Sequence record: NC_031934.1
DNA: 64,000 nucleotides
From: Escherichia phage MX01
Direction: 5' to 3' (one strand)
In this document: positions 1 to 64,000 of the stretch, piece after piece
How the letters are laid out: each line of letters opens with the position of its first letter
Position numbering within the stretch: position 1 is the first letter of the stretch
Made by a program: the position numbers and the translations under genes
The notes under the pieces: generated by a model
Seen by the model: the letters and a program-made list of their open reading frames with translations, nothing else
Told to the model about the DNA's origin: nothing
Database searches by the model: none

Positions 1-1
1 T

Positions 2-619
2 GGTAAATCTGGCCAGACTCAGACCGTTGGTTCTAAAGCTGGTGTGTTTGACTTCCAGGACCCGATTGATATCCGTGGTGCTCGTTGGGCCGGTGAGAGC
101 TTTAAAGCCCTTCTGTTCCAGATTGATAAAGAAGCAGCCGAAATCGCTCGTCAGACCGGTCGTGGTGCTGGTAACTTCATCATCGCTTCCCGTAACGTAG
201 TTAACGTACTGGCTGCAGTTGATACTTCTGTAAGTTATGCAGCTCAAGGTCTGGGTCAAGGTTTCAACGTTGACACAACCAAAGCAGTATTTGCCGGTGT
301 TCTTGGTGGTAAATATCGCGTTTACATCGACCAGTATGCACGTTCCGATTACTTCACCATCGGTTATAAAGGCGCTAACGAAATGGACGCAGGTATCTAC
401 TACGCTCCGTACGTTGCACTGACCCCGCTGCGTGGTTCCGATCCGAAGAACTTCCAACCGGTAATGGGCTTCAAAACTCGTTACGGTATCGGTATCAACC
501 CGTTCGCTGACCCGTCTGCACAGGCTCCTACCAAACGTATTCAGAGCGGTATGCCTGACATCGTTAACAGCCTTGGTCTGAATGGTTACTTTAGACGCGT
601 CTACGTTAAAGGAATTTAA
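2..619 (+). CDS. 23: Major capsid protein gp23, C-terminal part; 5' end lies outside the window
   Basis: Frame open from window start; translation ending FKTRYGIGINPF...RRVYVKGI matches T4 gp23 C-terminus as recalled. Confidence 0.9.
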   Translation, partial: GKSGQTQTVGSKAGVFDFQDPIDIRGARWAGESFKALLFQIDKEAAEIARQTGRGAGNFIIASRNVVNVLAAVDTSVSYAAQGLGQGFNVDTTKAVFAGVLGGKYRVYIDQYARSDYFTIGYKGANEMDAGIYYAPYVALTPLRGSDPKNFQPVMGFKTRYGIGINPFADPSAQAPTKRIQSGMPDIVNSLGLNGYFRRVYVKGI

Positions 620-649
620 TGCTTTAACGTTAAAAATACATAACCTTAT

Positions 650-667
650 GGGAGACTTCGGTCTCCC
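650..667 (+). terminator. Stem-loop with UUCG tetraloop downstream of gene 23
   Basis: gggagac-ttcg-gtctccc perfect 7-bp stem followed by T-rich tract. Confidence 0.65.
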
Positions 668-682
668 ATTCTTGTTTCTGTA

Positions 683-949
683 CTATGCAATCTTAACTCG
701 GCGGTTGATGATATCACGGAAGTCAATACGATTTTCTTGGATTTTCAGCCAGTTACCGGATTTGTCTTTGGTATGGGTAGAATATTCGCCGTTCCACCAG
801 AAATCGGTTTCATAAGCCAGAGCTTCGTATTTCTTAACCAATGCATTAACTGCATTACCATTAGGATTGGTACCGAATTTTTCTACCAGAGCTTTGATGT
901 CTTTGTCAAGGTTAGAAAGCGTGGTACGGATAAAGTTTAATTTGTTCAT
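683..949 (-). CDS. Hypothetical small protein (88 aa) between genes 23 and 24
   Basis: ORF with GAGGAG Shine-Dalgarno 8 nt upstream of ATG at 949; longer upstream extension rejected; no recognisable motif. Confidence 0.5.
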   Translation of the reverse strand: MNKLNFIRTTLSNLDKDIKALVEKFGTNPNGNAVNALVKKYEALAYETDFWWNGEYSTHTKDKSGNWLKIQENRIDFRDIINRRVKIA

Positions 950-978
950 TTTTAATCTCCTCATGTTTTGATAGGTCT

Positions 979-1008
979 ATAGTAACACGACGCTTTTTGT
1001 GTGTAAAC
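979..1008 (-). promoter_or_regulatory. T4-type early (sigma70) promoter
   Basis: Minus-sense GTTTAC, 18-nt spacer, TACTAT, followed by the conserved leader AGACCTATCAA. Confidence 0.5.
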
Positions 1009-1014
1009 CACTTT

Positions 1015-1022
1015 TATAAATA
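1015..1022 (+). promoter_or_regulatory. Late promoter TATAAATA upstream of gene 24
   Basis: Exact TATAAATA about 30 nt upstream of the gene 24 ATG. Confidence 0.6.
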
Positions 1023-1051
1023 AAATTATATTCTCAATAAGGAAAATAGCA

Positions 1052-2332
1052 ATGGCTAAAATTAACGACCTTTTAAAAGAGTCGACCACTACTTCGAGTT
1101 CTTCGATTGGTCGTCCAAATTTAGTAGCTTTAACCAGAGCTACGACCAAACTGATTTATACCGACCTTGTAGCTCAGCAGCGTACTAACCAACCTTTGGC
1201 TGCTCTATATGGTATCAAATATCTTACAGAAAAAAACGAATTATCTTTCCAGACAGGTGCTACTTATTCTGGTGCAGTATCCGCTAAAGACCGTGCCACT
1301 ATCCCAGTTTTCACAGCAGGTGCTGTTTACGCTAAAGATGATTTGTTCCAATTTGAAAACGTAGTTTATAAAGCTTTGGTAGCAACACCATTTGCCGGTG
1401 CTACTGGTGATGAATACGAACAACTTCAAGAAGCTATTGTTAAATTAACCATTCGTATTATGTCTGACGCCGCACTGACTGAGCGTTTTGAAGGTCCTCA
1501 AGAAGTAGATATCTCTGAAGCCAGATTCATCGTTAATAAATGGAACGCTCCGGTTAAATCCCGTAAGTTGAAGAGTACTGTTACCGTAGAACTGGCTCAA
1601 GACCTCGAAGCAAATGGTTTCGATGCCCCTAATTTCTTGGAAGACCTCCTGGCTACTGAAATGGCTGATGAAATCAACAAAGATATTCTTCAGTCCCTGG
1701 TTACGGTTTCCAAGCGTTATAAAGTTGAAGGTTTGTGTGATGATGGCTTAATTGACCTGAGTTATGCTAACTCACCGGAAGCTTCTCGCAAGCTTTATGA
1801 AATAGTTTGTGAAATGGTTTCTCATATCCAGCGCGCAACCTCTTATACGGCAACTTATGTAGTAGCGAGTACTCGCGTAGCCGCTGTTCTGGCTGGTTCC
1901 GGATGGTTAAGACACACCCCACAGAACGACAAATATCTTTCTGCAAATGCATACGGATTCCTGGAAAATGGTTTGCCTGTGTATTGTGATACCAACACGC
2001 CAATTGATTATGTTACTGTAGGTGTTAAAGAGGAATTTGGTGGGAAAGAAGCGGTAGGTTCTTTGTTCTATGCGCCGTATACAGAAGGCCTTGATTTGGC
2101 TGACCCTGAACATGTGGGTACATTTAAAGTGGTCGTTGACCCTGAAAGCCTGCAACCATCTATTGCATTAATGGTTCGTTATGCACTGGCTGCTAACCCT
2201 TATACGGTTACTGCTGATGATAAACAAGCCCGTATTATTGATGCGACTAATATGGATTTGATGGCGGGACGTTCTGATATGTCTGTATTGCTTGGTGTGA
2301 AACTTCCTAAAGTTTTGACTGAATTAAACTAA
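1052..2332 (+). CDS. 24: Head vertex protein gp24
   Basis: 426 aa, position after gene 23, capsid-fold similarity to gp23 and T4 gp24 as recalled. Confidence 0.85.
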   Translation: MAKINDLLKESTTTSSSSIGRPNLVALTRATTKLIYTDLVAQQRTNQPLAALYGIKYLTEKNELSFQTGATYSGAVSAKDRATIPVFTAGAVYAKDDLFQFENVVYKALVATPFAGATGDEYEQLQEAIVKLTIRIMSDAALTERFEGPQEVDISEARFIVNKWNAPVKSRKLKSTVTVELAQDLEANGFDAPNFLEDLLATEMADEINKDILQSLVTVSKRYKVEGLCDDGLIDLSYANSPEASRKLYEIVCEMVSHIQRATSYTATYVVASTRVAAVLAGSGWLRHTPQNDKYLSANAYGFLENGLPVYCDTNTPIDYVTVGVKEEFGGKEAVGSLFYAPYTEGLDLADPEHVGTFKVVVDPESLQPSIALMVRYALAANPYTVTADDKQARIIDATNMDLMAGRSDMSVLLGVKLPKVLTELN

Positions 2333-2366
2333 CAAAAAGGGACCGTAAGGTCCCTTTGTCGTTTAT
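2333..2366. terminator. Bidirectional hairpin between convergent genes 24 and rnlB
   Basis: agggacc-gtaa-ggtccct stem flanked by an A-run and a T-run. Confidence 0.65.
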
Positions 2367-3370
2367 TTAGATACTAGTTCAATCCATACGTGTCTTAAGG
2401 TATCTTTTACGCACTCAACGAGCTGCTTTTTAACTTCAACTGGATTTTCCGCATCAGTTAATTCCAATTCTTCACGGGTGGCTTCTTCAAGGATATCCTG
2501 GACAGTCAAGCCCATTACCTTTCCAAAATCCTTCGGCGATACTTCACCAATCTTACTGATAACGTTGTTAATACGGTTAACAGTCACATAATCAGTGAAT
2601 TGCCACATCAAGTCCATATCGTCTTGGGACAAAACTACAGCAGCCTTAATAGGCTTATCAGACTTTTTCTTCTCGCTGAATTTAGAGTTCTTACATTTAA
2701 TCGCCACGCGATTTCCATTAGGAAGCCAGATAGGAGTATCAGGTTTAAGTACAAAGCCTTCAGCCGTGAATACTTTACCTTCTACCTTAGGAATAAAGTC
2801 TGTCGAGTTTGCAATAGTTAGGCCCGCGTTATCCACCGCAAAATTATAATCAGGAATAACTGAATCAAAGTCATTAGGTAATTTAATAAGGTCTTCAAAG
2901 CTGCCGGTGGCCAGACATGGAGCTACCTTAAACTTATGGATAATACAGAAGGCTTCCATCAATGTATCGGTTAGAACAGATTCTGAGCCATCTTCTTTAG
3001 TAACTCGGATATCGAACACATAAAAGTCTTTATCGCCGTAGTCCACATTCTTCTGGATACCTGTCCCAGCGAATTCGCCATAAATCTGGTATGACTGGTA
3101 ATTAATCGATTCAATTAGATGTTGAACAGATTTAATAGAATCAGCATAGTTCTTAAGTACAATTTCATAGCCATAGAAATCTTCAGCAGGGAGGATAGGG
3201 CCAGTGCGCTTGGCGCATGTGACTGCGTCACGTTCTATGATTAAACTAAAGTTGGTTCCATGAATCTTCTCACGTGCCACCCATTCACCACCGGTCAAAC
3301 CATTAGTACGGAGTTTTTCGATAAACTTACTGTTGTAGTGGTTTTCGAGACTGCTATATTTCTTGAACAT
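2363..3370 (-). CDS. rnlB: RNA ligase 2
   Basis: 335 aa; N-terminus [20 protein letters not shown] and nucleotidyltransferase motif KIHGTNFS match T4 Rnl2 as recalled. Confidence 0.9.
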
Positions 3371-3484
3371 AAATCACCATAATAAATATAATTAAATAGA
3401 AGAGCTAGTAGTCTTCTGTCACCAAGCCAAATGGTTTAACGGAAGGACCTAGACCCATTATAACACACCTAAATTTAAAGCATA

Positions 3485-3694
3485 TTACTTTGAACTAGAA
3501 CGCGCTTTGCGCCGAACCTTGTTGTTCAATCTTTTACGATAAACAACCTTTTCTTTCGCTTTAAATTTGGCCTTGGCTTGTTCTACATCAACCCATGCTT
3601 TGGCCATATCCTTAGCGGTCCCACCCATTTTTTTAGCAATTTCTATAAAATTCAACCCAGATTCGTGTAAAAAATGTACTTTAACCTTATCCAT
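3485..3694 (-). CDS. Hypothetical basic protein (69 aa)
   Basis: ORF in 24.x position; lysine/arginine-rich C-terminus. Confidence 0.45.
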   Translation of the reverse strand: MDKVKVHFLHESGLNFIEIAKKMGGTAKDMAKAWVDVEQAKAKFKAKEKVVYRKRLNNKVRRKARSSSK

Positions 3695-3724
3695 AACAAT
3701 TCTCTCGTTGAGTTGGTAAAACCC

Positions 3725-3754
3725 ATCTTAACATAGAATTTTTAACTTGTAAAC
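3725..3754 (-). promoter_or_regulatory. Candidate early promoter
   Basis: Minus-sense GTTTAC, 18-nt spacer, TAAGAT upstream of the 69-aa ORF. Confidence 0.35.
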
Positions 3755-3778
3755 AGGAATTTTGTACTTTAATGCAAA

Positions 3779-3796
3779 ATGGGCCGAAAGGCCCAT
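3779..3796 (-). terminator. Hairpin downstream of hoc
   Basis: atgggcc-gaaa-ggcccat perfect 7-bp stem with tetraloop. Confidence 0.6.
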
Positions 3797-3798
3797 AA

Positions 3799-4647
3799 TT
3801 AGTAAACGTAATCGTATATAACACCAGCTTCTAAAGCGGTGCGATGAATAATTCGACCATTACGAGATTCTTGTACATCAACCTCTGAATAGTCGGTAAT
3901 CATTTTTTGAAGTGTATATCGGTGCAAATAATACGGGCTATCCGGGTCATCTGTTTTCCAGTCTTTGCCTTCAAGAGTCATTTTCTGGATTTCATCCATA
4001 ACCCACCAACCAACCCAAATATATGCTGAATTACGAACAGGGAGTGGATGAACGTAAGGTAATTCGCCATCCGGAACCGGTGCGACTTTAGCCGTGACTG
4101 TTACATTACCGGTTTTTGTGACAGTCGCCGGGTTATAATCAGTCGCCGAAACCACAACAGAAACTTCAATAACCTGTGAACCTTCAGTGCTTGTATCGAT
4201 TGCTAGAGTATCCGTGGTGCCAACTACAGGAGAACCGTCTTTCTTCCAAGAATAGGCAAAAGTAGCACCAGCAGGCGCGCCGACCACATCCGCTTTAAAA
4301 GAAGCTGGAGTACCTTCCGGAACATTAATTGATTCTGGGGTTAATGTCACAGAAACACCAGACATAGTTTTATTCTGGATAGTTAAAGTCGTCTCAGCTT
4401 CAGCAGTTTCCGGTTCGCCGTCCGCTGGTGTAGTTGTTGCAACAACTTTAATAGTCTTGCTGCCTGCTGGACCAACAGCAACATAATCCATTGCAGCAGT
4501 CACAGAAGATTGAGGAACACCATCAACGGTCCAGACAAATGATTCGGTACCTTCAGCTGCAGCACCGGAACCGGTCGCAGTGAAATTGGTTGTTGCTCCA
4601 ATAACGGCCGTAGCCGCCAAAGGAGCAATATCTACGGTATAAGCCAT
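3799..4647 (-). CDS. hoc: Hoc outer capsid protein with Ig-like domains, shorter than T4 Hoc
   Basis: 282 aa; N-terminal Ig-like repeats and C-terminal LPYVHPLP...WVMDEIQKMT...DWKTDDPDS match T4 Hoc as recalled. Confidence 0.85.
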   Translation of the reverse strand: MAYTVDIAPLAATAVIGATTNFTATGSGAAAEGTESFVWTVDGVPQSSVTAAMDYVAVGPAGSKTIKVVATTTPADGEPETAEAETTLTIQNKTMSGVSVTLTPESINVPEGTPASFKADVVGAPAGATFAYSWKKDGSPVVGTTDTLAIDTSTEGSQVIEVSVVVSATDYNPATVTKTGNVTVTAKVAPVPDGELPYVHPLPVRNSAYIWVGWWVMDEIQKMTLEGKDWKTDDPDSPYYLHRYTLQKMITDYSEVDVQESRNGRIIHRTALEAGVIYDYVY

Positions 4648-4656
4648 AATAAACCC

Positions 4657-5328
4657 TTATTTTAAAGTGACAAAAGATGAGTTACGAGTTTCTCGTACTA
4701 ATACTGAACCATTACGATTAATGTAATAAATCAGACTAAATAATGTTTGGTGGGCAGAAGGATGTTGGAAAGCAGTTGGACGTTCTTTCCAATCTGGAGT
4801 CTCAGAAATCCATTGGTAAATCCACCAAGGAACGGTGCAATAACCTGGGTTCTTACCGATAAGCAAAAGATTAGGACTGAAGTTTTCAGGTAAAGAGAAT
4901 ACAGGTTTTTCCGATTCAATAACCTTGGCTACGGCCTCTTTGAATTTCTCTTCGACAAATGGGACATCCTCTTCAATAATCTCTACCTTAGGAAGTTCGG
5001 CCACCTCAATGACTTCGACTACAGCCTCAGGAGCATCGAACAGCAGGGTTGCTTCTTCTTTAGCAGGTTCAGCACCATCAATAAATTCATTAGAACCTGT
5101 AAGTTCGTCAGCGGCATCAATCAAATCAGAAATAGACAACCCTTCGGTTTCTGGAAGTGGTTCGTCAGCCAAGGCTTTAAGACCTTCAGTGATATCGATA
5201 ATCAAATTATCAAACGAACGGGTTTTCTTAAGTTTTAAACCGAACTGTTCGCCGTATTCGATTAACTTAGCTTTAGCTTCTTTTTTATCTTCGAGTGCAC
5301 GAAGCTCTTCAATATATTGAGTATCCAT
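4657..5328 (-). CDS. inh: Inh-position protein (putative inhibitor of prohead protease)
   Basis: 223 aa ORF between hoc and uvsW, same position and size as T4 inh; assignment is positional. Confidence 0.55.
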   Translation of the reverse strand: MDTQYIEELRALEDKKEAKAKLIEYGEQFGLKLKKTRSFDNLIIDITEGLKALADEPLPETEGLSISDLIDAADELTGSNEFIDGAEPAKEEATLLFDAPEAVVEVIEVAELPKVEIIEEDVPFVEEKFKEAVAKVIESEKPVFSLPENFSPNLLLIGKNPGYCTVPWWIYQWISETPDWKERPTAFQHPSAHQTLFSLIYYINRNGSVLVRETRNSSFVTLK

Positions 5329-5347
5329 AATTAGTCTCTTGTTGGTG

Positions 5348-5355
5348 TATAAATA
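5348..5355 (+). promoter_or_regulatory. Late promoter TATAAATA upstream of uvsW
   Basis: Exact TATAAATA 29 nt upstream of the uvsW ATG. Confidence 0.55.
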
Positions 5356-5361
5356 TAACTA

Positions 5362-5369
5362 TATTTATA
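5362..5369 (-). promoter_or_regulatory. Late promoter TATAAATA upstream of inh
   Basis: Exact minus-sense TATAAATA in the divergent inh-uvsW intergenic region. Confidence 0.5.
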
Positions 5370-5383
5370 ACTGAGAATTACTT

Positions 5384-6880
5384 ATGCAAATTCAAGTACA
5401 TTTCGATAATTTTAGTCATGTTCGTATTGAGTGTGATGAATCCACATTCTACGAACTCAGAGACTATTTTAGCTTTGAAGCTGATGGATATAAATTCAAC
5501 CCTAAATTTCGTTATGGTCAATGGGACGGACGTATTCGCCTTCTGGATTATAATCGTAAACTTCCTTATGGATTGGTTCCGCAGATTAAAAAATTCGCTG
5601 AACAATTTGAATACTCTCTGTGGATTGACCCACGTATTCTTGAACAGGAAGATATTTCTCGTGAAGATTTTGACTCATGGGTGGCATCTCAAGAAATTTA
5701 TTCAGGGTCTACCAAGATTGAGCCCCATTGGTATCAGAATGAAGCCGTATACAACGGCCTGACAAAACGTCGTGCAATTCTGAATTTACCTACATCCGCA
5801 GGTAAATCATTGATTCAGGCGCTCTTGAGTCGATATTACGTTGAGAACTATGAAGGTAAAATCCTTATTCTGGTTCCTACTACTGCACTCGTTGACCAGA
5901 TGATTAATGACTTCATCGATTATCGTCTGTTCCCTAAAGCAGCAATGCTGGGTATTCGTTCAGGTACTGCTCGTGATTCTGATGCAATGATTTACGTTTC
6001 GACTTATCAAACTGCTATTAAGCAACCTAAAGAATGGTTTGCTCAGTTTGGTATGTTTATGAACGACGAATGCCATTTGGCCACAGGTAAATCAATTTCT
6101 ACTATCATCGAAGGCCTAACCAACTGTATGTTTAAATTCGGTTTGTCTGGTTCTTTAAAAGATGGTAAAGCTAATTTAATGCAATATATGGGTTTGTTTG
6201 GTGATGTGTTTAAGCCAGTATCCACCTCCCAGTTAATGGAAGAAGGACAGGTTACAGACCTTAAAATCAACAGTATTTTCCTTCGATACCCAGACGAATT
6301 CACTGTTAAGATGAAAGGTAAAGATTACCAATCAGAAATTAAAGTCATTACTAAGGCTACTCGTCGTAATAAATGGGTTGCTAATTTAGCTGTTAAACTC
6401 GCTAAGAAAGAAGAGAACGTATTCCTGATGTTTAAAAACATCGAACACGGTAAAACTCTTTTTGAAATGGTTAAAGAGCAACATAAAGAAGTTTATTACG
6501 TATCAGGTGAAGTTAATACCGAAACGCGTAATGCTCTGAAAGTAATGGCGGAAAATGGTAAGGGTATTATTGTTGTGGCAAGTTATGGTGTGTTCTCTAC
6601 TGGTATTTCCGTTAAGAACCTTCACCACGTTGTATTTGCCCATCCAGTAAAATCTAAAATCATTGTACTCCAGACAATTGGTCGTGTACTCCGTAAACAT
6701 GCCTCTAAATCAACAGCACAGGTGTGGGATATCATTGACGACATGGGTGTTAAGCCTAAATCAGCTACGGCTAAAAAGAAATATGTTCATTTGAACTACG
6801 CCCTCAAACACGCTTTAGAACGTATTCAACGTTATGCTGATGAGAAATTTAATTACGTAATGAAACAGGTGGATTTATGA
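5384..6880 (+). CDS. uvsW: UvsW DNA/RNA helicase
   Basis: 498 aa; Walker A LPTSAGKS, DECH box and conserved N-terminus match T4 UvsW as recalled. Confidence 0.9.
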   Translation: MQIQVHFDNFSHVRIECDESTFYELRDYFSFEADGYKFNPKFRYGQWDGRIRLLDYNRKLPYGLVPQIKKFAEQFEYSLWIDPRILEQEDISREDFDSWVASQEIYSGSTKIEPHWYQNEAVYNGLTKRRAILNLPTSAGKSLIQALLSRYYVENYEGKILILVPTTALVDQMINDFIDYRLFPKAAMLGIRSGTARDSDAMIYVSTYQTAIKQPKEWFAQFGMFMNDECHLATGKSISTIIEGLTNCMFKFGLSGSLKDGKANLMQYMGLFGDVFKPVSTSQLMEEGQVTDLKINSIFLRYPDEFTVKMKGKDYQSEIKVITKATRRNKWVANLAVKLAKKEENVFLMFKNIEHGKTLFEMVKEQHKEVYYVSGEVNTETRNALKVMAENGKGIIVVASYGVFSTGISVKNLHHVVFAHPVKSKIIVLQTIGRVLRKHASKSTAQVWDIIDDMGVKPKSATAKKKYVHLNYALKHALERIQRYADEKFNYVMKQVDL

Positions 6881-7104
6881 AAACCTTTAAAGAAGTTATT
6901 CAGGAAGCATCTATTGAAAGCTTCATGTCTAAAATTAGTTCTTGTCAGACCATGGACGGTCTGGAGGAATTGGAGAAGTATTACAAAACTCGTAGTAAGG
7001 AAGCCGAACTTCGTGATTCGGATGATATCAGCGTACGCGATGCATTGGCTGGTAAGAGAGCTGAATTGGAGTCGATGGACGACGAGGAAGAGGAAGATTT
7101 CTAA
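6877..7104 (+). CDS. uvsW.1: UvsW.1 small acidic protein
   Basis: 75 aa ORF overlapping the uvsW stop (ATGA); acidic C-terminus. Confidence 0.7.
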   Translation: MKTFKEVIQEASIESFMSKISSCQTMDGLEELEKYYKTRSKEAELRDSDDISVRDALAGKRAELESMDDEEEEDF

Positions 7105-7112
7105 ACAAAAAA

Positions 7113-7134
7113 GGCCCAACCTTTCGGAAGGGCC
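7113..7134 (+). terminator. Imperfect hairpin after uvsW.1
   Basis: ggccc...cc-tttc-gg...gggcc nested stem preceded by an A-run. Confidence 0.4.
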
Positions 7135-7163
7135 AATAACCATAAATGGCTATACACACTAGA

Positions 7164-7331
7164 CTAAAGTAGTAATTGGGTTTCGTTCAGCTGTTCTTCA
7201 GTGTTTTCCGTAACCGGCAAGCTTTGAACGTAATTATAGCATGAGCCCGGATGAACCGGACCTTTTTCTGTTTCAACAACCAATGCAGCATCGATTGGAG
7301 TTTTACAGACAACGCAAATCTTATCTGACAT
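7164..7331 (-). CDS. Small Cys-containing protein (55 aa), uvsY.-2-like
   Basis: Hand-translated ORF MSDKICVVCKTPIDAALVVETEKGPVHPGSC... not in the ORF track (under 60 aa); position downstream of uvsY. Confidence 0.45.
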   Translation of the reverse strand: MSDKICVVCKTPIDAALVVETEKGPVHPGSCYNYVQSLPVTENTEEQLNETQLLL

Positions 7332-7457
7332 GATTGTCTCCTTAGTTTAACTTACATACCTATTTATTACTTGCTAAAGCAGCATTAATGAATTCTTGGA
7401 GAAGTTTCATCTTATCGGCATCTACTTTAATGGGTTTGGTATTTTTAGTACGTCTCA

Positions 7458-7892
7458 TTATTTACCCGCCTCAAATTGTCTCATCTCATGCATGGTCTTA
7501 AGGTTAAAACCACGCGCCTTAATAGCATCAAGTGCTGAACTACAAAAGTCTTGTAATAAAGCCCAATACTGAATTGATGTGTCGATTTTAATTACACTAG
7601 AATCCGCAGCCATAACGGTCTTTAATTCAGATTTCTCATATTGGTCCATACAAACCTCATCACCAGGCTCTCCACGTCCCGTGTAGAAATCTAATCGCTT
7701 CTTAAGTGAGGTCTTTTTCTGGATTTCTAATCTCATTATTTCTTTCTTACAATTCGTATACAGCCTTAGCCATTTGCTGTGCAGCAAAACGTTGTTCTGT
7801 ACTTCGTACTGTAAACGAGTCCCATCAATCTTTAAATCCTCGTCTAATGCGTCCTGGAATGATTCTAACTTATATTCAATCTCTTTACTCAT
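7458..7892 (-). CDS. uvsY: UvsY recombination mediator
   Basis: Start set at MSKEIEYKL; LQYEVQNNVLLHSKWL and C-terminal RGFNLKTMHEMRQFEAGK match T4 UvsY as recalled. Confidence 0.85.
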   Translation of the reverse strand: MSKEIEYKLESFQDALDEDLKIDGTRLQYEVQNNVLLHSKWLRLYTNCKKEIMRLEIQKKTSLKKRLDFYTGRGEPGDEVCMDQYEKSELKTVMAADSSVIKIDTSIQYWALLQDFCSSALDAIKARGFNLKTMHEMRQFEAGK

Positions 7893-7923
7893 CGCATGTT
7901 TCCTGTGTAATAACCATAGGACC

Positions 7924-7950
7924 ATTATACACTATTCATTTGAACAGCAA
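7924..7950 (-). promoter_or_regulatory. Candidate MotA-dependent middle promoter for uvsY
   Basis: Minus-sense TTGCTGTTCA (MotA-box-like, one mismatch) 13 nt upstream of TATAAT. Confidence 0.35.
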
Positions 7951-8340
7951 TTAACCACTCTGTGAGAGCTGGATTCTAATTTGCTCTAATGTATCTGGGT
8001 CATCAACAATACTAAACTGAACGGTCACGATAATCGAGTTATCATCGTACACAGGTGTCACACCTACAGCCAAGGCAGAAATTCTGGGTTCGAAGTTCCG
8101 CACAGCGGAAACTATATTACGCTTAATGGTGTCTGTGATTAATGGAGTAATATTCTCAAACAATTGGTTGCTGATGTCACAACCGAATTCAGGCATAAAA
8201 GGGCGTGAACCTTTGCGAGTAGTAATAATGCCTAACAAACTATTTTTTACTGCACGAGCACCTGTAGCTTTAGCAACGTCTCTATCCCAAGACGTTCTCA
8301 TCTCAGGGTCTAAATCCGAATACATTTTATTGATATTCAT
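7951..8340 (-). CDS. 25: Baseplate wedge protein gp25
   Basis: 129 aa; SLLGIITTRKGSRPF and EPRISALAV match T4 gp25 as recalled. Confidence 0.9.
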   Translation of the reverse strand: MNINKMYSDLDPEMRTSWDRDVAKATGARAVKNSLLGIITTRKGSRPFMPEFGCDISNQLFENITPLITDTIKRNIVSAVRNFEPRISALAVGVTPVYDDNSIIVTVQFSIVDDPDTLEQIRIQLSQSG

Positions 8341-8963
8341 TACATCACCTTAAAGAACTCTTTAAGTCCCTCAATAACATGGACGGTATGTTCACCACAT
8401 TCGCAGGAAATAGGTATGGCCAAAATAGGCTTAGGGGCGACTAGAGCATCATAAACTTCTTTTATGTCTTTTTCTGTTATCACAGAATAAAGGTCATCAA
8501 GTTCCGCATCGCTTAAATCGGAAAGAAAAAGCTTTTCGCCTGCAGAAGTTAAAATATAATCGATACACCCTGCGACCATCATAGCCCTATTTTTATCTTC
8601 AAAGAGTTTAGGATATCTGAAAACAATTTTAAAGTTGCCAAAGTCTTTAATAACATCAGGCTCTTTACCTAATGTTGCGCGAGTTAGTGTCATAGGGACA
8701 ACCTGTGAGCGACCGCAACTACAAACCCACTCACGTTCTATATTCACTTCAGCTAATGAATGGGCCCACAGGTTTATCACCAGGAGCTCAGATTCTTGCT
8801 TGTTTAAATCACGAGCATCTGTGCAATTGGAAATGAGTTCATTGATAAAGGACTCTATTCTGCCTTCTAATTTAGCTTGGAGCAAGTCCTTATACTCTCT
8901 GAGGGTAAATGCTCTGCATTTTATGGTTTTGTTTTTAATTTTTACGTCAAAAGTATAATTCAT
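8340..8963 (-). CDS. 26: Baseplate hub protein gp26
   Basis: 207 aa ORF directly upstream of gene 25 with 1-nt overlap; positional and size match to T4 gp26. Confidence 0.8.
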   Translation of the reverse strand: MNYTFDVKIKNKTIKCRAFTLREYKDLLQAKLEGRIESFINELISNCTDARDLNKQESELLVINLWAHSLAEVNIEREWVCSCGRSQVVPMTLTRATLGKEPDVIKDFGNFKIVFRYPKLFEDKNRAMMVAGCIDYILTSAGEKLFLSDLSDAELDDLYSVITEKDIKEVYDALVAPKPILAIPISCECGEHTVHVIEGLKEFFKVM

Positions 8964-8981
8964 TGTCTTCTCCTTTAAGCT

Positions 8982-8989
8982 TATTTATA
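8982..8989 (-). promoter_or_regulatory. Late promoter TATAAATA for gene 26
   Basis: Minus-sense TATAAATA within the palindrome TTATTTATAAATA. Confidence 0.55.
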
Positions 8990-8993
8990 AATA
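8986..8993 (+). promoter_or_regulatory. Late promoter TATAAATA for gene 51
   Basis: Plus-sense TATAAATA overlapping the minus-sense copy; 22 nt upstream of the gene 51 ATG. Confidence 0.55.
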
Positions 8994-9014
8994 CATCAAT
9001 AAGAGGATACCCTT

Positions 9015-9767
9015 ATGGCTAATATAGTACGTTGTGAAATGCCTGACGGAGTCCACCGATTTAAACCTTTTACAGTAGCTGATTATCGTGATTTTATTTT
9101 GATTCGAAATGACATGAATAATAAATCGCCTGAAGAGCAAAAACAAATTTTAGATGAGTTACTGGAAGAATACTTCGGTGAATATCCTATGTCATGGCGC
9201 CCGTATATGTTCATTGAACTTTACACGTCATCACTCGGCAAGACCAAAATTCCTATCCGATACACTTGCAGTAAGTGTGAAAAGGATAGACAAGTTTTAT
9301 TCAATTTGAAACAGACCAAGTTAGATAATCCCACAATTGAAGTGGCAGGCTTGAAGCTAACATTCAAATTTCCGGAAATAGAATATCAAGACAAATCTGA
9401 ATTGATTTTGAACACCCTCCAAACCGTAGAAGATGAAAACGGAAAATATAATTGGACTGACCTTTCTGAAGAAGACCAATTAGCGGTAATAGATGCTATA
9501 GACTTATCCACTTTAGAGGATATAGTCAAACAAACCAGCCCTATTAATTTCGAACTCAAATATGGATGCTGCAATCGTAGAACAATTGCGTATACCGATA
9601 TTTTAGAGGTGTTTAAGCTTATAGTCAATCCAGATGAGATATTTTTATTTTACCAAATAAACCATTTATTGGTAAAGAACAATTATTCATTAGAAAGCAT
9701 TATGCAGATGATTCCAATCGAACGCGGTATTGCTTTGTCTTTGGTTGAAAAGGACCTTAAGAAATGA
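9015..9767 (+). CDS. 51: Baseplate hub assembly protein gp51
   Basis: 250 aa ORF at T4 gene 51 position and size; ATGA overlap with gene 27. Confidence 0.8.
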
Positions 9768-10933
9768 GTTCAAAAACTATGCAGCGTGAAGGCTTTCCTA
9801 ATATTAGTATACGCCTTTACGAAGATTATGACGCCTGGTTAGAGCATCGTTTTGTTGAACTAGGCGCGACATTTACTACTCTAACAATGCGTGATGGACT
9901 TTATGGTAGTAATGAAGGATTGCTTCAGTTTTATGATGCAAAGAACCTTCATACTAAAATGGATGGCGAACAGATTATTCAAATTTCTGTTAAGAACGCT
10001 AACTCCGAGCGTACCCAGTCAAGAATTTATGGAAGCAAACACTTTGCTGTAGGAGTGGATTCGAAGGGCGACAATATCATAACAATACAACTCGCCCCAA
10101 TCCACTTTTTAGAGAATCTTAAATTTAGTCGTATGTTCTTCCCCAGTGTTCAAGAAACATTAACTGAAATGATTGGTGTTATTTATCAAGACCGTCCACT
10201 TCTTGCACCCCCATTGAACGGGATAAACGTTTATGTTCCTAATGTTCCTTGGTGTGATTCAATGGACCGTTATATGGAATTTGTACGGGAAGTAGGTATG
10301 GCCGTTGAATCTGATAAATTTGTATTTGTATGGGAAGATATAGATGGTATTTCTATCATGGACTACGAATTTATGGTTAATCAAGAGCCAATTAATTTTG
10401 TGGTAGGTGAGCCTCGTTTAATAGGCCAATACGTCCAAGATATGGACACTCCTATCGCATTTGATTTTGAATGGTTAACTAAAGCCAACCAACATTCCAG
10501 AAAACCATATGAAAACGCTACTGTATACGCCCACTCTTTCTTAGACAAAAACGCCACACGAATTACTTTTGGTGACGGGCAAAACAGTATATTGGTTTCT
10601 CGCTCCGGTGGATATTCTGATTATACCTACCGAAACGGTTTTGAAGAAGCCGATAGATTAGTTACTATGGCCCAATACGATGGATACGCTCATTGTAAGG
10701 TATATGGTAACTTTGAACTAACTCCAGGCGATAAGATTAATTTCTATGACCCTAAAAACCAATTCCAGTACGATTTTTATGTAGACGAAGTTATTCATGA
10801 AGTGAGTAACAATACATCAATTACAAACCTTTATATGTTTACTAATGGTAAGCCTATTAAGATTGAAGAACCGCCGAAGGTTAAAAATGAACTTAAAACT
10901 GATACTCCCGATCAAGAAAATAACGCTGGGTGA
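9764..10933 (+). CDS. 27: Baseplate hub protein gp27
   Basis: 389 aa, T4 gp27 size and position. Confidence 0.85.
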
Positions 10934-11414
10934 CAAAGAGATTTCCATTCCTAAATTGGGTCTTAAACACCAGAAATTGGTTAAAGATGAAAAGGACCCT
11001 TACAAGGCCCTCTATATGACAATGGAATCCATTTGTAAAGGACTGTCTGCAGCAGAAACAGATTTTGCTGCTTTACACCTTTTAGAATTCAACGGACGAT
11101 TAAAAGAAAAAGTAACTAAAGATGGATTCACATATAATTTAAATGACCTTTATATTTGCCAACGACTTGAATTCCAGTTCCAAGGTAAGACATTTAAATT
11201 TAAATCACACGAACCATTTCAAACATTTGGTCCTGTTGATAGTGTACTACAATCTCTTTATCTTGGTGATGATGTACCAGATTTTCTGGATATGCCTGCC
11301 TTTGTTGCTACATGGGCCGACGATATAACTTCTACTGTAGCTATCCCTGGTCCTAATGGTCCTATCAAAGGATTGCTTAAAATCATGGATATCTTAAATG
11401 AAGAACGAATCTAA
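10887..11414 (+). CDS. 28: Baseplate hub distal subunit gp28
   Basis: Start set at internal ATG with GAAGG Shine-Dalgarno; 175 aa as in T4; overlaps the end of gene 27. Confidence 0.7.
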
Positions 11415-13134
11415 TCAGAATAGTTTTCGTCGCAATAAACTGATTGAAGAAATGGCTCCTCAGCGTCGTGCCGAGGCGCTAGCCCAAACTCAGAACGACG
11501 AATTAGGAAATATATCAGATGTTTTATCCGATTCCCAGGCGGCGTCTGAATTGCTCTCTGAAGTTGTTGAGACAAAGTCTAACCAGATTATTAATTCTGT
11601 AGACCGAGTAGACAAAAGCGTCCAAGATGTTGTCGCTGGAACAGAATTAACGGCCGAAGCCATATCAGAACAAACCCAACAGTCTAAAGCTCTTTCGGAT
11701 GCATTAAACGAAAAGATTAATAAGCTTTCTAATATGTTGGAGGCTAAATTTTCTGGTATTTCTATTCCACCGGAAGGGAGCTCATTAAAGGTTATTGAAG
11801 ACTCTATTCCTGAAGAACCTAAGGCCGAAACTCCTAAAGTTCCAGCCGTTATTGAAGATGTTCTTCCACCTGAAGATAATAAACCTGACGCTGAATTTAT
11901 GCCGGAGCCTCCTAAAAATTCAGATGAAGGTAAAGAAGGTGATAAGACTTCTCTTTCTGGTAAAATTGAAGCCCTTACTAAAATAACTGAAAAGGGATTT
12001 AAAGCTTCTATAGGCGTCGCTGATAGAATTTCAGGCATGCTTTTTAAGTATACCATTACCGCCGCCGCTGAAGCTGCTAAACTCGCTGCAGGTTTGGTCC
12101 TTTTAATATTTGGTATAGATGCCATTCGTGTATACTTCCAATATTTCATGGACCAATTTGAGTCAGGGTGGAAAGAATTTAACGATAAGTTTAAAGAGTG
12201 GGGACCATTACTTGAAGGGTTAATGACATGGGCCAAGAATGCTGAAGCCATGTTTAGTGAAGGGAACTGGTTAGGTCTGGCCGAAGCTATTATTCGTGGT
12301 ATGGTCAATCTTACTAAAAATATGGCACAGCTTTTAATGCTTGGTATTTCTAAGTTAATTTCTGCTATTTTAAGTAAAATACCTGGTATGGGTGATTTGG
12401 CTGAAAACGTAGAGGCTTCCGCTTTAATGTCATATCAACAAAATACTGGAGCTACTTTAGATGACGAGGACCAAACTAAGATAGCCAAGTACCATGATAG
12501 ACGTTCTGCCGAGGCTTTAGAAACAGCCGAGAAAATGAATAAGAAGTATAAGGATAAACCTGAGCTTATAAACCGGGCAGAGAAATACGGCAATCTTACT
12601 AAAGAGCAAGCCGACCAATTACGCGCAGGTGGAATTGACACAAGCTTCCGTGACCTCCCTGAAGAAGAACGTTTAGAGTATTTCAAGAAACGTGATAAGA
12701 CCCAAGCTGATATTATTCGTTTGACTCAAACTGCTGATAATATAATGAAGCCTGATTCTAAAGATATCGAAAATGCTAAAGCATTTAAAGCTGATATCGA
12801 GAAACAATTAGCCGACCCTATTATGGCTAAAGGTGGAGCACCGAAGGACCTTAATATCCAACAATTACTTGATAAGATGAATAAATCTTTAGAGAAATTT
12901 AACGAAGCTGAAAAGCCTAAACCTGCTTCTGTAGCGGAATCTCCTGAAAATACCCAGGTTAAAAAGGTTGATGAGCAAATGAGAGCAAAGGAAAATGCTA
13001 AATATAGTCAGCAAGCTCCAACTCAAATAAATCAGCAAACGAATATCAAGAAAACGAGTAAGACTAGTTATAATTTACCGCCACAGTCTTCTACTCCTGC
13101 TCCTGGTATGCGTCAAGCTACTAAAGTTAATTAG
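11398..13134 (+). CDS. 29: Baseplate hub / tail length determinator gp29
   Basis: 578 aa, T4 gp29 size and position. Confidence 0.85.
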   Translation: MKNESNQNSFRRNKLIEEMAPQRRAEALAQTQNDELGNISDVLSDSQAASELLSEVVETKSNQIINSVDRVDKSVQDVVAGTELTAEAISEQTQQSKALSDALNEKINKLSNMLEAKFSGISIPPEGSSLKVIEDSIPEEPKAETPKVPAVIEDVLPPEDNKPDAEFMPEPPKNSDEGKEGDKTSLSGKIEALTKITEKGFKASIGVADRISGMLFKYTITAAAEAAKLAAGLVLLIFGIDAIRVYFQYFMDQFESGWKEFNDKFKEWGPLLEGLMTWAKNAEAMFSEGNWLGLAEAIIRGMVNLTKNMAQLLMLGISKLISAILSKIPGMGDLAENVEASALMSYQQNTGATLDDEDQTKIAKYHDRRSAEALETAEKMNKKYKDKPELINRAEKYGNLTKEQADQLRAGGIDTSFRDLPEEERLEYFKKRDKTQADIIRLTQTADNIMKPDSKDIENAKAFKADIEKQLADPIMAKGGAPKDLNIQQLLDKMNKSLEKFNEAEKPKPASVAESPENTQVKKVDEQMRAKENAKYSQQAPTQINQQTNIKKTSKTSYNLPPQSSTPAPGMRQATKVN

Positions 13135-13142
13135 GACTAATA

Positions 13143-14231
13143 ATGAAAGCAAAAGAAATTGACATTGATGTAGCCTCCTTGTTTAAAGGAGGTTCAAAAA
13201 TCTCCGCGGGTCAATCTAAAACACAAGCAATACAAACCACGGTAACCGCTCAGTATCCTGCTGAGCGGGCATCAGGTAATGACACGTCAACAGACATGGT
13301 ATTAAACGACCTCTATAAAAACGGATTGCTTTTTACCGCATATAATTTTAGCTCTCGTGTATCTCCTGATTTGCGTAATGACCGATCAAGCCAAATGACT
13401 AAAAAGTTTTCAAAGGCCGCTAGTAAACTTACCGGTAATACCGGAGGATTCAGTGCAGTTAAAAACTTGTTTAGTAATAACTCTAAGGGAGTTAAATTTG
13501 ACAGCCAAGCTTTGGCAAATATTTTACTCCCACGTTCTAAATCTGATGTGGATTCAGTGTCGCATAAATTTAACGATGTGGGCGAATCATTGATTACTAA
13601 AGGTGGTGGTACTGCTACAGGTATTTTGAGTAACGTGGCAAGTACTGCGGTATTTGGTGCATTGGAATCCGTGACTAATGGCGTTATGGCAGATTCAGGT
13701 GAACAAATATACACCACTGCCCGTAGTATGTACGCTGGCCCGGATAACCGTACTAAGGTATTTACCTGGGAAATGACCCCACGAAACGCTCAAGACCTTA
13801 TCCAGATTATTAAAATATATGAAATCTTTAACTATTATTCTTATGGCGAAACAGGCAATTCGGCCTTCGCAGGCGAATTAAAAGAGAAGATTGATACCTG
13901 GTATCGTTCTACGTTTAAAAAAGAAGCTATTGACAAGTTTGACGGTAAGCTATTAGGGGAAAGTATTACAAGCTTCCTTTCTAATGTTATTGTGGTAAGT
14001 AACCCGACCATTTGGTATATCCGAAACTTTGGCGATAGCAGTTCATATGACGGCCGTGAAGATATTTTTGGCCCATGCCAAATCCAAAGTATACGATTTG
14101 ATAAAACTCCGGATGGGCATTTTAACGGATTGGCTATTGCTCCTAACTTACCATCTACATTTAGTTTAGAAGTTACTTTCCGTGAAATTATTACTCTGAA
14201 CCGTGGCTCACTTTATACGGAAGGATTCTAA
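13143..14231 (+). CDS. 48: Baseplate tail-tube junction protein gp48
   Basis: 362 aa, T4 gp48 size and position. Confidence 0.85.
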   Translation: MKAKEIDIDVASLFKGGSKISAGQSKTQAIQTTVTAQYPAERASGNDTSTDMVLNDLYKNGLLFTAYNFSSRVSPDLRNDRSSQMTKKFSKAASKLTGNTGGFSAVKNLFSNNSKGVKFDSQALANILLPRSKSDVDSVSHKFNDVGESLITKGGGTATGILSNVASTAVFGALESVTNGVMADSGEQIYTTARSMYAGPDNRTKVFTWEMTPRNAQDLIQIIKIYEIFNYYSYGETGNSAFAGELKEKIDTWYRSTFKKEAIDKFDGKLLGESITSFLSNVIVVSNPTIWYIRNFGDSSSYDGREDIFGPCQIQSIRFDKTPDGHFNGLAIAPNLPSTFSLEVTFREIITLNRGSLYTEGF

Positions 14232-15184
14232 TGTATACTTTACAAGAATTTCAGAACCAGGCAATTAATATTGACCTGCAGAGGAATAACCTGTTTAGTG
14301 TGGTATTTGCTACAGTTCCTTCTTCTAAATCTCAAGCGCTCCTCGACCAGTTCGGTGGAGCCTTATTTAACAACATTCCATTGAATACCGATTTGTTTGG
14401 TATTACACAAGGAGAGTTGACCCAAGGTGTTACGACATTAGTGACAGCGGGCACTCAGAAGCTCATTCGTAAGTCAGGCATAAGTAAATATCTGATTGGA
14501 GCTATGTCATCCAGGGTTGTGCAGAGCTTACTAGGAGAGTTTGAAGTAGGCACCTATCTAATGGACTTTTTCAATATGGCTTATCCTACTGCTGGCCTTT
14601 TAGTCCATGCTGTTAAAATCCCGGATAATACTTTGAATTATGAAATGGATTTGAACCACAACTCGCCTAATATCAAAATTACCGGAAGAGAATATTCTCC
14701 GTTGGTATTAAGCTTCCGTATGGATTCTGAAGCTGCTAACTACCGTGCTTTTAATGATTGGGTCAATAGTGTCCAAGACCCAATCACACAGTTAAGAGCC
14801 TTACCTGAGGATGTTGAAGCCGACATTCAAGTCAACCTTCATTCTCGTAATGGATTACCACATACTGTAGTAATGCTTAACGGGTGTGTTCCTGTTAGTG
14901 TTTCATCGCCTGAATTATCTTATGACGGTGATAACCAAATTGCTTCGTTTGATGTTACATTTGCCTATAGAAGTGTGCAGACGGGTGCAGTGGGTAAACA
15001 GGCCGCTTATGAGTGGTTAGAAGATAAGATTATTAAAGGTATGGCTGGGATAAGTGAGAGTAATTCACTGAGTTCTTCAGTAGCTAAATTAAGCCGACTT
15101 TCAGGAGCTTCTAGTGGATTGACTGGATTGGTTAATACATTTGGTGGGCGTGCTATTAATAACGGAATATCGAGGTTGTTATAA
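14231..15184 (+). CDS. 54: Baseplate tail-tube initiator gp54
   Basis: 317 aa, T4 gp54 size and position; 1-nt overlap with gene 48. Confidence 0.85.
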   Translation: MYTLQEFQNQAINIDLQRNNLFSVVFATVPSSKSQALLDQFGGALFNNIPLNTDLFGITQGELTQGVTTLVTAGTQKLIRKSGISKYLIGAMSSRVVQSLLGEFEVGTYLMDFFNMAYPTAGLLVHAVKIPDNTLNYEMDLNHNSPNIKITGREYSPLVLSFRMDSEAANYRAFNDWVNSVQDPITQLRALPEDVEADIQVNLHSRNGLPHTVVMLNGCVPVSVSSPELSYDGDNQIASFDVTFAYRSVQTGAVGKQAAYEWLEDKIIKGMAGISESNSLSSSVAKLSRLSGASSGLTGLVNTFGGRAINNGISRLL

Positions 15185-15190
15185 CAAAAA

Positions 15191-15210
15191 AGGAGAGCAT
15201 ATGCTCTCCT
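15191..15210. terminator. Bidirectional terminator between gene 54 and the alt cluster
   Basis: Perfect 20-nt palindrome aggagagcat/atgctctcct flanked by an A-run and a T/G-run. Confidence 0.7.
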
Positions 15211-15219
15211 TTAGGGGGT

Positions 15220-15510
15220 TTATTTACGGAACGAAATGAAACCTGCTGCAGTCATTAATGGTTGCTTTTTAACAAACACTGTGACTGAAATAGGAGCTTC
15301 AGATTCAAGCTGACCAGTCACTACACCATTAAAGATATTTTCAGTTTGTTCTGGATGAGAAAAATTCTCAACAGGTCGGATATCAAACTGTTTGTCTTCA
15401 CCGAAAACTCGACGTAATTCATTACCTACGGCACTGTCAAACACTTCAGAAGCAGGGATAACGTTTTCAACTACCAGTTCTTGACCATTAAAACGGAATG
15501 CAGATTTCAT
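15220..15510 (-). CDS. Hypothetical protein (96 aa) downstream of the alt array
   Basis: ORF with GAGGAG Shine-Dalgarno; its own early promoter upstream. Confidence 0.5.
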   Translation of the reverse strand: MKSAFRFNGQELVVENVIPASEVFDSAVGNELRRVFGEDKQFDIRPVENFSHPEQTENIFNGVVTGQLESEAPISVTVFVKKQPLMTAAGFISFRK

Positions 15511-15538
15511 AATGTTCTCCTCATGTTTGTGTAAGGTA

Positions 15539-15568
15539 ATAGTACCACATCCTTGTGGTGTTGTAAAC
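15539..15568 (-). promoter_or_regulatory. Early promoter overlapping the 3' end of alt paralogue 1
   Basis: Minus-sense GTTTAC, 18-nt spacer, TACTAT. Confidence 0.45.
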
Positions 15569-17691
15569 TACATTTTGAATTTATTTGATAAAGAAGAGAT
15601 GTCCAAAGATGCAGCAAGGATTTCCATAGCTTCGTTGCTTTCAGAAACGGATTCATTAACCAAGAATTGACTGAATCCATCCATCAGGCGAACTTCACCA
15701 GTTTCCATCAAATGGTCACCATCGTAAACAGATTCGCTGAGCTCTGAAGGAGGTGTTACGGTAGCTTCCATAAGGTATTTGTGAGATACTCTATCATTCA
15801 TGGCAAAAGCTGCTACTTTATCAACCTTCAACAATAATCCACGCGGAAGGATAATTTCTGCTTCTTCGGCATATTCTGTAAGGTCACCAGGAGCGATAAC
15901 TTTAACTGCTTCAGCACCTCGAATAACCATACCAATTTCAGCAATTCTATCTGCAGGACCTTCAGGTGCAATTGGATTACCAAACTCGTCTTCTTCCCAT
16001 TCTACCTCTTCATCATCGACTTCACCCACATCAGATGAACTACCGCTAGCCAATTTAAACAACTCATCAGCGGAGGATAAAGAACCTTCACCACCAACAA
16101 AAACGGCTTGGTTGTCGAGGGCCATATAATTTTTACCAAATTCGCCAAAGATGTTAGGCTTTAATGAGGCTGACACAAAGTTCTTAAAGTAAAATGTTTT
16201 GTTATCGATATTATGACGCAGAATTTTGTATGGCAAATCCTGACCACGATACAAAATAGTACCCTTAGGAAGTTTAATACCCTTAGTAAATGCTGAGTCT
16301 AAATCCTTAATCAATTTAATAGCCGTTGTATTGTTTTCGGATTCAGGTTTACCTAAAAGGAACAAGTTCATAGGAGCATATTCAGCTGCGCAATATTCAA
16401 TAATAGCATTGCTTTCGTCTTTGGTTAGGCCCTTAGGTTTAATGAGCTCACCTGAATAAGCATATGCATCACTAATAGAATCGTTAATTAGTTTATAAAC
16501 GGCTTCCATAGCGAAAGCAATTCGGGATGCTTTCTCTGAAGGGGAGCCTTTAAAACGGGTACTCAGGTTATTAACAATTTTCTTAATAATATCCAGACTA
16601 TTGGTTGTATTGATTTGCGAAAGGCCACTTAAAAGTCTATCGACTTCTGTATTAAAAAATGCCATATTATTAGAGTAAATTTCAAACCCTTGTTTATCTC
16701 TATTAGCATAATTTAGTTTAAATTTACTATCAGTCATTAAAGCGTGTGTGAGAGCAATAGTGTATCTAAAGTTGGCAAGGTCCTCGCTCTTAGATTTAAA
16801 CTGAGAAGCCTGGCGCATTTTGGTAATAGCACCTTTTTTAAAGTTCTGACTAATCTGTTCAATACCTTCGTTCTCAGGGCCTTCAGCCGTGTGAACCGGT
16901 ACAGAAGCTTCAAACTCGTTATAAACCTGCAATTCTTTAGGGGACAAAGTTTCAGGCTCAGCAGTAGAATACTGCGCCGCCGCTGCCATACGACGCGAAA
17001 TCTTAGTACGAGTAATGACAGCCTTATCAGTACGTTTCTCTTCAACTTGTGCAATAGATGCCGCTACGGCTTCGACCTTACTTACGGCCTGGCCGGTTTT
17101 CTTAGAAACATACACTTCGCCAACTTTAGACTCAACTTTAGTATAAAGATCGGCATTAATTTCAGGCATACCCTTGATATCTTCAATATTAGCACCACGA
17201 CGTACTAAAAGAACGTAGGTATGTTTTCCGCTGAATTGGAACATGTCGTCAACAACTTTAAACTTACCACCGGTACGAGCCATAGCCAAGCGAGCTAATA
17301 CGCGCTGAACGGTAGGACCTTTACCTTTCATTTTCTTAGTAGGGAAACGGAACAAAACCGCGTCCATTTTAAGTTTGTTTATTTGTTCATATATGGTATC
17401 GAAAATGGTGTTCAGTGTACCGAGTGGATCGGTACCCAAACCACCCTTGAGTTCTGCCGGAGCGCCTTTAGCAGATAAACTCATTAAGATAACATGGACG
17501 TACTTATCACCCGGCTTAACCATTTTAATAGCATCGCCTTCAGACGCGTATGAAACCATACGCGCTACTAAATTGTCATTACCAGGAGCATGGACCGCAA
17601 AAATCTGCGGTACGCCCGAGCCAGGTTTAAGATTTGTTACTGGGTAATTTTTTTTATCGCTTTTATCAAAAACTTCGTTTAAATTTTCCAT
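15568..17691 (-). CDS. alt: Alt-like ADP-ribosyltransferase, paralogue 1
   Basis: 707 aa; conserved N-terminal module; C-terminal R-S-ExE signature (LYRGQ, FVSASLKP, EAEIILPRG); unique acidic insertion. Confidence 0.85.
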   Translation of the reverse strand: MENLNEVFDKSDKKNYPVTNLKPGSGVPQIFAVHAPGNDNLVARMVSYASEGDAIKMVKPGDKYVHVILMSLSAKGAPAELKGGLGTDPLGTLNTIFDTIYEQINKLKMDAVLFRFPTKKMKGKGPTVQRVLARLAMARTGGKFKVVDDMFQFSGKHTYVLLVRRGANIEDIKGMPEINADLYTKVESKVGEVYVSKKTGQAVSKVEAVAASIAQVEEKRTDKAVITRTKISRRMAAAAQYSTAEPETLSPKELQVYNEFEASVPVHTAEGPENEGIEQISQNFKKGAITKMRQASQFKSKSEDLANFRYTIALTHALMTDSKFKLNYANRDKQGFEIYSNNMAFFNTEVDRLLSGLSQINTTNSLDIIKKIVNNLSTRFKGSPSEKASRIAFAMEAVYKLINDSISDAYAYSGELIKPKGLTKDESNAIIEYCAAEYAPMNLFLLGKPESENNTTAIKLIKDLDSAFTKGIKLPKGTILYRGQDLPYKILRHNIDNKTFYFKNFVSASLKPNIFGEFGKNYMALDNQAVFVGGEGSLSSADELFKLASGSSSDVGEVDDEEVEWEEDEFGNPIAPEGPADRIAEIGMVIRGAEAVKVIAPGDLTEYAEEAEIILPRGLLLKVDKVAAFAMNDRVSHKYLMEATVTPPSELSESVYDGDHLMETGEVRLMDGFSQFLVNESVSESNEAMEILAASLDISSLSNKFKM

Positions 17692-17694
17692 TAT

Positions 17695-19740
17695 TTACCC
17701 TTGGATGAATTTTTCTGGGATTTCGTCAAAATTAATACATGAAGCTAAAATAGGCATTATATCCACCTTGGTCGATTTGACAAATGAATCAAAAGACACA
17801 GGGTTGTCGGTCTCTGTTTCTACACCTTGGTAAACAACCAATTCGCCTGTTTCCATCAATGCATCGCCATCATAGATAACCGCATTTTCTGCTAGTTGGT
17901 CTGTGGTCTGGATATCTGCTTCCAATAATTTGGTGTTGTAGTTTCCTTTATATGAGGCATCAGTAATTTTAGTAATCTTAACTGTAGTTCCACGTGGAAG
18001 AATAACCTCTTGTTCTGTTGGAGAACCTGACAATTCACCAGGCATAATTACGTTAATAGAGTCTGCACCAGAAATTTTCCAGCCGATGTTCATCATTGTA
18101 TTTTCGGAACTCGTCAGCATACTTGGAAGAACAATTTCATTATCGCCTTGGAAAGATGTCCCAGCGCGATAGTCTTGATGTACTGCTGCCATTGCGACGT
18201 TTGATACCCAGCCGCCAAAGATAATTGGCTTAAGGGACGTTGATACATAGTTCCTGAAATAAAACAATTTTGAGTGTTTGATTTTATCAAAAGTGTTAAC
18301 ATTTAAATATTGCCCACGCCAAAGTGTAATATCAGGTGGCAATTTATGGCCAATTTCAAATGCCGCATCCATATCGTTAATTACTTCAATTACACGCTGG
18401 CTATCAATGAATTCTGCATCCTCTTCATAATAATTACCCAACAAATAATTATTAACATCGGTATAATATTGGCCACAATAAGAAGAAATAGCCTCACGCT
18501 GCTCATACTCAAATCGATTATCGCTATAACCGGCTGTAAAATGCATAAGACTTTCTGATGCTTCATTAGCAAAGTCGGTAACAGCAGCACTTATACGTTG
18601 AGCATACTCTTGTTCCCAAAGCTCTGCTGCATATTCTGACGCATCCATATTAGGAGGGGCCTCATTCACTTTTCTTTCGATAAATGCAGCTTTGCGAAGG
18701 TTAAGAATCTCTGCACATGATTCGGCAAAAATCTGCATCTGCTTCATACTGCCAACAGGAGCACGTTTAAGTTCACGATGCATACGGTTAAAAATTGGGT
18801 CAGAGTCTTCGACTCGAATTTCTTCTTTCCAAACACCATTTGCTCGCATAGCCGTATCTGCCGCGCGCATACGGTCCATAGTATTCGTTTCAGAAGGTCG
18901 AACAAAAATTTCTAGTTCTTCATAATCATCGATAAGTTCTGCCGTAGCCGGTCGACTAAACTTAGCAGCTTCTGCATCAATTTCGTCCCAACCTTCCGGA
19001 ACTTCATCTCGAGGAGAATACTGGGCTGCGGCCACAGCACGCCTAGAAATCTTGGTAGTAGTAATAACAGCCTTATCCGTACGTTTTTCTTCGACTGCCG
19101 CTATACTAGCAGATAGTGCTTCTATTTTGGTTACTGATTGGCCGGTTTTCTTAGAAACATAAACCTCACCAACTTTAGACTCAACCTTAGTGTAAAGGTC
19201 TGCATCAATTTCAGGCATACCTTTTATGTCCTCAATATTAGCTTGTTTACGAACCAGTAAAACGTATGTATGTTTGCCTGTAAATTGATACATATCATCG
19301 ACAACTTTAAACTTGCCGCCAGTACGAGCCATCGCCAAACGTGCCAATACACGTTGAACAGTAGGACCCTTACCTTTCATTTTCTTGGTAGGGAAGCGGA
19401 AAAGAACTGCATCCATTTTAAGTTTATTTACCTGTTCATATACCGTATCGAAAATGGTATTCAATGTACCAAATGGGTCAGAACCTAACCCACCTTTCAA
19501 CTCGGCTGGGGTACCCTTAGCAGACAAACTCATTAGAATAACGTGGACATATTTGTCGCCTGGCTTAACCATTTTAATAGCGTCTCCTTGAGACGCATAA
19601 GATACCATACGAGCAACCAAGTTATCATTACCTGGTGCTTGGATAGAGAAAATCTGTGGAATACCGGAACCTGGTTTAAGATTTATTACTGGATAGTTTT
19701 TAGCGGAATCACTATCAAAAACTTCGTTTAAATTTTCCAT
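17695..19740 (-). CDS. alt: Alt-like ADP-ribosyltransferase, paralogue 2
   Basis: 681 aa; same N-terminal module; LWRGQ, YVSTSLKP, EQEVILPRG. Confidence 0.85.
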   Translation of the reverse strand: MENLNEVFDSDSAKNYPVINLKPGSGIPQIFSIQAPGNDNLVARMVSYASQGDAIKMVKPGDKYVHVILMSLSAKGTPAELKGGLGSDPFGTLNTIFDTVYEQVNKLKMDAVLFRFPTKKMKGKGPTVQRVLARLAMARTGGKFKVVDDMYQFTGKHTYVLLVRKQANIEDIKGMPEIDADLYTKVESKVGEVYVSKKTGQSVTKIEALSASIAAVEEKRTDKAVITTTKISRRAVAAAQYSPRDEVPEGWDEIDAEAAKFSRPATAELIDDYEELEIFVRPSETNTMDRMRAADTAMRANGVWKEEIRVEDSDPIFNRMHRELKRAPVGSMKQMQIFAESCAEILNLRKAAFIERKVNEAPPNMDASEYAAELWEQEYAQRISAAVTDFANEASESLMHFTAGYSDNRFEYEQREAISSYCGQYYTDVNNYLLGNYYEEDAEFIDSQRVIEVINDMDAAFEIGHKLPPDITLWRGQYLNVNTFDKIKHSKLFYFRNYVSTSLKPIIFGGWVSNVAMAAVHQDYRAGTSFQGDNEIVLPSMLTSSENTMMNIGWKISGADSINVIMPGELSGSPTEQEVILPRGTTVKITKITDASYKGNYNTKLLEADIQTTDQLAENAVIYDGDALMETGELVVYQGVETETDNPVSFDSFVKSTKVDIMPILASCINFDEIPEKFIQG

Positions 19741-19743
19741 TAT

Positions 19744-21828
19744 TTACCCTTGGATGAATTTTTCTGGGATGTCATAGAGGTCTATGCATGAAGCCAAAAG
19801 AGACAGCACATCAACCCGTGTAGATTTAACAAATGAATCAAAAGATACAGGGCTTTCGGAAGTATCGAAATCATCTTGATATACGACCAACTCGCCGGTT
19901 TCCATTAGTACGTCACCATCATACACCACAGATTCTTGAAGCTCATCTGTTGTCATAACTTCGGCTTGGATGAGTTTTGTATTATTAGATGTTGTTCCAT
20001 CATTATTAGAAGCATCTGTTATTTTATTAACTTTGACCATTAATCCACGTGGTAGAATAACTTCAGCTTCAGTTGCTATTCCGAGATTTCCTGGATATAC
20101 AACATTAACTTTATGAGCCCCATCAATCGCCCATCCTATTTGAACTTTAACGTATTCAGGATTTTCTTTATATGCTCTTATTTCATTAGGATTGATAGTT
20201 ATTCCTTCTTCATTTTTATCGACTGTCAATTCATTGCGAACTTCAGGTTCTAAAAGACCAATACCTGCGTGGGTAACACCAAAACGTCCGAAAATGATAG
20301 GAGTTAATGAAGTAGATACAAAATTTCTAAAATAAAACACTTTATTTTTAACTAGTGCTTCGTATATAGGAGCAGTCATACTCTGTGCACGATAAACTGT
20401 GATGCCTTCTGGTATACGGTCGCCATTTTCAAAAGCAGAATCCAAATTATTAACTGCAGATTCGATATCTTTTTCACTCATAATCTCATAGTTATGAGGA
20501 TTGTAACGACCTAAAAGAAGGTTATTTATATCGCCGTATCCAGAGCCACAATATTCTCTGATGCCACGCTTTTGCGATGGGGTATATTTAGAACCCTCAC
20601 GAGCAATAGTAATATCAACCATTGAACCACCACCCACACCAGCAAAACTATATACGCGTTTTTTAATGAATTTGGTCTTGGCTGCTTTCCACTTGGACTC
20701 GGTCAATTCATTCCAGAGGTCATCAGGTTGTCCTTTACGAGTTTTGTTATGCGTAGCCAACCACTCGCCTTTGTATTCTTCGAAAACGGTATTAATAGCA
20801 GAGGCATATTTTTCTAGAGCTTTAACAGATGTCAAAGGTTCGTTTTTGATGGCTGATAGGATTTTCTCTTTAATTTTCTCTTTGATTTCACCTATACCGT
20901 GAAGAGGAAACATTTTATAATCGTAATGCAATTCTTCAGCAGTACCTTCAGCTACTATATTAGCAACCTTATTTTTAGCCGCAGGAGAATTGTTATTAGT
21001 AACCATTTCCTGGGCCTCAGGGATTAATGGAACTGTTGCCGGTTTATTAAAATCCGCTGCAGTAGCTTCATATTTCTTAAACAATTCACTTTCATTACGA
21101 TAAGATTCCAATGATTGGCTTGCTGCAATGGCGCGCCTAGAAATCTTAGTCTTGGTTATAACCATTTTATCAGTGCGACGTTCTTCAACCTTAGCAATAC
21201 TGCCGGCAATAGCAGTTTCTTTAGTAACCTGCACACCTTCTTTTTTGGAAATATAAACTTCACCGACATCAGAATCTACCTTAGTATACAATTCAGCATT
21301 AATTCCAGGCATACCTTTGATATCTTCGATATCAGCTTGTTTACGGACTACCAGGATGTAAGTATGTTTACCGGTAAATTGGTACATAGCCGGAACCACT
21401 TTAAAACGTCCACCGGTTTTCTGTGTTACCAAACGTTGGATAATACGTTGAACGATAGGGCCTTGACCTTTCATTTTCTTGGTAGGAAAACGGAACATCA
21501 CGGCATCCATACGAAGCTTTTTAACTTGGTCATAAACCACATCAAAAATAGTATTAATCGCATCTACAGGAGTAGGGCCAAGGCCACCTTTAAGTTCGGC
21601 TGGAGTACCTTTAGCTGAAAGGCTCATAAGGATAACGTGGGCATATTTATCACCCATTTTAACTTGTTTAATAGCATCACCTTCAGAAGCGTAGGATACC
21701 ATACGAGCAACTAATTGGGACTCTGCATCGCCAATCTTCCAAATCTGGGGTACTTTAAGTTTTGGGTTCAAGTTTACTGTAGGCAGAGTGCCTTCGGACT
21801 CAAACACTTCATTTAATTGTTCGGTCAT
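19744..21828 (-). CDS. alt: Alt-like ADP-ribosyltransferase, paralogue 3
   Basis: 694 aa; same N-terminal module; VYRAQ, FVSTSLTP, EAEVILPRG. Confidence 0.85.
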   Translation of the reverse strand: MTEQLNEVFESEGTLPTVNLNPKLKVPQIWKIGDAESQLVARMVSYASEGDAIKQVKMGDKYAHVILMSLSAKGTPAELKGGLGPTPVDAINTIFDVVYDQVKKLRMDAVMFRFPTKKMKGQGPIVQRIIQRLVTQKTGGRFKVVPAMYQFTGKHTYILVVRKQADIEDIKGMPGINAELYTKVDSDVGEVYISKKEGVQVTKETAIAGSIAKVEERRTDKMVITKTKISRRAIAASQSLESYRNESELFKKYEATAADFNKPATVPLIPEAQEMVTNNNSPAAKNKVANIVAEGTAEELHYDYKMFPLHGIGEIKEKIKEKILSAIKNEPLTSVKALEKYASAINTVFEEYKGEWLATHNKTRKGQPDDLWNELTESKWKAAKTKFIKKRVYSFAGVGGGSMVDITIAREGSKYTPSQKRGIREYCGSGYGDINNLLLGRYNPHNYEIMSEKDIESAVNNLDSAFENGDRIPEGITVYRAQSMTAPIYEALVKNKVFYFRNFVSTSLTPIIFGRFGVTHAGIGLLEPEVRNELTVDKNEEGITINPNEIRAYKENPEYVKVQIGWAIDGAHKVNVVYPGNLGIATEAEVILPRGLMVKVNKITDASNNDGTTSNNTKLIQAEVMTTDELQESVVYDGDVLMETGELVVYQDDFDTSESPVSFDSFVKSTRVDVLSLLASCIDLYDIPEKFIQG

Positions 21829-21864
21829 AATAATTCCTCTTTAATAACCTTATTTATGCCAGAA

Positions 21865-21880
21865 AAGGCCCGAAGGCCTT
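21865..21880 (-). terminator. UUCG-tetraloop hairpin upstream of the alt array
   Basis: Minus-sense AAGGCC-UUCG-GGCCUU. Confidence 0.55.
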
Positions 21881-22061
21881 AAAGTGGTAGCAACGTACGG
21901 TATACTTCAAATTTAGGACCCTTTTCATAGCGGTCGAAATTATCTTTAAAATCAGCGAATGCGATTTCATTTTCAAATTCAAGGACAATTTGGGACACTG
22001 CAGTGGAGACATCCCCACCTTCTTTATATCCAATAACCACGGTTTCTAAATAAGCTTTCAT
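21879..22061 (-). CDS. Hypothetical small protein (60 aa) downstream of ligase
   Basis: ORF starting 1 nt after the ligase stop (TAAtATG junction). Confidence 0.45.
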   Translation of the reverse strand: MKAYLETVVIGYKEGGDVSTAVSQIVLEFENEIAFADFKDNFDRYEKGPKFEVYRTLLPL

Positions 22062-22062
22062 A

Positions 22063-23586
22063 TTATAGTCCAGTTTGAGACCAATCACCAAATACATCTT
22101 CAAATGTATCAGCTTCTGTTTTATCGAAACGCCAACCTTTAATGATTGGAAGGAAAATACCTACAGTATCGGTACGTCCTTTAGAATGAACCCAACCATT
22201 ACATTCACAGTCAGCAATACGTCCAATCAACTTACCTTCACGAGCTTGTTTCATAAGAAGTTCACGGTCTAAATCAGGACGGTCTTCCAATGGAATCAAT
22301 ACTTTTTTACCTGATTTATCTTTCTTATGGGTGGTATCTTTAAAGCCTGAACCACAGTCGCTTGTAATTCGACGACAACGTGATACCAACTCGACACCAC
22401 CTAGCTTGTTAGGGTCCTTCGAGTGTTCATAATAACCCACCACTTCTAAAGCAATATCGATTACTTCTTTGAACTTGATAAGATTCTTAGAACGACGGTT
22501 TTCCCAGTAGGAGTCCATGTTCTTAAGGATAATGCCTTCCAGACCCTGGTCGACATATTTCTTATAAACGACTTTAGCTTCTTCAAGATTATTAACCCAC
22601 CGGTTTTCGATAGCTTCAACACGCGTTGTACCATGCAATACGACATTATGAGCAACCATAAGTTCTAAGGCTGTAAAGCGTACATCATACTTATCGCCTT
22701 TAATTTTACCTTCGGAATATACGACATCCAATGGGACATAATCCCATGCCTGTAATACCATACCAGCGGCTTCAGTAGCCGAAATAGTTCCTTGAAGAGC
22801 TTTGTTAGCCAAGCCATTTGACGTAGAACGATTGGCGACAGTTTGGAATTCCTTAGCCTTACTTAATTCAGGAAGTTCCTCGTCAAACATACTAAACAAA
22901 TCATTAGATGCTTTAGGTTCTACCTTAGGAGTATGGTAAACTAATTCGCCATCAATCATAACGCCATTAGGATGGCGTTGTCGAGCTTCTTCGGTCATGG
23001 CCATTAATTCAGCCGCCAAAAGATTAAGCCCTTGATATTCGTTACCACCACGAGTAAGGAATGTCACACCATCGTTACGAACTTCGGCAAAACAACGAGC
23101 ACCATCAGCTTTTAATTGAGCAAACGCTGGCCATTTAATATTTTTCTTAATCAAAGCTTCATCATAAGAACTCGCCAACATCTGCGGTTGTTCAGGGATT
23201 AAACCTTTCCAAACCTTGTTAGCAATAGAAATCGATGCACCACATTCAAGGTCGCGCATCATTACACGACGTAATACCTCGGCATCCGGGGCCTTAGCAT
23301 CAGCAATGATTTGAGCCAGTTCTTCAATAGCCGCATTACCCGTAATCTTACGTGTGGCTAATGTGAATTCAGCGAAATCAAGAAGGTCTTCAAGAGTAAT
23401 CATACCAAAGGATTGAGATGTAAATCCAGGTTCTGGCCACTTTTTAATACCGTAGTTCAGACGACGGGTATAAGCCATACGATAAACACGTTTCAGAAGC
23501 TCATTGTCCTTTTCACGAGCAATAATGGCTTCTTTAGCTTTAGTAGAATCAATAGCAGCAATTTCGTTTAAAATATCTAAAATCAT
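22063..23586 (-). CDS. 30: ATP-dependent DNA ligase gp30
   Basis: Start at MILDILNEIAAI with GAGGT Shine-Dalgarno; KADGAR adenylation motif; matches T4 ligase as recalled. Confidence 0.9.
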   Translation of the reverse strand: MILDILNEIAAIDSTKAKEAIIAREKDNELLKRVYRMAYTRRLNYGIKKWPEPGFTSQSFGMITLEDLLDFAEFTLATRKITGNAAIEELAQIIADAKAPDAEVLRRVMMRDLECGASISIANKVWKGLIPEQPQMLASSYDEALIKKNIKWPAFAQLKADGARCFAEVRNDGVTFLTRGGNEYQGLNLLAAELMAMTEEARQRHPNGVMIDGELVYHTPKVEPKASNDLFSMFDEELPELSKAKEFQTVANRSTSNGLANKALQGTISATEAAGMVLQAWDYVPLDVVYSEGKIKGDKYDVRFTALELMVAHNVVLHGTTRVEAIENRWVNNLEEAKVVYKKYVDQGLEGIILKNMDSYWENRRSKNLIKFKEVIDIALEVVGYYEHSKDPNKLGGVELVSRCRRITSDCGSGFKDTTHKKDKSGKKVLIPLEDRPDLDRELLMKQAREGKLIGRIADCECNGWVHSKGRTDTVGIFLPIIKGWRFDKTEADTFEDVFGDWSQTGL

Positions 23587-23596
23587 AATCACCTCA

Positions 23597-23875
23597 TTAG
23601 TCATGGATTCTATTATAAGCCACATCAGCCAAAAGCAAGTCTAATCGCTTATGATAAGAGAACACAAATCTCATTCGCCCATCAGATTTGAACTTGGACA
23701 TAAAGTGGACATAAATGAATCCCTGTTCGACGCATTCGCGCCAAACAGGATGGTCTTTAGCCGGATTTACATCAAATGAGTAATCATGATTCACATGACG
23801 AATAAACTGGTTTACATGACCATAATCCATTGTAGTGGTAGGACCATAGTCTGAAATTGTATGAACTACAAACAT
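23597..23875 (-). CDS. Hypothetical protein (92 aa), 30.1-position
   Basis: ORF starting 1 nt after the upstream stop (TAAtATG). Confidence 0.45.
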   Translation of the reverse strand: MFVVHTISDYGPTTTMDYGHVNQFIRHVNHDYSFDVNPAKDHPVWRECVEQGFIYVHFMSKFKSDGRMRFVFSYHKRLDLLLADVAYNRIHD

Positions 23876-23876
23876 A

Positions 23877-24515
23877 TTAACCTCGAGCAATCCATTCAAC
23901 TGCGGCATTATTACGAAGGGATTCGATTGCTGCGATATCGTCCCATGAATTAACCTTTACGGCTAAATTAGGTTTAAAGTCACGTTCACCACGAGCTAAC
24001 CAATAAACTTGGATATCCATGAGAACATTAGATGCAGCATCACAGTGGTGAGCCAAATCATCAACATAAAACTTAATACGTTTACCGTACGTATTTTTAG
24101 CTCTTATGAAGAGGTCTTCTTTTGATTCTGAATGACCACACATCAGAATCTCCTTGAATGCGCCAGGGAACAAAGCATTCAAATTGAATTGTCTATTCAG
24201 CAGTGCATCAATTGAGTCGCCTAGCGCAGTCACGGCTACAAAATCGAAGTCTTTTTTGAGCTTGTTGATATGTTTTAATGCGTCCATGTAAGGAGACAGA
24301 TAACGAATAAAATCTGACTGATTGTACTTCTCGATTAAACGAGCGCCTAATTCATTATCACAATTAAACAGCTCACCAGGAGATAAGAAACGTTCGTCCT
24401 GAATCATATTCAAAATATGTTCTAAAGGCAAATTATATTTCTGTGCGAAATAAGGCAAGCCGGACTGCCAACTTAAACATACTCCATCGATATCTGTTAA
24501 GATAACTGGTTTCAT
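23877..24515 (-). CDS. HAD-superfamily phosphatase-like protein
   Basis: 212 aa; HAD motif I DIDGV near the N-terminus and a DD motif (VDDLAHH) near the C-terminus. Confidence 0.5.
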   Translation of the reverse strand: MKPVILTDIDGVCLSWQSGLPYFAQKYNLPLEHILNMIQDERFLSPGELFNCDNELGARLIEKYNQSDFIRYLSPYMDALKHINKLKKDFDFVAVTALGDSIDALLNRQFNLNALFPGAFKEILMCGHSESKEDLFIRAKNTYGKRIKFYVDDLAHHCDAASNVLMDIQVYWLARGERDFKPNLAVKVNSWDDIAAIESLRNNAAVEWIARG

Positions 24516-24979
24516 AATAAATCTCTCAATTTGTTTAGGATGTCGATAAACTCTTTTTCAGTTAGTATTGTATCACATTCTGTAAGGTGGCTCGCCATCG
24601 AATGCTTTAAAACTTTGCCCTTTGTAGCTTGTAATGCGTCGCGGAATCCTTTGTTTTGGAGCGCTGCTTCAAAATATGCATTTGTATACAACTCTTTCCA
24701 TGATGTAGAGTATCTTGAAAAGGGAATTCCAAGCCAGAAAAGCGTCCCACGGTCCGCAGCTCTTGCATAAGCTCTTCCAGTTTGTTGTGCGGCCAGACCG
24801 GACATCCTAAATATACGTTTTTGTTGTTCATGATTTCTCACCTTACACCCTTGGAGGAATCCTTCGAGTCCACCAAATTGGATACCATCCATAACGAAAG
24901 GCCATTTAGCAAAGTTACTTAATGCACACGATGGCCACGGAAAATTACTTCTGATTTCTAACTCAGACATCTTTGACAC
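24512..24979 (-). CDS. NADAR (YbiA-like, DUF1768) domain protein
   Basis: 155 aa; SNFAKWPFVMDGIQFGGLEGFLQGCK and downstream segment resemble E. coli YbiA as recalled; no search run. Confidence 0.5.
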   Translation of the reverse strand: MSKMSELEIRSNFPWPSCALSNFAKWPFVMDGIQFGGLEGFLQGCKVRNHEQQKRIFRMSGLAAQQTGRAYARAADRGTLFWLGIPFSRYSTSWKELYTNAYFEAALQNKGFRDALQATKGKVLKHSMASHLTECDTILTEKEFIDILNKLRDLL

Positions 24980-25175
24980 TTATAATTTCGACATCAGCCC
25001 AATGCCCGTAACCAGGCAGACGGTCTTCAATAGATAATCCGCCATCAGATTTCAGCATTTTAATTGTTTTAGTATATGGTTCATCTTGCGGATGCACAGG
25101 AGATAAATCAGTTACACGATAAGTCACTTCGACCATTTCCGTACCTAATAATTTCTGAATCAATTTCTTAACCAT
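24963..25175 (-). CDS. Hypothetical protein (70 aa)
   Basis: ORF in early-gene run, same strand, tightly packed. Confidence 0.45.
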   Translation of the reverse strand: MVKKLIQKLLGTEMVEVTYRVTDLSPVHPQDEPYTKTIKMLKSDGGLSIEDRLPGYGHWADVEIISVKDV

Positions 25176-25176
25176 A

Positions 25177-25371
25177 TTATCCTCGCTTTAAACATTTGAT
25201 TACAGACAGTTCACCACCCGTGCGAACATCTTCAGTTCCATCGACCCATAGGACGGTGTAGGCTTCTTTAATAGTAACATTACCTAATTTAAAAGCAGGT
25301 AGAACCTTTGAAATCATTCCAGGAATACCTACACCTTTTAGCTGAACAGTTTGTGATAAGAATAGTTGCAT
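25177..25371 (-). CDS. Hypothetical protein (64 aa)
   Basis: ORF in early-gene run. Confidence 0.4.
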   Translation of the reverse strand: MQLFLSQTVQLKGVGIPGMISKVLPAFKLGNVTIKEAYTVLWVDGTEDVRTGGELSVIKCLKRG

Positions 25372-25658
25372 TAGAACCTCATCTGAAAGCCATGTGATTT
25401 AACATTACCGCCGTAGATGTCAGACGTATTGACTTCACGGGCAGCGCTCGGGTCGATATTGATATCATGGTTGAGCTTAGTGATTGCTAGGGTATCACGA
25501 CCATTAACAGTACGGAATTCTACCGGGCATACAACATCGGCGTAAGCCTTAATAGATTCACGAGTGGGCTGTTTGTCGGCAGGAACGTCTTTACCCGCTT
25601 TAGAGAAAACAACTTCACAGAAATTTTTACGAGTATCGAAATAAGTGGTCATAAACAT
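25371..25658 (-). CDS. Hypothetical protein (95 aa)
   Basis: ORF with GAGGA Shine-Dalgarno and an upstream hairpin. Confidence 0.5.
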   Translation of the reverse strand: MFMTTYFDTRKNFCEVVFSKAGKDVPADKQPTRESIKAYADVVCPVEFRTVNGRDTLAITKLNHDINIDPSAAREVNTSDIYGGNVKSHGFQMRF

Positions 25659-25698
25659 AATATTTTCCTCAAAGGGGCCGAAGCCTCCATTTTTAAGA

Positions 25699-26064
25699 TT
25701 AGATATCGAATTCGTTCAGAACTACATCAAAGATTGCTTCCAGGTGTTCAGGTTTAGCTCGGTTGCTCAGGATGTGACGAATCCAAGTTTTAACCAGAAG
25801 CTTACGATTAACACCGTTCCAGCAAGGATGGGTACCTAAATCACGTTGACGGAAATCATCATCTAAAGCGATTTTAAAAGTAGAACCTTCCATTGTGATT
25901 GAAACCGTAATACCATTTTCAAAGCGCATATAAACGTAGTTAGGAGTCATGCACTGTTCGATTTCGCACACCGCGCCGTTGTTGTGTTTCCACAGGCAAA
26001 TAACTTCAGAAGAACCAGCGATACCGTTAGAAACATATTTACGTTCGAAGTTGATGTAGTTCAT
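25699..26064 (-). CDS. Hypothetical protein (121 aa)
   Basis: ORF preceded by GGAGAATAAAATG and the shared leader. Confidence 0.5.
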   Translation of the reverse strand: MNYINFERKYVSNGIAGSSEVICLWKHNNGAVCEIEQCMTPNYVYMRFENGITVSITMEGSTFKIALDDDFRQRDLGTHPCWNGVNRKLLVKTWIRHILSNRAKPEHLEAIFDVVLNEFDI

Positions 26065-26105
26065 TTTATTCTCCAGTTTGTTTTCGTATTATTTGGTACA
26101 GGTCT

Positions 26106-26134
26106 ATAATAACACAACCTGTACCAAAGTAAAA
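26106..26134 (-). promoter_or_regulatory. Candidate early promoter (variant -35)
   Basis: Minus-sense TTTTAC, 17-nt spacer, TATTAT, then the conserved leader. Confidence 0.35.
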
Positions 26135-26137
26135 CAT

Positions 26138-26470
26138 TTATTTCACAACATTCCAATTTTTCATATCAAGTTTACCAACTTTTTTCATCTGAGCAATCAG
26201 ACGTTCAGCGCGTGTACGGGCATTAACATAATAGAATTCACCATTTTTGTTTTCTTCAATACGACCAGTAATTACAGTTTTCAGTTCATAAATCCAACCT
26301 GTAAAGAAGTTGTGAAGCTCGATGGTGAACGTGAAATCAGTACCCGTACCTTCAGTTGTTTCAACTTCGATGATATCACCTTCAACTGCAGTCAGGACCC
26401 ACATGGTTTCTTGATATCCGCCGTTGAAACATTTAGCTTTAACAGATGCATTCAGATTTACAGTTTTCAT
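26138..26470 (-). CDS. Hypothetical protein (110 aa)
   Basis: ORF preceded by the same leader and Shine-Dalgarno as the neighbouring gene. Confidence 0.5.
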   Translation of the reverse strand: MKTVNLNASVKAKCFNGGYQETMWVLTAVEGDIIEVETTEGTGTDFTFTIELHNFFTGWIYELKTVITGRIEENKNGEFYYVNARTRAERLIAQMKKVGKLDMKNWNVVK

Positions 26471-26511
26471 TTTATTCTCCAGTTTGTTTTCGTATTATTT
26501 GGTACATGTCT

Positions 26512-26540
26512 ATAGTATCATGCCTACCGGAGATGTACAC
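26512..26540 (-). promoter_or_regulatory. Candidate early promoter (variant -35 GTGTAC)
   Basis: Minus-sense GTGTAC, 17-nt spacer, TACTAT, conserved leader. Confidence 0.4.
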
Positions 26541-26568
26541 CATTTTTTAAAGATTTAGAAACAAAAAT

Positions 26569-26586
26569 GGGACTCCGAAGAGTCCC
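26569..26586 (-). terminator. UUCG-tetraloop hairpin
   Basis: Minus-sense GGGACUC-UUCG-GAGUCCC, perfect 7-bp stem. Confidence 0.6.
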
Positions 26587-26591
26587 ATAAC

Positions 26592-26753
26592 TTATGCCTG
26601 AGGCTTACCAAAGCAAGCAGCATCTGCACGCAATACTGCACGAGCACGAGCTTGAAGCTTATCAACTACCTGATTGATACGCTTGTTGGACGCACGCTTG
26701 TAACCAGCGCGTTTAGAGGTACCGTCAACTACTTTAACTTCTTTCTTAGCCAT
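26592..26753 (-). CDS. Small basic protein (53 aa)
   Basis: Hand-translated MAKKEVKVVDGTSKRAGYKRASNKRINQVVDKLQARARAVLRADAACFGKPQA; not in ORF track; terminator hairpin immediately downstream. Confidence 0.35.
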   Translation of the reverse strand: MAKKEVKVVDGTSKRAGYKRASNKRINQVVDKLQARARAVLRADAACFGKPQA

Positions 26754-27020
26754 TTTAAATCTCTTAAATTAGAATGCAGGACTTATTGGCGTTGCCTGCG
26801 CAAGCCCTCAAGGGGAACATAGGTTTCGGATATTTAACGACAGGATAACCATAAACCTCGTCATCATACCAACCACGACTTAGACAGATAACCTTTTTCT
26901 GACGCGTGATAGTACAAAATACATTCAAGAGGTACACCGTAAAATTGTCGGGGCGGTACTTCTAAAACATACCGATTCGTAAATCGATAATCAGACAATT
27001 CGACGGCTCCTCGATTTAAC

Positions 27021-27269
27021 TTACTTCAGGGTAATAATAAAATGACGTACTGCTTTACGAGCTGCTGAAGCCAAAGGCTTAGAAAATTTCAGTTCATCTT
27101 TAGCTTCCAGTTCAGCAGCCAGAGTAGCCTGTGCTGGGTTCAGATGTTTGAAATAACGCAGGATTTCCAGTGCTTCGGCTTCAACATCAATAGATGCACC
27201 GTAGTTTTCGTGACCGTTGTTCCAAGCGTTGCGTTGCAGTTCAAGAGCGTGATTCAGATGTTTGTTCAT
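27021..27269 (-). CDS. rIII: rIII lysis-inhibition accessory protein
   Basis: 82 aa; position next to gene 31 and sequence MNK.LN.AL.LQR.AW.NGHE...YFKHLNPAQA consistent with T4 rIII as recalled. Confidence 0.7.
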   Translation of the reverse strand: MNKHLNHALELQRNAWNNGHENYGASIDVEAEALEILRYFKHLNPAQATLAAELEAKDELKFSKPLASAARKAVRHFIITLK

Positions 27270-27407
27270 TTTAGTTTCTCAATTCGAGATAAAGATTGGC
27301 GAGCACGTTCGTCTCAGTATTTCCAGCTGAGTTGTATCTCGCCGTATGGAAGAGGCTAACCCCATACACCAACCGAAGTTCTGTATGACATCAACCTCTT
27401 CGTAATT

Positions 27408-27731
27408 TTATTTATACAGGCAAGGAATTGCTTTATAATGACAGGTAACGAATTTTTGTTTAATTTCTTTAGGTTGTTTAATACCTAATGCAACCAACGG
27501 ATGAGGCACGTTAGCAATCTTACCCACAGGAAGTGGAGTCAAATCACCTACTTCACAAAAATCTTCAGGGACATCAGGTCCTACAGAATAAATTTCACAA
27601 AGTTCAGGGATTTCACCTTGATGAAGTTTGCCAATAACGATACCAGATGCAGTAGTTTCTTCATCGCCAGCTTGTTTTGGTTCGGAAACGAGAATAACAT
27701 ATTCTCCGACCGCTTTAATAGGAAGTTCCAT
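27408..27731 (-). CDS. 31: Co-chaperonin gp31 (GroES-like)
   Basis: 107 aa; [18 protein letters not shown] and C-terminal [17 protein letters not shown] match T4 gp31 as recalled. Confidence 0.9.
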
Positions 27732-27789
27732 ATTTAATCCATATTGTTTTGTTGATAGATTAATAATAACACGCTATTCTTAAAGCATA

Positions 27790-28089
27790 TTACAGGACAA
27801 GCAGAGTTTCGGTCTGAAGGCCGTTAACAGAAATCAGCTTATCGAAACGGAATGAACGCCAATCATTAACCTTGGTATCAAATACTCTGATATAATTAAC
27901 AGGTTCTTTATTGGCTTCCGGCCCAGGGGCCTGGACTTCTTTATACGGAAGCAGGTCTAAGTCACGGGTACAAGTCATGCGACGGGCACTACCATCGGCT
28001 TTTTCAAACAGGACTTCGTGAAAACCAACAGACAAAATAGTCTTGACTTTTTCACGGAGACGAATTGTTTCTTGTTCAGTTAAAATCAT
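27790..28089 (-). CDS. Hypothetical protein (99 aa)
   Basis: ORF between cd and 31. Confidence 0.5.
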   Translation of the reverse strand: MILTEQETIRLREKVKTILSVGFHEVLFEKADGSARRMTCTRDLDLLPYKEVQAPGPEANKEPVNYIRVFDTKVNDWRSFRFDKLISVNGLQTETLLVL

Positions 28090-28091
28090 AA

Positions 28092-28325
28092 TTATTCCAG
28101 AATAGTTTTGATAGTGGTTGCGTTACGCTCTTTTAGAGCTCTTAATAGGTTATGACAATTATCAAGAATAGGCACCGTTTTATATTTCATTTCGGCGCGA
28201 ACCCAATCAGATTTATAGTACGATTTCCATCGAGAGAAAAAGTACTTTTTATATTCTACTGAATAGGCTACTAAGCTTTCACCTTTTGAGTTCAGACCTG
28301 AAAATTTAACTAGACGAAATTTCAT
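28092..28325 (-). CDS. Hypothetical protein (77 aa)
   Basis: ORF between cd and 31. Confidence 0.45.
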   Translation of the reverse strand: MKFRLVKFSGLNSKGESLVAYSVEYKKYFFSRWKSYYKSDWVRAEMKYKTVPILDNCHNLLRALKERNATTIKTILE

Positions 28326-28870
28326 TATTCACCACAATAGTTTTGAATTGATTCCCAGTTCAGAGAACGGAGACCTGTACGATTATACTGGATAACTTCT
28401 ATGCCTGATTCACGGAGGATATCGTCCCATCCTTCAGGATTTCGGTCATATAGCTCAGCATAAACCAATGTTTTAATTCCAGACTGCGCAATAGACTTAG
28501 CACAATCTGCACATGGAGATAACGTCACGTACATCGTAGCGCCGTCAATAGAACTTCCGGTACGAGCTGCAAACAAAATGGCATTCAGTTCAGCATGGAT
28601 TTCATTTTTGGATGACCATGCTGCATGAGCCATACGGTGTTCTTTAAGAAGAACGGATTTGTGCGACATCCGCGCTGGGTCATACACAACACGGGTCCAG
28701 TCTTGTTCCACAGCGTGGTCACAACAGTTAACACCACCGGATGGTGAACCGTTATACCCTGTAGAAATAATGCGGCCATTCTTTTCAATAACCGCGCCCA
28801 CTTTCCATGAACAACATTTTGATTCCTGAGAAATCAGATATGCAATCTGAAGGTATGTGCTTGCTTTCAT
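28325..28870 (-). CDS. cd: dCMP deaminase
   Basis: 181 aa; zinc-binding cytidine/dCMP deaminase motifs HAELNA and PCADC. Confidence 0.9.
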   Translation of the reverse strand: MKASTYLQIAYLISQESKCCSWKVGAVIEKNGRIISTGYNGSPSGGVNCCDHAVEQDWTRVVYDPARMSHKSVLLKEHRMAHAAWSSKNEIHAELNAILFAARTGSSIDGATMYVTLSPCADCAKSIAQSGIKTLVYAELYDRNPEGWDDILRESGIEVIQYNRTGLRSLNWESIQNYCGE

Positions 28871-29100
28871 TCTATGAACACTCGCTGCGCTTCGACCAGA
28901 CCATCAGAACCAAGTTTCAACTGGGTAATCTGGCCGCCATTTTTAGGATTAACGATAACCAATACCGCACGTGGTGATTCCTGAATTACTCGCAGAGTTG
29001 CGTCAGGAAAACGTACAGAAACCTTATTAATCAGGGCCTGAGCAAATTCTTTAACTTTAACTTGGAACTGCTCTACAGTAATAGGTTGTTCGCTCAGCAT
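28867..29100 (-). CDS. Hypothetical protein (77 aa)
   Basis: ORF overlapping the cd start by 4 nt. Confidence 0.45.
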   Translation of the reverse strand: MLSEQPITVEQFQVKVKEFAQALINKVSVRFPDATLRVIQESPRAVLVIVNPKNGGQITQLKLGSDGLVEAQRVFIE

Positions 29101-29654
29101 TAGATGCTCTCCAACTTAAGTTGTTTGGTAGTGGTAGCTTGGGTAATGTCGCCTTTAACAATATAACACACTTGTTGGAACGACTTAGTCAAAAGCTCTT
29201 CAGCCTGACGATCGGCTTGTTCCTTTGTGTTATGGCGAGAATGAACTTCAATCTTACCATTTTTAACAATAAGCACTTTCCAATCAGCCGGAGTTTTAAT
29301 AGGTTTGATTTCAGGGTTCTGGAAAACTAACTGCACTTCTTTAGGGTCTACCACTTCAATAAAGTATTCGAATTCATGGCTAAAAAAGCCCGCTGAATTA
29401 AAAAGAACACTATTTGCATCGTCAGGATTACCTGTGATTTTGCTCAGGTCGATAAACATCATCTCGTCATATACACGAATTCGGCTTACACGTTCATGAC
29501 CATTATGATAATCAATTTCAACTTCAAACGGATTCATACCCACATACTTAGCAAAAGCTGTATTGAGGCCATAAGCACCGTTATTAGTGAATTTGTTTTT
29601 AGTGTATTCACCAACGAACTTGTAAAACTTACGCTCTTCAAAGAACTGGCTCAT
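29100..29654 (-). CDS. Hypothetical protein (184 aa)
   Basis: Start set at MSQFFEERKFY with GAGGA Shine-Dalgarno; longer extension would overlap the upstream gene. Confidence 0.5.
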   Translation of the reverse strand: MSQFFEERKFYKFVGEYTKNKFTNNGAYGLNTAFAKYVGMNPFEVEIDYHNGHERVSRIRVYDEMMFIDLSKITGNPDDANSVLFNSAGFFSHEFEYFIEVVDPKEVQLVFQNPEIKPIKTPADWKVLIVKNGKIEVHSRHNTKEQADRQAEELLTKSFQQVCYIVKGDITQATTTKQLKLESI

Positions 29655-29716
29655 TTCGATTTCCTCATTTGTTTCGGTAGGACTACTATACCACAGTCCT
29701 ACCATAGTGTAAACAC

Positions 29717-29995
29717 TTAAATTGCTTCGACAACTACCGTTTGTTTCTGGAAATCCATTTTGCATGAAATAGCCAAAATGTGGTTATCAATTTTAAATGG
29801 AACGATTGCAAATGCTGCACCGGGCGTGAGTTGAACAGTGATTGCATCAACTGCATCCGGGAACATGATTTCCAGAATAGCAGACAAACGACCGTGCACT
29901 TTTAGTTCAGTCGACACGTCGACGCTTTCGTATAGATAATCAGATACAATCTGACTAAAAACTACTTTAACAATTTCAGAATAAGTAGGGAACAT
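29717..29995 (-). CDS. Hypothetical protein (92 aa)
   Basis: ORF in cd.x region. Confidence 0.45.
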   Translation of the reverse strand: MFPTYSEIVKVVFSQIVSDYLYESVDVSTELKVHGRLSAILEIMFPDAVDAITVQLTPGAAFAIVPFKIDNHILAISCKMDFQKQTVVVEAI

Positions 29996-30002
29996 AATTA
30001 CC

Positions 30003-30218
30003 TCAGTGTACTGTATGGACCTTCACGTTAACAATAAACCGGTCAACGACTTCAGTCAGAGGAACAAACTCAACATAGTACTCGCCTTTGTAACGTTCAT
30101 TGAGGTCATTACGAAGGGCCGCTAGTGAGTTAATGAGGGTAGGAGACATATTCTGACCTACCAGTTTCTGAAGCTCTTTATAAGCTTCTTCTTCAACTTC
30201 GTGGTGTTTGTTATACAT
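30003..30218 (-). CDS. Hypothetical protein (71 aa)
   Basis: Start set at MYNKHHEVEEE, overlapping the upstream stop. Confidence 0.4.
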   Translation of the reverse strand: MYNKHHEVEEEAYKELQKLVGQNMSPTLINSLAALRNDLNERYKGEYYVEFVPLTEVVDRFIVNVKVHTVH

Positions 30219-30407
30219 AATGTTCTTCCAAGAAGGCAAGGAGTTCAGGAGCGGATTTAAAAATACCACCATCGACCTTGTCTTCATCTTTATAGTCCAT
30301 AACATCCAGGCCAATACGTCCATCAGTTAAAGGCCATACGCCGAAGAAAAAGCATTTACGTTTTTCAATTTCTTCGATTGTACGAAAAATCTTTTCGATA
30401 TTATTCA

Positions 30408-30408
<1 letters not shown>
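30211..30408 (-). CDS. Hypothetical protein (65 aa)
   Basis: ORF immediately downstream of pseT. Confidence 0.45.
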
Positions 30409-31611
<1,203 letters not shown>

Positions 31612-31615
<4 letters not shown>

Positions 31616-32094
31616 ACACCAAGTTCCTTATAAAGTTCTTCACGGCAAGTTTTAAGGGTTTTACCCGATTCGTAAGCAACACTTTCAGGAACATCGCCAA
31701 GGGTTACTGCGGATTGCATTTGACCGTGACGTTTAGCCGCGTATTCAAAACTTTTCACTAGCTCACGAATACGTTCTTTTTCATTATATTCTTCAATGAA
31801 TTCAGGGTATTCCCAAACCGGACGCATCATACGATACCACTGTTGGATGGTGATATAATTACTTCCATCCAAATTAATAATCTGCGAAGGCTCAATAGAC
31901 CCTGGAGCATAAAAAGTTACCTGTCTTACTACATCAATACCGTCCACAATAGCCCAAGCAAAATCGAAAGTTGCCTTCTTTTCAATTGGCGTGCTTGCAC
32001 AGGACCCTAGCTTAAGGAGCTTTTGTAATGCAGGAGATTTGACACCTGAAATGTATTCAGGCTTAGCCACAAAACTGTTATCACGTAAAGTCAT
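31612..32094 (-). CDS. Hypothetical protein (160 aa), extra relative to T4 order
   Basis: Start set at MTLRDNSFV; no motif recognised. Confidence 0.45.
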
Positions 32095-32261
32095 AATAAT
32101 TTCCTCAATTTTTATAATCCGTAGGAGCATTATACTCCGCTCCCAAGAGTTTGTAAACTACTTTCCAAAAATACCATTTATACACATGCTAAGCACGATT
32201 CCAAAACAAAAGCATGTAAAGCCAAATAGAATGACATCCGACCCATCGATACAAGACTCAA

Positions 32262-32552
32262 TCATTTGCACTTCTCCTCTTTTAGTCCGGAACGATAATA
32301 ACATAACATAGATTTCTGGTCTTGTACATATCTTTTTACGTCATTCAACCAAATACGATGTTCTTGGGAATCTTCAAATGGCATTCCAACCCAAGCTTTA
32401 CCATCGATTACCTTAACCTGCCATTTAACATTATGTTTGGCAATAGGTTGTGGCCATGAAGGATGTAGTTGTTGCTTAGGCACTACAGGGATGTCCTGGG
32501 CACATCCAACTAACAAGCCAATAGATAATACTACCACAGATAATTTAATCAT
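32262..32552 (-). CDS. Outer-membrane spanin lipoprotein (o-spanin)
   Basis: 96 aa; signal peptide with lipobox LLVGC; ATGA overlap with the upstream i-spanin gene. Confidence 0.7.
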   Translation of the reverse strand: MIKLSVVVLSIGLLVGCAQDIPVVPKQQLHPSWPQPIAKHNVKWQVKVIDGKAWVGMPFEDSQEHRIWLNDVKRYVQDQKSMLCYYRSGLKEEKCK

Positions 32553-32902
32553 TCTGTAATGCTCCTGAAGTCTTCTGTAAAGGAATCGAAGGACTTGTTG
32601 ATTTGTTTTTCGACCAATCCTGGCTTACTTGCCACCACGTGCGCCTTCTTCGAATCTTTACGGAGCTTTTCATTTTCTACCTTAATTTTATCCATTCGGG
32701 CATTCATTTCAGTAGTACGGAATTCAATATCAGAGTATTGGCCACGTAGGTCATCTACGGCTTCGGCATTCTGTTTGGCCGTTTGCTGGGTTGTTTTCAG
32801 TTCTTCAGTAAGGGTATCAATACGGCTTGATTGATACGAAATAAAACCGTAAGCACCTACTGCAATGGCTCCAGCTAAAAGGTAAATACTTAATTTAGAC
32901 AT
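32549..32902 (-). CDS. Inner-membrane spanin (i-spanin)
   Basis: 117 aa; N-terminal transmembrane helix then coiled-coil-like charged region. Confidence 0.7.
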   Translation of the reverse strand: MSKLSIYLLAGAIAVGAYGFISYQSSRIDTLTEELKTTQQTAKQNAEAVDDLRGQYSDIEFRTTEMNARMDKIKVENEKLRKDSKKAHVVASKPGLVEKQINKSFDSFTEDFRSITE

Positions 32903-33390
32903 TTGGTAATAATCTCGATGATGTCATCACGTGACAGGGAATTAATAAGAACCGTTTTAGGATTTTCGCACTGAATTTTGTACGTTTCGAACATAAAACA
33001 CAATTCTTCAGCGGTATGGTAAGGACTTGAAATGCCAAGGCGATTAAACTTGTCGCTTAATGGGTCACAAATCAAATAGAAAGTGATGCCTGAGATTTTG
33101 ACATTAGGTTGACTAATATTAATGAACACCTCGGCATCATACTTGGAAAGGTTGTTTTGGAGAAACTCAACCATAGAGTTGACGGCTTCAGGCATGGCTT
33201 CACGCTTTTCTTCTGCATAACGGGTAGAGTATTCTTTTTGCTTGATTTTCTTTTTAGCATTTTTAGCTAAAGTGACACGAAGATCGGTCAGGTAACCTAC
33301 TGCACGAGAACCTTTAAAAACTTGGATGCCGTCAGTAGAGTCACCAAAAGCCTTAACAACCATTTCGTTAGTAATCATTTGCATATTCAT
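32890..33390 (-). CDS. Alc-position protein (possible Alc transcription factor)
   Basis: 166 aa ORF between rnlA and the spanins, where T4 has alc (167 aa); positional only. Confidence 0.4.
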   Translation of the reverse strand: MNMQMITNEMVVKAFGDSTDGIQVFKGSRAVGYLTDLRVTLAKNAKKKIKQKEYSTRYAEEKREAMPEAVNSMVEFLQNNLSKYDAEVFINISQPNVKISGITFYLICDPLSDKFNRLGISSPYHTAEELCFMFETYKIQCENPKTVLINSLSRDDIIEIITKCLN

Positions 33391-33420
33391 TTTGTTTTCT
33401 CCTCATTAGTTGGTAAGTCT

Positions 33421-33449
33421 ATACTAACACGTCATGAGGAGATGTAAAC
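33421..33449 (-). promoter_or_regulatory. Candidate early promoter
   Basis: Minus-sense GTTTAC, 17-nt spacer, TAGTAT, conserved leader. Confidence 0.4.
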
Positions 33450-34597
33450 TACTCTACCACAATTTCTTTCAAATATTTTTCAGGGATTTGGGCCTTATGA
33501 TTTTTCAAGAACACAGAGTTAATCTGGTCCATGACCGTATCATAATTAATACCGCCTACGTACGCCTGCATAAGAATAGAGAACAACCCTGGGAAGTCCT
33601 TAAGGATTAATTGACCTGTAACGGCATAGTCTTTACGGTCACGTCCCTTGAGTTGGGAATATGCTGCTTCCAACAAAGCCAATGATTGTTCTAGGTAATC
33701 TAAATGGATACGTTCGAAGGCATCGATTTTCTCGATAGCAAACGAATCCGTACTGAACAGACCACGAAGGTCATCAGTTCCGCCAGCCACTACAACTTCA
33801 AACAAACGTTCGTTATTGTTAATGGAATCTTTGGTATGATGCAGTGCACTGTACCATGCAGTTTTGAGTTTAAAGAACGTACCATCTTTAAGTACAAAGA
33901 TGAAACCTTCAATACCCTCTTGTTTACGGATGTTTTCTACGAAATCACCCTCAGAGAGGTCATAGCTTTCAACCAAATGCTTACGCAGGGCGCCATCTTT
34001 AAACAATTCAGCATACGGAATATATTCACCCGTTTCATTATTACGAACGTTTAACAGGATGAGGTTTGTTTCTTGGTAAGCCAACACGATACGGTTGGTA
34101 GGTGCAACATATTCAAGGTTGCAGGTATACCCGGCTTTGGTGATTTCTTCTAGACGTGCGGCAAAAGCCTCGTTCTCAGGGAGACGAAGGAAACGTAAAG
34201 AATCATGCACCATTGATGAATGGATAGAGCCTTTAGATTTAACAGAAAGATACTGACGGTCCATGAATGTAGAAATCAGAGAACCATCTTCCTTAGCCAT
34301 TACGAGGTCGATATTTTCCGGCGACAAATCTAGACCGATAGTCATAGGGTTTTCGTCAAGGTTAAAGAACTTTTGCATAGGACGAGCAGCAATACGTACT
34401 GGACCTTTCTCGTCCATTTCAAACATAATGCCTCGACACTCTAGTGCGCCGTCTTCCAACCAATCACTGTACGATGCATAGTTATAACTAAAGATGCGAT
34501 AGTTGACTCCTAGCGCACTCTGAAAGTCTTTAAAGAAGAACTTAGATTTAGTCGAGTTTTTAACCAGGGCCATTAAGTTATCATATAATTCAATCAT
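33449..34597 (-). CDS. rnlA: RNA ligase 1
   Basis: 382 aa; YRIFSYNYASYSDWL and ALECRGIMFEMD match T4 Rnl1 as recalled. Confidence 0.9.
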   Translation of the reverse strand: MIELYDNLMALVKNSTKSKFFFKDFQSALGVNYRIFSYNYASYSDWLEDGALECRGIMFEMDEKGPVRIAARPMQKFFNLDENPMTIGLDLSPENIDLVMAKEDGSLISTFMDRQYLSVKSKGSIHSSMVHDSLRFLRLPENEAFAARLEEITKAGYTCNLEYVAPTNRIVLAYQETNLILLNVRNNETGEYIPYAELFKDGALRKHLVESYDLSEGDFVENIRKQEGIEGFIFVLKDGTFFKLKTAWYSALHHTKDSINNNERLFEVVVAGGTDDLRGLFSTDSFAIEKIDAFERIHLDYLEQSLALLEAAYSQLKGRDRKDYAVTGQLILKDFPGLFSILMQAYVGGINYDTVMDQINSVFLKNHKAQIPEKYLKEIVVE

Positions 34598-34600
34598 TGC

Positions 34601-35038
34601 TTATCCTTTTAATCGGTGTTGGGTATTCCAAGGTGGATTAAATTTCTTTATGAACATTGGCTCTTCAAGAGACATGGTCTCAACCGACATAGTTCCAAGT
34701 TCGTTAGTCATCGACAGATTAAAGCACTGCCGTGCATAGAACTCTACCTTTTTACCTGCCATTAATGCTTCATGAATCAGAATGGACTTGGTCGAATCCG
34801 ACGTTTGGTCCTTACGATTAATAGCGGTTCGGTAGTAGTTGATGCGCTTACGAAGATTTTTAGTCTTCCCAATGTAGACTAGTATATCATCAACCGCTAT
34901 AGCATATATGACATTTTGTTTATTTGGTACTGTGAGTGGAGCTATGGTGGCGTCATCTTGGAGTTCTAGGGTGACGTACTTGATAAAGCTAAATTCGTCT
35001 GCGATTTCTTTCATAGCAATAAGGGGCCGAAGCCCCAT
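34601..35038 (-). CDS. denA: Endonuclease II (GIY-YIG)
   Basis: 145 aa; GIY-YIG-like VIYAI...LVYIGKTKNLRKR; between rnlA and nrdB as in T4. Confidence 0.7.
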   Translation of the reverse strand: MGLRPLIAMKEIADEFSFIKYVTLELQDDATIAPLTVPNKQNVIYAIAVDDILVYIGKTKNLRKRINYYRTAINRKDQTSDSTKSILIHEALMAGKKVEFYARQCFNLSMTNELGTMSVETMSLEEPMFIKKFNPPWNTQHRLKG

Positions 35039-35041
35039 TCC

Positions 35042-36220
35042 TTAAAAATATTTCTTGTACGATGCCATTACTTTTTCATCGACATCGTTATCAATTTGTG
35101 CTACAAGGTAAGAACTGATTTCCACTTCCTGAGGAGCAGCCTGTACAGCATCAGAGTTCAGGTATTCACGAATCCAAGGATACGGATGGCGGGCAGGGGC
35201 ATCAGTAATAGGACATGGTAAGCCACATTGCTTCATACGAGAAACTGTCAGGTAATCGACAAAAGCACCCATGTTCTGAGTATTTAATCCAGGGCAAGTA
35301 CCGTCTTTGAACAGGTGAGCGGCCCATTCTTTTTCTTGTCGGTTAACTTCCATGAAAATATCAACTGCTTCTTGTTCGCACTCTTGGGCAATTTTAACCC
35401 ATTCGTCGCCATCAGTACCAAGTTGAAGCTGACGAATAATGTACTGAGTACCCTTGAGGTGGAGCTGTTCATCACGTGCAATGAACTTCATAATCTTGGC
35501 ATTACCTTCCATTATTTCCATGTTTTTGTGGAAGTTAAAGGTACATGCGAAAGATACGTAAAAACGAATAGCTTCCAATGCGTTGATTACATGAAGGCAA
35601 AGGTAAAGGGATTTCATTAGCTCACGCTTCCAATACATCTCATGCTCAATAGCATCTTCAATATCGTCTTCGTCTGCATTAATTTCTTTTTGGTATTCGA
35701 TATCAGCTTTAGCATTCTGCCAATAGCGAGTTTTCTCAATAACGTCGTCGTAATAACGACCAATAGATTCAGCACGTTTCATGATAGCGTCATCTAACAG
35801 AATTTCATCAAATACCTTTGACGGGTCTGTATAGAGGTTACGCATGATATGGGTATATGAACGAGAGTGAATAGTCTCACTAAAGGTCCATGTAGCCACC
35901 CATGTATCAAGGCTAGGGTCTGAAATCAAGGCTTGGAGTGCAGCAGAAGGAGCACGTCCCTGGATACTATCCAGAAGTGATTGATACTTCAGGTTATTGG
36001 TAAAAATATTTTGTTGGAACTGTGGAAGCTTATTAAATTGAGCGCCGTCCATCATCAAGTTAACTTCCTCGGGTCTCCAAAAAAATCCGAGTTGCTTTTC
36101 ACAGAGTTCTTCAAATACTTTATGGCGCTGGATGTCATAACGGGCCAATCCTAATCCTGAACCAAAGAACATCGGTTCGGCTAAAACATCAACTGGGGTG
36201 GTATTAAAAACTGTAGACAT
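35042..36220 (-). CDS. nrdB: Ribonucleotide reductase small subunit, uninterrupted
   Basis: Start at MSTVFNTTPVDVL as in T4 NrdB; single continuous ORF. Confidence 0.9.
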   Translation of the reverse strand: MSTVFNTTPVDVLAEPMFFGSGLGLARYDIQRHKVFEELCEKQLGFFWRPEEVNLMMDGAQFNKLPQFQQNIFTNNLKYQSLLDSIQGRAPSAALQALISDPSLDTWVATWTFSETIHSRSYTHIMRNLYTDPSKVFDEILLDDAIMKRAESIGRYYDDVIEKTRYWQNAKADIEYQKEINADEDDIEDAIEHEMYWKRELMKSLYLCLHVINALEAIRFYVSFACTFNFHKNMEIMEGNAKIMKFIARDEQLHLKGTQYIIRQLQLGTDGDEWVKIAQECEQEAVDIFMEVNRQEKEWAAHLFKDGTCPGLNTQNMGAFVDYLTVSRMKQCGLPCPITDAPARHPYPWIREYLNSDAVQAAPQEVEISSYLVAQIDNDVDEKVMASYKKYF

Positions 36221-36273
36221 GTTATTCTCATTTGTTAGTGACTCATCCATGAGTCAATTATAATCAGATTTTA

Positions 36274-38529
36274 TTAAAGCTTACAAGCTGCACAATCGTC
36301 GGCTTTAGGAGTTTCGATTTCATAGTCATCAGTACCAGAGCCATCACGGGTATTATGATAGTAAAGGTTCTTACCACCGTAGTACCAGAAATACAGCAGG
36401 TCATCAAGCATTACCGACATCGGAACTTTTCCTTTTGGAAAAATCTGTGGGTCATAATATGTATTCGCTGATGCCGATTGACACACCCATTTCAACGCTA
36501 TTGCCACTTGGGTAAGATAAGGTTTATTACCTTTCTTAGCAAGAGACCAAGCATAATCGTAGAGCCCTTGGTTATGTTCTACATTAGGAACTACCTGACG
36601 GAAGTTACCTTCTTTAGATTCTTTAATACTTACCGGACCACGTGGAGGTTCGATACCGTTTGTAGAGTTGGAAACCTGGCTGCTTGATTCACACGGCATA
36701 AGTGCTGATAATGTGCTATTACGGATGCCATGTTTAGCCAAGTCTTCCCGCAACGACGTCCAGTCACAAACATAGTTAGGGGCTGCGATTTGGTCAATCT
36801 TTTTATTGTACCAGTCGATAGGTAATTCGCCTCGAGACCATTTAGTGTCTGAATAATACTCGCAATGTCCTTTTTCTTCGGCCAGCTTGATGGATGCTCG
36901 GATAAGTCCATATTGTAATCTCTCAAACAGTTCGTGAGTTAAATCGTTAGCGTCTTCATAAGAAGCAAAGTTGCTTGCCAACCAAGCAGCGTAGTTCGTA
37001 ACACCAACACCCAGGTTACGACGTTTCTTAGCCTTCAGAGCTTCAGGAACAGGATAATCTTGATAGTCCAACAGGTTATCAAGTGCACGTACTTGTACTT
37101 CAGCCAGCTCGTTGATTTTGTCTTGGTCCTGCCAATCGAAGTTATCCAATACGAATGCAGACAACGTACACAAACCAATTTCAGCGTCAGGACTATTCAC
37201 GTCAGTAGTCGGGATAGCAATTTCACAACACAAGTTGCTCTGACGAATAGGAGCTTTTTCACGAATAAATGGTGTGAAGTTGTTAGTGTTATCAACGAAC
37301 TGAGGATAAATTCGTGCAGTGCCTGAACGTTCAGTCATGAACAATTCAAAAAGGTCACGTGCCTTAATACGTTTCTTACGAATACTAGGGTCTTTTTCTG
37401 CGGCTTCATACAATTCACGGAAACGGTCTTGGTCTTCGAAATAAGAATAATAAAGCTCACCACTCATTTCATGAGGACTAAACAGGGTAATATAATCATT
37501 TTTACCGAAACGTTCCATCATCAGGTCGTTCAACTGGATTCCGTAGTCCATATGACGAATACGGTTCTCATCGACACCCTTGTTGTTTTTCAGAACGAGC
37601 AGATTTTCAACTTCCAAATGCCAAATAGGATAATAAGCAGTAGCAGCGCCGCCACGGATTCCACCTTGTGAACATGATTTAACAGCAGTCTGGAAATGTT
37701 TCCAGAATGGAATAACACCGGTATGCTTGACTTCGCCCATGCCAATACGAGAACCTTCAGCACGAATCATACCAACGTTGATACCAATACCTGCACGTTT
37801 AGAAATGTATTCAATTATTGAGTTAGCAGTTTTGTTAATAGATTTCAGCGAGTCGCCGGCTTCAATAACCACACAAGAACTAAATTGACGGGTTGGTGTA
37901 CGTGCTCCAGCCATAATAGGAGTAGGCAATGAAACCTGACGAGTACTTACAGCATCATAAAAACGAATAATATGTGCTAAACGATTACCTGGCTCTTCTT
38001 GGTGCAACGCCATACCAATACACATAATAGCGAACTGAGGAGTTTCGTAGATTTTACCGGTTGTTTTATCTTTAACCAGATATTTCTCTTTCAGCTGCAT
38101 TGCGCCGGCGTAGGTCAATTCAAAGTCACGTTCATGCTTGATATGAGATTCTAAGAAAGTAATTTCTTCTGCAGAATATCGAGACAACAATTCAGGGTCA
38201 TATTTACCTTCGTTAACACAATAGGAAATATGGTCGATAAAACTACGCGGTTCAAACTGGCCGTAAACTTCTTTACGAAGAGCAAACATCAATTGCTTTG
38301 CGGCAACATACTGATAGTCAGGTTCTTCAACCGAGATAAGGTTGGCTGCTACCTTAACAGTCAGATTCTGGATATCTTTGGTAGTCATACCGTCACGAAG
38401 ATGAGATTTGATTTCTTCGTATAATTCATAGGGGTCGATTTGGGTTCCTTCACAGCCCCAAGTCAGAACTTTAATAATTTTTTGTGCGTCAAAATCTTGG
38501 GATACACCACTACTTTTTTGTACTTGCAT
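36274..38529 (-). CDS. nrdA: Ribonucleotide reductase large subunit
   Basis: 751 aa class Ia RNR alpha subunit with N-terminal ATP-cone; T4 NrdA size and position. Confidence 0.9.
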   Translation of the reverse strand: MQVQKSSGVSQDFDAQKIIKVLTWGCEGTQIDPYELYEEIKSHLRDGMTTKDIQNLTVKVAANLISVEEPDYQYVAAKQLMFALRKEVYGQFEPRSFIDHISYCVNEGKYDPELLSRYSAEEITFLESHIKHERDFELTYAGAMQLKEKYLVKDKTTGKIYETPQFAIMCIGMALHQEEPGNRLAHIIRFYDAVSTRQVSLPTPIMAGARTPTRQFSSCVVIEAGDSLKSINKTANSIIEYISKRAGIGINVGMIRAEGSRIGMGEVKHTGVIPFWKHFQTAVKSCSQGGIRGGAATAYYPIWHLEVENLLVLKNNKGVDENRIRHMDYGIQLNDLMMERFGKNDYITLFSPHEMSGELYYSYFEDQDRFRELYEAAEKDPSIRKKRIKARDLFELFMTERSGTARIYPQFVDNTNNFTPFIREKAPIRQSNLCCEIAIPTTDVNSPDAEIGLCTLSAFVLDNFDWQDQDKINELAEVQVRALDNLLDYQDYPVPEALKAKKRRNLGVGVTNYAAWLASNFASYEDANDLTHELFERLQYGLIRASIKLAEEKGHCEYYSDTKWSRGELPIDWYNKKIDQIAAPNYVCDWTSLREDLAKHGIRNSTLSALMPCESSSQVSNSTNGIEPPRGPVSIKESKEGNFRQVVPNVEHNQGLYDYAWSLAKKGNKPYLTQVAIALKWVCQSASANTYYDPQIFPKGKVPMSVMLDDLLYFWYYGGKNLYYHNTRDGSGTDDYEIETPKADDCAACKL

Positions 38530-38657
38530 AATTTCCTCAATATGTTAGGTTCTACAATTATTCTATCATAGAACCTGTTAAGCATGGACTGATATTTATA
38601 GAATGAAATTCAGTCCGACCATAATAACCAAAAACAGAGTACAGATTATTTGAATTT

Positions 38658-40343
<1,686 letters not shown>

Positions 40344-40368
40344 TTTATTCTCCTTAGTTGATAAGGCT

Positions 40369-40398
40369 ATAGTATCACTACCATAGCCTGGTGTAAAC
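40369..40398 (-). promoter_or_regulatory. Early promoter
   Basis: Minus-sense GTTTAC, 18-nt spacer, TACTAT, conserved leader AGCCTTATCAACTAAGGAGA. Confidence 0.5.
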
Positions 40399-40644
40399 TT
40401 ATTTTTGAATTAAGCCCATATAAAATTTAGCGTCTTCCGGGTGCATACCGTCACAATACTCGTAAGCCATAAAGCGGGTAAGGTCTTCAAGAGGACCTTG
40501 GACTTCAATTTGCATACTACAGAATTGAGTATCTTTAATATGGGTCATAACTAAAGAAGGATAACGATTACGGATAACTTCGTAAGTGTATTCAAAATCA
40601 ACGATATCAATATTAACCTTAGCCATTTTATTTTCCTCACTCAT
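40399..40644 (-). CDS. Hypothetical protein (81 aa)
   Basis: ORF preceded by GAGGAAAATAAAATG. Confidence 0.5.
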
Positions 40645-40658
40645 TAGTTGATAGGTCT

Positions 40659-40687
40659 ATAGTATCATGTTTAAAGGCGTTGTAAAC
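40659..40687 (-). promoter_or_regulatory. Early promoter
   Basis: Minus-sense GTTTAC, 17-nt spacer, TACTAT, conserved leader. Confidence 0.55.
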
Positions 40688-40689
40688 AT

Positions 40690-40950
40690 TTATTTTTGAA
40701 TTTTATCAAGCCATTTACCAAGTTTAATCATTTCTTTGGTAGCTTTTTCCATACTTCTAAATTTAACCAGTAAAGGTTGGGCATCAACACCCATAACTAA
40801 GGTGGTTACAAGACTATGTTCACCTACAAGCCATAATGAATAAGTTTGGATATCGAGCCCGTAATTTCGGTCTTTATGAACTCGTACACCCATCACTTCA
40901 AATTTCTCACTGGCTTTTTCTACTGCATCCAGGAAATCATCTTTAGTCAT
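40690..40950 (-). CDS. Hypothetical protein (86 aa)
   Basis: Start set at MTKDDFLDAV, 1 nt after the upstream stop (TAAtATG). Confidence 0.45.
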   Translation of the reverse strand: MTKDDFLDAVEKASEKFEVMGVRVHKDRNYGLDIQTYSLWLVGEHSLVTTLVMGVDAQPLLVKFRSMEKATKEMIKLGKWLDKIQK

Positions 40951-40951
40951 A

Positions 40952-41341
40952 TTAGGCCTTAAAAGTTTTTTGCAAAAGTTCAATGATTTGGTCAACGTTC
41001 TGTTCGGTGACAATGCAATGGATTTGAGTCACACCGGCCTTAGCAATAGGCTCATCGATTTCTTTATCTTCCACAACATATTCACAGAAGCAATAGAACT
41101 CATCTTCATGCAACTCAAAATAATTTGGCACCAACCCAAATGCATTATAAATCTCGCCGTTAGCACATTCGATTTCAGTCACAAATTTGTCGCCATCCAT
41201 AGTCAACATATCCTTTACTTCAAACCAACCTCCGTTGTCTTGGATAAGGTCGACCATGCTTTTATTATTTTCATATTCGTCCATTTCAATAAAGTCTTTA
41301 ATGCATTCAGGACGAAGTTCATAAGTTTTACCGATTTCCAT
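40952..41341 (-). CDS. Hypothetical acidic protein (129 aa)
   Basis: ORF preceded by GAGGAAATAAAATG. Confidence 0.5.
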   Translation of the reverse strand: MEIGKTYELRPECIKDFIEMDEYENNKSMVDLIQDNGGWFEVKDMLTMDGDKFVTEIECANGEIYNAFGLVPNYFELHEDEFYCFCEYVVEDKEIDEPIAKAGVTQIHCIVTEQNVDQIIELLQKTFKA

Positions 41342-41372
41342 TTTATTTCCTCATCTATTAGTTGATAGGTCT

Positions 41373-41401
41373 ATAGTATCATGTTTAAAGGTATTGTAAA
41401 C
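41373..41401 (-). promoter_or_regulatory. Early promoter
   Basis: Minus-sense GTTTAC, 17-nt spacer, TACTAT, conserved leader. Confidence 0.55.
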
Positions 41402-41417
41402 CATTAAATGCCAAAAA

Positions 41418-41437
41418 GGGAAGACCGAAGTCTTCCC
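41418..41437 (-). terminator. UUCG-tetraloop terminator downstream of gene 32
   Basis: Minus-sense GGGAAGAC-UUCG-GUCUUCCC, perfect 8-bp stem followed by a T-run. Confidence 0.7.
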
Positions 41438-41453
41438 ATTATAAATCAATAAC

Positions 41454-42365
41454 TTATAGACCCGCTAACAGGTCGTCCAGACCATCGTCATCAGAAGGAC
41501 TTACTGACGGCTCAGGAGTAGTGGAACGAGTCGGTGTAGATGGTTTGGAGTCATATGCATCAAGGTCTGCACTGAATGCGTCCAGGTCATCACCAATCTT
41601 ATCAGCGGCTGCAGAAGCTTTAGCGGCAGCACCACCAAGAGCAGCTGTACCAACAACTTTCTTAAACTTAGCTTCGTTAGTTTCGAATGATTTGAAATCG
41701 AGCAGTTTAGAAAGGTCGTGCATTTCTTCCATCAATTTAGCTTGGTAAGCTTCATCATTGATGTTAGGAATTTCAGACTGACCCATGAATTTGGAATCGT
41801 CGTAGTTCTTGAAGTCGCCAACTTTCTTAGATTTCAGTACGAAGTTCGCACCATCAAACGGACATGTTACGTCAACCGGCACTTCACCAATATCAGTATC
41901 AACTTCAACCATCTGGTTGATTTTATCCATAATTTTCTGACCGAAACGGAATTTAAACACTTTACCTTCGTTAGCAGGCACTGCACTGTCCTTAATAACA
42001 AGGATGTTAGCCCAGAAGGAAGTTTTACGTTTCATCAGTTTGTATTCGGCATTATTAGTATTAAAGGTATCATTCTGGTTCATGTATTTACATACAGGAC
42101 ATGAATCGAAATCACCATGAGTAGACGTACATGATTCGATATACCACTGACCATTTTTCTTAAAACCATGGTTAACAAGCTTAATGAATGGGGATGGATT
42201 AGCTTCGTTTTTCGAAGGAAGGAATCGAATAACTGCGGTTCCTACGCCATTGTCATCTTTCAATTTCCATTCGGATTTGTCATCAGACGAGAAAGAAGAG
42301 CCACCTTTCATTGCAGACAGTTGAGCAGCAAGTTCAGCAGGATTACGGCGTTTAAACATAGACAT
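41454..42365 (-). CDS. 32: Single-stranded DNA-binding protein gp32
   Basis: 303 aa; [10 protein letters not shown], zinc-site Cys/His cluster and acidic C-terminus [12 protein letters not shown] match T4 gp32 as recalled. Confidence 0.9.
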
Positions 42366-42463
42366 ATTATTTACCTTATTTGATATATTTAATAAATTTA
42401 TTAACAGTTGTTGTTATCACGTTTACCTTGATAACTAGGTTTTGAAGATGAAGTAATTATATA
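42366..42463 (-). promoter_or_regulatory. Gene 32 AU-rich mRNA leader (candidate autoregulatory translational operator)
   Basis: 98-nt highly AT-rich untranslated leader upstream of gene 32; T4 gene 32 is translationally autoregulated through such a leader. Confidence 0.45.
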
Positions 42464-43081
42464 TCACTTCGAATAAAGCATTTTCAACTTAATGAATTCA
42501 GGGTCATCATTAGGAACCCAACCCTCATTAAATTGTTTAATCATACTCTTTGATGTAGTTTCACTAACATTTATACCAGAGTTAATGAGACGCCTCCATC
42601 CACAAGCTCTTCCACTAGAATTAATTATACAATAATTAGTATAAGCAATATCACTAAGCATCCAATCTAAAGGGTTTGCTCTAGAAGTTTTCCAAGGACG
42701 GTAATCAGGTTGATTCATATAGTTAGCAGCTTTCATATGGGCTCTAACTTCAGGACGTTTGGCTGGGTGAGTGCATCCAAAGACTCCAAATCCGCCACCG
42801 GCATAAACCAAATTAAAATAATCATCATTATCTCTAGCTTGAACTTCCAATTGTTCTGAACGTTCAATATTAATAACAATATCAAATGGCGTTATAGCCA
42901 AAATTTCAACAATAGGTTTTTCTTCTTCGATGGCCTCTTTAAATCTTGATTGCTCGCAAGAGGTCCAATACTCTTTACCTTTACAGTCAATAATCACGCC
43001 ATTTTCAAAAGTACAATTAGTTTTAGAACCTATGTACGAAAACGGCTTAATATTATTAGCCTGACGATTAAGCCAAGTCAT
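42464..43081 (-). CDS. Hypothetical protein (205 aa) between genes 59 and 32
   Basis: ATG start 14 nt after the gene 59 stop, no obvious Shine-Dalgarno; Cys-containing; glycine loop YAGGGFGVFGCTHP; no GIY-YIG or HNH motif seen. Confidence 0.5.
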   Translation of the reverse strand: MTWLNRQANNIKPFSYIGSKTNCTFENGVIIDCKGKEYWTSCEQSRFKEAIEEEKPIVEILAITPFDIVINIERSEQLEVQARDNDDYFNLVYAGGGFGVFGCTHPAKRPEVRAHMKAANYMNQPDYRPWKTSRANPLDWMLSDIAYTNYCIINSSGRACGWRRLINSGINVSETTSKSMIKQFNEGWVPNDDPEFIKLKMLYSK

Positions 43082-43095
43082 TTTATAAACTATAT

Positions 43096-43749
43096 TCAAA
43101 ATTTGCAACCCTTAATTGTTTCAATGAACAATTTACGAGCTTCTAAATTATCGATTATAAGAATTTTCTTATAAGCATTTAATTTAGTCGAATACTTAGA
43201 CCATACTAAATCGTTGGTCTGTTCATCATGTTTATCAATTATATCCATAAATGAATCAAGCAAAATAAACGTTTCGAATGAAATAACATTCGATTGAAGG
43301 AGCTTAAAAATATAGCTCGAGTTAACTTTTTTATTATAATCAAAAATTTCAGAAAGCGATTGAACTTCCACTTTCTTACTGAAATAATAAATGTTTTTGA
43401 TATCATCCTCAAAAACTTGTTTTATTCTTTTAAGTCTACCGATATATTCTCGGTAAAAGACTAAGGCGTCAGCATCACTGATGTCGCCAATCCATGCGTC
43501 TTGGTTAGCTACCAAGTTACTCATGAAAATAAGAGCAAGCTCTTTCAAAGTGTATTTATCACTCAATTTCTCAAAGAAATATTTGTCACGACGTTTTTGG
43601 TAAGCCGTATCAGAGATTCGCATGACCCAGTTATATTTTATAACGTCGTATTTGGCATTGAAGTGATGTTTGAGCATTAAGTATAGTGAATATACGCTCT
43701 TACCATTCACCATACGGTTATTGTTTGGTGGCATGCGAATCTTAATCAT
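43096..43749 (-). CDS. 59: Helicase loader gp59
   Basis: 217 aa; MIKIRMP..., SNLVANQDAWIGDISDADALVFYREYIGRLK match T4 gp59 as recalled. Confidence 0.9.
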   Translation of the reverse strand: MIKIRMPPNNNRMVNGKSVYSLYLMLKHHFNAKYDVIKYNWVMRISDTAYQKRRDKYFFEKLSDKYTLKELALIFMSNLVANQDAWIGDISDADALVFYREYIGRLKRIKQVFEDDIKNIYYFSKKVEVQSLSEIFDYNKKVNSSYIFKLLQSNVISFETFILLDSFMDIIDKHDEQTNDLVWSKYSTKLNAYKKILIIDNLEARKLFIETIKGCKF

Positions 43750-44048
43750 AACAAGAAATCCAGGGTATTAGTCTTTTGCGTTCGGGCCATTGAAGGTCGA
43801 AGCAAGTTATCATCAATGGCCTCGTTCATAATTTTATCAATAATTCCTGCAGGCAAATAACGAGCAAAGTTACCTTCAGGAATGCTGTTCTCTTCCAACC
43901 ATGCGGTAGCCGCTTCGAGGTAACTACAACCTTCAGCCTCAACAAAGGCCTCAATATCAAGACCATTCTGTTGTTTGTTTACCAATACATGGACAGGTTC
44001 GGAAGCGGTATTAACCGCTCCATCAAAATCATTCAAAGATTGTGTCAT
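43746..44048 (-). CDS. 33: Late transcription co-activator gp33
   Basis: 100 aa with C-terminal NTLDFLL tail as in T4 gp33. Confidence 0.8.
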   Translation of the reverse strand: MTQSLNDFDGAVNTASEPVHVLVNKQQNGLDIEAFVEAEGCSYLEAATAWLEENSIPEGNFARYLPAGIIDKIMNEAIDDNLLRPSMARTQKTNTLDFLL

Positions 44049-44307
44049 ACAGTTCTACCACTTCAGTTTTTTCGTCTTCGAAACGTTCACGAGTGCCTTT
44101 ATGGTACAGGGAGAACAGTTGGTTAAACATTTTACCGTCTACACCAAGTTCAGTCTTAGCACGGTCTTTGATATCTTTAATTTCGTCACCGTAAGCTTCC
44201 ATTTTTAATTTAGTATCGGAAGCAGACTTAATCAGTTGTGCCAATGTATTACCATGTTCTTCTTGATTGAATTCAACTTTCACTTTTTCTTTAGCCATTA
44301 TATTCAC
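44029..44307 (-). CDS. dsbA: dsDNA-binding protein DsbA
   Basis: 92 aa; ELGVDGKMFN and VVELYDT match T4 DsbA as recalled. Confidence 0.8.
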   Translation of the reverse strand: MNIMAKEKVKVEFNQEEHGNTLAQLIKSASDTKLKMEAYGDEIKDIKDRAKTELGVDGKMFNQLFSLYHKGTRERFEDEKTEVVELYDTIFE

Positions 44308-44308
44308 C

Positions 44309-45256
44309 TTAATAAAAATCAGCTACTGTAGCGGTTAGTTTAGACAAACCAGATTTAACGAAATAAGGATAAACTTTAGATTTCGAAGGTTTGTTATACG
44401 TATTATATCTTTCAGTAATTAAAGCAACAATATCATCTGGAATAAAGTCCATATCAATTAAGATTTGGTTTTCACAGAAACGTTCATATTGTTCTTCAGT
44501 AAGAAGTGTTTTAATTATATCATGGTCGTAATAATTAAGAGCAATTGCTTCAAGTTCCTTGGCACGAGTGCTAGGAGTACGTTCGCCTTCAACCATCGTC
44601 AACCAGTAATCACCACGAACTTTAATACTCGCGACGTTATCCTTGCGGTCGCCTTTAACAACCTTAGTTACACAATCCAATAATGAATCGCCAGATTTTG
44701 TTTTGACGAATTTTTTCTGCATTGGAGACCATTGTTTTACCCCAGGGAATTTATGGAGTTGGGTAAAGTCACCATCCGAAGAACCGATCATAACAGGATG
44801 GCCTAAAGTTGTAAGGATACGGGTTAAAACAGCAATATGGTCGTCAGCTTCGATTGTATCGATATTCATAACAATATAAGGCATGTTTTGTTCCAGTTCA
44901 TCAACAATAATATGCATTGCTGTGAATAAACCTTCCCAATCAAATGGTGATTCGTCACGTGCCTTAGCACGGTTTTTCTTATAATAAGGTGAATAGCGAC
45001 GACGCCAATAACCTGATTTAGAGTTATCAACACAAATAACCAGTTGGTTGTAACCTTGTTTACGGAAGTCTTTAATGTTTTTCTTAATTGAATTCAACAC
45101 GAGGTGTCGAAGCATTGCTGTAGTTACTTTAGGAAATCCAGCATTCTCACCAAACTCTTGGAAAGCTGCAGCCATAATGATTTGGCTGAAATCTAGGAGT
45201 AAAAATCCATCTTTTTGTTGGTCTTCTTCAGGAAGTAAAAAATCTAAATCGTTCAT
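44309..45256 (-). CDS. rnh: RNase H (5'-3' exonuclease)
   Basis: 315 aa; ADDHIAVL and SSDGDFTQLHK match T4 RNase H as recalled. Confidence 0.9.
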   Translation of the reverse strand: MNDLDFLLPEEDQQKDGFLLLDFSQIIMAAAFQEFGENAGFPKVTTAMLRHLVLNSIKKNIKDFRKQGYNQLVICVDNSKSGYWRRRYSPYYKKNRAKARDESPFDWEGLFTAMHIIVDELEQNMPYIVMNIDTIEADDHIAVLTRILTTLGHPVMIGSSDGDFTQLHKFPGVKQWSPMQKKFVKTKSGDSLLDCVTKVVKGDRKDNVASIKVRGDYWLTMVEGERTPSTRAKELEAIALNYYDHDIIKTLLTEEQYERFCENQILIDMDFIPDDIVALITERYNTYNKPSKSKVYPYFVKSGLSKLTATVADFY

Positions 45257-45287
45257 ATGAACCTCTGTTCAAGTAGTTGAGAGGTCC

Positions 45288-45316
45288 ATTATATCATGGG
45301 TTTTAAGGAAGTAAAC
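45288..45316 (-). promoter_or_regulatory. Early promoter for rnh
   Basis: Minus-sense GTTTAC, 17-nt spacer, TATAAT. Confidence 0.55.
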
Positions 45317-45323
45317 ATCTTGC

Positions 45324-45331
45324 TATAAATA
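45324..45331 (+). promoter_or_regulatory. Late promoter TATAAATA for gene 34
   Basis: Exact TATAAATA 33 nt upstream of the gene 34 ATG. Confidence 0.6.
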
Positions 45332-45363
45332 GTTCTATACCCTGAAAACGAAAAGGAAATAAA

Positions 45364-48300
45364 ATGGCCGATATTTTAAAACCTGCCTTCCGTGCTACAT
45401 CCGGACTCGATGCTGCAGGCGAGAAAGTTATCAATGTTGCCAAAGCCGATTACAATGTATTAGACGACGGCGTCAACGTTGAATTCTTTATAGATGAGAA
45501 CACCATCCAGGCGTACGACGAGACGCGTGGATATAAGAAAGGGTTTGCAGTAATCCATGACCAACGTATCTGGGTTGCTCAGCGTGATATCGATGCTCCG
45601 GCAGGAACCTTTACACCAGGTTATTGGACAGCAACTCGTACCGACCCTAAGTGGATTACCGTAGCGTCTCCTACACGCCAACTGGCTTCCGGTGAATATA
45701 TTGCGGTGGATTCCGCTGCTAGCTTTACTACATTTACCCTGCCTCCTAACCCTACAGATGGCGATACCGTTGTAATTAAAGATATTGGTGGACGTGTCGG
45801 TTATAATGAAATCAAGGTCCAATCTAGTTCTGCACCTGGTGCCGGTAACCAGAAAATTGTTCGTTTTGGTAATCAGTTCTCTGAAACCCTGATAACCAAA
45901 CCATTTTCTTATAACATGCTTATCTTTGCTAACCGTCTTTGGCATTTCTGGGAAGCAGGTAACGAAGAACGTGGTATCCGTGTAGAACCTAACACCGCTC
46001 AGTTCCAATCACAAGCCGGTGATAACGTTTTACGTCGTTATACTTCAGGTGCAGTAATTAAATTTACTCTTCCTAAGTATGCAAACCAGGGTGATATGAT
46101 TAAAACCGTTGATATTGATGGTTTAGGAAGTAAGTTCCACTTAATCGTCGAAACATTTGATGCTTCGTCTTCATTAGGTAAGCTTGGTCAGCATAGCATG
46201 GAATTCCGTACCTCCGGTGATGGATTCTTCGTTTATAACTCTAACGAAAAATTATGGTATGTTTGGGACGGCGACCGTCAAACTCGTTTACGCGTAATTC
46301 GTGACGATGTTGAGCTCTTGGCTAATGAAAGTGTCATTGTTTTTGGTCCTAATAATACAACGCCGCAGACGATTAATATCACATTACCTACAGGTGTAGC
46401 CCAGGGTGATGTAGTTAAGATTGCTCTGAACTATCTCCGTAAAGCTCAGACGGTAAATATTAAGGCTGCTGTAGGAGATAAAATTGCTTCATCTGTCCAG
46501 CTGCTTCAATTCCCTAAACGTTCGGAATATCCGCCAGAAACCGAATGGGTATTGAATGATGTACTGACCTTTAATGGTAATATAAGTTATACTCCGGTTA
46601 TTGAACTGAGTTATATCGAAGACACCACTATAGGTGGCAAATATTGGGTTGTTGCTCAGAACGTTCCTACTATAGAACGTGTAGATTCTAAAGATGATTT
46701 AACTCGTGCTCGTTTAGGTGTTATTGCCCTTGCGTCCCAGACTCAAGCAAACGTTGACCACGAAAATAATCCTGAGAAAGAACTTGCAATTACTCCACAG
46801 ACTTTAGCTAATCGTGTAGCGACTGAATCTCGTCGTGGTATTGCTCGTATTGCTACTACTGCTCAGGTGAACCAGGACACAACCTTCGCATTCCAGGACG
46901 ATTTGATTATTTCTCCTAAGAAATTAAACGAACGTACTGCAACCGAAACTCGTCGTGGTGTTGCTGAAATTGCTACGCAAGTTGAAACTAACACGGGTAC
47001 AGATGATACTACAATCATCACTCCTAAGAAGCTACAAGCACGCCAGGGTTCGGAAAGTCTTTCAGGTATTGTAACATATACCTCTACTGTAGGAACCACT
47101 CCTGCGACTGCTAGAGACACTGTAGGTACTAACGTTTATAATAAGAACGTTGGCAATTTGGTTATTTCTCCTAAAGCTCTCGACCAGTATAAAGCTACCC
47201 AAGTTCAACAGGGTACAGTATATCTTTCTAACCAATCTGAAGTTAACGCAGGTCAAACTGCAAGTGGATTTGCCAACAGTGCTGTTTCTCCGGAAACATT
47301 ACATGCTCGTGTGGCTCTTGATACTCGTACAGGGTTAATTGAAATTGCTACGCAAGCAGAGACTGATACTGGAACAGATTATACTCGTGCGGTAACGCCT
47401 AAAACGTTAAATGATAGGAAAGCTACGGAAGGATTGACTGGTATTGCTAGAATTGCAACACAGGTAGAATTTGATGCTGGTACGTTAGATAATGTTATTT
47501 CAACTCCGTTGAAAGTTAAAACACGTTTTAATGATACTGCTAGAACTTCTGTCTCAGCAGCCAGTGGTTTGGTTGAATCAGGAACCTTATGGAACCATTA
47601 TACACTAGATATTAGAGAAGCAAATGAGACACAACGTGGTACTGCTCGCCTGGCGACCCAGACCGAAGTCAACGTTGGTACCGATGATAAAACTATCATC
47701 ACTCCTTTGAAATTGCATTCTAAAAAATCTACTGAAAGTTCTGAAGGTATTATTCGTGTTGCAACGAATACCGAAACAACCGCAGGAACTTCTAAAGTTC
47801 TGGCTGTAAGCCCTTCTGGTTTAAAATATGTAGTACAGACCGAAACCACTTGGGAAGCTACTGCCCTTCGTCGCGGATTTGTTAAACTAACCGAAGGTGC
47901 TTTAACCTATTCAGGAAATAAAGTTACTGGTTCTGGTGTTAAATTTAACTCAGGTACAGGCCTTTACGAGAACGACGATACTGTTCTGAACGCAGCTAAC
48001 TACCCTAAAACAGGTTATGCTGTTTCATCTTACGAGATGAATAAAACTTTACAGAACTTTTTACCTATAAATGCTACGGCAGTGAACTCCGAGAAATTGG
48101 ATGGCCTAGATTCACTTCAGTTCATTCGTAGAGACGTCGACCAAACGGTTAATGGTTCTTTAACGTTGACAAAACAATTGAACCTGGCAGCTCCTCTGGT
48201 GTCTTCTAGTACGGCTAATATTACCGGCAACACTATTTTAGGTTCTCTAGAAGTAACTGGAAATTCTACTTTTAAAAATGATGTATCTGTTAGCTCAGGT

Positions 48301-49413
48301 AAATCTATTAAATTTGTAGGGCCCCAGTCAGGTGCAGGTACTTGGAACTCTCAAGGTGATACTTTAGCTCCGATTTTTGCCGAGATAAATTCGACCCCAG
48401 ATGCCAAGTTCCATCCTATTGTTAAACAACGTTTAGGGCAAGGTACGTTCTCTTTAGGCACTGTAAATGATGGAACTCGTGATTTTAAAATACATTATCT
48501 TCCATCGCCGGGTTCTTTAGAATCTTTCTACTGGACCTTTAATACGACCGGTGACTTTGCTGTTAATAGTGGTTCTATTAGTATTTCCAAGAACGCTAAT
48601 ATCACAGGTACAACTACTTCTAACGGTGTTTCTACAACCACACTAAATGCTTCTGCTCTGTCTTCGTTGCAAAACGTAACTACTTCAGGTACTATCGTTT
48701 CTACCGGACAGGTATCTGCAAATAATGGTTTGGTTGCTCAAAAATACGTTCGTTCTGTTGGTGTTAAACCTACATTAGCATCGCAGGTTCCTACTGCAGA
48801 AACAGTTGGCTTCTGGTCTGTTGATATCAATGATTCGGCCACATTTAACCTGTTCCCAGGTTATTGGACGATGAAAACGAAACGTCAGGTTAATATTGAC
48901 ACGGTCCAAACTAAACCTGCTGGTGTTTCTGATGAGATATGGAATGCTTCTGGTTGGTTAACAGAAACGGGTGCATTTAGTTCTCCGGCTATTCGTTATC
49001 GTAACGAAGACGGTAGTTTTGGTGACGAAGTTCTCGGTACATCAGGTCAGAAATTACGTGGTACTTGGTTTGATTATTCTGTTCGTGATAAGGAAGTTAA
49101 ATATCCTGGTACGTTAACCCAGTTTGGTAATACTCTGGATTCATGTTATCAGGATTGGGTGTGCTATCCTACAGGATTGAATGGTGGTACTATTCGTTAT
49201 ACACGTACCTGGCAGAAAAATAAAAACGCATGGACTACGTTCTCTATGGTCTATACCGCAGATAACCCTCCTTCTGCGGAAGAGGTTGGTGCATTGCCTG
49301 CTGATAACGCTACAATGGGTAACATTACAATCCTTGATTGGTTACGTATTGGTAACGTTCGTATTATTCCTGACCCAGTCACTAAATCCGTTAAGTTTGA
49401 GTGGATTGAATAA
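45364..49413 (+). CDS. 34: Long tail fibre proximal subunit gp34
   Basis: 1349 aa; conserved ends and internal repeat block match T4 gp34 as recalled. Confidence 0.9.
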   Translation: MADILKPAFRATSGLDAAGEKVINVAKADYNVLDDGVNVEFFIDENTIQAYDETRGYKKGFAVIHDQRIWVAQRDIDAPAGTFTPGYWTATRTDPKWITVASPTRQLASGEYIAVDSAASFTTFTLPPNPTDGDTVVIKDIGGRVGYNEIKVQSSSAPGAGNQKIVRFGNQFSETLITKPFSYNMLIFANRLWHFWEAGNEERGIRVEPNTAQFQSQAGDNVLRRYTSGAVIKFTLPKYANQGDMIKTVDIDGLGSKFHLIVETFDASSSLGKLGQHSMEFRTSGDGFFVYNSNEKLWYVWDGDRQTRLRVIRDDVELLANESVIVFGPNNTTPQTINITLPTGVAQGDVVKIALNYLRKAQTVNIKAAVGDKIASSVQLLQFPKRSEYPPETEWVLNDVLTFNGNISYTPVIELSYIEDTTIGGKYWVVAQNVPTIERVDSKDDLTRARLGVIALASQTQANVDHENNPEKELAITPQTLANRVATESRRGIARIATTAQVNQDTTFAFQDDLIISPKKLNERTATETRRGVAEIATQVETNTGTDDTTIITPKKLQARQGSESLSGIVTYTSTVGTTPATARDTVGTNVYNKNVGNLVISPKALDQYKATQVQQGTVYLSNQSEVNAGQTASGFANSAVSPETLHARVALDTRTGLIEIATQAETDTGTDYTRAVTPKTLNDRKATEGLTGIARIATQVEFDAGTLDNVISTPLKVKTRFNDTARTSVSAASGLVESGTLWNHYTLDIREANETQRGTARLATQTEVNVGTDDKTIITPLKLHSKKSTESSEGIIRVATNTETTAGTSKVLAVSPSGLKYVVQTETTWEATALRRGFVKLTEGALTYSGNKVTGSGVKFNSGTGLYENDDTVLNAANYPKTGYAVSSYEMNKTLQNFLPINATAVNSEKLDGLDSLQFIRRDVDQTVNGSLTLTKQLNLAAPLVSSSTANITGNTILGSLEVTGNSTFKNDVSVSSGKSIKFVGPQSGAGTWNSQGDTLAPIFAEINSTPDAKFHPIVKQRLGQGTFSLGTVNDGTRDFKIHYLPSPGSLESFYWTFNTTGDFAVNSGSISISKNANITGTTTSNGVSTTTLNASALSSLQNVTTSGTIVSTGQVSANNGLVAQKYVRSVGVKPTLASQVPTAETVGFWSVDINDSATFNLFPGYWTMKTKRQVNIDTVQTKPAGVSDEIWNASGWLTETGAFSSPAIRYRNEDGSFGDEVLGTSGQKLRGTWFDYSVRDKEVKYPGTLTQFGNTLDSCYQDWVCYPTGLNGGTIRYTRTWQKNKNAWTTFSMVYTADNPPSAEEVGALPADNATMGNITILDWLRIGNVRIIPDPVTKSVKFEWIE
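46825..47830 (+). repeat. Internal tandem repeats in gp34 coding sequence (about 35-aa units, six copies)
   Basis: Six copies of motif E(T/S)RRG.A.IAT..E.N.GTD.T..ITPKKL read in the translation. Confidence 0.7.
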
Positions 49414-49421
49414 GAGGTATT

Positions 49422-50543
49422 ATGGAAAGATTTATGGCAGAATTTGGACAAGGATATGTCCAGGTTCCTACATTATCTGAAAACAATGCTGTAAGGTATA
49501 AACTTAGTATAGCGGGTAGTTGTACTAAGTCTACCACAAAAGCATATGTTAAATTTCAAGATGGGGACTTCGGTCCCCAGAATTTTCAAAATGGATTAAA
49601 CCTTATAGAAATCGATGTTAGTGCTGAACCCAAAATAGTGGCTAACAAAACTTATAGTTTTACAAAAGATTTTGATGTTATCTCTGAAGCTTTTATAACG
49701 TATATAAATTCTATACCAGCCAATAGAATAGTTTGTTTAGTATCTTCTGGTAGATTAAATGCTTCACAAAAACTTATCGATTGGTTCCGTGCAGCAGGAA
49801 GTACCGCATTTCCATCTAAATGGCTAATAGACCGCTTCGAGCCGTCTTATTCGGCATTTTATGTTTCAGGAAGGAATACCATAGTAATGGAACATGTGCT
49901 TTATAATGATGGGGTGTTTGTCGAAGATGTTTCTACTCCATTAGAAGTGGTATTTGATGATATCAGCGACGTCGGTGGTACAGGATATCCTGTCAGAATT
50001 GTTGAAGACGAAAGCACTTATCTAAGCAATGATGGAGATGAAATTAAGCGATTTCCTACCGAATCTCCTACCACCCCATTAACAGATTATAATATGAAAC
50101 CAGGTGAATTCTTTTACCTTAAGTTTCAATTAATGTGCGACCAAGCTTTAAAAGATGTCGGGACCTCTCAGATGTCTGTTAGATTTTTTAATGCCTCAGG
50201 TGCTTTAACCGGGACAGTTAATATGGACGTTCCTTCCAACGTTCCTGCTGGTGCATGGATGACATTTGAACGGGTTGTAATGGTTCCTGAAGGTACTACA
50301 GACTTTACCCTTTATGCCAGAAAAACAGCTTCGGCCGGACAAGGTGGAGTTCGAAATGTTATGTTCGGTGAGATATCTGAATCAGAACCTCAGCCAAAAC
50401 CTGCTGAATTTGGTGTTAACGGTATTCGTATGAACTTTGGTACGGAAACTAAAAATATGGGTACTACCATAGCCCAGCTATATGATAAAACAGGCACTAA
50501 ACCTGGTCAGGTTTGGGTCGCTGAATTTAGAGAAAAATATTAA
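49422..50543 (+). CDS. 35: Long tail fibre hinge protein gp35
   Basis: 373 aa, T4 gp35 size and position. Confidence 0.85.
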   Translation: MERFMAEFGQGYVQVPTLSENNAVRYKLSIAGSCTKSTTKAYVKFQDGDFGPQNFQNGLNLIEIDVSAEPKIVANKTYSFTKDFDVISEAFITYINSIPANRIVCLVSSGRLNASQKLIDWFRAAGSTAFPSKWLIDRFEPSYSAFYVSGRNTIVMEHVLYNDGVFVEDVSTPLEVVFDDISDVGGTGYPVRIVEDESTYLSNDGDEIKRFPTESPTTPLTDYNMKPGEFFYLKFQLMCDQALKDVGTSQMSVRFFNASGALTGTVNMDVPSNVPAGAWMTFERVVMVPEGTTDFTLYARKTASAGQGGVRNVMFGEISESEPQPKPAEFGVNGIRMNFGTETKNMGTTIAQLYDKTGTKPGQVWVAEFREKY

Positions 50544-50567
50544 GGAACCTTCGGGTTCCTTTTTCGT
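50543..50567 (+). terminator. UUCG-tetraloop terminator after gene 35
   Basis: AAGGAACC-UUCG-GGUUCCUU followed by a T-run. Confidence 0.7.
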
Positions 50568-50617
50568 TTTTACAGCCATAAATATATAAAAGGCTATAAC
50601 TCCCAAAGGAAACTCAA

Positions 50618-51265
50618 ATGGCAGATTTAAAATTAGGTTCTACAGCAGGAGGTTCGGTATTATGGCACCAAGGTAATTTTCCCTTAACGCCTGTATCAAA
50701 TGACCTTCTTTACAAAACATATAAAGTTTACACCGAATATAATAAACCACAAGCCACTGATAACGATTTTGTTTCAAAAGCAAATGGTGGTAATTATAAG
50801 AATAACGTGTATTTTGAAAAAGGGCTGACCTTTAATGATACTAATGGATACGGTATTAAATTAGGAGCAAGAACTGGCGGAGCACCGTTCACGGCTTCTT
50901 TCCGTATTAAAGGCGCTTTTGGATATGAAACGGAAGACGGTACTCCGTTCATGATATTCAACCCAAGTACAGTAGTAGGTGCTAAACGCCTTACAGTAAT
51001 GGGTGATTCATTATTCCGTCAAGTTTATGACGAATCAGGTCGTGTATTCAGCCCAGGCAACACCCCTACTAAAGCTCAAGTAGGATTATCGTTAGTAGAT
51101 AACGCAAAACAGGTCCAAATAAATAATACTAACATGCAAACAATGACCGGGGTACTTGCTGCTCCTAACTTTATTTCGCTGAATCCGGCCTCTGACGCAG
51201 GACACGTTCCTCGTTTTGACCAGATTGTTATTAAAGATTCTATTCAAGATTTTGGTTATTATTAA
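50618..51265 (+). CDS. 36: Long tail fibre hinge connector gp36
   Basis: 215 aa, T4 gp36 size and position. Confidence 0.85.
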   Translation: MADLKLGSTAGGSVLWHQGNFPLTPVSNDLLYKTYKVYTEYNKPQATDNDFVSKANGGNYKNNVYFEKGLTFNDTNGYGIKLGARTGGAPFTASFRIKGAFGYETEDGTPFMIFNPSTVVGAKRLTVMGDSLFRQVYDESGRVFSPGNTPTKAQVGLSLVDNAKQVQINNTNMQTMTGVLAAPNFISLNPASDAGHVPRFDQIVIKDSIQDFGYY

Positions 51266-51273
51266 GAGGCATT

Positions 51274-54200
51274 ATGGCTACTTTAAAGCAAATCCAATTT
51301 AAAAGAAGTAAAGTGGCCGGTGTACGTCCAACACCGGCCCAGTTGGCTGAAGGCGAACTGGCTATTAACTTAAAGGACCGTTTACTTTTTACTAAAGACG
51401 ATACTGGAGCGATTATCGACCTTGGCTTTGCTAAAGGTGGTAATATCGATGGTAACGTTATCCATAAAGGAAATTACACCCAAACCGGTAATTATACTAT
51501 AGCCGGAGCCATTTCACAAACGTCCGGACATTTTACTACTACTGGTAATATAACAGCAACCGGTGATATTACTGCAAAAGCCCGTTTAATGACAGATAAC
51601 GGTGAAGTTCTTGTACGAGGTACAGGAACTACTCATGTTCGATTCCAGGATTTGGCTGATGCTCGCGAAAGAGGTATAATTTATTCTCAAAACCGTGCTG
51701 GGGATACCAAGCAAATCTTGAACGTTCGTGTCCAGGATTATACTAATTCGACATCTAATATTTTTGCATTCAACGGCGACGGTTTATTTTATGCTCCGTC
51801 TATTTCTGGTGGAACATCAATAAAATCTCCAGTAATTTATACTAATACCGTTAATACTGATAGTAAGAAGATTGGTGATTACGATATATCTTCATTAGCA
51901 AATAACACTCCATTTGCAGAAGGCGAAACGGCTATTAACCACCTCCGTGTTATGCGAAATGCTGTAGGAGCAGGTATTTTCCACGAAGTTAATGTTAATG
52001 ACGGAATAACCTGGTATTCCGGAGATGGCTTAGACACTTATCTTTGGTCGTTTACCTGGTCCGGTGGATTGAAAGCAGGTCATTCTATTTCTGTAGGTCT
52101 TCCAGGTGGTTCTAAAGGATATTCTGAATTAGGAACTGCATCAATTGCTCTTGGCGATAATGACACCGGGTTAAAATGGCATCAGGATGGATATTATTTC
52201 AGCGTTAATAACGGCACGAGAACTTTCCTGTACAGCCCCGCAGAAACCACCAGTCTTAGAAAAATGGTTATGGGTTATTCTGTAAACGGTACCGATTTAA
52301 CCACTCCTCCGGTGGAAAACTATGCATTAGCCACTGTTGTTACTTACCATGATAATAACGCGGTAGGTGACGGCCAAACTCTTTTAGGTTATTATCAAGG
52401 TGGTAATTATCACCACTATTTCCGTGGTAAAGGTACTACAAACGTTAACACTGCTGGCGGTTTGTTAGTTACTCCTGGTAATATTGATGTTGTTGGTGGT
52501 TCGGTTAATATTGATGGCCGTAACAACGCTTCGACTCTTTTGTTCAGAGGAAATACAACAGGAAGTAGTTCAGTTGATAATATGACTATCAGCGTTTGGG
52601 GTGACACTTTTAATACGGTAGGTGGTTCTCGTAAAAACGTAATGGAAACATCTGATGCTACCGGCTGGATGCATTATATTCAACGAACTACAGCAGGTAA
52701 AGTCGAATCCTATTTAAATGGTTCCATGAATGTAATTGAAGGATTGACTGTAGTAAAAAATGCTACATTTGACGGTACAATCAGCGCAGCCGGTGGAATC
52801 GCGACAAATGCTGTAAATGGTCTTCGTATTTGGAACGACGACTACGGTGCTATTTTCCGCCGTTCTGAAAATGGCCTTCATATTATTCCTACCGAGTTTG
52901 GACAAGGTAAAACCGGAAATATCGGACCACTTCGCCCATTTAGTATAGCTTTAGATACAGGTAAGGTTAATATTCCTGATTTACAGTCAAGATACAATAC
53001 GATCACTGCGAACGGCTATATTAAATTTGTTGGCCATGGTGCAGGCGCTGGTGGTTATGACATTCAATATGCTCAAGCGGCTCCTATTTTCCAGGAAATT
53101 GATGATGACGCAGTAAGTAAATATTATCCTATTGTTAAACAGAAGTTTTTAAACAGTAAAGCTGTTTGGTCTTTAGGTACTGAAATAGAATCTGGTACAT
53201 TCGTTATTCATCATCTGAAAGAAGATGGTTCACAAGGCCATACGTCTCGTTTTAATCAAGACGGTACTGTTAACTTCCCGGATAATGTTCTGGTCGACGG
53301 TGATATTAACATGAAAGGCGTGATGACTTTTGATGCCGGACGTTTAGGATCACGAGATTATTTTAAATTTAACCATTGGGGTGATAGTAATAATGCTCGT
53401 GATAACATCATCCAGTTAGAAGATAGTCAAGGCGCCCATTTTTCCACTGAACGTACTTTAGCGACAGGTGCAATTAAAACTCGTTTCTTTGGCGAAACAT
53501 TCACTGATGGTACATTATACCTAAATCAGATGAATAATAGCTCTGAAGGATTCTCTATTAATAATTGGGGAAATTCAGAAGTTGGTCGCGCGGCAGTGAT
53601 GGAAGTCAGTGATTCCAAAGGTTATCACTTCTATACGGAACGCAGGACAGATAACAGTTTGGCGTTTGATGTTGCTGGCAATTTTACTACGCATGGACCT
53701 AGCGGAATAACCATCAAAAACTCAACTGGCGCTCGCCACATCTGGTTTAAAGATGATAGCGATGCAGAAAAGGCTGTTATCTGGGCTACAGATGAGGGTA
53801 TTTTACATATTCGCAATAATCATGGGGGTTCATTTAGTCATCACTTCCAGGGCGCAATGATTAAAGTGGGAGAGCGTGTTCCTTATGCCGGAGATCAAGG
53901 GCTTATTCGCGGTGAAGTTTCTGGTGGTGCATGGGTAGACTGGCGAGAGCGCCCGGCTGGTATTCTCTTAGATTGTCAGGATTCACAAAACCAAGCATAT
54001 TCAATTTGGAAAGCAGTTCATTGGGGTTCTGATTATCTTGCGACAATGGGTGTTCATGCTGGCGGTGGTAACGCTACCGTAATGATGCATATGAACAAAG
54101 GCGGCTGGTATTCATGGGCTGCAAATGGTGATTTCACATCTAGTGCTTCTGTATATTGTAACGACGTTTATATTCGTTCTGACCGTCGTCTGAAAATTAA

Positions 54201-54531
54201 CGTTGAAGACTACGAAGAAAATGCGGTAGATAAGGTAAATAAACTAAAAGTTAAAACCTACGATAAAGTTAAGTCTCTTTCTGACCGAGAAGTCATCGCA
54301 CATGATATTGGTATTATCGCGCAGGATTTACAAGAAATTTTACCGGAAGCTGTTAGCACTTCTAATGTCGGATCTCTTGATAACCCAGAAGAAATTTTAA
54401 CAATTTCTAACTCTGCTGTGAACGCGCTTTTAATTAAGGCCATTCAGGAAATGAGTGAAGAAATTAAAGAATTGAAAACGCCTCTCTTTACTAAAATTGC
54501 TCGCAAAATTGGTAAATACTTTAAATTCTAA
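51274..54531 (+). CDS. 37: Long tail fibre distal subunit gp37 with C-terminal intramolecular-chaperone-like domain
   Basis: 1085 aa; N-terminus MATLKQIQFKRSK...GELAINLKDR matches T4 gp37; C-terminal about 115 aa carries an SDRRLK motif. Confidence 0.85.
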   Translation: MATLKQIQFKRSKVAGVRPTPAQLAEGELAINLKDRLLFTKDDTGAIIDLGFAKGGNIDGNVIHKGNYTQTGNYTIAGAISQTSGHFTTTGNITATGDITAKARLMTDNGEVLVRGTGTTHVRFQDLADARERGIIYSQNRAGDTKQILNVRVQDYTNSTSNIFAFNGDGLFYAPSISGGTSIKSPVIYTNTVNTDSKKIGDYDISSLANNTPFAEGETAINHLRVMRNAVGAGIFHEVNVNDGITWYSGDGLDTYLWSFTWSGGLKAGHSISVGLPGGSKGYSELGTASIALGDNDTGLKWHQDGYYFSVNNGTRTFLYSPAETTSLRKMVMGYSVNGTDLTTPPVENYALATVVTYHDNNAVGDGQTLLGYYQGGNYHHYFRGKGTTNVNTAGGLLVTPGNIDVVGGSVNIDGRNNASTLLFRGNTTGSSSVDNMTISVWGDTFNTVGGSRKNVMETSDATGWMHYIQRTTAGKVESYLNGSMNVIEGLTVVKNATFDGTISAAGGIATNAVNGLRIWNDDYGAIFRRSENGLHIIPTEFGQGKTGNIGPLRPFSIALDTGKVNIPDLQSRYNTITANGYIKFVGHGAGAGGYDIQYAQAAPIFQEIDDDAVSKYYPIVKQKFLNSKAVWSLGTEIESGTFVIHHLKEDGSQGHTSRFNQDGTVNFPDNVLVDGDINMKGVMTFDAGRLGSRDYFKFNHWGDSNNARDNIIQLEDSQGAHFSTERTLATGAIKTRFFGETFTDGTLYLNQMNNSSEGFSINNWGNSEVGRAAVMEVSDSKGYHFYTERRTDNSLAFDVAGNFTTHGPSGITIKNSTGARHIWFKDDSDAEKAVIWATDEGILHIRNNHGGSFSHHFQGAMIKVGERVPYAGDQGLIRGEVSGGAWVDWRERPAGILLDCQDSQNQAYSIWKAVHWGSDYLATMGVHAGGGNATVMMHMNKGGWYSWAANGDFTSSASVYCNDVYIRSDRRLKINVEDYEENAVDKVNKLKVKTYDKVKSLSDREVIAHDIGIIAQDLQEILPEAVSTSNVGSLDNPEEILTISNSAVNALLIKAIQEMSEEIKELKTPLFTKIARKIGKYFKF

Positions 54532-54535
54532 TAAC

Positions 54536-54552
54536 AAGGGGCATTGCCCCTT
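54536..54552 (+). terminator. Hairpin between genes 37 and 38 (possible attenuator)
   Basis: aagggg-cattg-cccctt stem-loop. Confidence 0.4.
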
Positions 54553-54564
54553 TGGAGATAAATT

Positions 54565-55368
54565 ATGGCAGTAGTTGGAGTTCCTGGCTGGATTGGAAGT
54601 TCAGCCGTAAATGAAACGGGTCAGCGCTGGATGAGTCAAGCAGCTGGTCAATTAAGATTGGGTGTTCCTTGCTGGATGAGTCAATTTGCAGGTCGCTCAA
54701 GAGAAATTATTCATACACTTGGAGCAGACCATAACTTCAATGGTCAATGGTTCCGAGACCGCTGCTTTGAAGCAGGCAGTGCACCTATAGTGTTTAATAT
54801 CACAGGTGATTTGGTATCTTACGACCGTAATGTTCCATTGTTCTTTATGAATGCCGACACACCTAATGAATATGTCAATTTGACTATTCATGGAGGCGTG
54901 CATATGTGGGGCCGAGGCGGCCACGGCGGATGGACTCATTCAGGTGGCGACGGTAACGGTCAATGGGGTGGTGATTGTATAGTCAACCATATAGGTAATA
55001 GACTACGTATTTGGAACTATGGGGTTATCTGTGGCGGTGGCGGTGGCGGTGGTGGCATTGCGTATCGTCCTCACTCAGGTGCTAACTGGCAAGATATCGG
55101 TGGTGGTGGTGGACGTCCATTTGGTCCTGGTGGCGGTGGTGGATACTCCGGTGGTGGTGCTTCTTATGAAAGCCCTGGCGGTGGATACGATTATGGTAAC
55201 GCCCACTCGGGTCGGGGTGGTGATGCTGGCGGTGCAGGCGCAAACGCATGGCATGATGGGGGTAAGGTTCTTAAAGTTGGGGCCGGTGGCGGTTCTGGAG
55301 CTGCTGTTGCCGTTTCTGCTCCTGCATGGGGAGCGACAGGTACGATTTACGGCCCTTGGCTTAGTTAA
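54565..55368 (+). CDS. 38: T2-type receptor-recognising adhesin gp38 (glycine-rich)
   Basis: 267 aa; conserved N-terminal region then poly-glycine islands (GGGGGGGG, GGGGG) separating variable segments. Confidence 0.8.
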
Positions 55369-55373
55369 GAATT

Positions 55374-55381
55374 TATAAATA
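55374..55381 (+). promoter_or_regulatory. Late promoter TATAAATA for holin gene t
   Basis: Exact TATAAATA 19 nt upstream of the t ATG. Confidence 0.55.
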
Positions 55382-55399
55382 TCTTTAAAGGAGAAAAGT

Positions 55400-56053
55400 A
55401 TGGAACCAAAAGTAGGAATATCATTATCAGACCTACTTTTTGGACTTCTTGATAGAATTTTTAAAGATACTTCTTCCGGGAAAGTAGTTTTTTCCCGGGT
55501 CCTAGTCGTAATATTATTGTTCTTTATGGCATTGGTTTGGTATAAAGGCGAGTATATTCTAAACTTTTATAAAGAGACTACTTATGCCTCTTATACTGAA
55601 ATGATTAGACAGGACCAGGACAATAGATTTAAAATTGCGGCTATCGAGCAGCTCCGAATAGTGCATTCTTCTTCAGGCGCAGACTTCACAGCAATATATT
55701 CTTTTAGACCAACCAACATGAATTATTTTGTGGATATGGTGGCTTACGAGGGTAAATTACCGGAAACGGTAGACGCAAAAAACACGGGAGGGTTTCCAAT
55801 TGACAAAACGTCAATAGAATATATGGCGGGAGTTAACGGGAACTATTTTGAATCAAGTACTGAAACTGTATTCCTTCCTACAAAGAAGAAAACCCATTTC
55901 ACTTATATGTTTTCATGCCCGTTTTTTAATTTGGATAACGTCTACGCCGGCTCGATATCGTTGTACTGGTATGATATCAAACCGGATTTAGGATTTCCTA
56001 GACTTTCGTCTATGTGTGGACAAGCCGGAAGGACATTAGGTCGAACACGTTAG
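55400..56053 (+). CDS. t: Holin T
   Basis: 217 aa; LLFGLLDRIFKD, single N-terminal transmembrane segment, YMFSCPFFNLDNVYAG match T4 T as recalled. Confidence 0.9.
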   Translation: MEPKVGISLSDLLFGLLDRIFKDTSSGKVVFSRVLVVILLFFMALVWYKGEYILNFYKETTYASYTEMIRQDQDNRFKIAAIEQLRIVHSSSGADFTAIYSFRPTNMNYFVDMVAYEGKLPETVDAKNTGGFPIDKTSIEYMAGVNGNYFESSTETVFLPTKKKTHFTYMFSCPFFNLDNVYAGSISLYWYDIKPDLGFPRLSSMCGQAGRTLGRTR

Positions 56054-56325
56054 AAATTGGAGGTATACATCATTAGGTAGCGGTGTATATCTTCATACCC
56101 TTCATTAAATTGCTCAATAAGAGTTTCACGCTCGTCTTCAGTTAAAGACTTAAATAATTTGTTATAAGACAAACCATTAAGTTCCTTTCCATGTTCATTA
56201 CGAATACCTAACTCATTCAAAAAGGCAATAAACTCATCACGACGTTGCATGATGTCTTCACAATCAGTTTTAATCAAAATGGAAACAATAGTGGCAATTT
56301 CGGAAACGATTTCAATTTTAGTCAT
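56050..56325 (-). CDS. asiA: Anti-sigma70 factor AsiA
   Basis: 91 aa; C-terminal EQFNEGYEDIHRYLMMYT matches T4 AsiA as recalled. Confidence 0.85.
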   Translation of the reverse strand: MTKIEIVSEIATIVSILIKTDCEDIMQRRDEFIAFLNELGIRNEHGKELNGLSYNKLFKSLTEDERETLIEQFNEGYEDIHRYLMMYTSNF

Positions 56326-56366
56326 AATATTCTCTTCAATTCAGTACGTCATTATCTGATAGGGCT

Positions 56367-56395
56367 ATACTAACATATCCTTAGGGATTGTAAAC
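56367..56395 (-). promoter_or_regulatory. Candidate early promoter for asiA
   Basis: Minus-sense GTTTAC, 17-nt spacer, TAGTAT, conserved leader. Confidence 0.4.
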
Positions 56396-56539
56396 ATGTT
56401 TTTCGTTCTTTTTAACATATTCCTGATACATCTCTTCTATCGGTTCCTGGAACTTAAAATCAGCTCCCAGGAATTCCTCAAAGCACTCCTGCTCACGTGT
56501 ACGCATGCCTGTTACGGTATTCTCTAAGTTATGACTCAT
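56381..56539 (-). CDS. Small hypothetical protein (52 aa)
   Basis: Hand-translated MSHNLENTVTGMRTREQECFEEF...; not in ORF track. Confidence 0.3.
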   Translation of the reverse strand: MSHNLENTVTGMRTREQECFEEFLGADFKFQEPIEEMYQEYVKKNEKHVYNP

Positions 56540-56628
56540 AGCCTTTACCCTTATGTTTCTGTTTACGTTTAGACTCTTTAAAGTTTTTCTTTTTGTCCTT
56601 GTGGACCGAAGCCTTATTGAAATCGTGC

Positions 56629-56910
56629 TTAGCTACCAGATTGTTCACGTAATTTCCTTAATTGATATTCAAGAGAGCTGATAATTTCTTTATTAGTTGC
56701 AATATACATGTCACGTAGGAATGGCTTCAACCCTTCCATATTCCCATGGATTGTCTTAGAACTAATATTCTTTATATATTCGTGGTCCAATGCATCCCAA
56801 GCCGGTTGGTTTACATAAGTTCCCCAATTATCTTCCAGCATAACATTCAGACGTTTAATATGGTTAATATGGGCTTCGATTGCATCAATCTGGAGTTGTT
56901 TAAGATTCAT
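56629..56910 (-). CDS. Hypothetical protein (93 aa), arn-region
   Basis: ORF in the region where T4 carries arn; no sequence confirmation. Confidence 0.45.
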   Translation of the reverse strand: MNLKQLQIDAIEAHINHIKRLNVMLEDNWGTYVNQPAWDALDHEYIKNISSKTIHGNMEGLKPFLRDMYIATNKEIISSLEYQLRKLREQSGS

Positions 56911-57407
56911 TAGTAAAGGTCCTCAGAGTAAAGTTCTTTTTCACTACCACCACGTTCAATACGCACTTGTCCGGCGTAAGTTGCAATAATCATCGCTTCT
57001 TCACGGGTCCAATAGTTTGAATATTGGTCAATAAAGCCTTGGTCATCATCACAGACAAATCGTGTTACCAATTTATCTTCAACGGCCTTGATAACCGCAC
57101 CCATATCTTTAGAGTAATGACGTGTCGCAGGAATAACCAGAGTTCCACCATCTTTTAACTTAAAACGGTTTGCAGCACACACAATTCGACGCTGGAATTT
57201 TTGGTCTTCACACCAATGGGCCACTTGCCAACAGATTTCAGGAACCTCTTCTAAAACATCCTCTTCTGTATATTCGGTGTAATCACCATAGGCCTGTAAT
57301 TTAGCTGCTAGACTTTCAGGAGTCTCGCGAGAAAGAGCTTTATCCAACAAGGCCATACGGTCTTTAAAGGATAATTCTTTACCTTTTAATGGATTCATTT
57401 GAACCAA
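56910..57407 (-). CDS. Hypothetical protein (165 aa)
   Basis: ORF with 1-nt overlap to the downstream gene. Confidence 0.5.
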
Positions 57408-57724
57408 CCTTTAATACGCTGCCATAAAGATTTCTGTTGAGCTTTATTAACACCAATTGAACGAATAACCGGTTGTGATTCTTGGTATTCTTTGTAGTCC
57501 GCTTTATAGACTTCATAAGCGGCCGGAACAAAGGTGCTGATTGCTGCCATAAAGTTCTTACGAATTCCCATAGAAGCTTCAGAACCACCACGGATGATTA
57601 AGTATTTACCTGCTTTAATCTTAACAATAGTGCCAAGATAAGCACCGTGGTACCAAATGTCCCAACCTTCTTGAGTAGGTTCTGCACAACGACGAAGTTC
57701 ATTAACAATATTAAGCTTGTTCAT
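57395..57724 (-). CDS. Hypothetical protein (109 aa), motA.1-position
   Basis: ORF immediately downstream of motA. Confidence 0.5.
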
Positions 57725-57742
57725 AATAATTTCCTCAGTCAG

Positions 57743-58375
57743 TTAAATTGCGTTAGTTACGGTTTTGATAACTTCAGATGATACATTTTGGAAGTCGATA
57801 TAAGTATTCTTACCACCAGTCTTAATCTTAACATCTAGATTCAAGGAAGTAAACACTTGTTTTTCTTTATCAGTCATATTATAACCGAAGATGCGCATCA
57901 TTCCGTCACGGCGGACTTCAATTTGACGAATGCCATTGGTGCGTTTGGCGAATCGAACTTCAAGGTTGCTACGGTTTTCAGCAATTTCACGAATCTCGAT
58001 ACGGTCTTCTAATAAAGCTTTAACTTCATCAGCCAGTGTTACCATTTCAGGAGTAACACCACGTGAACTACGCGTTTTACGTTTTTCCAACATCTCTGGG
58101 GCATTTTCAGAAGCGAACAGGTCGGCAGCTTTTTGAACTAGGTCCATTGCTTCACCTGTAGCCACTAAACCGTCACCAGATTTTTCGATGAATCCTTTCT
58201 TAATCAATACACCGATGTTAGAGTTAACTACCGCAGCACTAAATTGCTCACTCAGGGCTTCACGGACTTCACCTGAAGTGATGAAGTTATGCTTGATGAT
58301 ATGTACTAAGATCGAAGCAGTTTTTTCATTCAGGACGTCTTCAGAAGCTTTGATGATATAAGTAATTTTAGACAT
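57743..58375 (-). CDS. motA: Middle-transcription activator MotA
   Basis: Start at MSKITYIIKAS with GGAG Shine-Dalgarno; 210 aa; matches T4 MotA as recalled. Confidence 0.85.
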   Translation of the reverse strand: MSKITYIIKASEDVLNEKTASILVHIIKHNFITSGEVREALSEQFSAAVVNSNIGVLIKKGFIEKSGDGLVATGEAMDLVQKAADLFASENAPEMLEKRKTRSSRGVTPEMVTLADEVKALLEDRIEIREIAENRSNLEVRFAKRTNGIRQIEVRRDGMMRIFGYNMTDKEKQVFTSLNLDVKIKTGGKNTYIDFQNVSSEVIKTVTNAI

Positions 58376-58413
58376 TTTGTATCTCCATTTCACTCTATTG
58401 TTTTGATAGGTCT

Positions 58414-58442
58414 ATAGTATCATGTTTAAAGCAGAAGTAAAC
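58414..58442 (-). promoter_or_regulatory. Early promoter for motA
   Basis: Minus-sense GTTTAC, 17-nt spacer, TACTAT, conserved leader. Confidence 0.55.
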
Positions 58443-58465
58443 ACTTTTTTCACCAAACCCAAAAA

Positions 58466-58485
58466 AGGAACCCGAAGGTTCCTTA
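58466..58485 (-). terminator. UUCG-tetraloop hairpin
   Basis: Minus-sense AAGGAACC-UUCG-GGUUCCUU, perfect 8-bp stem. Confidence 0.6.
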
Positions 58486-58587
58486 CTTTTTAAAGTGAGC
58501 TGCTATTAAACCTATAGCTAAGCCTGTTGCCAGGCCTAGAATAACAGCAAAGATACAGAGTAACAAGAACTCGACTCCAAGGCTCAT
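58483..58587 (-). CDS. Small hydrophobic membrane peptide (34 aa)
   Basis: Hand-translated MSLGVEFLLLCIFAVILGLATGLAIGLIAAHFKK; start overlaps the gene 52 stop (ATGA). Confidence 0.3.
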   Translation of the reverse strand: MSLGVEFLLLCIFAVILGLATGLAIGLIAAHFKK

Positions 58588-59912
58588 AGAGCCTCCAAAT
58601 CTTTAACATACTCAGTTACAACATCAGTGGTTTTCCAATATTGATGCTCTTCTTTCTTAGCCTTGGCTTCGAGAGCTAGTTTCTTGGCTTCATCTGATGT
58701 AATATGGAAAATGTTCATTGCAACCAGTTTATCAGCGTATTCGCCATAAACTTTATTACCTGCCAATTCCTCGGTTAAAACCTTACGGGTCTTACCTTGG
58801 ATAACTACAGTCCCATCAATAACATCTTTGATGAATGTGGCTTTAGCCAATGCCAGTTTAAAAGCTTCTTCGGTTTCGATGATTTTACCATCAATACGTT
58901 TCTGTACAAAGGTCTTACGGACCTCAACGAAATCACGAATCAGTTCAACTGCATCTTCGTAAACCTTAAGTTTACCTTTTTCATTAATGACTGTCAGGTT
59001 TTGTGAACGGCGTTCGATTAATCCGAAGTCCTTCATGAGTTTTTCGTGTTTCTTATCTTCATCAGTAGGCAATTCATATTCTTTACGAATCTTAACCTTG
59101 AAGCCGAAACCGTTCTCGTCACAGTCATCATCATATGTGATATACCCTTTGTCTTCCAGAGGGTCTAATATCTTGGCTACGTACGTTTCACGGTCATATT
59201 TGTACGGGATTTCCGTGATATGCATTTGGGTTCGAGATGTGAACTTATACGTTCCACGAATCTCATAACTACCTGGTTCAATTTCAACAACTTCACCACG
59301 GAATTCAGGATAAGCCACTTTAGGCTTGGTTACTCGTTTTTCCTGAAGAACTTGCAATACAGCTTTCTTAACAGAATCAAAACTATGAGGAAGAATATTA
59401 GTTGCATAACCAGTTGCAATACCGGAAACGCCATTAAGAAGAACAGTAGGAATAATAGGCAGATAAAAAGCCGGTGGCTTATGTTCAACATCCACATGAA
59501 CCGGAGCATATTCTGTGTCCTTATAAACTTTTGCAAAGTTACTTCCAATACGTGCAAAGATATAACGAGAGGCCGCAGCTTTTTGAACCAATCGGGAACC
59601 AAAGTTACCTTGACCATCTAACAATGGATAGTTGTTGTTCCATGTGTTAGCCATCAAAGCCCCTGCTTCCTGAGCAGAACCTTCACCATGGTGATATCCA
59701 AGGTCGGCTACGCCACCAGCAATAGAAGCGAGTTTGTGGAATTTTTCTTTATTACCACGAGCCATATCAAGACAACGAGCAACTACAAAACGTTGTACAG
59801 GTTTAAAGCCATCAATCATATTCGGAATGGCTCGGTTTTCGACAGTATACATTGCATAAGCCAATGCTTCGTTGTCGATAATACTTTTTAAACCACGAGA
59901 TGTTAATTCCAT
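58584..59912 (-). CDS. 52: DNA topoisomerase II medium subunit gp52
   Basis: 442 aa; NEALAYAMYTVENRAIPNMIDGFKPVQRF (active-site Tyr region) matches T4 gp52 as recalled. Confidence 0.9.
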   Translation of the reverse strand: MELTSRGLKSIIDNEALAYAMYTVENRAIPNMIDGFKPVQRFVVARCLDMARGNKEKFHKLASIAGGVADLGYHHGEGSAQEAGALMANTWNNNYPLLDGQGNFGSRLVQKAAASRYIFARIGSNFAKVYKDTEYAPVHVDVEHKPPAFYLPIIPTVLLNGVSGIATGYATNILPHSFDSVKKAVLQVLQEKRVTKPKVAYPEFRGEVVEIEPGSYEIRGTYKFTSRTQMHITEIPYKYDRETYVAKILDPLEDKGYITYDDDCDENGFGFKVKIRKEYELPTDEDKKHEKLMKDFGLIERRSQNLTVINEKGKLKVYEDAVELIRDFVEVRKTFVQKRIDGKIIETEEAFKLALAKATFIKDVIDGTVVIQGKTRKVLTEELAGNKVYGEYADKLVAMNIFHITSDEAKKLALEAKAKKEEHQYWKTTDVVTEYVKDLEAL

Positions 59913-59916
59913 AATT

Positions 59917-60057
59917 TTACCATACTAGTGAATGAATAGCCATAATAACATCGGAAATAAAAAGCACAACTTGGATAAGTCCGAATATTACTCCATAATA
60001 CAGTGCTACTAATAAAGCAGCAAGGGCTACCGAGTAGCCCAAGATTTTCTTAATCAT
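59917..60057 (-). CDS. Small hydrophobic membrane protein (46 aa)
   Basis: Hand-translated MIKKILGYSVALAALLVALYYGVIFGLIQVVLFISDVIMAIHSLVW; overlaps upstream gene by 8 nt. Confidence 0.3.
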   Translation of the reverse strand: MIKKILGYSVALAALLVALYYGVIFGLIQVVLFISDVIMAIHSLVW

Positions 60058-60211
60058 TTTTAATCATCTTAAGTAAACCGACAAAAGTAGAAAGAACCCA
60101 GCCAATAAACAGAAAACTTAAGAATACCGTACCAGGGGTCCATACGCCTAAAAAGAAGCAAACCGAACAGACTATAGCCATAATAAGTTCAATAAAAACT
60201 AGAATAACCAT
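60050..60211 (-). CDS. Small hydrophobic membrane protein (53 aa)
   Basis: Hand-translated MVILVFIELIMAIVCSVCFFLGVWTPGTVFLSFLFIGWVLSTFVGLLKMIKND; GAGGAAAATATG start context. Confidence 0.35.
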   Translation of the reverse strand: MVILVFIELIMAIVCSVCFFLGVWTPGTVFLSFLFIGWVLSTFVGLLKMIKND

Positions 60212-60298
60212 ATTTTCCTCATTAGCGTCCGAAGACGCCTTTAGTTTTAAGATTATTACGATAGAACTGCATCACATGTTCGTTATAGAAATTGCTCA

Positions 60299-60748
60299 TT
60301 AGTAAGCCTGCAGAATGAATTTAAAGTTATCAGCCAACATACGGTTCATTTCTTCCAGTGTCTGGAGGTCGGAACTATGATTGCGAGTGAAAGCCATTGC
60401 AATTTGACCCTTACCAAAACCTGTAGTCAGAGGTTTCATCTTAGAAGCTGGTACATAAAGAACTTCATACACAACACCGTTCACTGCCATGGTGCGGGCT
60501 GATTGAGAACGTTTCTTACGAATGTTAGCCACGATACCGTCGAGACCTTGAGCCGAACGTTGATTACCGACATAAAAACGAGCCGCTACGACACGAGAAT
60601 CAGCTCCACCTTTAACAAAGAAGTAGAAGCCTGGCTGAGCAGCCGTTTCTTTAGAAGGTTTACCATTTTGGTATTCACCATTCTTAACATAAGCAACAGT
60701 AGTAGCACCAGCAGACAGAACGTTACGGCGAGTCATATAAGTATTCAT
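60299..60748 (-). CDS. ndd: Nucleoid disruption protein Ndd
   Basis: 149 aa; [23 protein letters not shown] and C-terminal [18 protein letters not shown] match T4 Ndd as recalled. Confidence 0.8.
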
Positions 60749-60797
60749 ATCAATTTCCTCAGTAGATTAATGTTTTGTTATCCGGTCAACGAGAACC

Positions 60798-60826
60798 ATT
60801 ATAACATGATTCTCGAGGTTGTAAAC
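60798..60826 (-). promoter_or_regulatory. Early promoter for ndd
   Basis: Minus-sense GTTTAC, 17-nt spacer, TATAAT (consensus). Confidence 0.6.
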
Positions 60827-61194
60827 TATTTTTGTAGCTGTTCTAAAATAAATCCGCTGGTGTAAAGGCTTGCATTATACAGGCGGTCAAGAGATAACGA
60901 ATCCAATCCATAAGCTTCACGAATTGCATTGATAACACTTTCATAACTTGTATAATAAACGTCACGATAATCGCGGTCCATAGTCATGCGGAACTTAATA
61001 AATTTGTAGAAACCGGTTTCAGGGTCCTGATAGAATGCAAATTCTGCAGACGCTAAATTTTTAAGGTTAACAGCTTTTGTGTCGCCTGAATAACTTAAAT
61101 CAAATGTTTCTGACATGCTAATCTGTTTAAAGAACATAATGTCGCGATTACCAAAAAATAATTTAGACATAATATTTTCCTTATTCAGCGTCAA
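60826..61194 (-). CDS. Hypothetical protein (122 aa)
   Basis: ORF in ndd.x region. Confidence 0.5.
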   Translation of the reverse strand: MTLNKENIMSKLFFGNRDIMFFKQISMSETFDLSYSGDTKAVNLKNLASAEFAFYQDPETGFYKFIKFRMTMDRDYRDVYYTSYESVINAIREAYGLDSLSLDRLYNASLYTSGFILEQLQK

Positions 61195-61435
61195 CAGAAA
61201 TAGCCATCAGTTCATCAACGGTAAGGCATTGCACACTAGGTCCTACACAAAAGCGCTTAGTTGAATCATAAAGGTCTGTAGCATTAACAGGTTGTAATTC
61301 GGTCCCAACTTGTAAAGGAGAAATGCGAATCAGTTGTTGACCATTATGTAATACAAAGCTCTCACCAACTACCACATCTTTAAAAAGTTTCATAATATTT
61401 TCCTCAGAAATTAAAGAATACACGTACATGGTCAA
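61181..61435 (-). CDS. Hypothetical protein (84 aa)
   Basis: ORF preceded by GAGGAAAATATTATG. Confidence 0.5.
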   Translation of the reverse strand: MTMYVYSLISEENIMKLFKDVVVGESFVLHNGQQLIRISPLQVGTELQPVNATDLYDSTKRFCVGPSVQCLTVDELMAISVDAE

Positions 61436-61514
61436 TCATAAAAACGATTGGGAAAATGCTCAATACAACCAATAACACAAACATGTTCCAAATTGCTTTA
61501 AGTAAGTTTTTCAT
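61404..61514 (-). CDS. Small hydrophobic peptide (36 aa)
   Basis: Hand-translated MKNLLKAIWNMFVLLVVLSIFPIVFMIDHVRVFFNF; GGAG Shine-Dalgarno; early promoter upstream. Confidence 0.3.
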   Translation of the reverse strand: MKNLLKAIWNMFVLLVVLSIFPIVFMIDHVRVFFNF

Positions 61515-61540
61515 AATCATCTCCATTAGTTGATAGGTCT

Positions 61541-61569
61541 ATAATATCATGATTAATGGAGATGTATAC
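61541..61569 (-). promoter_or_regulatory. Candidate early promoter (variant -35 GTATAC)
   Basis: Minus-sense GTATAC, 17-nt spacer, TATTAT, conserved leader. Confidence 0.4.
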
Positions 61570-61659
61570 TGATTTATACCAATTTCCACAACAATAAACT
61601 AAAACATACGCAAATCACTGGGATACAGGCCATCCAAATAAGGCACCACATTTTGCTAC

Positions 61660-61926
61660 TCAAAACACCACCTCTTTTATCTCAATCAATCCATCGGACA
61701 ATGCAACACGGAGGTCATAAAAAATATCTATACCATCAATATTGTCCAGCTTGCCATCAATAAGCTTTTTTAAATCACGCTTTGAGGCAACTAACGGGCG
61801 GAGAAATTTACAATCAGAAAGAGATAACTCTGTAGTAACATCATCGCCGTCACCCGACGCGTCATACATAGCGGCAACAACCATACCTGTAACTTTGTGT
61901 TTAGCGTAATATAATTTGATATCCAT
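61660..61926 (-). CDS. Hypothetical protein (88 aa)
   Basis: Start set at MDIKLYYAKHK with GAGGAGAA Shine-Dalgarno; extension would run through the promoter. Confidence 0.5.
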   Translation of the reverse strand: MDIKLYYAKHKVTGMVVAAMYDASGDGDDVTTELSLSDCKFLRPLVASKRDLKKLIDGKLDNIDGIDIFYDLRVALSDGLIEIKEVVF

Positions 61927-61954
61927 TTTGTTCTCCTCATTAGTTGATAGGAAG

Positions 61955-61984
61955 ATAGTAACACCATCCATGGCGTATGTAAAC
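61955..61984 (-). promoter_or_regulatory. Early promoter
   Basis: Minus-sense GTTTAC, 18-nt spacer, TACTAT, conserved leader. Confidence 0.5.
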
Positions 61985-61996
61985 ACTTATTTTAAA

Positions 61997-62554
61997 TTAT
62001 AAGGCGAGATACCAGCCGTTGTAATTGCTCTTACGGACTAGCTTTGTGATGGCTTCTCTGTCACCAGAGAACTTAGGAGTGAACAGGACGTCGCCTGCCT
62101 CATTTACTGAAGTGTCGAATATAATTATACAGTCTGCAACTTTATGATTCAAGAGCGGACCCAGGTTAATCCCTGTTCCATAAGGAAAGTCACCAGAGTA
62201 TCCTGTAGTGCAGGAAATCCACTTAGAATCTGATTGATGGGTCTTGACCTCTACACGTAGTCCACAATACATAGGGTGAGCTAAAACATCCCATGCATAA
62301 GTATAAGGGTCGTCATGGTCTTCCTGGCCACTGTTAACGTATCCTTTCAACCAATCGGCAACCATGTACTCGGCATACGTTGCAATGACACACCGAGTCA
62401 ATACTTCTTTCTTATCTTGGGACGGGTCTTGACTTAAGGAATACAGTACAGTATCCTTAATCTTAACCTTCATTTCACCTGTTAAATCAGATGTCTTCAG
62501 GGTAAATGTCGGCATCGCTGCCAATCGGAGTAGTCCCGGGTTCGTCTTCACCAT
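61997..62554 (-). CDS. denB: DenB-position protein (possible endonuclease IV)
   Basis: 185 aa ORF, same length and position as T4 denB; start may be the internal MPTFTLK; not sequence-confirmed. Confidence 0.55.
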   Translation of the reverse strand: MVKTNPGLLRLAAMPTFTLKTSDLTGEMKVKIKDTVLYSLSQDPSQDKKEVLTRCVIATYAEYMVADWLKGYVNSGQEDHDDPYTYAWDVLAHPMYCGLRVEVKTHQSDSKWISCTTGYSGDFPYGTGINLGPLLNHKVADCIIIFDTSVNEAGDVLFTPKFSGDREAITKLVRKSNYNGWYLAL

Positions 62555-62795
62555 AAATGCCTCGAATATGAAGTTCGCCGTAATAAATTCGGTCGTCGGG
62601 TTCTAAAGTATCAGAATCCGCTAAAGGAAATTCACCTTCGACCACCTCATCGCATTCTAGAAAAGCGTAATGAACATCACCCGGGTGTTTAACGAGCTTA
62701 GCACAATAAACAGTACCTGCTTTATGGAATCCACGCAAATTAGAAATCTTGATATCACGTTCACCGACATTCAGGTAATTAATCATTTTACTCAC
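62487..62795 (-). CDS. Hypothetical protein (102 aa)
   Basis: ORF overlapping the denB-position gene N-terminus; start uncertain. Confidence 0.4.
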   Translation of the reverse strand: MSKMINYLNVGERDIKISNLRGFHKAGTVYCAKLVKHPGDVHYAFLECDEVVEGEFPLADSDTLEPDDRIYYGELHIRGIYGEDEPGTTPIGSDADIYPEDI

Positions 62796-62985
62796 CGAAA
62801 TAAGAAATACGAACCTCTAAACAATGAGCATAAGCGCCCATCGCATCCAGTTGTGCAATCAGTAACCCTTGTTGACGGATATCAAGAGTTTCAAAAACAC
62901 CACCTTCAATAAAGGTTTCTAGTGCGTTAATTTTAAGAACCAACTGGTCGTATTCTTCAACTACACGTGCTTGGTAACCTAACAT
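62788..62985 (-). CDS. Hypothetical protein (65 aa)
   Basis: ORF with GAGGAATTATG start directly downstream of a hairpin. Confidence 0.45.
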   Translation of the reverse strand: MLGYQARVVEEYDQLVLKINALETFIEGGVFETLDIRQQGLLIAQLDAMGAYAHCLEVRISYFGE

Positions 62986-62997
62986 AATTCCTCATTA

Positions 62998-63013
62998 GGA
63001 GGCCGAAGCCTCC
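62998..63013 (-). terminator. UUCG-tetraloop hairpin downstream of rIIB
   Basis: Minus-sense GGAGGC-UUCG-GCCUCC, perfect 6-bp stem. Confidence 0.6.
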
Positions 63014-63022
63014 GTTATTGAT

Positions 63023-63988
63023 TTAGTATTTGTATTCGTTTGCGAACTGTTCAGTGACGTCTTCCAGAACTTCATAATAACATACACGCATTTTAGCATC
63101 ACCGTAATCGACCGGGATACTAACAACATCACGTGGGTTAACTTTACATGAAACTACTTTACAGCTTGAGTTACCAAAATGACCGATATAGCTACGAGAG
63201 CAAACGTGCAGACCACTTGAACAGGTTACTTCATCATCGTCATTTACACGAGAACGAGGCATTTTAACCGGTTTGCCTGGTGAGTTATCAAACGTACCGG
63301 TACGGCAGTCGGTGTAATCGGAGTTAACCACCTTCCACGTAATAAAGTGACCATCTTCAGTAATTTTGATGTCGTTTGCCACCAAGAAGTCGAACAAACG
63401 TTGTACAGCTTTTTCACTTGGGTTTTCTAAAAGGTTCTCAAGGAACGGCAGGTAGAATTCGAAGTCTTCACCGTTTTCCATTGAAGTGATAATACGGTCA
63501 ATCAACCCTGAACGCAATTCAATGCCTTGGTAAACCAGACGTCCACCTTCAATACGAACGTTGCCTTTAACAAAGGCCTTAACGGCTTCTTTAATGGAAA
63601 TCAGTTTAATCGCGTCATCGAAACGAGATTCTTTAAGAGCCTGTACGATGGCATCAAAATGTTTGTTCTTATTAGTGGTGTTCCATACTGTACGACCTTC
63701 AGTGATGGATACGAATTTAGAACTGGCATTCCAAATAATTTCAGGACGAGAACCACCAATAGTGGCTTCAACAGGAACAACCAGCAGGTTAGGAACTGTT
63801 ACCGTAACATTTCCGGTAATAACCACTTGAGAACGTTTAGCTTCTTCATCATTTTTCAGAACTTTACGAATGGTATCAACCGAAACACCATACCAGTCAG
63901 CTAGTTCTTGCTGAGTATAATTACCGGATTTATAGAGGGAAACTACTTTCTCTTGTTCAGATTTAGCCAGACATTTAATATTGTACAT
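63023..63988 (-). CDS. rIIB: rIIB membrane-associated protein
   Basis: 321 aa; N-terminus MYNIKCLAKSEQ and GNYTQQELADW, FDFLVANDIKITEDG, PGKPVKMPRSRVNDDD match T4 rIIB as recalled. Confidence 0.9.
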   Translation of the reverse strand: MYNIKCLAKSEQEKVVSLYKSGNYTQQELADWYGVSVDTIRKVLKNDEEAKRSQVVITGNVTVTVPNLLVVPVEATIGGSRPEIIWNASSKFVSITEGRTVWNTTNKNKHFDAIVQALKESRFDDAIKLISIKEAVKAFVKGNVRIEGGRLVYQGIELRSGLIDRIITSMENGEDFEFYLPFLENLLENPSEKAVQRLFDFLVANDIKITEDGHFITWKVVNSDYTDCRTGTFDNSPGKPVKMPRSRVNDDDEVTCSSGLHVCSRSYIGHFGNSSCKVVSCKVNPRDVVSIPVDYGDAKMRVCYYEVLEDVTEQFANEYKY

Positions 63989-64000
63989 AATATTTCCTTA

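Follow-up and report, generated by a model that had tools for sequence, protein, structure and literature searches.

Exchangeable catalytic cassettes in a lineage-specific frame: three tandem Alt-family ADP-ribosyltransferase genes of a Dhakavirus coliphage

Three adjacent genes, here called altA, altB and altC, most likely encode head-packaged, injected Alt-family ADP-ribosyltransferases (ARTs) with different targets in a Dhakavirus (JS98-like, T4-type) coliphage, each enzyme combining a frame with an exchangeable cassette. We assign this reading a probability of roughly 0.7. The window analysed is a 64,000-nucleotide stretch of Escherichia phage MX01 (NC_031934.1). The three-gene array is already known and annotated in close relatives and is ordinary as a discovery; the contribution made here is a modular picture, in which each protein is a swappable linker+ART cassette set in a frame specific to the phage lineage. 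The array is a good illustration of effector swapping by phages, and the effectors are probably injected.

Gene structure, family and modules

The ORF map reveals three intact genes bounded by DNA ligase/alt.1 on one side and alt.-3/gp54 on the other (Table 1). Their limits agree exactly with the three co-oriented ORFs of an earlier first-pass annotation, and the close spacing reported there corresponds to two gaps of exactly 3 nt each, altA-altB and altB-altC. Comparison of annotated loci demonstrates that the order ligase - alt.1 - alt(s) - alt.-3 - gp54/48/29 is shared with T4, T2, JS98 and KIT01, and the position between gene 30/alt.1 and alt.-3/gene 54 is that of the T4 Alt family. The alt.-3 homologue is the final gene of the co-oriented block.

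Table 1. Coordinates of the alt array and associated features in the window
Feature	Position	Strand	Description
altA	19744..21828	-	694 aa, upstream copy, adjoins ligase/alt.1
altB	17695..19740	-	681 aa, middle copy
altC	15568..17691	-	707 aa, downstream copy; 'paralogue 1' of the first-pass annotation
altA N-module	21115..21828	-	residues 1-238
altB N-module	19015..19740	-	residues 1-242
altC N-module	16966..17691	-	residues 1-242
altA cassette (helical linker + ART)	19999..21114	-	~residues 239-610
altB cassette	17887..19014	-	~residues 243-618
altC cassette	15733..16965	-	~residues 243-653
altC acidic insertion	15973..16041	-	SSSDVGEVDDEEVEWEEDEFGNP, residues 551-573, 23 aa
altA catalytic residues	20389..20391; 20308..20316; 20062..20070	-	R480; STS 505-507; EAE 587-589
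altB catalytic residues	18316..18318; 18235..18243; 18007..18015	-	R475; STS 500-502; EQE 576-578
altC catalytic residues	16246..16248; 16165..16173; 15856..15864	-	R482; SAS 507-509; EAE 610-612
altA putative N-propeptide	21808..21828	-	MTEQLNE, L-x-E end aligned with T4 ITE-6
altB putative N-propeptide	19723..19740	-	MENLNE, by alignment to T4 Alt
altC putative N-propeptide	17674..17691	-	MENLNE, by alignment to T4 Alt
altA putative C-terminal propeptide	19747..19932	-	62 aa after LQE-632; aligns with T4 63-aa C-propeptide
altB putative C-terminal propeptide	17698..17886	-	63 aa after LAE-618
altC putative C-terminal propeptide	15571..15732	-	54 aa after LSE-653
Junction repeat	17664..17810		147 nt, 84% identical to 19713..19859
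Putative upstream signals of altA	21851..21880	-	hairpin AAGGCC-TTCG-GGCCTT + T run directly after alt.1-like ORF
Promoter-like box	21851..21858	-	CATAAATA, one mismatch to T4 late-promoter box
Putative ribosome-binding site	21836..21839	-	GAGG, read from sequence
alt.-3 homologue	15220..15510	-	96 aa, 58% identical to T4 Alt.-3
Terminator-like hairpin	15189..15212	-	10-bp stem + T run, between alt.-3 and convergent gp54 gene

T4 Alt is an NAD+--arginine ADP-ribosyltransferase that modifies several host proteins, among them RNA polymerase alpha at Arg265. The label 'RNA polymerase ADP-ribosylase' carried by relatives is transferred by homology.

All three window proteins match PHROG 802 end to end (E 2e-249 to 1e-263; positions 1/2-674 of 674), and BLASTP against T4 Alt likewise gives full-length coverage, the collinearity including the Tevenvirinae-specific N-terminal domain. 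PF03496 is detected in each at E values of 3.9e-17 (altC), 2e-21 (altB) and 8.8e-36 (altA), well above its cutoff of 23.4 bits. The assignment to PF26846 (Tevenvirinae_ADPRT) comes via P0001, a 64%-identical homologue on which it was precomputed, and not via the window proteins. A profile of 67 homologues matches Certhrax, C3-like toxins, Vis, VIP2, iota Ia, CdtA and ExoS (E 2e-13 to 1e-5), and these solved ART toxins, together with PF03496, place an ART domain of the R-S-E clade at the C-terminal side of every copy. The R-S-ExE signature lies at the residues quoted in the first pass. The Arg, S-T-S and E-x-E elements are present in all three, with the middle Thr replaced by Ala in altC; in T4 Alt, the E577A substitution of the second Glu of ExE abolishes activity (PMC11404850). 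Motif and profile comparison confirms altA, altB and altC as Alt-family R-S-ExE ARTs.

Alignment of the three proteins divides each into an N-module, a linker+ART cassette and a tail. The shared N-terminal module, first estimated at about 230 aa, is confirmed with a length of 238-242 aa; altB and altC are 88% identical across it, against 70% for altA and altB and 67% for altA and altC. In the central parts identity drops to 10-20% (linker) and 33-40% (ART domain). The proposal that the C-terminal halves diverge strongly needs correction, as the last 55-65 residues form a tail that is conserved again (67% identical between altA and altB). AltB has an altC-like N-module and an altA-like tail. 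The altC tail is of a distinct type II, ending ...KFKM. This tail and the acidic insertion had both been singled out as peculiar to altC, and both are confirmed; the insertion sits between the S-x-S strand and the strand before ExE, occurs only in Dhakavirus C-type copies and is missing from T2 Alt2. A confident AF2 model of altB residues 1-240 (pLDDT 81, pTM 0.83) predicts the N-module to be a separable domain. Its fold recurs N-terminally in large proteins of other phages, some with other annotated domains, and an ART is present in 58 of 67 sequences scanned (65/68 representative clusters of the N-module search, plus the query), rare ones being without a recognisable ART. The full-length model has a pLDDT of 40, and the positions of variable loops on the ART fold therefore come from alignment only.

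Expression, processing and proposed delivery

The altA/altB and altB/altC junctions are identical (...CCAAGGGTAAATAATGGAAAAT...) and lie in a repeat that runs from the end of a type-I tail through TAA-ATA-ATG into the first part of the following N-module. AAGGG within the ...IQG codons sits 6-7 nt 5' of each downstream ATG and is likely a Shine-Dalgarno sequence; combined with the 3-nt spacing, it suggests co-expression. By analogy with T4 Alt, the three genes would form a single transcription unit; its promoter, probably of late type, would lie upstream of altA, where hairpin, promoter-like box and GAGG have functions predicted from their letters. An exact TATAAATA box, the T4 late-promoter form, is absent just upstream of altA, altB and altC. 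T4-like phages keep a terminator upstream of alt (PMC1524935).

In T4, gp21 cleaves Alt at ITE-6 and LTE-619, removing a 63-aa C-propeptide (PMC5694885). At positions aligned to both cut sites, all three window proteins carry L-N-E (LNE-6/7) and L-Q/A/S-E. The early suggestion that LNEVF may be a prohead-protease site gains weight from this alignment, in which LNE-VF falls on the proven ITE-6 (PMC5694885). A gp21-type prohead protease would trim both ends, leaving mature enzymes of ~68-71 kDa.

The frame comprises a putative N-propeptide of 6-7 residues whose last three are L-N-E, an alpha/beta N-module of ~235 aa and the C-terminal tail from the L-x-E site; the payload cassette comprises a ~170-aa helical linker and the R-S-ExE ART domain. 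On the model of T4 Alt, the frame is proposed to carry each Alt into the prohead core, and the conservation pattern suggests that the N-module may be the packaging determinant. Ejected along with the DNA, the mature enzymes would ADP-ribosylate host proteins seconds into the infection, the phage injecting a three-component effector cocktail. The T4 head packages about 40 Alt molecules; neither the present data nor the literature searched directly show a virion that contains two or more Alt paralogues. Each Alt most likely modifies different host targets, because the ART domains are only 33-40% identical and the linkers unrelated, an argument from sequence divergence only. T4 Alt is promiscuous, so the three target sets could overlap heavily.

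Cassette exchange and the age of the array

Segment identity matrices and codon-level sliding windows reveal that N-module and tail track phage lineage and that linker+ART cassettes cross genera. AltA, the positional and cassette counterpart of T2 Alt1 and T4 Alt, is 66% identical to T2 Alt1 overall, with 47% in the N-module and 95% in the ART domain (90-95% at the nucleotide level); against T4 Alt the values are 48% overall and 64% in the ART domain. Its comparison with JS98 alta yields 97% in the N-module, 96% in the tail, 35% in the linker and 61% in the ART domain, and that of T2 Alt1 with T4 Alt yields 99%, 94%, 32% and 64%, respectively. The single Alt of Gaprivervirus VR26 carries an altB-type cassette, up to 96% identical to that of altB in nucleotides, next to an N-module of 28-50% amino acid identity in sliding windows. 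For altC the counterpart is T2 Alt2, which is 48% identical overall and has the same tail ending ...KFKM. The breakpoints are sharp and lie near residues 225-245 and 600-640. N-modules are 67-88% identical within one genome vs 42-47% between genera; the frame is under concerted evolution, and cassettes have been exchanged between genera. The idea that one shared module carries different effectors is strongly backed by the exchange and its sharp breakpoints; the packaging and distinct targets that it includes we infer.

Between copies, synonymous sites of the N-modules are saturated (dS ~1.9, dN/dS 0.05-0.16), so these are old paralogues, as had been proposed, and not a fresh duplication. Tequatrovirus and Dhakavirus share a two-copy state in which a clade I copy is joined by one of clade II, the latter with the KFKM tail; at least one duplication is therefore ancient. 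Each gene compared with its sister-phage orthologues gives a dN/dS of 0.04-0.11, indicating purifying selection. Homologous recombination in the conserved frame would both swap cassettes between T-even genera and shift alt copy number between 1 and 3.

The age of the N-modules, the two-copy state common to both genera and the tandem, co-oriented layout with its common 147-nt repeat are also what a plain tandem duplication would leave, followed by in-place divergence (subfunctionalisation) of the catalytic halves and no cassette exchange. Such a history is quite improbable given ART cassettes 90-96% identical in nucleotides across genera beside N-modules of only 40-60% (altA/T2 Alt1, altB/VR26), and conversely N-modules 97-100% identical flanking cassettes of 42-69% with sharp breakpoints (T2 Alt1/T4 Alt, altA/JS98 alta); the histories of N-module, cassette and tail are incongruent.

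Two further alternatives concern what the copies do. One copy might be packaged and injected, the others being ModA/ModB-like, that is, made after infection and unpackaged, or mainly structural core filler. T4 possesses the non-packaged ARTs ModA and ModB besides Alt (PMC9503650), Alt is structural in the core, alt mutants package more DNA (PMC3012670; PMC11404850), and head volume is limited. We nevertheless regard this division of labour as unlikely: all three proteins retain the whole frame, from the N-propeptide motif and N-module to the C-terminal L-x-E site with its tail, under strong purifying selection, the frame is missing from ModA/ModB-type proteins, and the 3-nt spacing with its embedded Shine-Dalgarno sequence suggests co-expression. 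That at least one copy is catalytically dead, or decaying toward the state of the T4 alt.-1/alt.-2 stump, is very improbable. Extra copies do decay, as in T4 and in the split Alt of a metagenomic Mosigvirus-like contig, and altC has S-A-S for S-T-S and a 23-aa acidic insertion within its ART domain; yet every ORF is intact, the Arg, two Ser and both Glu are retained, dN/dS is low, and altC is the most conserved copy across Dhakavirus, with S-A-S and insertion conserved along with it.

Known systems and arrays in relatives

The locus resembles several known systems. T4 Alt matches the three proteins in its architecture over the full length, in the place of its gene, in the R-S-ExE motifs and at both gp21 cleavage motifs, altA being nearest to it. 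It differs in that T4 has one intact copy and a stump where the window has three intact copies, in N-modules (those of the window are 42-46% identical to T4's) and in cassettes B and C, which come from other ART clades (37-40% identity to T4 Alt). In the hyperplastic IPI/II/III locus of T4, a conserved capsid-targeting sequence with L/I-x-E gp21 cleavage is carried by diverse injected anti-defence proteins that vary among T-even phages (PMC3012670). The IP targeting and processing element is a 10-20 residue propeptide, whereas the conserved part of Alt consists of a folded domain of ~240 aa together with the C-terminal tail, and the window payloads are enzymes of one superfamily. With C3-like, VIP2, Certhrax and iota toxins the likeness (profile E down to 2e-13) lies in ART fold clade, active-site motifs and chemistry, not in biology or delivery, as those are secreted bacterial exotoxins with eukaryotic targets.

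Polymorphic toxins and MuF-fused or polyvalent head-packaged effectors (Iyer et al., 2017, PMC5512222) resemble the locus in their N-terminal delivery module, recombined C-terminal toxin-like domains and arrays of alternative cassettes. The incongruent histories fit a conserved delivery module with recombinationally exchanged toxin domains. The N-module, however, is not MuF by sequence, and all three payloads are ARTs. The window contains no immunity genes, no orphan cassettes lacking an N-module and no small ORFs between copies; 3' of the array lies only alt.-3, also present in single-alt phages. We therefore do not count the locus among polymorphic toxin systems. A broader proposal, which we hold tentatively and consider doubtful, is that T-even Alt proteins form a polymorphic injected effector system, with the ~240-aa N-module (perhaps with the C-propeptide) as a general prohead-core delivery domain for interchangeable linker+ART warheads. 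Under this proposal the N-module would be structurally akin to domains at the N-terminus of large proteins with non-ART payloads in Ackermannviridae, Vibrio, Aeromonas and jumbo phages. An arms race, with host defence or with the targets of host takeover, would select the cassettes, and a three-cassette phage would, if this is true, neutralise three different host factors as it injects its DNA.

The novelty implied for the triple array in the first-pass annotation does not stand. C6, QL01, AnYang and fDHCT2 are 95.6-96.1% identical across the whole 6.3 kb, with the same A-B-C order and three annotated Alt genes. Two-copy arrays are common (T2 Alt1+Alt2; alta+altb in JS98/JS10/IME08), other multi-alt cases are annotated in Ac42 ('alt gene duplication') and 44RR (ORF187c), and alt duplication was reported in 2006 (PMC1524935). 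We found no functional study of multi-alt arrays (C6, QL01, AnYang, fDHCT2, KIT01, JS98-type, T2, Ac42, 44RR) in the literature. That the array might prove both standard and characterised in close relatives had been named as grounds for dismissing it; it is present there, but neither standard nor functionally characterised. The statement that T4 has a single alt holds for intact genes; alt.-1 and alt.-2 are the stump of a second copy and match the second, intact Alt of T2 at 96% identity over its residues 1-56 and 62-116.

Composition varies among Dhakavirus arrays. KIT01 has three copies with a different first cassette, PSD2002-type arrays contain a fourth cassette type in the order X-A-C, and the types seen are A-C, A'-C, A-B-C, A'-B-C and X-A-C. 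In all Dhakavirus arrays examined the altC type stands last, at 95-99% identity.

Three tandem members of the Alt family

The ORF map places three long ORFs, altA, altB and altC from upstream to downstream, exactly where the first-pass annotation had described a tandem array of Alt-like ADP-ribosyltransferase (ART) genes, and adds that all three lie on the minus strand. The array follows the DNA ligase gene (gp30) and a small alt.1-like ORF, and precedes an alt.-3 homologue and the convergent plus-strand baseplate genes gp54, gp48 and gp29. PHROG 802 ('Alt-like RNA polymerase ADP-ribosyltransferase') matches each copy end to end (E 2e-249 to 1e-263), Pfam PF03496 matches all three (E 4e-17, 2e-21 and 9e-36), and a profile built from 67 homologues matches the solved ART toxins Certhrax, C3-like enzymes, Vis, VIP2, iota Ia, CdtA, ExoS and SpvB. 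Single-sequence searches of the PDB with each copy returned no match and no Alt-family structure, NCBIfam and PADLOC gave no matches, and no tRNAs were found in the window. On every sequence-level criterion tried, altA, altB and altC belong to the T4 Alt family.

Coordinates of the alt genes, their surroundings and the loci compared with them
Feature	Sequence	Position	Strand	Length	Remark
altA	window	19744..21828	-	694 aa	upstream copy (ORF map)
altB	window	17695..19740	-	681 aa	middle copy (ORF map)
altC	window	15568..17691	-	707 aa	downstream copy (ORF map)
alt.-3 homologue	window	15220..15510	-	96 aa	58% identical to T4 Alt.-3
alt.1-like ORF	window	21879-22103	-		small, between ligase and altA
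altA/altB junction	window	19730-19765	-		at least 36 nt identical to the other junction
altB/altC junction	window	17681-17716	-		at least 36 nt identical to the other junction
modelled N-module of altB	window	19021-19740	-		residues 1-240
T4 Alt	L001	3004-5052
T4 alt.-1/alt.-2	L001	5056-5441
T2 second Alt	L002	7101-9158		685 aa	intact
PSD2002 first alt copy	L005	2450-4345		631 aa	cassette type X
RB49 ART-only ORF	L008	7077-7901		274 aa	stand-alone
Klebsiella phage K5 ART-only ORF	L007	7929-8861		310 aa	stand-alone
split Alt, metagenomic Mosigvirus-like contig	L013	8001-10087		371 and 340 aa	N-module protein and ART protein

Alignment of the three proteins confirms the shared N-terminal module, the divergent centre, the R-S-ExE signature of each copy (Arg, S-x-S and E-x-E motifs), and the acidic insertion and different tail of altC; it further reveals renewed conservation at the extreme C-terminus. 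The feature exists as described, and its initial interpretation is correct. The catalytic residues are present as Arg480/475/482, S-T-S (S-A-S in altC) and E-A/Q-E. In T4 Alt the E577A substitution leaves the enzyme inactive (PMC11404850); counted from MELITE, the second Glu of the T4 E-M-E motif is residue 576, an offset that fits an in-frame ATG one codon upstream, and E577 is taken as this second Glu. The acidic insertion (altC residues 551-573), absent from T2 Alt2, falls where length varies most, between the strand of S-x-S and the one before ExE. By analogy with C3-like toxins, the side of the fold bearing the insertion may contact substrates; the predicted full-length altC model was poor (pLDDT 40) and was set aside.

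Both inter-alt gaps are 3 nt, with altB and altC each beginning that far past the preceding stop at identical junctions, AGAAAAATTCATCCAAGGGTAAATAATGGAAAATTT, which sit within a 147-nt repeat whose two copies are 84% identical. The AAGGG of the ...IQG codons (ATC CAA GGG) likely serves as the Shine-Dalgarno sequence of the next copy, and the end of the type-I tail together with the start of the N-module may constitute one conserved unit of recombination and translational coupling. Directly past the alt.1-like ORF come a short GC hairpin and its T run, then CATAAATA, at a single mismatch from the late-promoter box of T4, and then, ahead of altA, a GAGG ribosome-binding site. Exact copies of the TATAAATA box are absent immediately upstream of each alt gene; one at 20523-20530 falls inside altA. 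A strong bidirectional terminator follows alt.-3, and scans for sigma-70-like promoters and for terminators gave background levels. These signals make it plausible that altA-altB-altC-alt.-3 are transcribed late as one unit.

Whatever the number of alt copies, alt.-3 is conserved downstream of the array. T4 mutants with a C-terminally extended Alt.-3 block CmdA degradation and thereby escape CmdTAC defence (PMC11618068). The alt.1-like ORF as listed overlaps the stop region of the ligase gene, its true start probably being an internal ATG, and its counterpart in a related contig bears Pfam PF24647 'Phage_blade'.

Exchange of catalytic cassettes between frames

From 11 phages, 22 Alt homologues were aligned and compared by per-segment identity and then in codon-aligned sliding windows. 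The N-module (residues ~1-240) and the tail (last 55-65 residues), together the frame, track phage lineage; the centre, a cassette comprising a helical linker of ~170 residues and the ART domain, does not. Thus altA and T2 Alt1 are 47% identical in the N-module, 66% in the linker, 95% in the ART domain and 53% in the tail, with 90-95% nucleotide identity over residues 459-598, whereas altA and JS98 alta are 97% identical in the N-module and 96% in the tail, 35% in the linker and 61% in the ART domain. T2 Alt1 and T4 Alt likewise agree in the N-module (99%; 96-100% nucleotide identity) and tail (94%), with 32% identity in the linker and 64% in the ART domain. Between altB and the sole Alt of the Gaprivervirus VR26, sliding windows give 28-50% amino acid identity in the N-module, up to 96% nucleotide identity in the cassette (residues ~240-340) and 70-82% across the ART domain. 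For altC and T2 Alt2 the values are 44% (N-module), 48% (linker), 58% (ART) and 64% (tail), and both tails end in KFKM. The breakpoints are sharp and fall within conserved islands at ...TKISRRA.AA.Q (residues ~225-245) and past E-x-E-[VI]-ILPRG (~600-640).

N-modules of paralogues within one genome are 67-88% (window), 68% (T2) and 56% (Ac42) identical, and those of positional counterparts in different genera 42-47%; frames therefore evolve in concert within each lineage while warheads move between lineages. With cassette types listed upstream copy first, the Dhakavirus arrays read A-C (IME08), A'-C (JS98), A-B-C (window, C6, QL01), A'-B-C (KIT01) and X-A-C (PSD2002), the C copy being last in every one examined. 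Type X, a fourth cassette type, shares ~37% ART identity with A, B and C and keeps R/STS/ExE, but has neither a long C-terminal propeptide nor the YDGD..METGE motif.

The stand-alone ART-only ORFs of Krischvirus and Jiaodavirus, which have no N-module, adjoin or replace full-length alt; that of K5 overlaps an upstream 816-aa ORF without similarity to the N-module. In the Mosigvirus-like contig the ends of the two Alt ORFs overlap; the gene may be naturally split, or a frameshift or sequencing error may have divided it.

The altB and altC N-modules differ by a dS of ~1.9, hence saturated, at a dN/dS of 0.05; dN/dS is 0.13-0.16 for the A/B and A/C N-modules and 0.04-0.11 for each alt gene against its sister-phage orthologues. 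These rates indicate that the copies are old, as previously proposed, and that all three are maintained by selection. A recent duplication was rejected given the saturated dS, and a dosage increase given ART domains just 33-40% identical.

Predicted processing and delivery

Alt is a textbook example of a virion-delivered host-modifying enzyme, and that of T4 is reported to modify the MazF toxin. T4 packages ~40 Alt molecules (PMC9026906), and mass spectrometry established that its prohead protease gp21 cuts Alt at ITE-6 and LTE-619 (PMC5694885; reviewed in PMC9026906), the latter cut stripping 63 C-terminal residues (PMC5694885). Aligned with T4 Alt, all three window proteins carry L-N-E at the N-terminal site (MTEQLNE|V, MENLNE|V), so that the suggestion of a protease site at LNEVF gains support from homology and the site is putative. 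At the C-terminal site they carry L-Q-E, L-A-E and L-S-E, followed by a conserved ...YDGD.LMETGE... tail that probably corresponds to the C-propeptide. The predicted mature proteins have masses of 69.4, 68.4 and 71.2 kDa and quite different pI values of 8.9, 5.2 and 6.5.

We consider the following fairly probable (about 70%): all three are late products that reach the prohead core by way of the frame, gp21 trims them at both ends, and they are ejected with the DNA to ADP-ribosylate different host proteins. Were core sites shared, the paralogues would split the ~40 molecules among them. Pure divergence of the copies in place, packaging of only one copy, and decay of the copies are each disfavoured: incongruent segment histories, fully conserved frames and low dN/dS together count against them. 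Packaged and ejected in this manner, the Alts would work like the T-even internal-protein locus, in which a conserved targeting and cleavage element serves diverse injected payloads (PMC3012670), and like polymorphic toxins and MuF-fused effectors (PMC5512222). We do not assign the array to a polymorphic toxin system, as it has no immunity genes and no orphan cassettes.

Viewing alt as a frame with swappable warheads supplies studies of target specificity with a natural set of four or more ART cassette clades, and points to a candidate packaging domain for loading foreign proteins into T4-type heads. It also counsels caution, since 'RNA polymerase ADP-ribosylase' labels on paralogues are unverified transfers.

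The recent Pfam family PF26846 'Tevenvirinae_ADPRT' covers the N-module region in a homologue. An exhaustive HMMER search of 1.84 billion representatives recovered the N-module in only 68 clusters, nearly all of 600-712-aa proteins. Among 67 sequences scanned (65 of the 68 cluster representatives plus the query), 58 carry PF03496, and most others are fragments. Two homologues, P0064 (1,142 aa) and P0066 (541 aa), match Alt over the N-module only and have long C-terminal parts, in which neither a recognisable ART nor, in a search for such, a non-ART payload was found. A word-indexed protein search with the N-module gave three matches only, fragments or split genes, and the structure-prediction alignments were consequently shallow. 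For altB residues 1-240, AlphaFold returned an alpha/beta model with confident scores (pLDDT 81, pTM 0.83). Among predicted viral structures the top matches of this model are Alt orthologues (TM 0.88-0.94 for the six nearest), followed, at E 4e-9 to 6e-4 and 11-20% identity, by the N-terminal parts of large proteins of Aeromonas, Vibrio and Ackermannviridae phages and the jumbo phage Atu_ph07. These matches hint, as a lead, that the N-module may serve more generally in delivery, carrying varied payloads.

The BFVD matches, 500-1,280 aa and from distant myoviruses, include A0A2L0UZ96 (Atu_ph07), A0A075E0T7 (Dickeya RC-2014) and A0A4P2TJL2 (Vibrio VP-1), and a few bear database labels of Zeta-toxin, ParB/Srx or deaminase domains. 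The best PDB matches of the N-module model are almost all GNAT acetyltransferases, at weak scores (E 0.007-0.1, TM 0.3-0.43), with no sequence-level support for the likeness. A near-invariant G-G-L-G-x-D-P loop before the long helix lies roughly at the position of GNAT motif A.

Occurrence in related phages

Phages C6, fDHCT2, QL01 and AnYang match the 6.3-kb region along its whole length at 95.6-96.1% identity, and their records annotate three Alt-like ADP-ribosyltransferases there. For the adjoining backbone AnYang is the nearest match (95% over 91% of 24 kb), and with no near-identical record the window represents a further Dhakavirus member. Alt homologues occur at 1,831 places in 1,220 records of the phage collection. 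Triple arrays are rare: the B cassette is found at 95% identity or more in only 10 records, and a second kind, of the PSD2002 type, in a few more.

The first-pass annotation had asked whether the array might already be standard and characterised in close relatives, and this proved so in part: the array is annotated there and alt duplication has been noted for two decades, but the literature searched gave passing mentions only of alt paralogues and no virion proteomics of a multi-alt phage. To our knowledge, no Alt protein other than that of T4 has been studied. The records of JS98, JS10 and IME08 annotate alta and altb, and that of Ac42 bears the note 'alt gene duplication'. Nolan et al. (2006) described T4 alt.-1/alt.-2, RB49 ORF183c and 44RR ORF188c as paralogous alt duplications and 44RR ORF187c as a full-length duplicate (PMC1524935), and a 2026 genome report describes a Tequatrovirus with two Alt paralogues of 43% identity (PMC13600099). 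The array in the window adds a further example to those already deposited and annotated. What is added is the frame and cassette picture with exchange between genera, the conserved double processing sites and the leads on the N-module fold; these points merit systematic study, the window itself being unexceptional.

T2 has two intact tandem alt copies, likewise spaced by 3 nt, although its record labels the second only 'hypothetical'. T4 alt.-1/alt.-2 match residues 1-56 and 62-116 of this second T2 Alt at 96% identity, and the single-alt T4 is therefore a derived state in which the clade-II copy was deleted or decayed. The alt.-1/alt.-2 stumps appear to account for PHROGs 23015 and 15247 ('unknown function').

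Follow-up and report, generated by a model that had tools for sequence, protein, structure and literature searches.

Densely packed stop-start junctions and translational coupling between neighbouring genes are textbook features of prokaryotic operons and T4-like phages. In Escherichia coli, coupling requires very short distances between stop and start codons and tolerates +2 nt, a gap at which the efficiency in three tested gene pairs was 95, 80 and 30% of that with the native -1 overlap (PMC10666635). In phage T4, the clamp-loader pair 44/62 has been cited as translationally coupled, no initiation region can be recognised for half of the free-standing homing endonuclease genes, and the promoters of gene 32 are embedded in segG, the gene for an endonuclease that cleaves in gene 32 and whose activity is listed in a table (PMC2988022). 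Coupled expression of a downstream gene that lacks a usable Shine-Dalgarno sequence (SD) beside the upstream stop was the subject of Ivey-Hoyle and Steege 1989, as listed in PMC12548453.

We compared these systems with the gene junctions of Escherichia phage MX01 (NC_031934.1) in a stretch of 64,000 nucleotides, referred to here as the window, which is that of a T4-like Dhakavirus and is about 97% identical to phages IME281 and Bp7. The gene map of the window (n=90, coding density 94%) was built with start codons carried over from the IME281 and IME540 annotations and verified with family profiles that match from residue 1, while the starts of 30.3b, gp28 and segG were set via T4 homology. Among the 81 same-strand junctions, stop-start distances cluster at -4 (12 overlaps of the form (A/T)TGA), -1 (7 junctions of the TAATG class) and +1 (5 one-base gaps). 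The same clustering is found in T4, for which we computed from the curated annotation (255 junctions) 40 cases at -4, 25 at -1, 10 at +1 and 9 at +2. Six of the T4 junctions have the exact sequence TAAtATG, and the T4 44-62 and 59-segG junctions are TGAtATG. The initial annotation of the window had mentioned ATGA overlaps in addition to one-base gaps, and these are indeed present, since the -4 class consists of 11 ATGA overlaps and one TTGA. On the minus strand, the ATGA overlaps lie at 24512-24515 (30.3b to 30.3a, as an example), 28867-28870, 31313-31316, 31612-31615, 32549-32552, 39515-39518, 43746-43749, 57395-57398 and 58584-58587, and on the plus strand at 6877-6880 and 9764-9767.

The one-base gaps all lie on the minus strand. 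Three of them (22059-22065, 23873-23879 and 40948-40954) had been described at the outset as TAA-t-ATG junctions, and each is indeed a stop, one base and an ATG in the 90-gene map; the list was incomplete, however, as a fourth such junction lies at 25173-25179 and a variant with A as the spacer, TAAaATG, at 62784-62790. At 22059-22065, the stop of the DNA ligase gene, gp30 (22063-23586), precedes the start of a 60-aa PF24647 gene (21879-22061), whose SD is weak (GGA at 22069-22071, -3.0 kcal/mol); in relatives this junction is +1 in 6, -4 in 3 and -1 in 2. At 23873-23879, 30.3a (23877-24515) is followed by 30.2, a DUF3045 gene (23597-23875) with a strong SD (GAGG at 23881-23884, 5-nt spacing, -6.6 kcal/mol), and the junction is kept in 6 of 7 close relatives, the orthologous T4 junction being -1. 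Likewise, 30.5a (25177-25371) and 30.4 (24963-25175) meet at 25173-25179, again with a strong SD for the downstream gene (GAGG at 25181-25184, 5-nt spacing, -7.5 kcal/mol), in an arrangement kept in 9 of 10 relatives and replaced by ATGA at the orthologous T4 junction. At 40948-40954, the stop of frd.2 (PF03197, 40952-41341) abuts an 86-aa phrog_4423 gene (40690-40950) whose SD is TAAGG at 40957-40961 (-3.7 kcal/mol); this junction is +1 in 10 of 11 relatives, with C as the spacer in two near-identical phages, and the two genes form a unit flanked by early-promoter-like sites at 41400-41373 and 40686-40659. Finally, the junction at 62784-62790, between a 65-aa and a 99-aa gene, has the same layout with another spacer base, and a hairpin there takes up part of its SD, GGTGA (z=-1.46).

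The candidate T4-type early promoters (TTTACA, then TG.TAnnAT) are located in the longer spacers, and window scans detected neither promoter-like sites nor convincing terminator-like ones between the two genes of a junction pair. Because the runs are free of such internal sites, the members of each pair very likely share one transcript. The pairs share with coupled pairs a common strand and, as judged from the sequence, a common transcript, together with stops and starts that overlap or lie a few nucleotides apart. A point against coupling is a MotA-box-like site at 22453-22429, within the ligase gene, as transcripts from it, if made, would force independent initiation of the 60-aa gene.

The strength of the SDs was then compared between classes of genes, with the window and T4 pooled. 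Tight junctions come with weaker SDs than spaced genes do (-4.49 vs -5.88 kcal/mol, p=9e-9), yet these are far stronger than those of random ATGs (-4.49 vs -1.97 kcal/mol, p=9e-37), and more than half of the tight-junction genes have an SD of -4 kcal/mol or better, compared with 15% of random ATGs. SDs that are weakened and still well above random are what would be expected from SD-assisted initiation combined with some coupling, and do not fit reinitiation alone. Furthermore, when 80-nt contexts around the junctions were folded, the four TAAtATG start regions folded no better than dinucleotide shuffles (z=+0.44, -0.13, -0.12 and +1.37), so that we rejected burial of these start sites in RNA structure, and de novo binding of the 30S subunit would be unblocked. 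These data bear directly on the initial proposal that the downstream genes are reached by coupling and reinitiation instead of independent initiation. Its first half is reasonable, given that co-transcription is very likely, that a one-base gap appears workable and that T4 44-62 provides an analogue; the exclusion of independent initiation lacks support in view of the strong SDs of 30.2 and 30.4 and the unremarkable RNA structure at all four sites.

We therefore favour, as the probable reading, ordinary compact junctions in polycistronic pre-replicative units, with the downstream genes served both by SD-guided initiation and by SD-assisted reinitiation. The junctions would be compact gene boundaries in the transcription units, early and middle, that a T4-like phage expresses before replication, and at these boundaries a ribosome finishing the upstream gene at UAA would end one base from the next AUG, with the SD for that AUG carried by the last codons of the upstream gene. 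Two routes would then most likely lead to the downstream gene, SD-guided initiation and SD-assisted termination-reinitiation, in shares that would differ by pair; the two genes with weak SDs (60 aa and 86 aa) probably owe more to reinitiation than 30.2 and 30.4 do. A gap of 1 nt falls within the termination-reinitiation range of E. coli, where pairs at +2 nt still work (PMC10666635), and coupling at these junctions is thus plausible, although the junction layout permits coupled translation and does not prove it.

The best-surviving alternative is that the junctions reflect compaction and nothing else, selection or a deletion bias having removed non-coding DNA while the downstream genes depend on de novo, SD-guided 30S binding with negligible coupling. 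We regard this as unlikely for the set as a whole, although negligible coupling could hold for 30.2 and 30.4 given their strong, accessible SDs. Every gene downstream of a TAAtATG has at least a minimal SD, two of them strong, the start regions are unstructured, and the majority of tight-junction genes keep a good SD, all of which pure compaction would explain; it accounts less well for the weakening of SDs at tight junctions relative to spaced genes, which suggests relaxed SD dependence, for the strong coupling seen in E. coli when stop and start are -1 to +2 nt apart (PMC10666635), and for T4 44-62, which has the same layout and is cited as coupled (PMC2988022). Far less probable is coupling through structure, in which a ribosome-binding site buried in a hairpin is opened solely by the ribosome translating the upstream gene. 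The fold at the 30.3a-30.2 junction does place the SD and AUG inside a modest hairpin, and the paired SD at 62784-62790 points the same way, but none of the four TAAtATG contexts surpasses its dinucleotide shuffles.

The least credible reading, close to dismissal, is that TAATATG is itself a functional motif (a repressor-binding site, a nuclease site or a promoter element) that recurs at gene boundaries. In its favour are the modest over-representation of the string in the window (23 copies vs 14.8 +/- 3.4 expected), an above-background frequency of T in the spacer and its position within cTATAATatg at 22059-22065. Only 4 of the 23 copies are junctions and 16 lie away from any gene end, and the excess vanishes once gene-end-linked copies are removed. 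In the window map, TAA is the stop codon of 60 of 90 genes and T is the base before the start codon in 43 of 90, and multiplying the preference for T after a stop by that for T before a start gives an expected 57% T in one-base spacers; the observed 4 of 5 (P about 0.16-0.29), or 12 of 15 when pooled with T4 (P=0.06), is accounted for by these stop and start preferences. Nor are the seven bases conserved at orthologous sites beyond coding and context constraints: across relatives and genera the junctions drift to +1, -1, -4 and +7 to +9 and to ATGA, TAATG and TGATG, with TAAcATG in near-identical relatives and TGATG or ATGA at the same junction in others. A promoter at 22059-22065 with cTATAATatg as its -10 element was rejected, as the TATAAT has no acceptable -35 partner and a consensus scan lists no promoter there. 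That the seven bases are identical follows from stop and start habits, and the string is not a separate signal: TAA is the preferred stop, T is preferred after stops, and T or A is preferred before starts.

Two of the remaining copies abut a stop codon without a gene start. In MotA-dependent middle promoters, the MotA box, TGCTT(t/c)A, precedes a TAnnnT -10 element by about 12 nt. Both copies fit this arrangement (TAAtATGCTTTAA; 3482-3457 and 27787-27763, with TGCTTTA, 11-12 nt and TATAAT or TATTAT), and are thus candidate MotA-type middle promoters whose overlap with the string is an unrelated coincidence; the tiny ORFs at these two positions, considered as possible genes, encode just ML* and were discarded. 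The combination of MotA box and -10 was found 10 times vs 2.7 expected, a number reached by none of 100 shuffles.

The tight junction after gene 59 led to a different outcome. The initial annotation had described a 205-aa ORF without an SD of its own, and none is indeed found at ATG 43081 (duplex energy 0), the start used in several GenBank records for this 205-aa version; that ATG is, however, probably the wrong start. An SD-like AAGGG (43109-43113, minus strand, in the last codons of gene 59; -5.0 kcal/mol) stands 9 nt upstream of a TTG at 43099. From this TTG, which overlaps the gene 59 stop (TGA at 43096-43098, TTG at 43097-43099; T-TGA overlap 43096-43099), the minus-strand gene runs over 211 codons (42464-43099). 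The gene product is 58% identical to T4 SegG over the full length (E=9e-86) and matches phrog_7504 'homing endonuclease' (E=3e-110). The N-terminus read from TTG 43099, (M)NIVYKM, resembles the MNIVYWF of T4 SegG, and N(I/V)VY stands at the N-terminus of 9 of 11 family representatives. In a structure model (mean pLDDT 84), strands are predicted at residues 2-8 and 21-26, the former being the first strand of a GIY-YIG fold (pLDDT about 94), and IVY (residues 3-5) and YIG (22-24) are both present only with the TTG start. The Pfam GIY-YIG profile gave no score for this product, nor for T4 SegG itself, and Foldseek alone returned no significant GIY-YIG match (E=0.72). Taken together, full-length homology, the modelled GIY-YIG fold and a free-standing slot between genes 59 and 32 are those of a SegG-type endonuclease gene.

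The conserved N-terminal strand NIVY, encoded upstream of the called ATG, makes TTG 43099, six codons earlier, the most likely start on the basis of sequence and model, with ATG 43081 as a formal alternative. A relative at 87% identity keeps the T-TGA, its sole change upstream of the ATG being synonymous, and one NCBI record already has the 211-aa form. We note as counterpoints that UUG is a weak start and that the SD spacing, 9 nt, approaches the upper limit of what is usual; the gene could also be degenerating, with the change from ATG to TTG as a decay mutation. The gene is sporadic, being present in IME540, Bp7, LHE83 and PSD2002 and absent in IME281. TTG 43108 is unlikely as a start, as the AAGGG directly abuts it (spacing 0), and a late promoter TATAAATA just before the segG ATG was also rejected, since the sequence there is TATAAAAT and no exact TATAAATA match lies at this position.

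A TTG start overlapping the gene 59 stop fits coupling better than the initial annotation had realised. Given a weak UUG that overlaps the gene 59 UGA (U-UGA), the protein probably comes, in low amounts, from ribosomes that have just finished gene 59. A bolder version, which we put forward tentatively and consider somewhat doubtful, is that in this Dhakavirus lineage SegG comes solely from ribosomes that end gene 59 and reinitiate at the UUG and, separately, that the +1 UAAU-AUG junctions form a class of their own, tuned to a particular reinitiation efficiency. If so, the dose of this selfish gene would follow the translation of an essential replication gene, which would also set its upper limit, and the TGAtATG of T4, the TTGA of the window and the ATG of a third relative, apparently a start three codons further upstream that lies 13 nt inside gene 59, would represent different evolutionary answers to one problem.

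The small new point of this work is thus that the segG-like gene probably starts six codons earlier than called. Dhakavirus records of this gene (205 or 203 aa, some of them 'hypothetical protein') probably describe a GIY-YIG homing endonuclease of 211 aa that begins at a TTG, and the gene would add a further example to the phage homing endonuclease genes that lack normal initiation regions and depend on a neighbour for expression. In addition, tight junctions can be used with confidence for fixing start codons.

Comparison with known systems places the window junctions close to those of T4, in which 44-62 (TGA-t-ATG) and 62-regA (TAA-a-ATG) have the same stop-N-start layout with one base in a pre-replicative polycistronic unit. 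Unlike 44/62, the window pairs encode small proteins of unknown function that are not known complex subunits, and the SDs of 30.2 (-6.6 kcal/mol) and 30.4 (-7.5 kcal/mol) contrast with that of T4 gene 62 (-4.0 kcal/mol). General prokaryotic coupled pairs resemble the window in their peaks at -4 (ATGA) and -1 (TAATG/TGATG), in a short positive tail and in the placement of the SD inside the 3' end of the upstream gene (PMC10666635, PMC6728339, PMC12548453), whereas T4-like phages show a secondary +1/+2 class and a more extreme gene density. The coupled pair of Ivey-Hoyle and Steege comes from a filamentous ssDNA phage, and only the segG-like gene of the window resembles its 'defective site' case. 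The junction in that pair is reportedly UAA-c-AUG. The closest counterpart of the segG-like gene is T4 SegG (formerly 32.1), with which it shares the slot between 59 and 32, the N-terminal NIVY...YIG, a tight junction with gene 59 in place of an ordinary initiation region, and an embedded gene 32 middle-promoter-like site, in the window a candidate MotA-box site that lies in the 3'-terminal part of the gene and ahead of gene 32 (42456-42480, minus strand; TGCTTTA, 12 nt, TATAAT). The two differ in how the start is reached: T4 segG begins with an ATG one base past the gene 59 TGA (TGAtATG), with no SD (-0.2 kcal/mol), whereas the window gene has a TTG overlapping the TGA (TTGA) and AAGGG 9 nt upstream.

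All three places at which the initial annotation had reported identical TAA-t-ATG junctions between early genes carry TAATATG on the minus strand, and in each case it consists of the TAA stop of a real gene followed by the ATG of the next: ligase to a 60-aa PF24647 gene (22059-22065), 30.3a to 30.2, which encodes a DUF3045 protein (23873-23879), and frd.2 to an 86-aa gene (40948-40954). The observation is correct, with a slight under-count, as a fourth TAAtATG junction joins 30.5a to 30.4 (25173-25179); a fifth junction with a one-base gap has A as its spacer (TAAaATG, 62784-62790). Among the 81 same-strand junctions in the window, 12 have a stop-to-start distance of -4 nt (11 ATGA, bearing out the overlaps described for other genes, and one TTGA), 7 lie at -1 (TAATG) and 5 at +1. 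A further 5 fall between +2 and +4, and junctions no wider than +4 make up 38 of the 81.

These counts come from a map of 90 genes that together take up 94% of the window, in which start codons were carried over from the annotations of IME281 and IME540 via tblastn and cross-checked with Pfam and PHROG profiles matching from residue 1; three starts were corrected by T4 homology. Positions 20000-26000 are ~97% identical to T4-like coliphages of the genus Dhakavirus (IME281, Bp7, IME540), and annotated relatives show the T4 gene order: 24, rnlB, hoc, inh, uvsW, uvsY, 25-29, 48, 54, alt, 30 (ligase), 30.x, rIII, 31, cd, pseT, alc, rnlA, denA, nrdB, nrdA, td, frd, 32, 59, 33, dsbA, rnh, 34-38, t, asiA, 52, ndd, denB and rIIB. 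The alt-like (RNA polymerase ADP-ribosyltransferase) genes form a tandem of three paralogues (707, 681 and 694 aa; 15568-21828, minus strand; mutual identity 40-47%), compared with only two in IME281, the closest RefSeq relative; the gaps between the three are 3 nt (TAAataATG), and the 25-nt contexts at 17691 and 19740 are identical. The gene 30.3 homologue (24512-24970, minus strand; PF08010, E=4e-64), with the N-terminus MSELEIRSNF as in T4, is not matched by any annotated gene in the RefSeq record of IME281; its start shows next to no Shine-Dalgarno (SD) sequence (-1.0 kcal/mol) and has an 8-nt overlap with 30.4, as in T4. A 172-aa gene (phrog_4482, unknown function; 31612-32130, minus strand) is absent from the corresponding IME281 slot, and IME540 has an extra 228-aa ORF between 59 and 33 (L002 2064-2750) that the window lacks.

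Sites resembling T4-type early promoters (TTTACA, 16-17 nt with TG, TAnnAT) lie in longer spacers of the minus strand (e.g. 26133, 29713, 32157, 33448, 40397, 40686, 41400 and 45315), and terminator-like hairpins occur at 15212-15189, 26588-26567, 35036-35023 and 41437-41418. Since none of the early-promoter-like or terminator-like sites found in the window separates the members of a tight pair, the junction pairs are very likely co-transcribed. The frd.2/86-aa pair looks like a two-gene unit, and the run from 30.6 to alt.-3 resembles a single long unit with entry points inside it. In addition, a 55-nt direct repeat (26060-26114 and 26466-26520; 95% identical) contains a -10-like element, leader, SD (GGAG) and the ATG of 30.6 and 30.8, and has the appearance of a promoter-leader cassette that was duplicated. 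The intergenic spacers after nrdB (35023-35036), gene 32 (41418-41437), 30.9 (26567-26588) and 30.6 (25674-25687) hold short G+C-rich hairpins with CTTCGG loops, which resemble the stable UUCG-loop hairpins of T4 transcripts. A further hairpin lies inside the 30.2 coding region (23721-23750, minus strand; 13-bp stem, 7 G-C pairs, no T-rich tail).

TAATATG as a string occurs 23 times in the window, against 14.8 +/- 3.4 expected: 4 copies form junctions, 1 coincides with the start of gene 32, 2 adjoin only a stop and 16 lie away from any gene end. At gene 32 (42359-42369, minus strand; TAAtATGtctATG) there are two in-frame ATGs; the spacing of the TAAGG SD favours 42365, and the IME281 annotation uses the second (42359), aligned with T4 MFKRK. 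Both stop-only copies read TAAtATGCTTTAA, followed ~12 nt on by TATAAT or TATTAT, matching the MotA box of T4 middle promoters (TGCTTTA, 11-12 nt, TATAAT/TATTAT); they lie on the minus strand directly after the TAA of a 69-aa gene (3457-3482) and of 31.1 (27763-27787). Both fit a MotA box better than a start codon, and the "ORF" there is only ML*. Such MotA-box-like sites are enriched (10 versus 2.7 expected; 0/100 shuffles reach 10), with further examples within the ligase gene (22429-22453) and at 44402-44426 and 59995-60019.

It had been proposed that the junctions imply coupling and reinitiation instead of independent initiation. Coupling at the window junctions is plausible, with a direct precedent in the T4 clamp-loader pair (44→62), which is cited as coupled (PMC2988022) and has the junction TGA-t-ATG. 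In E. coli, reinitiation drops steeply with distance, three pairs shifted from -1 to +2 nt retaining 95, 80 and 30% efficiency (PMC10666635), and coupling efficiency varies with distance, RNA structure and SD (PMC12548453). Measured as duplex energy with the 16S rRNA 3' tail, the SDs at the four TAAtATG junctions are GAGG with 5-nt spacing at 30.2 (-6.6 kcal/mol) and 30.4 (-7.5), TAAGG at the 86-aa gene (-3.7) and GGA at the 60-aa gene (-3.0). For T4 and the window pooled, overlapping or tight-junction genes (n=165) average -4.49 kcal/mol versus -5.88 for other genes (n=189; p=9e-9), as would be expected if a nearby terminating ribosome helps; random internal ATGs average only -1.97 (p=9e-37 against tight-junction genes). 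An SD of -4 or better occurs at 50-62% of tight-junction genes; for spaced genes the share is 74-90%, and for random ATGs it is 15%. SDs are thus retained at tight junctions, where ribosomes could still initiate independently, and the four start regions are no more stably folded than their shuffled versions (z=+0.44, -0.13, -0.12 and +1.37), so that de novo 30S binding is not blocked. The published experiments cited above agree with SDs that are both retained and relaxed. The proposed mechanism is therefore partly reasonable but over-stated: exclusive reinitiation is not supported by the sequence.

The 205-aa ORF after gene 59 was correctly said to lack its own SD: ATG 43081, 14 nt past the gene 59 TGA (ATATAGTTTATAAA), has none at all. 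The ORF is 58% identical to T4 SegG over its full length (E=9e-86), matches phrog_7504 "homing endonuclease" (E=3e-110) and occupies the T4 segG location between 59 and 32. It is missing in IME281 and found in IME540, Bp7, LHE83 and PSD2002, a patchy distribution such as a mobile gene should show. Translated from the in-frame TTG 43099, the protein begins (M)NIVYKMTW, compared with MNIVYWFTF in T4 SegG; N(I/V)VY is N-terminal in 9/11 family representatives, and the two exceptions start downstream of the motif, one of them (a 203-aa VR5 record) at the internal Met that the 205-aa version also uses. Because this motif is conserved, and the product from ATG 43081 would lose most of the N-terminal strand and the "GIY" element, TTG 43099 is most likely the start. 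TTG 43099 shares bases with the gene 59 stop (T-TGA) and has AAGGG at a distance of 9 nt upstream (-5.0 kcal/mol). Further support for this start comes from a relative of 87% identity, in which the T-TGA arrangement persists and the sole change in the six upstream codons is synonymous (GTT to GTA), with divergence in the residues right after the ATG; one NCBI record, too, already carries the 211-aa form. The probable correction of the start codon in this SegG homologue is the sole new item here. In T4, 59→segG reads TGA-t-ATG and lacks an SD (-0.2). This accords with a published observation that no initiation region can be recognised for half of the free-standing homing endonuclease genes in T4, which may rely on coupling or ribosome scanning (PMC2988022). 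A MotA-box-like promoter lies inside the 3' end of the segG-like gene, upstream of gene 32 (42480-42456, minus strand), and a promoter within the 3' end of T4 segG is likewise reported.

Within the genus, most TAAtATG junctions are retained along with the SD in the upstream gene's last codons: 6/7 loci for 30.3a→30.2, 9/10 for 30.5a→30.4 and, counted as +1, 10/11 for frd.2→86-aa. The spacer is C in two phages despite a 99-100% identical downstream protein, and at the ligase junction six relatives have +1, three have -4 and two have -1. Orthologous T4 junctions are ATGA (30→alt.1 and 30.5→30.4) or -1 (30.2→30.1); those of RB69 are -1 and +9, one in a Klebsiella phage is +7, and the Acinetobacter phage Acj61 ligase junction is +1, as in the window. 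It is the tightness of the junctions that is maintained, not the TAATATG string.

The seven-base identity itself follows from ordinary stop and start preferences. TAA accounts for 60/90 stops and ATG for 88/90 starts in the map, and at non-tight sites T is the next base after 37% of stop codons and the base before 47% of start codons; multiplied together, these context preferences give an expected T frequency of 57% in one-base spacers, compared with 12/15 observed in T4 and the window (P=0.06) and 4/5 in the window alone (P about 0.16-0.29). The clustering of stop-start distances is real, yet it is a known general property: the curated T4 annotation has, among 255 same-strand junctions, 40 at -4, 25 at -1, 4 at 0, 10 at +1 and 9 at +2. 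Six of the ten +1 junctions in T4 read TAAtATG (srd→dda.1, 61.2→61.1, dmd→61.4, a-gt.5→a-gt.4, nrdC.1→nrdC and 13→14) and two further ones TGAtATG (44→62 and 59→segG). As a feature, these junctions are ordinary for T4-like genomes and already known.

Follow-up and report, generated by a model that had tools for sequence, protein, structure and literature searches.

The product of gene 30.3 of phage T4 was named AdfN (anti-DarT factor NADAR) in work published in 2024-2025 (PMC11825919, PMC11125620). Deletion and complementation in T4 and T2 showed that gp30.3 protects against DarTG1, and the T4 protein is both necessary and sufficient for DarTG1 resistance (PMC11825919). In vitro, T4 gp30.3 strips ADP-ribose from DNA (PMC11825919), and the linkage it hydrolyzes is that to guanine and not that to thymine (PMC11125620). 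The substitutions E36A and K43A and a C-terminal truncation each weaken the protein, and the RB69 allele, which is devoid of the C-terminal helix, goes with DarTG1 sensitivity (PMC11825919). The residue in the last strand is specific to the clade and is His in phage NADARs (PMC11125620). T4 AdfN is fully effective only in T-even infection, where its authors suspect a T-even partner protein (PMC11825919); outside such infection it cannot neutralize DarT1 (PMC11125620), and in uninfected cells it does not substitute for DarG1 (PMC11825919). Another NADAR relative, YbiA, is encoded on the chromosome of E. coli K-12 in a LexA-controlled operon and affords no protection against DarT1 in vivo (PMC11125620).

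During infection, the host DarT1 toxin ADP-ribosylates replicating phage DNA, and AdfN hydrolyzes the N-glycosidic bond that joins the ADP-ribose to guanine. With the adducts removed, phage replication continues. The action is enzymatic, like that of the cognate DarG1 antitoxin, and not one of toxin binding.

The locus described here contains a NADAR gene that is already known, as it is an ortholog of this characterized anti-defense enzyme, followed by a gene for a predicted phosphatase of the HAD superfamily. It lies in a 64,000-nucleotide stretch of phage DNA, referred to as the window herein. Positions 23500-25200 are 99.2% identical to Dhakavirus IME281, and IME281 and QL01 share 99% identity with the window. 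Judged from these matches, the source is a Dhakavirus-type T4-like coliphage and not a Tequatrovirus. The alt genes, gene 30 (ligase), 30.1, 30.2, 30.3, and 30.4 occur in the same order as on the T4 gene map, and 30.3 and 30.2 are consecutive early genes in the standard T4 arrangement. The features are as follows.

15568..21828, minus strand: three Alt-type ART genes in tandem (707, 681, and 694 aa), from PF03496
22063..23586, minus strand: gene 30, ATP-dependent DNA ligase, from PF01068 (83 bits)
23597..23875, minus strand: gene 30.1 homolog (DUF3045), from PF11243 (58.8 bits)
23877..24515, minus strand: gene 30.2, predicted HAD-superfamily phosphatase of 212 aa, from phrog_420, identity to T4, motifs, AlphaFold2, and Foldseek
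24512..24515, minus strand: ATGA, overlap of the 30.3 stop codon and the 30.2 start codon, from the sequence itself
24512..24970, minus strand: adfN (gene 30.3), predicted NADAR-fold DNA ADP-ribosylglycohydrolase, from PF08010, T4 orthology, AlphaFold2, and Foldseek
24963..25175, minus strand: gene 30.4 homolog of 70 aa, from phrog_2042 (E = 6.9e-34) and its T4 position

The initial annotation had described two overlapping ORFs, and both were confirmed; they lie on the minus strand at 24512-24979 (GTG start, 155 aa) and 23877-24515 (212 aa), with a 4-nt overlap in ATGA. It had placed the HAD gene upstream of the NADAR gene; as transcribed, the order is the opposite, with the HAD gene downstream. 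The 155-aa ORF matched PF08010 at 215 bits (cut-off 36) and phrog_652 with E = 3.5e-50, and the 212-aa ORF matched phrog_420 with E = 1.5e-70. By tblastn, each was present in ∼1,450 to 1,500 phage records. Because of these Pfam and PHROG matches and their presence in phage records, the two ORFs are real genes and not chance reading frames. Translation of the NADAR gene probably begins at the ATG at 24970, for a product of 152 aa, and not at the mechanically called GTG at 24979, since MSELEI is the N terminus of T4 gp30.3 and of all full-length homologs and since this start produces an 8-nt overlap with the 30.4 homolog directly upstream, equal to that in T4. Gene 30.1 likely begins at the ATG at 23875, with a GAGG ribosome-binding site before the start codon; in the longer mechanical ORF, residue 12 is the first to be covered by the PF11243 match. 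Gene 30 likely starts at the ATG at 23586, which yields 507 aa, and the ligase gene of IME281 is likewise 1524 nt long. A scan of 21800-27500 for promoters and terminators found promoter-like sites to be rarer than in shuffled sequence and found neither a promoter nor a terminator between 30.3 and 30.2.

To place the 155-aa protein, we used profile searches, structure prediction, and alignment. General NADAR models were below threshold. In the Pfam search PF08719 (DUF1768) was absent at E <= 0.1, and TIGR02464 (riboflavin-intermediate N-glycosidase) gave only a weak match (E = 0.049, 13.9 bits, cut-off 73.7). What ties the protein to the superfamily is instead its structure, a profile match to YbiA, and the literature. 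When the profile of the 30.3 family was compared with the PDB, YbiA was the sole significant sequence-profile match (E = 8.8e-4). The AlphaFold2 model (pLDDT 89.9, pTM 0.84) contains the alpha+beta fold of the YbiA type, with core helices and small beta-hairpins. A Foldseek search of the PDB with this model returned a probability of 1.0 for three structures only, namely YbiA (2b3w), the Phytophthora NADAR PnNADAR (8bau), and the G. lovleyi NADAR (8bat). Of these, YbiA was the sole match at or below 0.001 (E = 5.9e-5), 8bau and 8bat had E values of 0.02-0.03, and the match following the three NADAR structures had E = 2.7.

Alignment of the 30.3 family showed the conserved catalytic Glu and Lys to be present. 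The N-terminal pattern quoted in the initial annotation, SNFAKWPFVMDGIQFGGLEGFLQGCK, corresponds to residues 21-46 of the 155-aa ORF. E39 and H126 are invariant in the family and K46 is nearly so; in T4 numbering, these three catalytic residues are E36, H123, and K43. The YbiA counterparts of E39 and K46 are the E and K of its SEHYFQAQK motif, in a helix of the form E-x-x-[FY]-x-Q-x-x-K. H126 directly follows the strand at 123-125 in the model, and the protein thus carries the His of the phage clade in the last strand and not the Glu of the YbiA clade. The C-terminal helix is intact, with residues 141-154 modeled and the ORF reading through to its ...LNKLRDLL end. The fold search, the profile match to YbiA, and the catalytic residues together bear out the NADAR call.

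Comparison with the described proteins places the 30.3 product closest to T4 AdfN. The two are 85% identical over 152 aa (23 substitutions), and the gene occupies the same site, where it overlaps 30.4 by 8 nt and 30.2 by 4 nt, just as in T4. The equivalents of E36, K43, and H123 and the C-terminal helix are all kept, and we saw no sign in the sequence of a functional difference. Gene 30.3 is, by this identity and position, the ortholog of T4 adfN. By analogy with the T4 protein, we infer that its product removes ADP-ribose from guanine in DNA and acts against DarTG1. The earlier suggestion that this locus counters a DarT-type host defense agrees with the experiments on T4 gp30.3/AdfN (PMC11825919, PMC11125620). 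The NADAR of DarG1 (8bat) and that of Phytophthora (8bau) share the fold (probability 1.0, TMq 0.56-0.61) and are predicted to share the reaction, removal of guanine-linked ADP-ribose (PMC11825919, PMC11125620), at an identity to the 30.3 protein of only 16-17%. Unlike the DarG1 NADAR, 30.3 is an orphan with no adjoining DarT toxin, and it has His in the last strand where DarG1 has Asp (PMC11125620). E. coli YbiA is the best structural match (TMq 0.69) and has the motif FSNF...E..FQ..K in common with the 30.3 protein, but it differs in the Glu of its last strand. The PADLOC defense models matched neither the 30.3 nor the 30.2 protein.

The similarity to YbiA raises another reading, namely that the NADAR protein acts mainly on soluble molecules, either ADP-ribose-derived immune signals or riboflavin intermediates, as N-glycosidases of the YbiA type do. 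Soluble ADP-ribose derivatives have been proposed as the principal substrates of phage NADARs (Iyer et al. 2022, PMC9503650), and both the rank of YbiA among the structural matches and the weak TIGR02464 match are in keeping with such a role. However, genetics and biochemistry have directly demonstrated both DNA de-ADP-ribosylation and counter-defense against DarTG1 for the T4 protein, at 85% identity, and the last-strand residue is the phage-clade His. We therefore regard a mainly soluble substrate as extremely unlikely.

Gene 30.2 is widespread, with ∼1,450 phage records by tblastn. Its 212-aa product is 74% identical to T4 gp30.2 over 194 aa and is encoded at the same site, between 30.3 and 30.1. 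Unlike the 278-aa T4 protein, it has no C-terminal tail of ∼85 aa; the family falls into length classes of ∼200-220 and 260-300 aa. The DIDGV and DD motifs cited for it in the initial annotation are residues 8-12 and 152-153, respectively. The complete set comprises motif I (D8-x-D10-G), motif II (T96), motif III (K132), and motif IV (D152-D153). An alignment of 29 homologs, down to 37% identity, showed no variation at D8, D10, G11, K132, D152, or D153 and conservation of T96 in at least 90%.

Assignment to the HAD superfamily from sequence searches stayed below threshold. The single sequence gave a best, weak match in the PDB at E = 0.25, the family profile matched the cdN 2jao weakly (E = 0.11), and PF00702 gave weak matches in 5 of 29 family members (best E = 3.5e-4). 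Structure prediction and two fold searches resolved the assignment. The AlphaFold2 model (pLDDT 93.1) has a Rossmannoid HAD core and a cap domain, which the model suggests to be helical and which we read as C1-type. Foldseek found 154 PDB matches at E <= 1e-3, and each of the 50 listed was a HAD-fold hydrolase or phosphatase. With the model, the fold searches, and the invariant motifs in agreement, the HAD call holds as far as fold and motifs go, and the protein is a predicted Mg-dependent HAD phosphatase of the aspartyl-phosphate (DxD) kind with a helical cap.

The 5′(3′)-deoxyribonucleotidases (NT5C; cdN 2jao/6g2n, mdN 4mum, and S. epidermidis 3bwv) have the same combination of HAD core and helical cap. 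They also share with gp30.2 the DxDGV form of motif I and the DD of motif IV, and NT5C/cdN proteins are its best, though weak, sequence matches (identity 14-18%). We did not assign gp30.2 to NT5C (PF06941), for which the 30.2 protein scored 13.4 bits against a gathering cut-off of 24.8 (E = 0.074), and treat the relationship as a resemblance only. Since gp30.2 is most like the 5′(3′)-(deoxy)nucleotidases, the substrate of the predicted phosphatase is most likely a nucleoside monophosphate or another small phospho-ester of that kind. Pfam returned nothing informative in the extra regions of four distant HAD homologs (P0197, P0240, P0189, and P0144), and a literature search found no paper on gp30.2; a paper on NARP3 had no bearing on it. 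In T4, 30.2 is dispensable on E. coli K-12 as well as under DarTG1.

We then considered whether the two genes work together. The initial annotation had proposed that NADAR and HAD proteins form a pair that processes ADP-ribosylated substrates. In such a two-enzyme module, gp30.2 would dephosphorylate a derivative of the ADP-ribose released by AdfN or would itself be the T-even factor of AdfN, which would fit the failure of T4 AdfN against DarT1 outside T-even infection (PMC11125620). The 4-nt overlap between the genes, common to T4 and the window, could be taken as a sign of such a module, but overlaps of 4 and 8 nt are the norm across the 30.x cluster and the overlap therefore carries no signal. 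Linkage was assessed in 78 viral HAD-gene loci, uncorrected for kinship, and a few complete records. Of the 78, 34 loci from several genera had a NADAR gene no more than 10 kb from the HAD gene, directly upstream and on the same strand. Against this, the other 44 loci, which include all distant HAD relatives, had no NADAR gene within 10 kb, and Klebsiella phage Mineola keeps both genes but 60 kb apart, with 30.2 beside 30.1, ligase, and Alt and with 30.3 in a tRNA cluster.

The T4 HIDEN-SEQ transposon data bear on the same question. Under DarTG1, insertions in 30.3 were lost (log2FC -7.25, padj 0), whereas those in 30.2, covering 71 TA sites, were not depleted (log2FC -0.12, p = 0.61). The HIDEN-SEQ preprint gives hits for several defense systems and nowhere mentions 30.2 in its main text. 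Given the transposon data and the broken linkage, gp30.2 is unlikely to be the missing T-even factor of AdfN, and we consider the two-enzyme module as a whole very unlikely. The pairing proposed earlier thus gives way to ordinary T4 synteny of separable genes, with 30.2 insertions neutral under DarTG1.

A related possibility, to which we give a very small chance, is that gp30.2 is a counter-defense or salvage phosphatase acting downstream of or beside AdfN and either clearing a phosphorylated product of the freed ADP-ribose or breaking down an immune signal derived from a nucleotide. If this were true, its role would become visible only with other hosts or other defense systems, and 30.3-30.2 would constitute a two-step anti-ADP-ribosylation cassette of Tequatrovirus- and Dhakavirus-type phages.

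The remaining neighbors of interest are the ART genes, which had been reported as three in number and about 3 kb away. The number was right, with genes at 15568-17691, 17695-19740, and 19744-21828 (PF03496 E values of 4e-17, 2e-21, and 9e-36), but the distance was not, as the nearest ends ∼2 kb away. DNA ligase and gene 30.1 lie between the array and the NADAR/HAD pair. By analogy with the IME281 record, a small ORF at the alt.1 position probably also lies in between. The three ARTs and T4 Alt all agree at the R, S-T-S, and E-x-E positions, which on sequence grounds makes the three Alt enzymes R-S-E exotoxin-type ARTs. Enzymes of this type modify arginine in proteins.

It could be argued that the NADAR protein reverses or tunes ADP-ribosylation of protein or RNA targets by these three Alt enzymes. 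The ART genes, at a distance of ∼2-9 kb, are transcribed in the same direction as 30.3, and the NADAR genes of T4-like phages are expressed early together with ARTs (Iyer et al. 2022, PMC9503650). However, the NADARs tested, T4 gp30.3 included, act on guanine-linked and not thymine-linked ADP-ribose in DNA (PMC11125620), a chemistry at odds with an arginine-modifying partner. Moreover, Mineola keeps Alt beside ligase and 30.2 with the NADAR gene 60 kb off, and T4 alt insertions were neutral under DarTG1 (log2FC -0.01). On substrate chemistry and Mineola gene order, we rejected this reading, to which we attach a very low probability. The nearness to the ART array, to which the initial annotation had attached meaning, is again ordinary T4 synteny. 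A toxin-antitoxin module of the DarT-NADAR type was likewise rejected, since the ARTs are of the Alt/exotoxin type and are separated from 30.3 by ligase, 30.1, and 30.2.

Taken together, the region very probably consists of an adfN ortholog and a HAD phosphatase gene that are neighbors through T4 synteny and the tight, overlapping packing of genes in this cluster, with no module between them and no tie to Alt. Since 30.3 is the characterized AdfN and 30.2 merely its neighbor, the finding is correct but ordinary. The presence of 30.3 predicts resistance of the phage to E. coli carrying DarTG1, which would be useful in choosing therapy phages and in host-range work. In the IME281 record 30.3 is unannotated and the neighboring labels are shifted, and correct naming of the genes therefore has some practical value. 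Beyond annotation the locus matters little, and the biology that remains is the role of the predicted phosphatase encoded by the widespread gene 30.2.

The minus-strand gene order of the window is that of T4, and therefore the 155-aa NADAR ORF corresponds to gene 30.3 and the 212-aa HAD ORF to gene 30.2. Every motif that the initial annotation had cited for the two ORFs was found in the sequence, and sequence comparisons identify both as genuine genes: the 155-aa protein matched Pfam PF08010 (Phage_30_3) at 215 bits (cut-off 36) and phrog_652 (E=3.5e-50), the 212-aa protein matched phrog_420 (E=1.5e-70), and by tblastn 30.3 and 30.2 each occur in about 1,450-1,500 phage records, almost all T4-like. 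Across 23500-25200, identity to Dhakavirus IME281 and its relatives QL01, WG01, and Bp7 is 99.2%.

Genes of the window in T4 order
15220-15510, minus strand, alt.-3-like gene
15568-21828, minus strand, three Alt-type ADP-ribosyltransferases (ARTs)
22063-23586, minus strand, DNA ligase, gene 30
After the ligase, minus strand, in this order, 30.1 (DUF3045), 30.2, 30.3, 30.4, 30.5, 30.6, 30.7
23877-24515, minus strand, HAD ORF (gene 30.2), 212 aa
24512-24979, minus strand, NADAR ORF (gene 30.3), 155 aa, GTG start

The two ORFs overlap by 4 nt through a shared ATGA; in the direction of transcription 30.2 lies downstream of 30.3, not upstream as described initially. Translation of 30.3 likely begins at the ATG at 24970, yielding 152 aa, as MSELEI is the N-terminus of T4 gp30.3 and of every full-length homologue, and this start recreates the 8-nt 30.3/30.4 overlap of T4. 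In the IME281 record (MH051913.1), the equivalent of window 24512-24979 (10013-10480) carries no annotation for the NADAR/adfN gene, and the notes are off by one gene, the HAD gene being called "gp30.3" and the DUF3045 gene "gp30.2".

The NADAR assignment was upheld by several lines of evidence. Over its full length, the 155-aa protein shares 85% identity with T4 gp30.3. When a profile built from ten 30.3 family members was run against PDB sequences, E. coli YbiA was the sole significant match (E=8.8e-4), with LSNFA..P...DG......E.F.Q..K of the family lining up with FSNFA...SEHYFQAQK of YbiA. General NADAR sequence models scored the 155-aa protein below threshold because the gp30.3 clade owns a separate Pfam family. 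A confident AlphaFold2 model (pLDDT 89.9, pTM 0.84) gave YbiA as its best Foldseek match in the PDB (E=5.9e-5, TMq 0.69), followed by a Phytophthora NADAR-ADP-ribose complex and a Geobacter lovleyi NADAR; nothing meaningful was found in the PDB beyond these three NADAR structures (next E=2.7). Residues E39, K46, and H126 (E36, K43, and H123 in T4) are present and invariant or almost so across the family alignment, and the C-terminal helix is complete. Sequence and model together thus identify gene 30.3 as a NADAR gene and the orthologue of T4 adfN.

Within adfN we also observed a 74-aa ATG ORF in the +1 frame (24607-24831, minus strand), at the site of annotated T4 gene 30.3'. Of 15 sequences (the window, T4, and 13 loci), 14 keep this frame open over 76 codons and the last, locus L006, over 61; in more distant homologues (about 40-45% identity) the open frame spans 22-78 codons (+1) versus 17-46 (+2). 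Either selection or codon bias could account for this openness.

The product of gene 30.2 has a HAD fold and is a predicted phosphatase. Its 194-aa core is 74% identical to T4 gp30.2, yet the window protein lacks the ~85-aa C-terminal tail, rich in Pro/Tyr/Asn, of the 278-aa T4 protein (7475-8311 of locus L001). Two size groups exist among the homologues, one of about 200-220 aa and one of about 260-300 aa, and the tail is therefore a variable addition to the HAD core. Sequence-only searches remained sub-threshold (Pfam NT5C, E=0.074; family profile versus mouse cytosolic 5'(3')-deoxyribonucleotidase [cdN], E=0.11). The HAD call was nevertheless borne out by four motifs conserved across 29 homologues down to 37% identity (D8-x-D10-G, T96, K132, and D152-D153) and by a highly confident model (pLDDT 93.1) with 154 Foldseek PDB matches at E<=1e-3, of which all 50 listed are HAD-fold hydrolases or phosphatases. 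In the HAD superfamily, a DxD nucleophile and acid pair is indicative of a phosphatase rather than a dehalogenase. An invariant Trp 8 residues past the nucleophile is matched in the alignment by the cdN Phe in DGVLADFESGL, which we take to be a base-stacking residue, and therefore our best guess for the substrate is a nucleotide. The family is large (an exhaustive HMMER search with E<=1e-3 yielded 1,224 cluster representatives); some GenBank records call gp30.2 a HAD hydrolase or 5'-nucleotidase, and our literature search on gp30.2 found no paper. In some distant relatives (P0197, P0189, P0240, and P0144) the HAD domain is fused to other regions: by eye, the 385-aa N-terminal part of P0197 (GDLDI motif) appears nucleotidyltransferase-like and the C-terminal part of P0189 (GRHR motif) ParB-like, and Pfam found nothing in the extensions of the four.

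An anti-DarT role is already established knowledge for the T4 orthologue of this NADAR. T4 gp30.3 removes guanine-linked, not thymine-linked, ADP-ribose on DNA, and in the last strand the phage gp30.3 clade carries His at a position that is Glu or Asp in other NADARs (Schuller et al. 2024, PMC11125620). Named AdfN, the purified protein takes ADP-ribose off DarT1-modified DNA; its deletion prevents T4 and T2 from plaquing on DarTG1 hosts, its expression rescues RB69, and E36A, K43A, or loss of the last helix weakens it (Johannesman et al. 2025, PMC11825919). Given the conserved equivalent residues and the complete last helix, the initial guess of a DarT-countering NADAR is, by orthology with T4, most likely right.

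T4 AdfN is fully active only in T-even infection. The authors suspect the involvement of a further T-even protein, for which gp30.2 is an obvious candidate by gene position. Transposon insertion data for T4 (HIDEN-SEQ, control versus DarTG1, sheet Data S6) speak against it for DarTG1: insertions in 30.3 were lost under DarTG1 (log2FC -7.25, adjusted p 0), whereas 30.2 (71 TA sites) was neutral (log2FC -0.12, p=0.61), as was alt (log2FC -0.01), and 30.2 is non-essential on K-12 (72/72 sites disrupted) (10.1101/2025.11.20.689424). Some cooperation between gp30.2 and AdfN under conditions beyond those tried seems very improbable. In the same data, 30.4 was mildly but significantly depleted (log2FC -1.79, adjusted p 0.014); this is probably a polar effect, since adfN directly follows and overlaps 30.4 (homologue at 24963-25175). 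The label "30.4" does not appear in the available main-text passages of the preprint.

A link between the ART array and the NADAR and HAD genes, as first proposed, is unsupported: against it stand this neutrality of alt, the separation of NADAR and ART genes described below, and chemistry, as Alt enzymes are exotoxin-type R-S-E ARTs whose chemistry is unlike that of the guanine adducts removed by NADARs. The array itself (15568-21828, minus strand) comprises three full-length tandem paralogues of 707, 681, and 694 aa, all retaining the R, S-T-S, and E-x-E positions; identity to the first is 34-50%, the 34% being T4 Alt. T4 has a single alt gene with remnants alt.-1 and alt.-2, and two alt genes occupy this site in the 99% identical IME281.

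The proposal that NADAR and HAD form a functional pair is likewise unsupported, on account of their linkage in addition to the neutrality of 30.2. Among 78 IMG/VR loci with a 30.2 homologue and 10-kb flanks, 34 contained a gp30.3-type NADAR, in every case upstream of the HAD gene and on its strand. The two genes adjoin in phages of the T4-, RB69-, and Dhakavirus-like types, and elsewhere the gap reaches about 1.2 kb; the flanks of the other 44 loci, including those of every distant HAD relative, lacked a NADAR. In Klebsiella phage Mineola, 30.2 keeps its place beside 30.1, ligase, and Alt, while 30.3 lies in a tRNA cluster 60 kb away; both genes are kept but uncoupled, and the NADAR is also uncoupled from the ART gene. 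Its place among tRNA genes, with a SegB-type homing endonuclease gene about 2 kb off, suggests that the Mineola NADAR gene (3501-3950) moved within T4-like genomes. Overlaps occur at almost all gene junctions of this cluster, so the 4-nt one between 30.3 and 30.2 is uninformative.

Taken together, the NADAR gene and the HAD fold of the initial annotation stand, and the pairing and the ART link are unsupported. The feature is already known, consisting of the orthologues of T4 adfN and T4 30.2, and we conclude that their adjacency is inherited synteny rather than a module.

Follow-up and report, generated by a model that had tools for sequence, protein, structure and literature searches.

Co-varying RNA structures in the two spacers flanking rIII of a Dhakavirus T-even phage, probable untranslated regions of the 31-rIII-30.9 mRNAs

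We have analysed the two long spacers that flank rIII on a 64-kb stretch of phage DNA (the window, meaning the whole of that stretch) and find that both carry conserved helices whose arms co-vary between genera of T4-like phages. The most probable reading, to which we give a probability of roughly two in three, is that both spacers are transcribed but untranslated parts of the 31-rIII-30.9 mRNAs, containing promoters together with RNA structures that act in cis. The helices are situated between promoters, stop codons and ribosome-binding sites, show two-sided compensatory changes across genera and include G-U pairs fitting the gene-sense strand, an assignment that is made because these pairs would be A-C on the opposite strand. 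On these grounds the original prediction that the spacers might represent structured mRNA leaders is supported. The folding and covariance analysis with related phages which that prediction had called for yielded conserved, co-varying helices in both spacers, above shuffled or slid controls; the alignments consist of hand-picked segments of related phages, and part of the covariation signal reflects shared ancestry.

Results

Genomic context and dimensions of the spacers

The 1.4 kb surrounding the spacers are 97–98% identical to the Dhakavirus genomes of Salmonella phage ABTNLsp5 and Escherichia phages IME341, C6 and IME08, and 92% identical to JS98. By this sequence identity the source of the window is a Dhakavirus, a JS98/IME08-like T-even phage. 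Genes 31, rIII and 30.9 are all encoded on the minus strand and are arranged, in the direction of transcription, as 31, rIII, 30.9 and a terminator at which the rIII-30.9 transcription unit ends:

27408–27731, minus strand: gene 31 (GroES-like co-chaperonin), stop codon at 27408–27410
27270–27407: gap B, between 31 and rIII, 138 nt
27021–27269, minus strand: rIII, 82 aa, AUG at 27269, 87% identical to T4 RIII, PHROG annotation 'lysis inhibition accessory protein'
26754–27020: gap A, between rIII and 30.9, 267 nt
26592–26753, minus strand: gene 30.9 homologue, 53 aa, homologous to T4 gp30.9, AUG at 26753
26567–26588, minus strand: canonical intrinsic terminator 3' of 30.9, with a 9-bp stem, UUCG loop and UUUUUGUUU (consensus scan)

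The extents originally proposed for the two gaps, 267 and 138 nt, are exact, and their length is indeed unusual. In a crude gene call of the 64-kb window (ATG-initiated ORFs of ≥45 aa) the median gap is 25 nt, gap A is the longest of 83 gaps and gap B the eighth longest. The same crude call leaves five more spacers of 208–251 nt (23626–23876, 29766–30002, 61430–61659, 10934–11142 and 58376–58583), which may hold small genes of <45 aa or further structured RNA. The T4 counterparts measure 244 nt (rIII-30.9) and 147 nt (31-rIII), and T4 records NC_000866 and AF158101 annotate only CDS features in both spacers. Across 40 related loci the rIII-30.9 spacer ranges from 120 to 416 nt, and gaps of such length are present in five other genera. 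Using blastn, gap A matched 774 phage records (Tequatrovirus, Mosigvirus, Dhakavirus, Gelderlandvirus and Mosugukvirus) and the window form of gap B was complete in only eight, all Dhakavirus. Related loci are referred to below, where needed, by L numbers.

Absence of coding capacity

The claim that neither gap contains a credible open reading frame is borne out, as only ORFs of 28–57 aa occur inside the gaps and their frames are broken by indels in relatives. In the H1 region of gap A, 1-nt indels separate close relatives (GACG-GG versus GACGAGG, CCUGGUC versus CCUGUC, and an extra A in the tail), domain A2 of the same gap shows a 5-nt indel between close relatives, and the R1 loop of IME08 in gap B carries a 1-nt deletion. 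The gaps are regarded as non-coding because close relatives carry these frame-breaking 1-nt and 5-nt indels. A protein-coding test of the gaps revealed no open frame kept among close relatives and no codon-position pattern of substitution; gap substitutions track base pairing and are paired across stems.

That the gaps conceal small genes, for example the 57-aa GTG-initiated ORF at 26764–26937 or a short ATGATG-initiated ORF over H1, is thus very improbable. A 'hypothetical protein' is annotated under the homologous stretch in several GenBank records and, when read by eye, a 34-codon ATGATG-initiated frame in T4 stops ∼10 nt before 30.9. However, the ATGATG frame, again by eye, comprises 5, 10, 16 or 19 codons depending on the phage and is missing from L026, it is base pairing, not codon position, that governs substitution, and the indels lie inside the frames of closely related phages, effectively excluding hidden ORFs.

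Gap B: late promoter, hairpin B1, motif R1 and the rIII ribosome-binding hairpin

The gene-sense RNA of gap B folds at −47.7 kcal/mol (z = −5.0), with none of 200 shuffled sequences as stable, compared with z = −2.4 for the antisense strand. The elements identified, in the order in which they would be transcribed, are:

27409–27416, minus strand: T4-type late promoter TATAAATA, exact T4 late-promoter consensus, overlapping the gene 31 stop
27349–27401, minus strand: hairpin B1, ∼22 bp with a C(UUCG)G apex (MFE fold), beginning ∼2 nt after the predicted late start
27298–27343, minus strand: motif R1 in a short form that lacks the P3 arm, a nested inverted repeat
27277–27289, minus strand: rIII ribosome-binding mini-hairpin UCUC-GAAUU-GAGA (MFE fold), its 3' arm holding the rIII Shine-Dalgarno sequence

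The sequence at 27416–27409 has the form that characterises late promoters, TATAAATA at about −10 upstream of a late gene, and it immediately follows the stop of gene 31 in each of the six phages that were compared, namely T4, JS98, Shf125875, STML-198, PM2 and the window. From the usual geometry of T4 late promoters, the late transcript is predicted to start near 27403. A published study names early, middle and late promoters for rIII of T4 (PMC9409239). In T4 only (L004 2617–2645, minus strand), GTTAAC-17-TAGTCT is readable by eye as an early-type promoter, not conserved in the window or JS98, whose transcript would start inside R1 and lack the 5' strand of P1; it may correspond to the 'most proximal early promoter' of PMC9409239.

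Hairpin B1 differs between phages. JS98 retains the apical half on a basal stem of GGAUUGGCUAA/UUAGCUAAUCC, as opposed to GAAGAGGUUGA/UUAGCCUCUUC in the window, which represents several two-sided changes, Shf125875 has a short plain hairpin on the same base (GAAGAG/CUCUUC), and T4, PM2 and STML-198 have unrelated hairpins at this position. The stem is followed by CAUACGG and not by a U-tract. The arms of the rIII mini-hairpin switch jointly across genera between UCUC/GAGA and CCUC/GAGG.

The nested repeat that had been pointed out in the shorter gap (gcgag...ctcgc enclosing ctcag...ctgag) is present at 27298–27343 and proves to be a real, recurrent motif, R1. In its full form R1 consists of P1 (6–7 bp of variable sequence), a bulged U, an A-U and a C-G pair, AAC, P2 (CUGA/UCAG), P3 (6 bp with a bulged G and a GAAA loop), (A/C)GAAC and the 3' strand of P1. 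The window has P1 as GGCGAG/CUCGCC, AU-AC-AAC, P2 as CUCAG/CUGAG with loop CUGGAAAUA, then ACGAAC-GU; P3 is missing while P1, P2 and both junction sequences are kept. The alignment of 11 distinct sequences has 98.9% of its cells paired, with two-sided changes in 8 of the 19 pairs, whereas sliding the partners by 1–3 columns reduced pairing to 32–40%. No shuffle reached the observed percentage paired, number of two-sided-change cells or covariation score, and 6 of 500 reached the observed count of double-change pairs. A covariance model built without window-type sequences recovered the window R1 at 27347–27294 (34.2 bits, E = 9e-7) as its single match in the 64 kb. The pattern TACAAC...GAACGTG occurs once in the window, against 0.04 expected by chance, and in 28 of 49 related loci.

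R1 lies upstream of rIII in Tequatro-, Mosig- and Dhakaviruses and upstream of 30.9 in L027 (Enterobacter phage PG7), L032, L033, L036–L038 and L044, in either case always ∼30 nt before the start codon. It is present in one copy per genome and, in IMG/VR, is confined to T4-like contigs; a looser pattern, CTACAAC..GAACGTG, gave only chance matches there, none of which scored with the R1 model, and a search of 185,579 bacterial and archaeal genomes with the strict pattern gave no match. The unpaired UACAAC and GAACGUG are invariant while P1, P2 and P3 co-vary, so that R1 has the layout of a riboswitch or operator, conserved unpaired nucleotides and co-varying helices upstream of a start codon. 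Inspection of the aligned loci established no conserved alternative pairing between R1 and the ribosome-binding hairpin. The R1 stem is followed directly by AAUCUUUAUCU rather than by a run of U. Phages that lack R1, for example STML-198, have a GC-rich hairpin followed by UUUUAUU at the same position before rIII, and in L039 the P1 stem bears a plain loop only. A hammerhead-like reading (CUGA...GAAA) was rejected on inspection since CUGA belongs to the paired part of P2, where covariation also yields CCGA. Readings as a K-turn, UAA/GAN or box C/D motif do not fit the sequences.

Gap A: rIII 3' domain and 30.9 leader

The fold of gap A as a whole is no better than those of shuffled sequences (z = −1.06), so that the support for its structures is comparative only. 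The elements, again in the order of transcription, are:

26937–27006, minus strand: domain A2 in the rIII 3' UTR, 70 nt (alignment A6)
26909–26936, minus strand: weak candidate early promoter for 30.9, TGTACC-16 nt-TACTAT
26885–26901, minus strand: hairpin H0, CAGA-AAAAGGUUA-UCUG, read by eye only
26822–26862, minus strand: hairpin H1 (26862–26839) and conserved tail, extending to 26822 (alignment A3)
26805–26815, minus strand: H2, CCC-UUGA-GGG
26788–26807, minus strand: GC-rich stem of the original prediction, GGGCUUGC/GCAACGCC, overlapping H3
26776–26799, minus strand: H3, GCAGG/CCUGC
26761–26773, minus strand: 30.9 ribosome-binding region, UCU-AAUUUA-AGAG, in which only 3 bp are possible in the window

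Domain A2 is formed by a 13-bp long-range helix (27006–26994 with 26949–26937) enclosing an 8-bp hairpin (26989–26970) capped by U(UACG)A, of the UNCG type. In 12 aligned sequences 98.8% of cells are paired and five pairs show two-sided changes, compared with 22–62% pairing in slid controls. A2 is assigned to the gene-sense strand because of an invariant G-U pair and a further pair that is U-G in 7 of the 12 sequences.

H1 consists of a GACGAGG/CCUGUC stem, a conserved 11-nt loop, UUUAUGGUUAU, and a conserved tail, GUUAAAUAUCCGAAACC. Among 18 loci from several genera, alignment pair 11–33 is UA in 10, AU in 7 and GC in 1 and pair 12–32 is CG in 12 and GC in 6, neither being broken in any locus; these two stem pairs contribute 8 and 6 double changes. 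Overall pairing is 88.7%, as against 27–58% when slid, and RNAalifold recovers the same stem, the consensus fold being weak at −2.3 kcal/mol. In L034–L039 the H1 module directly follows the rIII stop. Other readings of H1 were discarded. Late-promoter function (GUUAAAUA) is incompatible with the tail variants CGUAAAACACCC and CGUUAAUUUUAC, which TATAAATA does not tolerate; a sigma-70 or MotA promoter using TATGAT has, by eye, no consistent −35 or MotA box at the right spacing; and a loop-tail pseudoknot, for which 7 bp are possible in PM2 and L025, is impossible in the window and L026.

The claim of a GC-rich hairpin in the longer gap (ggcgttgcc...gcaagccc) holds in part. The stem exists at 26788–26807 and is 93.9% paired, but it changes on one side only and overlaps H3, whose four-pair core, CAGG/CCUG, is fully paired (100%) and includes one pair with a two-sided change. 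Within gap A, the A2 domain and H1 are better supported than this hairpin. H2, H3 and the GC-rich stem could together form an H-type pseudoknot. In H0 a two-sided change to CAGC/GCUG is visible by eye in L015 and L026.

The candidate 30.9 promoter resembles the TTTACW...TAYWAT early promoters of the window and has the same layout as TGTACA-16-TACTAT (26539–26512), which precedes the gene at 26138–26470; it lacks an A-rich element upstream, and the corresponding stretch is affected by deletions in T4 and T6. The 30.9 ribosome-binding site of most other genera reads UCUCC-N4-6-GGAAGA, in which the Shine-Dalgarno sequence is paired with an upstream CUCC, and the arms of the ribosome-binding hairpins co-vary, at rIII and, in most genera, at 30.9.

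Searches for known families, repeats and terminators

Rfam 15 gave no match above noise inside either gap when window positions 25500–28800 were searched with E up to 10, the only overlap being wcaG on the plus strand at 16.8 bits against a gathering score of 42, and nothing was detected in the gaps of eight related loci with E up to 1. Four relatives contained no tRNA or tmRNA according to ARAGORN. A scan of the 64-kb window with 11 module patterns, allowing up to 2–4 mismatches for the longer ones, produced no convincing copy outside the locus, and with the modules unique within the window a dispersed-repeat nature was rejected. On the gene strand, neither gap contains an intrinsic terminator by scan, the only one being at 26588–26567 after 30.9, and no canonical promoter and terminator pair enclosing a module or small transcript was found. 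The literature searchable here, which does not extend to older T4 work, yielded no published description of these RNA structures. The gaps and the T4 rIII promoters belong to that older literature, and the RNA structures are best filed as cis-acting UTR elements of phage mRNAs.

Discussion

Structured untranslated regions acting in cis

Combined, the positions of the helices suggest how the two spacers may function. The late promoter TATAAATA on the gene 31 stop would give rise to a transcript that begins with the long hairpin B1, which could serve as a 5'-terminal stabiliser of late rIII mRNA; a long hairpin at the start of an mRNA is known to shield it from 5'-end-dependent decay. R1 and the ribosome-binding mini-hairpin would most probably act as a gate setting the transcriptional read-through and translation that reach rIII. 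Attenuation at B1 or R1 is uncertain because neither has the run of U that defines a terminator. A2 is probably a 3'-end or stability structure of rIII mRNA, and H0–H3, together with the possible early promoter, would constitute a 30.9 leader ending at the 30.9 ribosome-binding site. Control in cis would thus be exerted on mRNA stability, read-through and translation.

The conserved single-stranded R1 internal loop, UACAAC/GAACGUG, and the conserved H1 loop and tail suggest a specific partner, and would be compatible with an element responding to a protein or ligand or with an RNA acting in trans. Tentatively, and with considerable doubt, R1 and possibly H1 with its tail may represent an undescribed, phage-specific class of regulatory RNA in which the invariant loop is bound by a defined partner to gate rIII, or 30.9 in other genera, the rIII-30.9 spacer being a landing pad for RNA modules. 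If so, candidate partners of R1 would be ribosomal protein S1, RIII, the very basic gp30.9, another phage or host protein, or a small molecule, and the modules of the landing pad would include the ∼140-nt multi-helix RNA of about 400 phage genomes described below. RIII has recently been linked to ribosomal protein S1 and RegB.

Across genera gp30.9 comprises 53–59 aa and is very basic, with an invariant core of SKRAGYKR...N.R...RAR.V; it has no Pfam match or solved relative and its PHROG is of unknown function. It is always encoded downstream of a structured spacer and, as a speculation, is a candidate RNA-binding partner.

Alternative explanations

The same modules might instead act in trans, R1, H1 with its tail and A2 being stable small RNAs or processing products that serve, for example, as decoys for an RNA-binding protein or nuclease of host or phage. 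Conservation of loops and junctions while stems co-vary, as expected for a specific binding partner, is in keeping with such a role, as is the fact that modules keep their sequence while changing position and order between genera and that the homologous gap of relatives holds a self-contained multi-helix RNA of ∼140 nt. We nevertheless consider it unlikely, as none of the modules lies between a recognisable promoter and an intrinsic terminator, of which the single canonical example follows 30.9, R1 is always found just before a ribosome-binding site and no Rfam small-RNA family is matched.

It is quite unlikely that the gaps are mosaic recombination joints of the PeSL (promoter-early stem-loop) type at the DNA level whose hairpins are ordinary terminators or relics of indels. 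T4-like genomes have been shown to contain PeSL cassettes (Comeau et al. 2014, PMC4122927), which mediate modular shuffling. Mosaicism is pronounced here: gap A is 96.3% identical to that of Mosigvirus L005 (Shigella phage Shf125875) compared with 84.9% for the flanking rIII and 70.2% for 30.9, which points to a recent exchange of the spacer alone between the genus of the window phage and Mosigvirus, modules are inserted, deleted and reordered between phages so that their order differs between genera, and in some phages plain loops replace the apical parts of B1 or R1 on the same basal stem. The compensatory changes in P2 and P3 around an invariant internal loop, however, point to selection on folded RNA, the stems have no canonical U-tracts, and the modules are not dispersed, none being found elsewhere in the window and R1 being single-copy in each genome.

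Comparison with known systems

Several described systems share features with these spacers. Like PeSLs, which are short non-coding modules of an early-type promoter and stem-loops located between non-essential early genes and linked to insertions, deletions and reshuffling between related phages, gap A shows mosaicism; it also has a weak TTTACW-like candidate, TGTACC-16-TACTAT, that adjoins stem-loops which are not terminator-like. PeSLs, however, occur in many copies per genome and have stem-loops that terminate transcription effectively, whereas the present modules are single-copy and bound to one locus, have no U-tracts and possess conserved loop and junction sequences and a multi-helix architecture. 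PeSL cassettes of T4-like phages have reportedly also been treated by Arbiol and colleagues in 2010.

The T4 genes e, soc and I-TevI have hairpins at their ribosome-binding sites, with a late promoter inside the hairpin such that the late transcript is unable to form it. Likewise, the Shine-Dalgarno sequence of rIII lies in a small hairpin with co-varying arms, as does that of 30.9 in most genera, but the late promoter here lies ∼130 nt upstream and late transcripts would still contain the hairpin. The E. coli ompA leader carries a stabilising stem-loop at its 5' terminus, and B1 similarly starts only a few nucleotides from the point at which late transcription is predicted to begin; B1 differs in being much longer than needed, with an apical part that is conserved within a Dhakavirus subgroup. 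R1 resembles an intrinsic terminator or attenuator in occupying the site at which STML-198 and other T4-like phages have a GC-rich hairpin-UUUUAUU upstream of rIII and in having a U-rich stretch after P1. That stretch is nevertheless interrupted or spaced (AAUCUUUAU in the window, GAGUUUUAAU in T4), and the gene-strand scan of gap B was negative. Finally, the leader of T4 gene 32 contains a pseudoknot, and an H-type pseudoknot whose third loop is A-rich can be drawn for the 30.9 leader. The two leaders have no sequence similarity, the 30.9 leader has no Rfam match and its pseudoknot is only a possibility; we know of no autoregulating protein for it.

Implications and further elements of the spacer

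T4 is a reference phage for post-transcriptional control, and yet both spacers are represented by CDS features alone in its records and match no Rfam family. The covariation-supported structures adjoin rIII, a gene of lysis timing, and offer mutable targets for studying the dosing of rIII and gp30.9. The mosaic pattern indicates that non-coding RNA modules, and not genes alone, are exchanged between T4-like genera.

In other phages the rIII-30.9 spacer contains a self-contained multi-helix element of ∼140 nt, CGGCAAGUGCAUG...ACCCGGAACC...GCUAACGGUGUGCAACAGAUAAGAG, which is found at 405 places in 404 phage records, one per record in all but one. The phages infect Klebsiella, Escherichia, Enterobacter, Citrobacter, Erwinia and other hosts, and the element is present in L003 (JS98), L014 (1582–1730), L022, L025, L027 (PG7), L029 and L032–L039, where it is inserted at the place that the candidate promoter and H0 have in the window (about 26870–26915). 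Of its 43 predicted pairs, 20 show two-sided changes. In the records it is unannotated or a 'hypothetical protein'; it is absent from the window, has no Rfam, tRNA or tmRNA match, and looks like an undescribed structured RNA.

A further small module, CCCAC-stem-UGUACG-stem-GUAAC, is likewise absent from the window and occurs in the 5' part of the rIII-30.9 spacer in PM2 (L008), just after the rIII stop in L037 and L038 and just before 30.9 in L029; a stem in it shows two-sided changes (CUCUG/CAGAG, CAUG/CAUG, CUUUG/CAAAG). Beyond the spacers, the early-type promoters TTTACT-16-TATTAT (26106–26133) and TGTACA-16-TACTAT (26512–26539), both on the minus strand, precede 30.7-like and 30.8-like genes. 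Each is then followed by the same ∼40-nt 5' leader, gtaccaaataatacgaaaacaaactggagaataaaATG, and the two promoters with their shared leader therefore form a repeated promoter-leader cassette of the PeSL kind.
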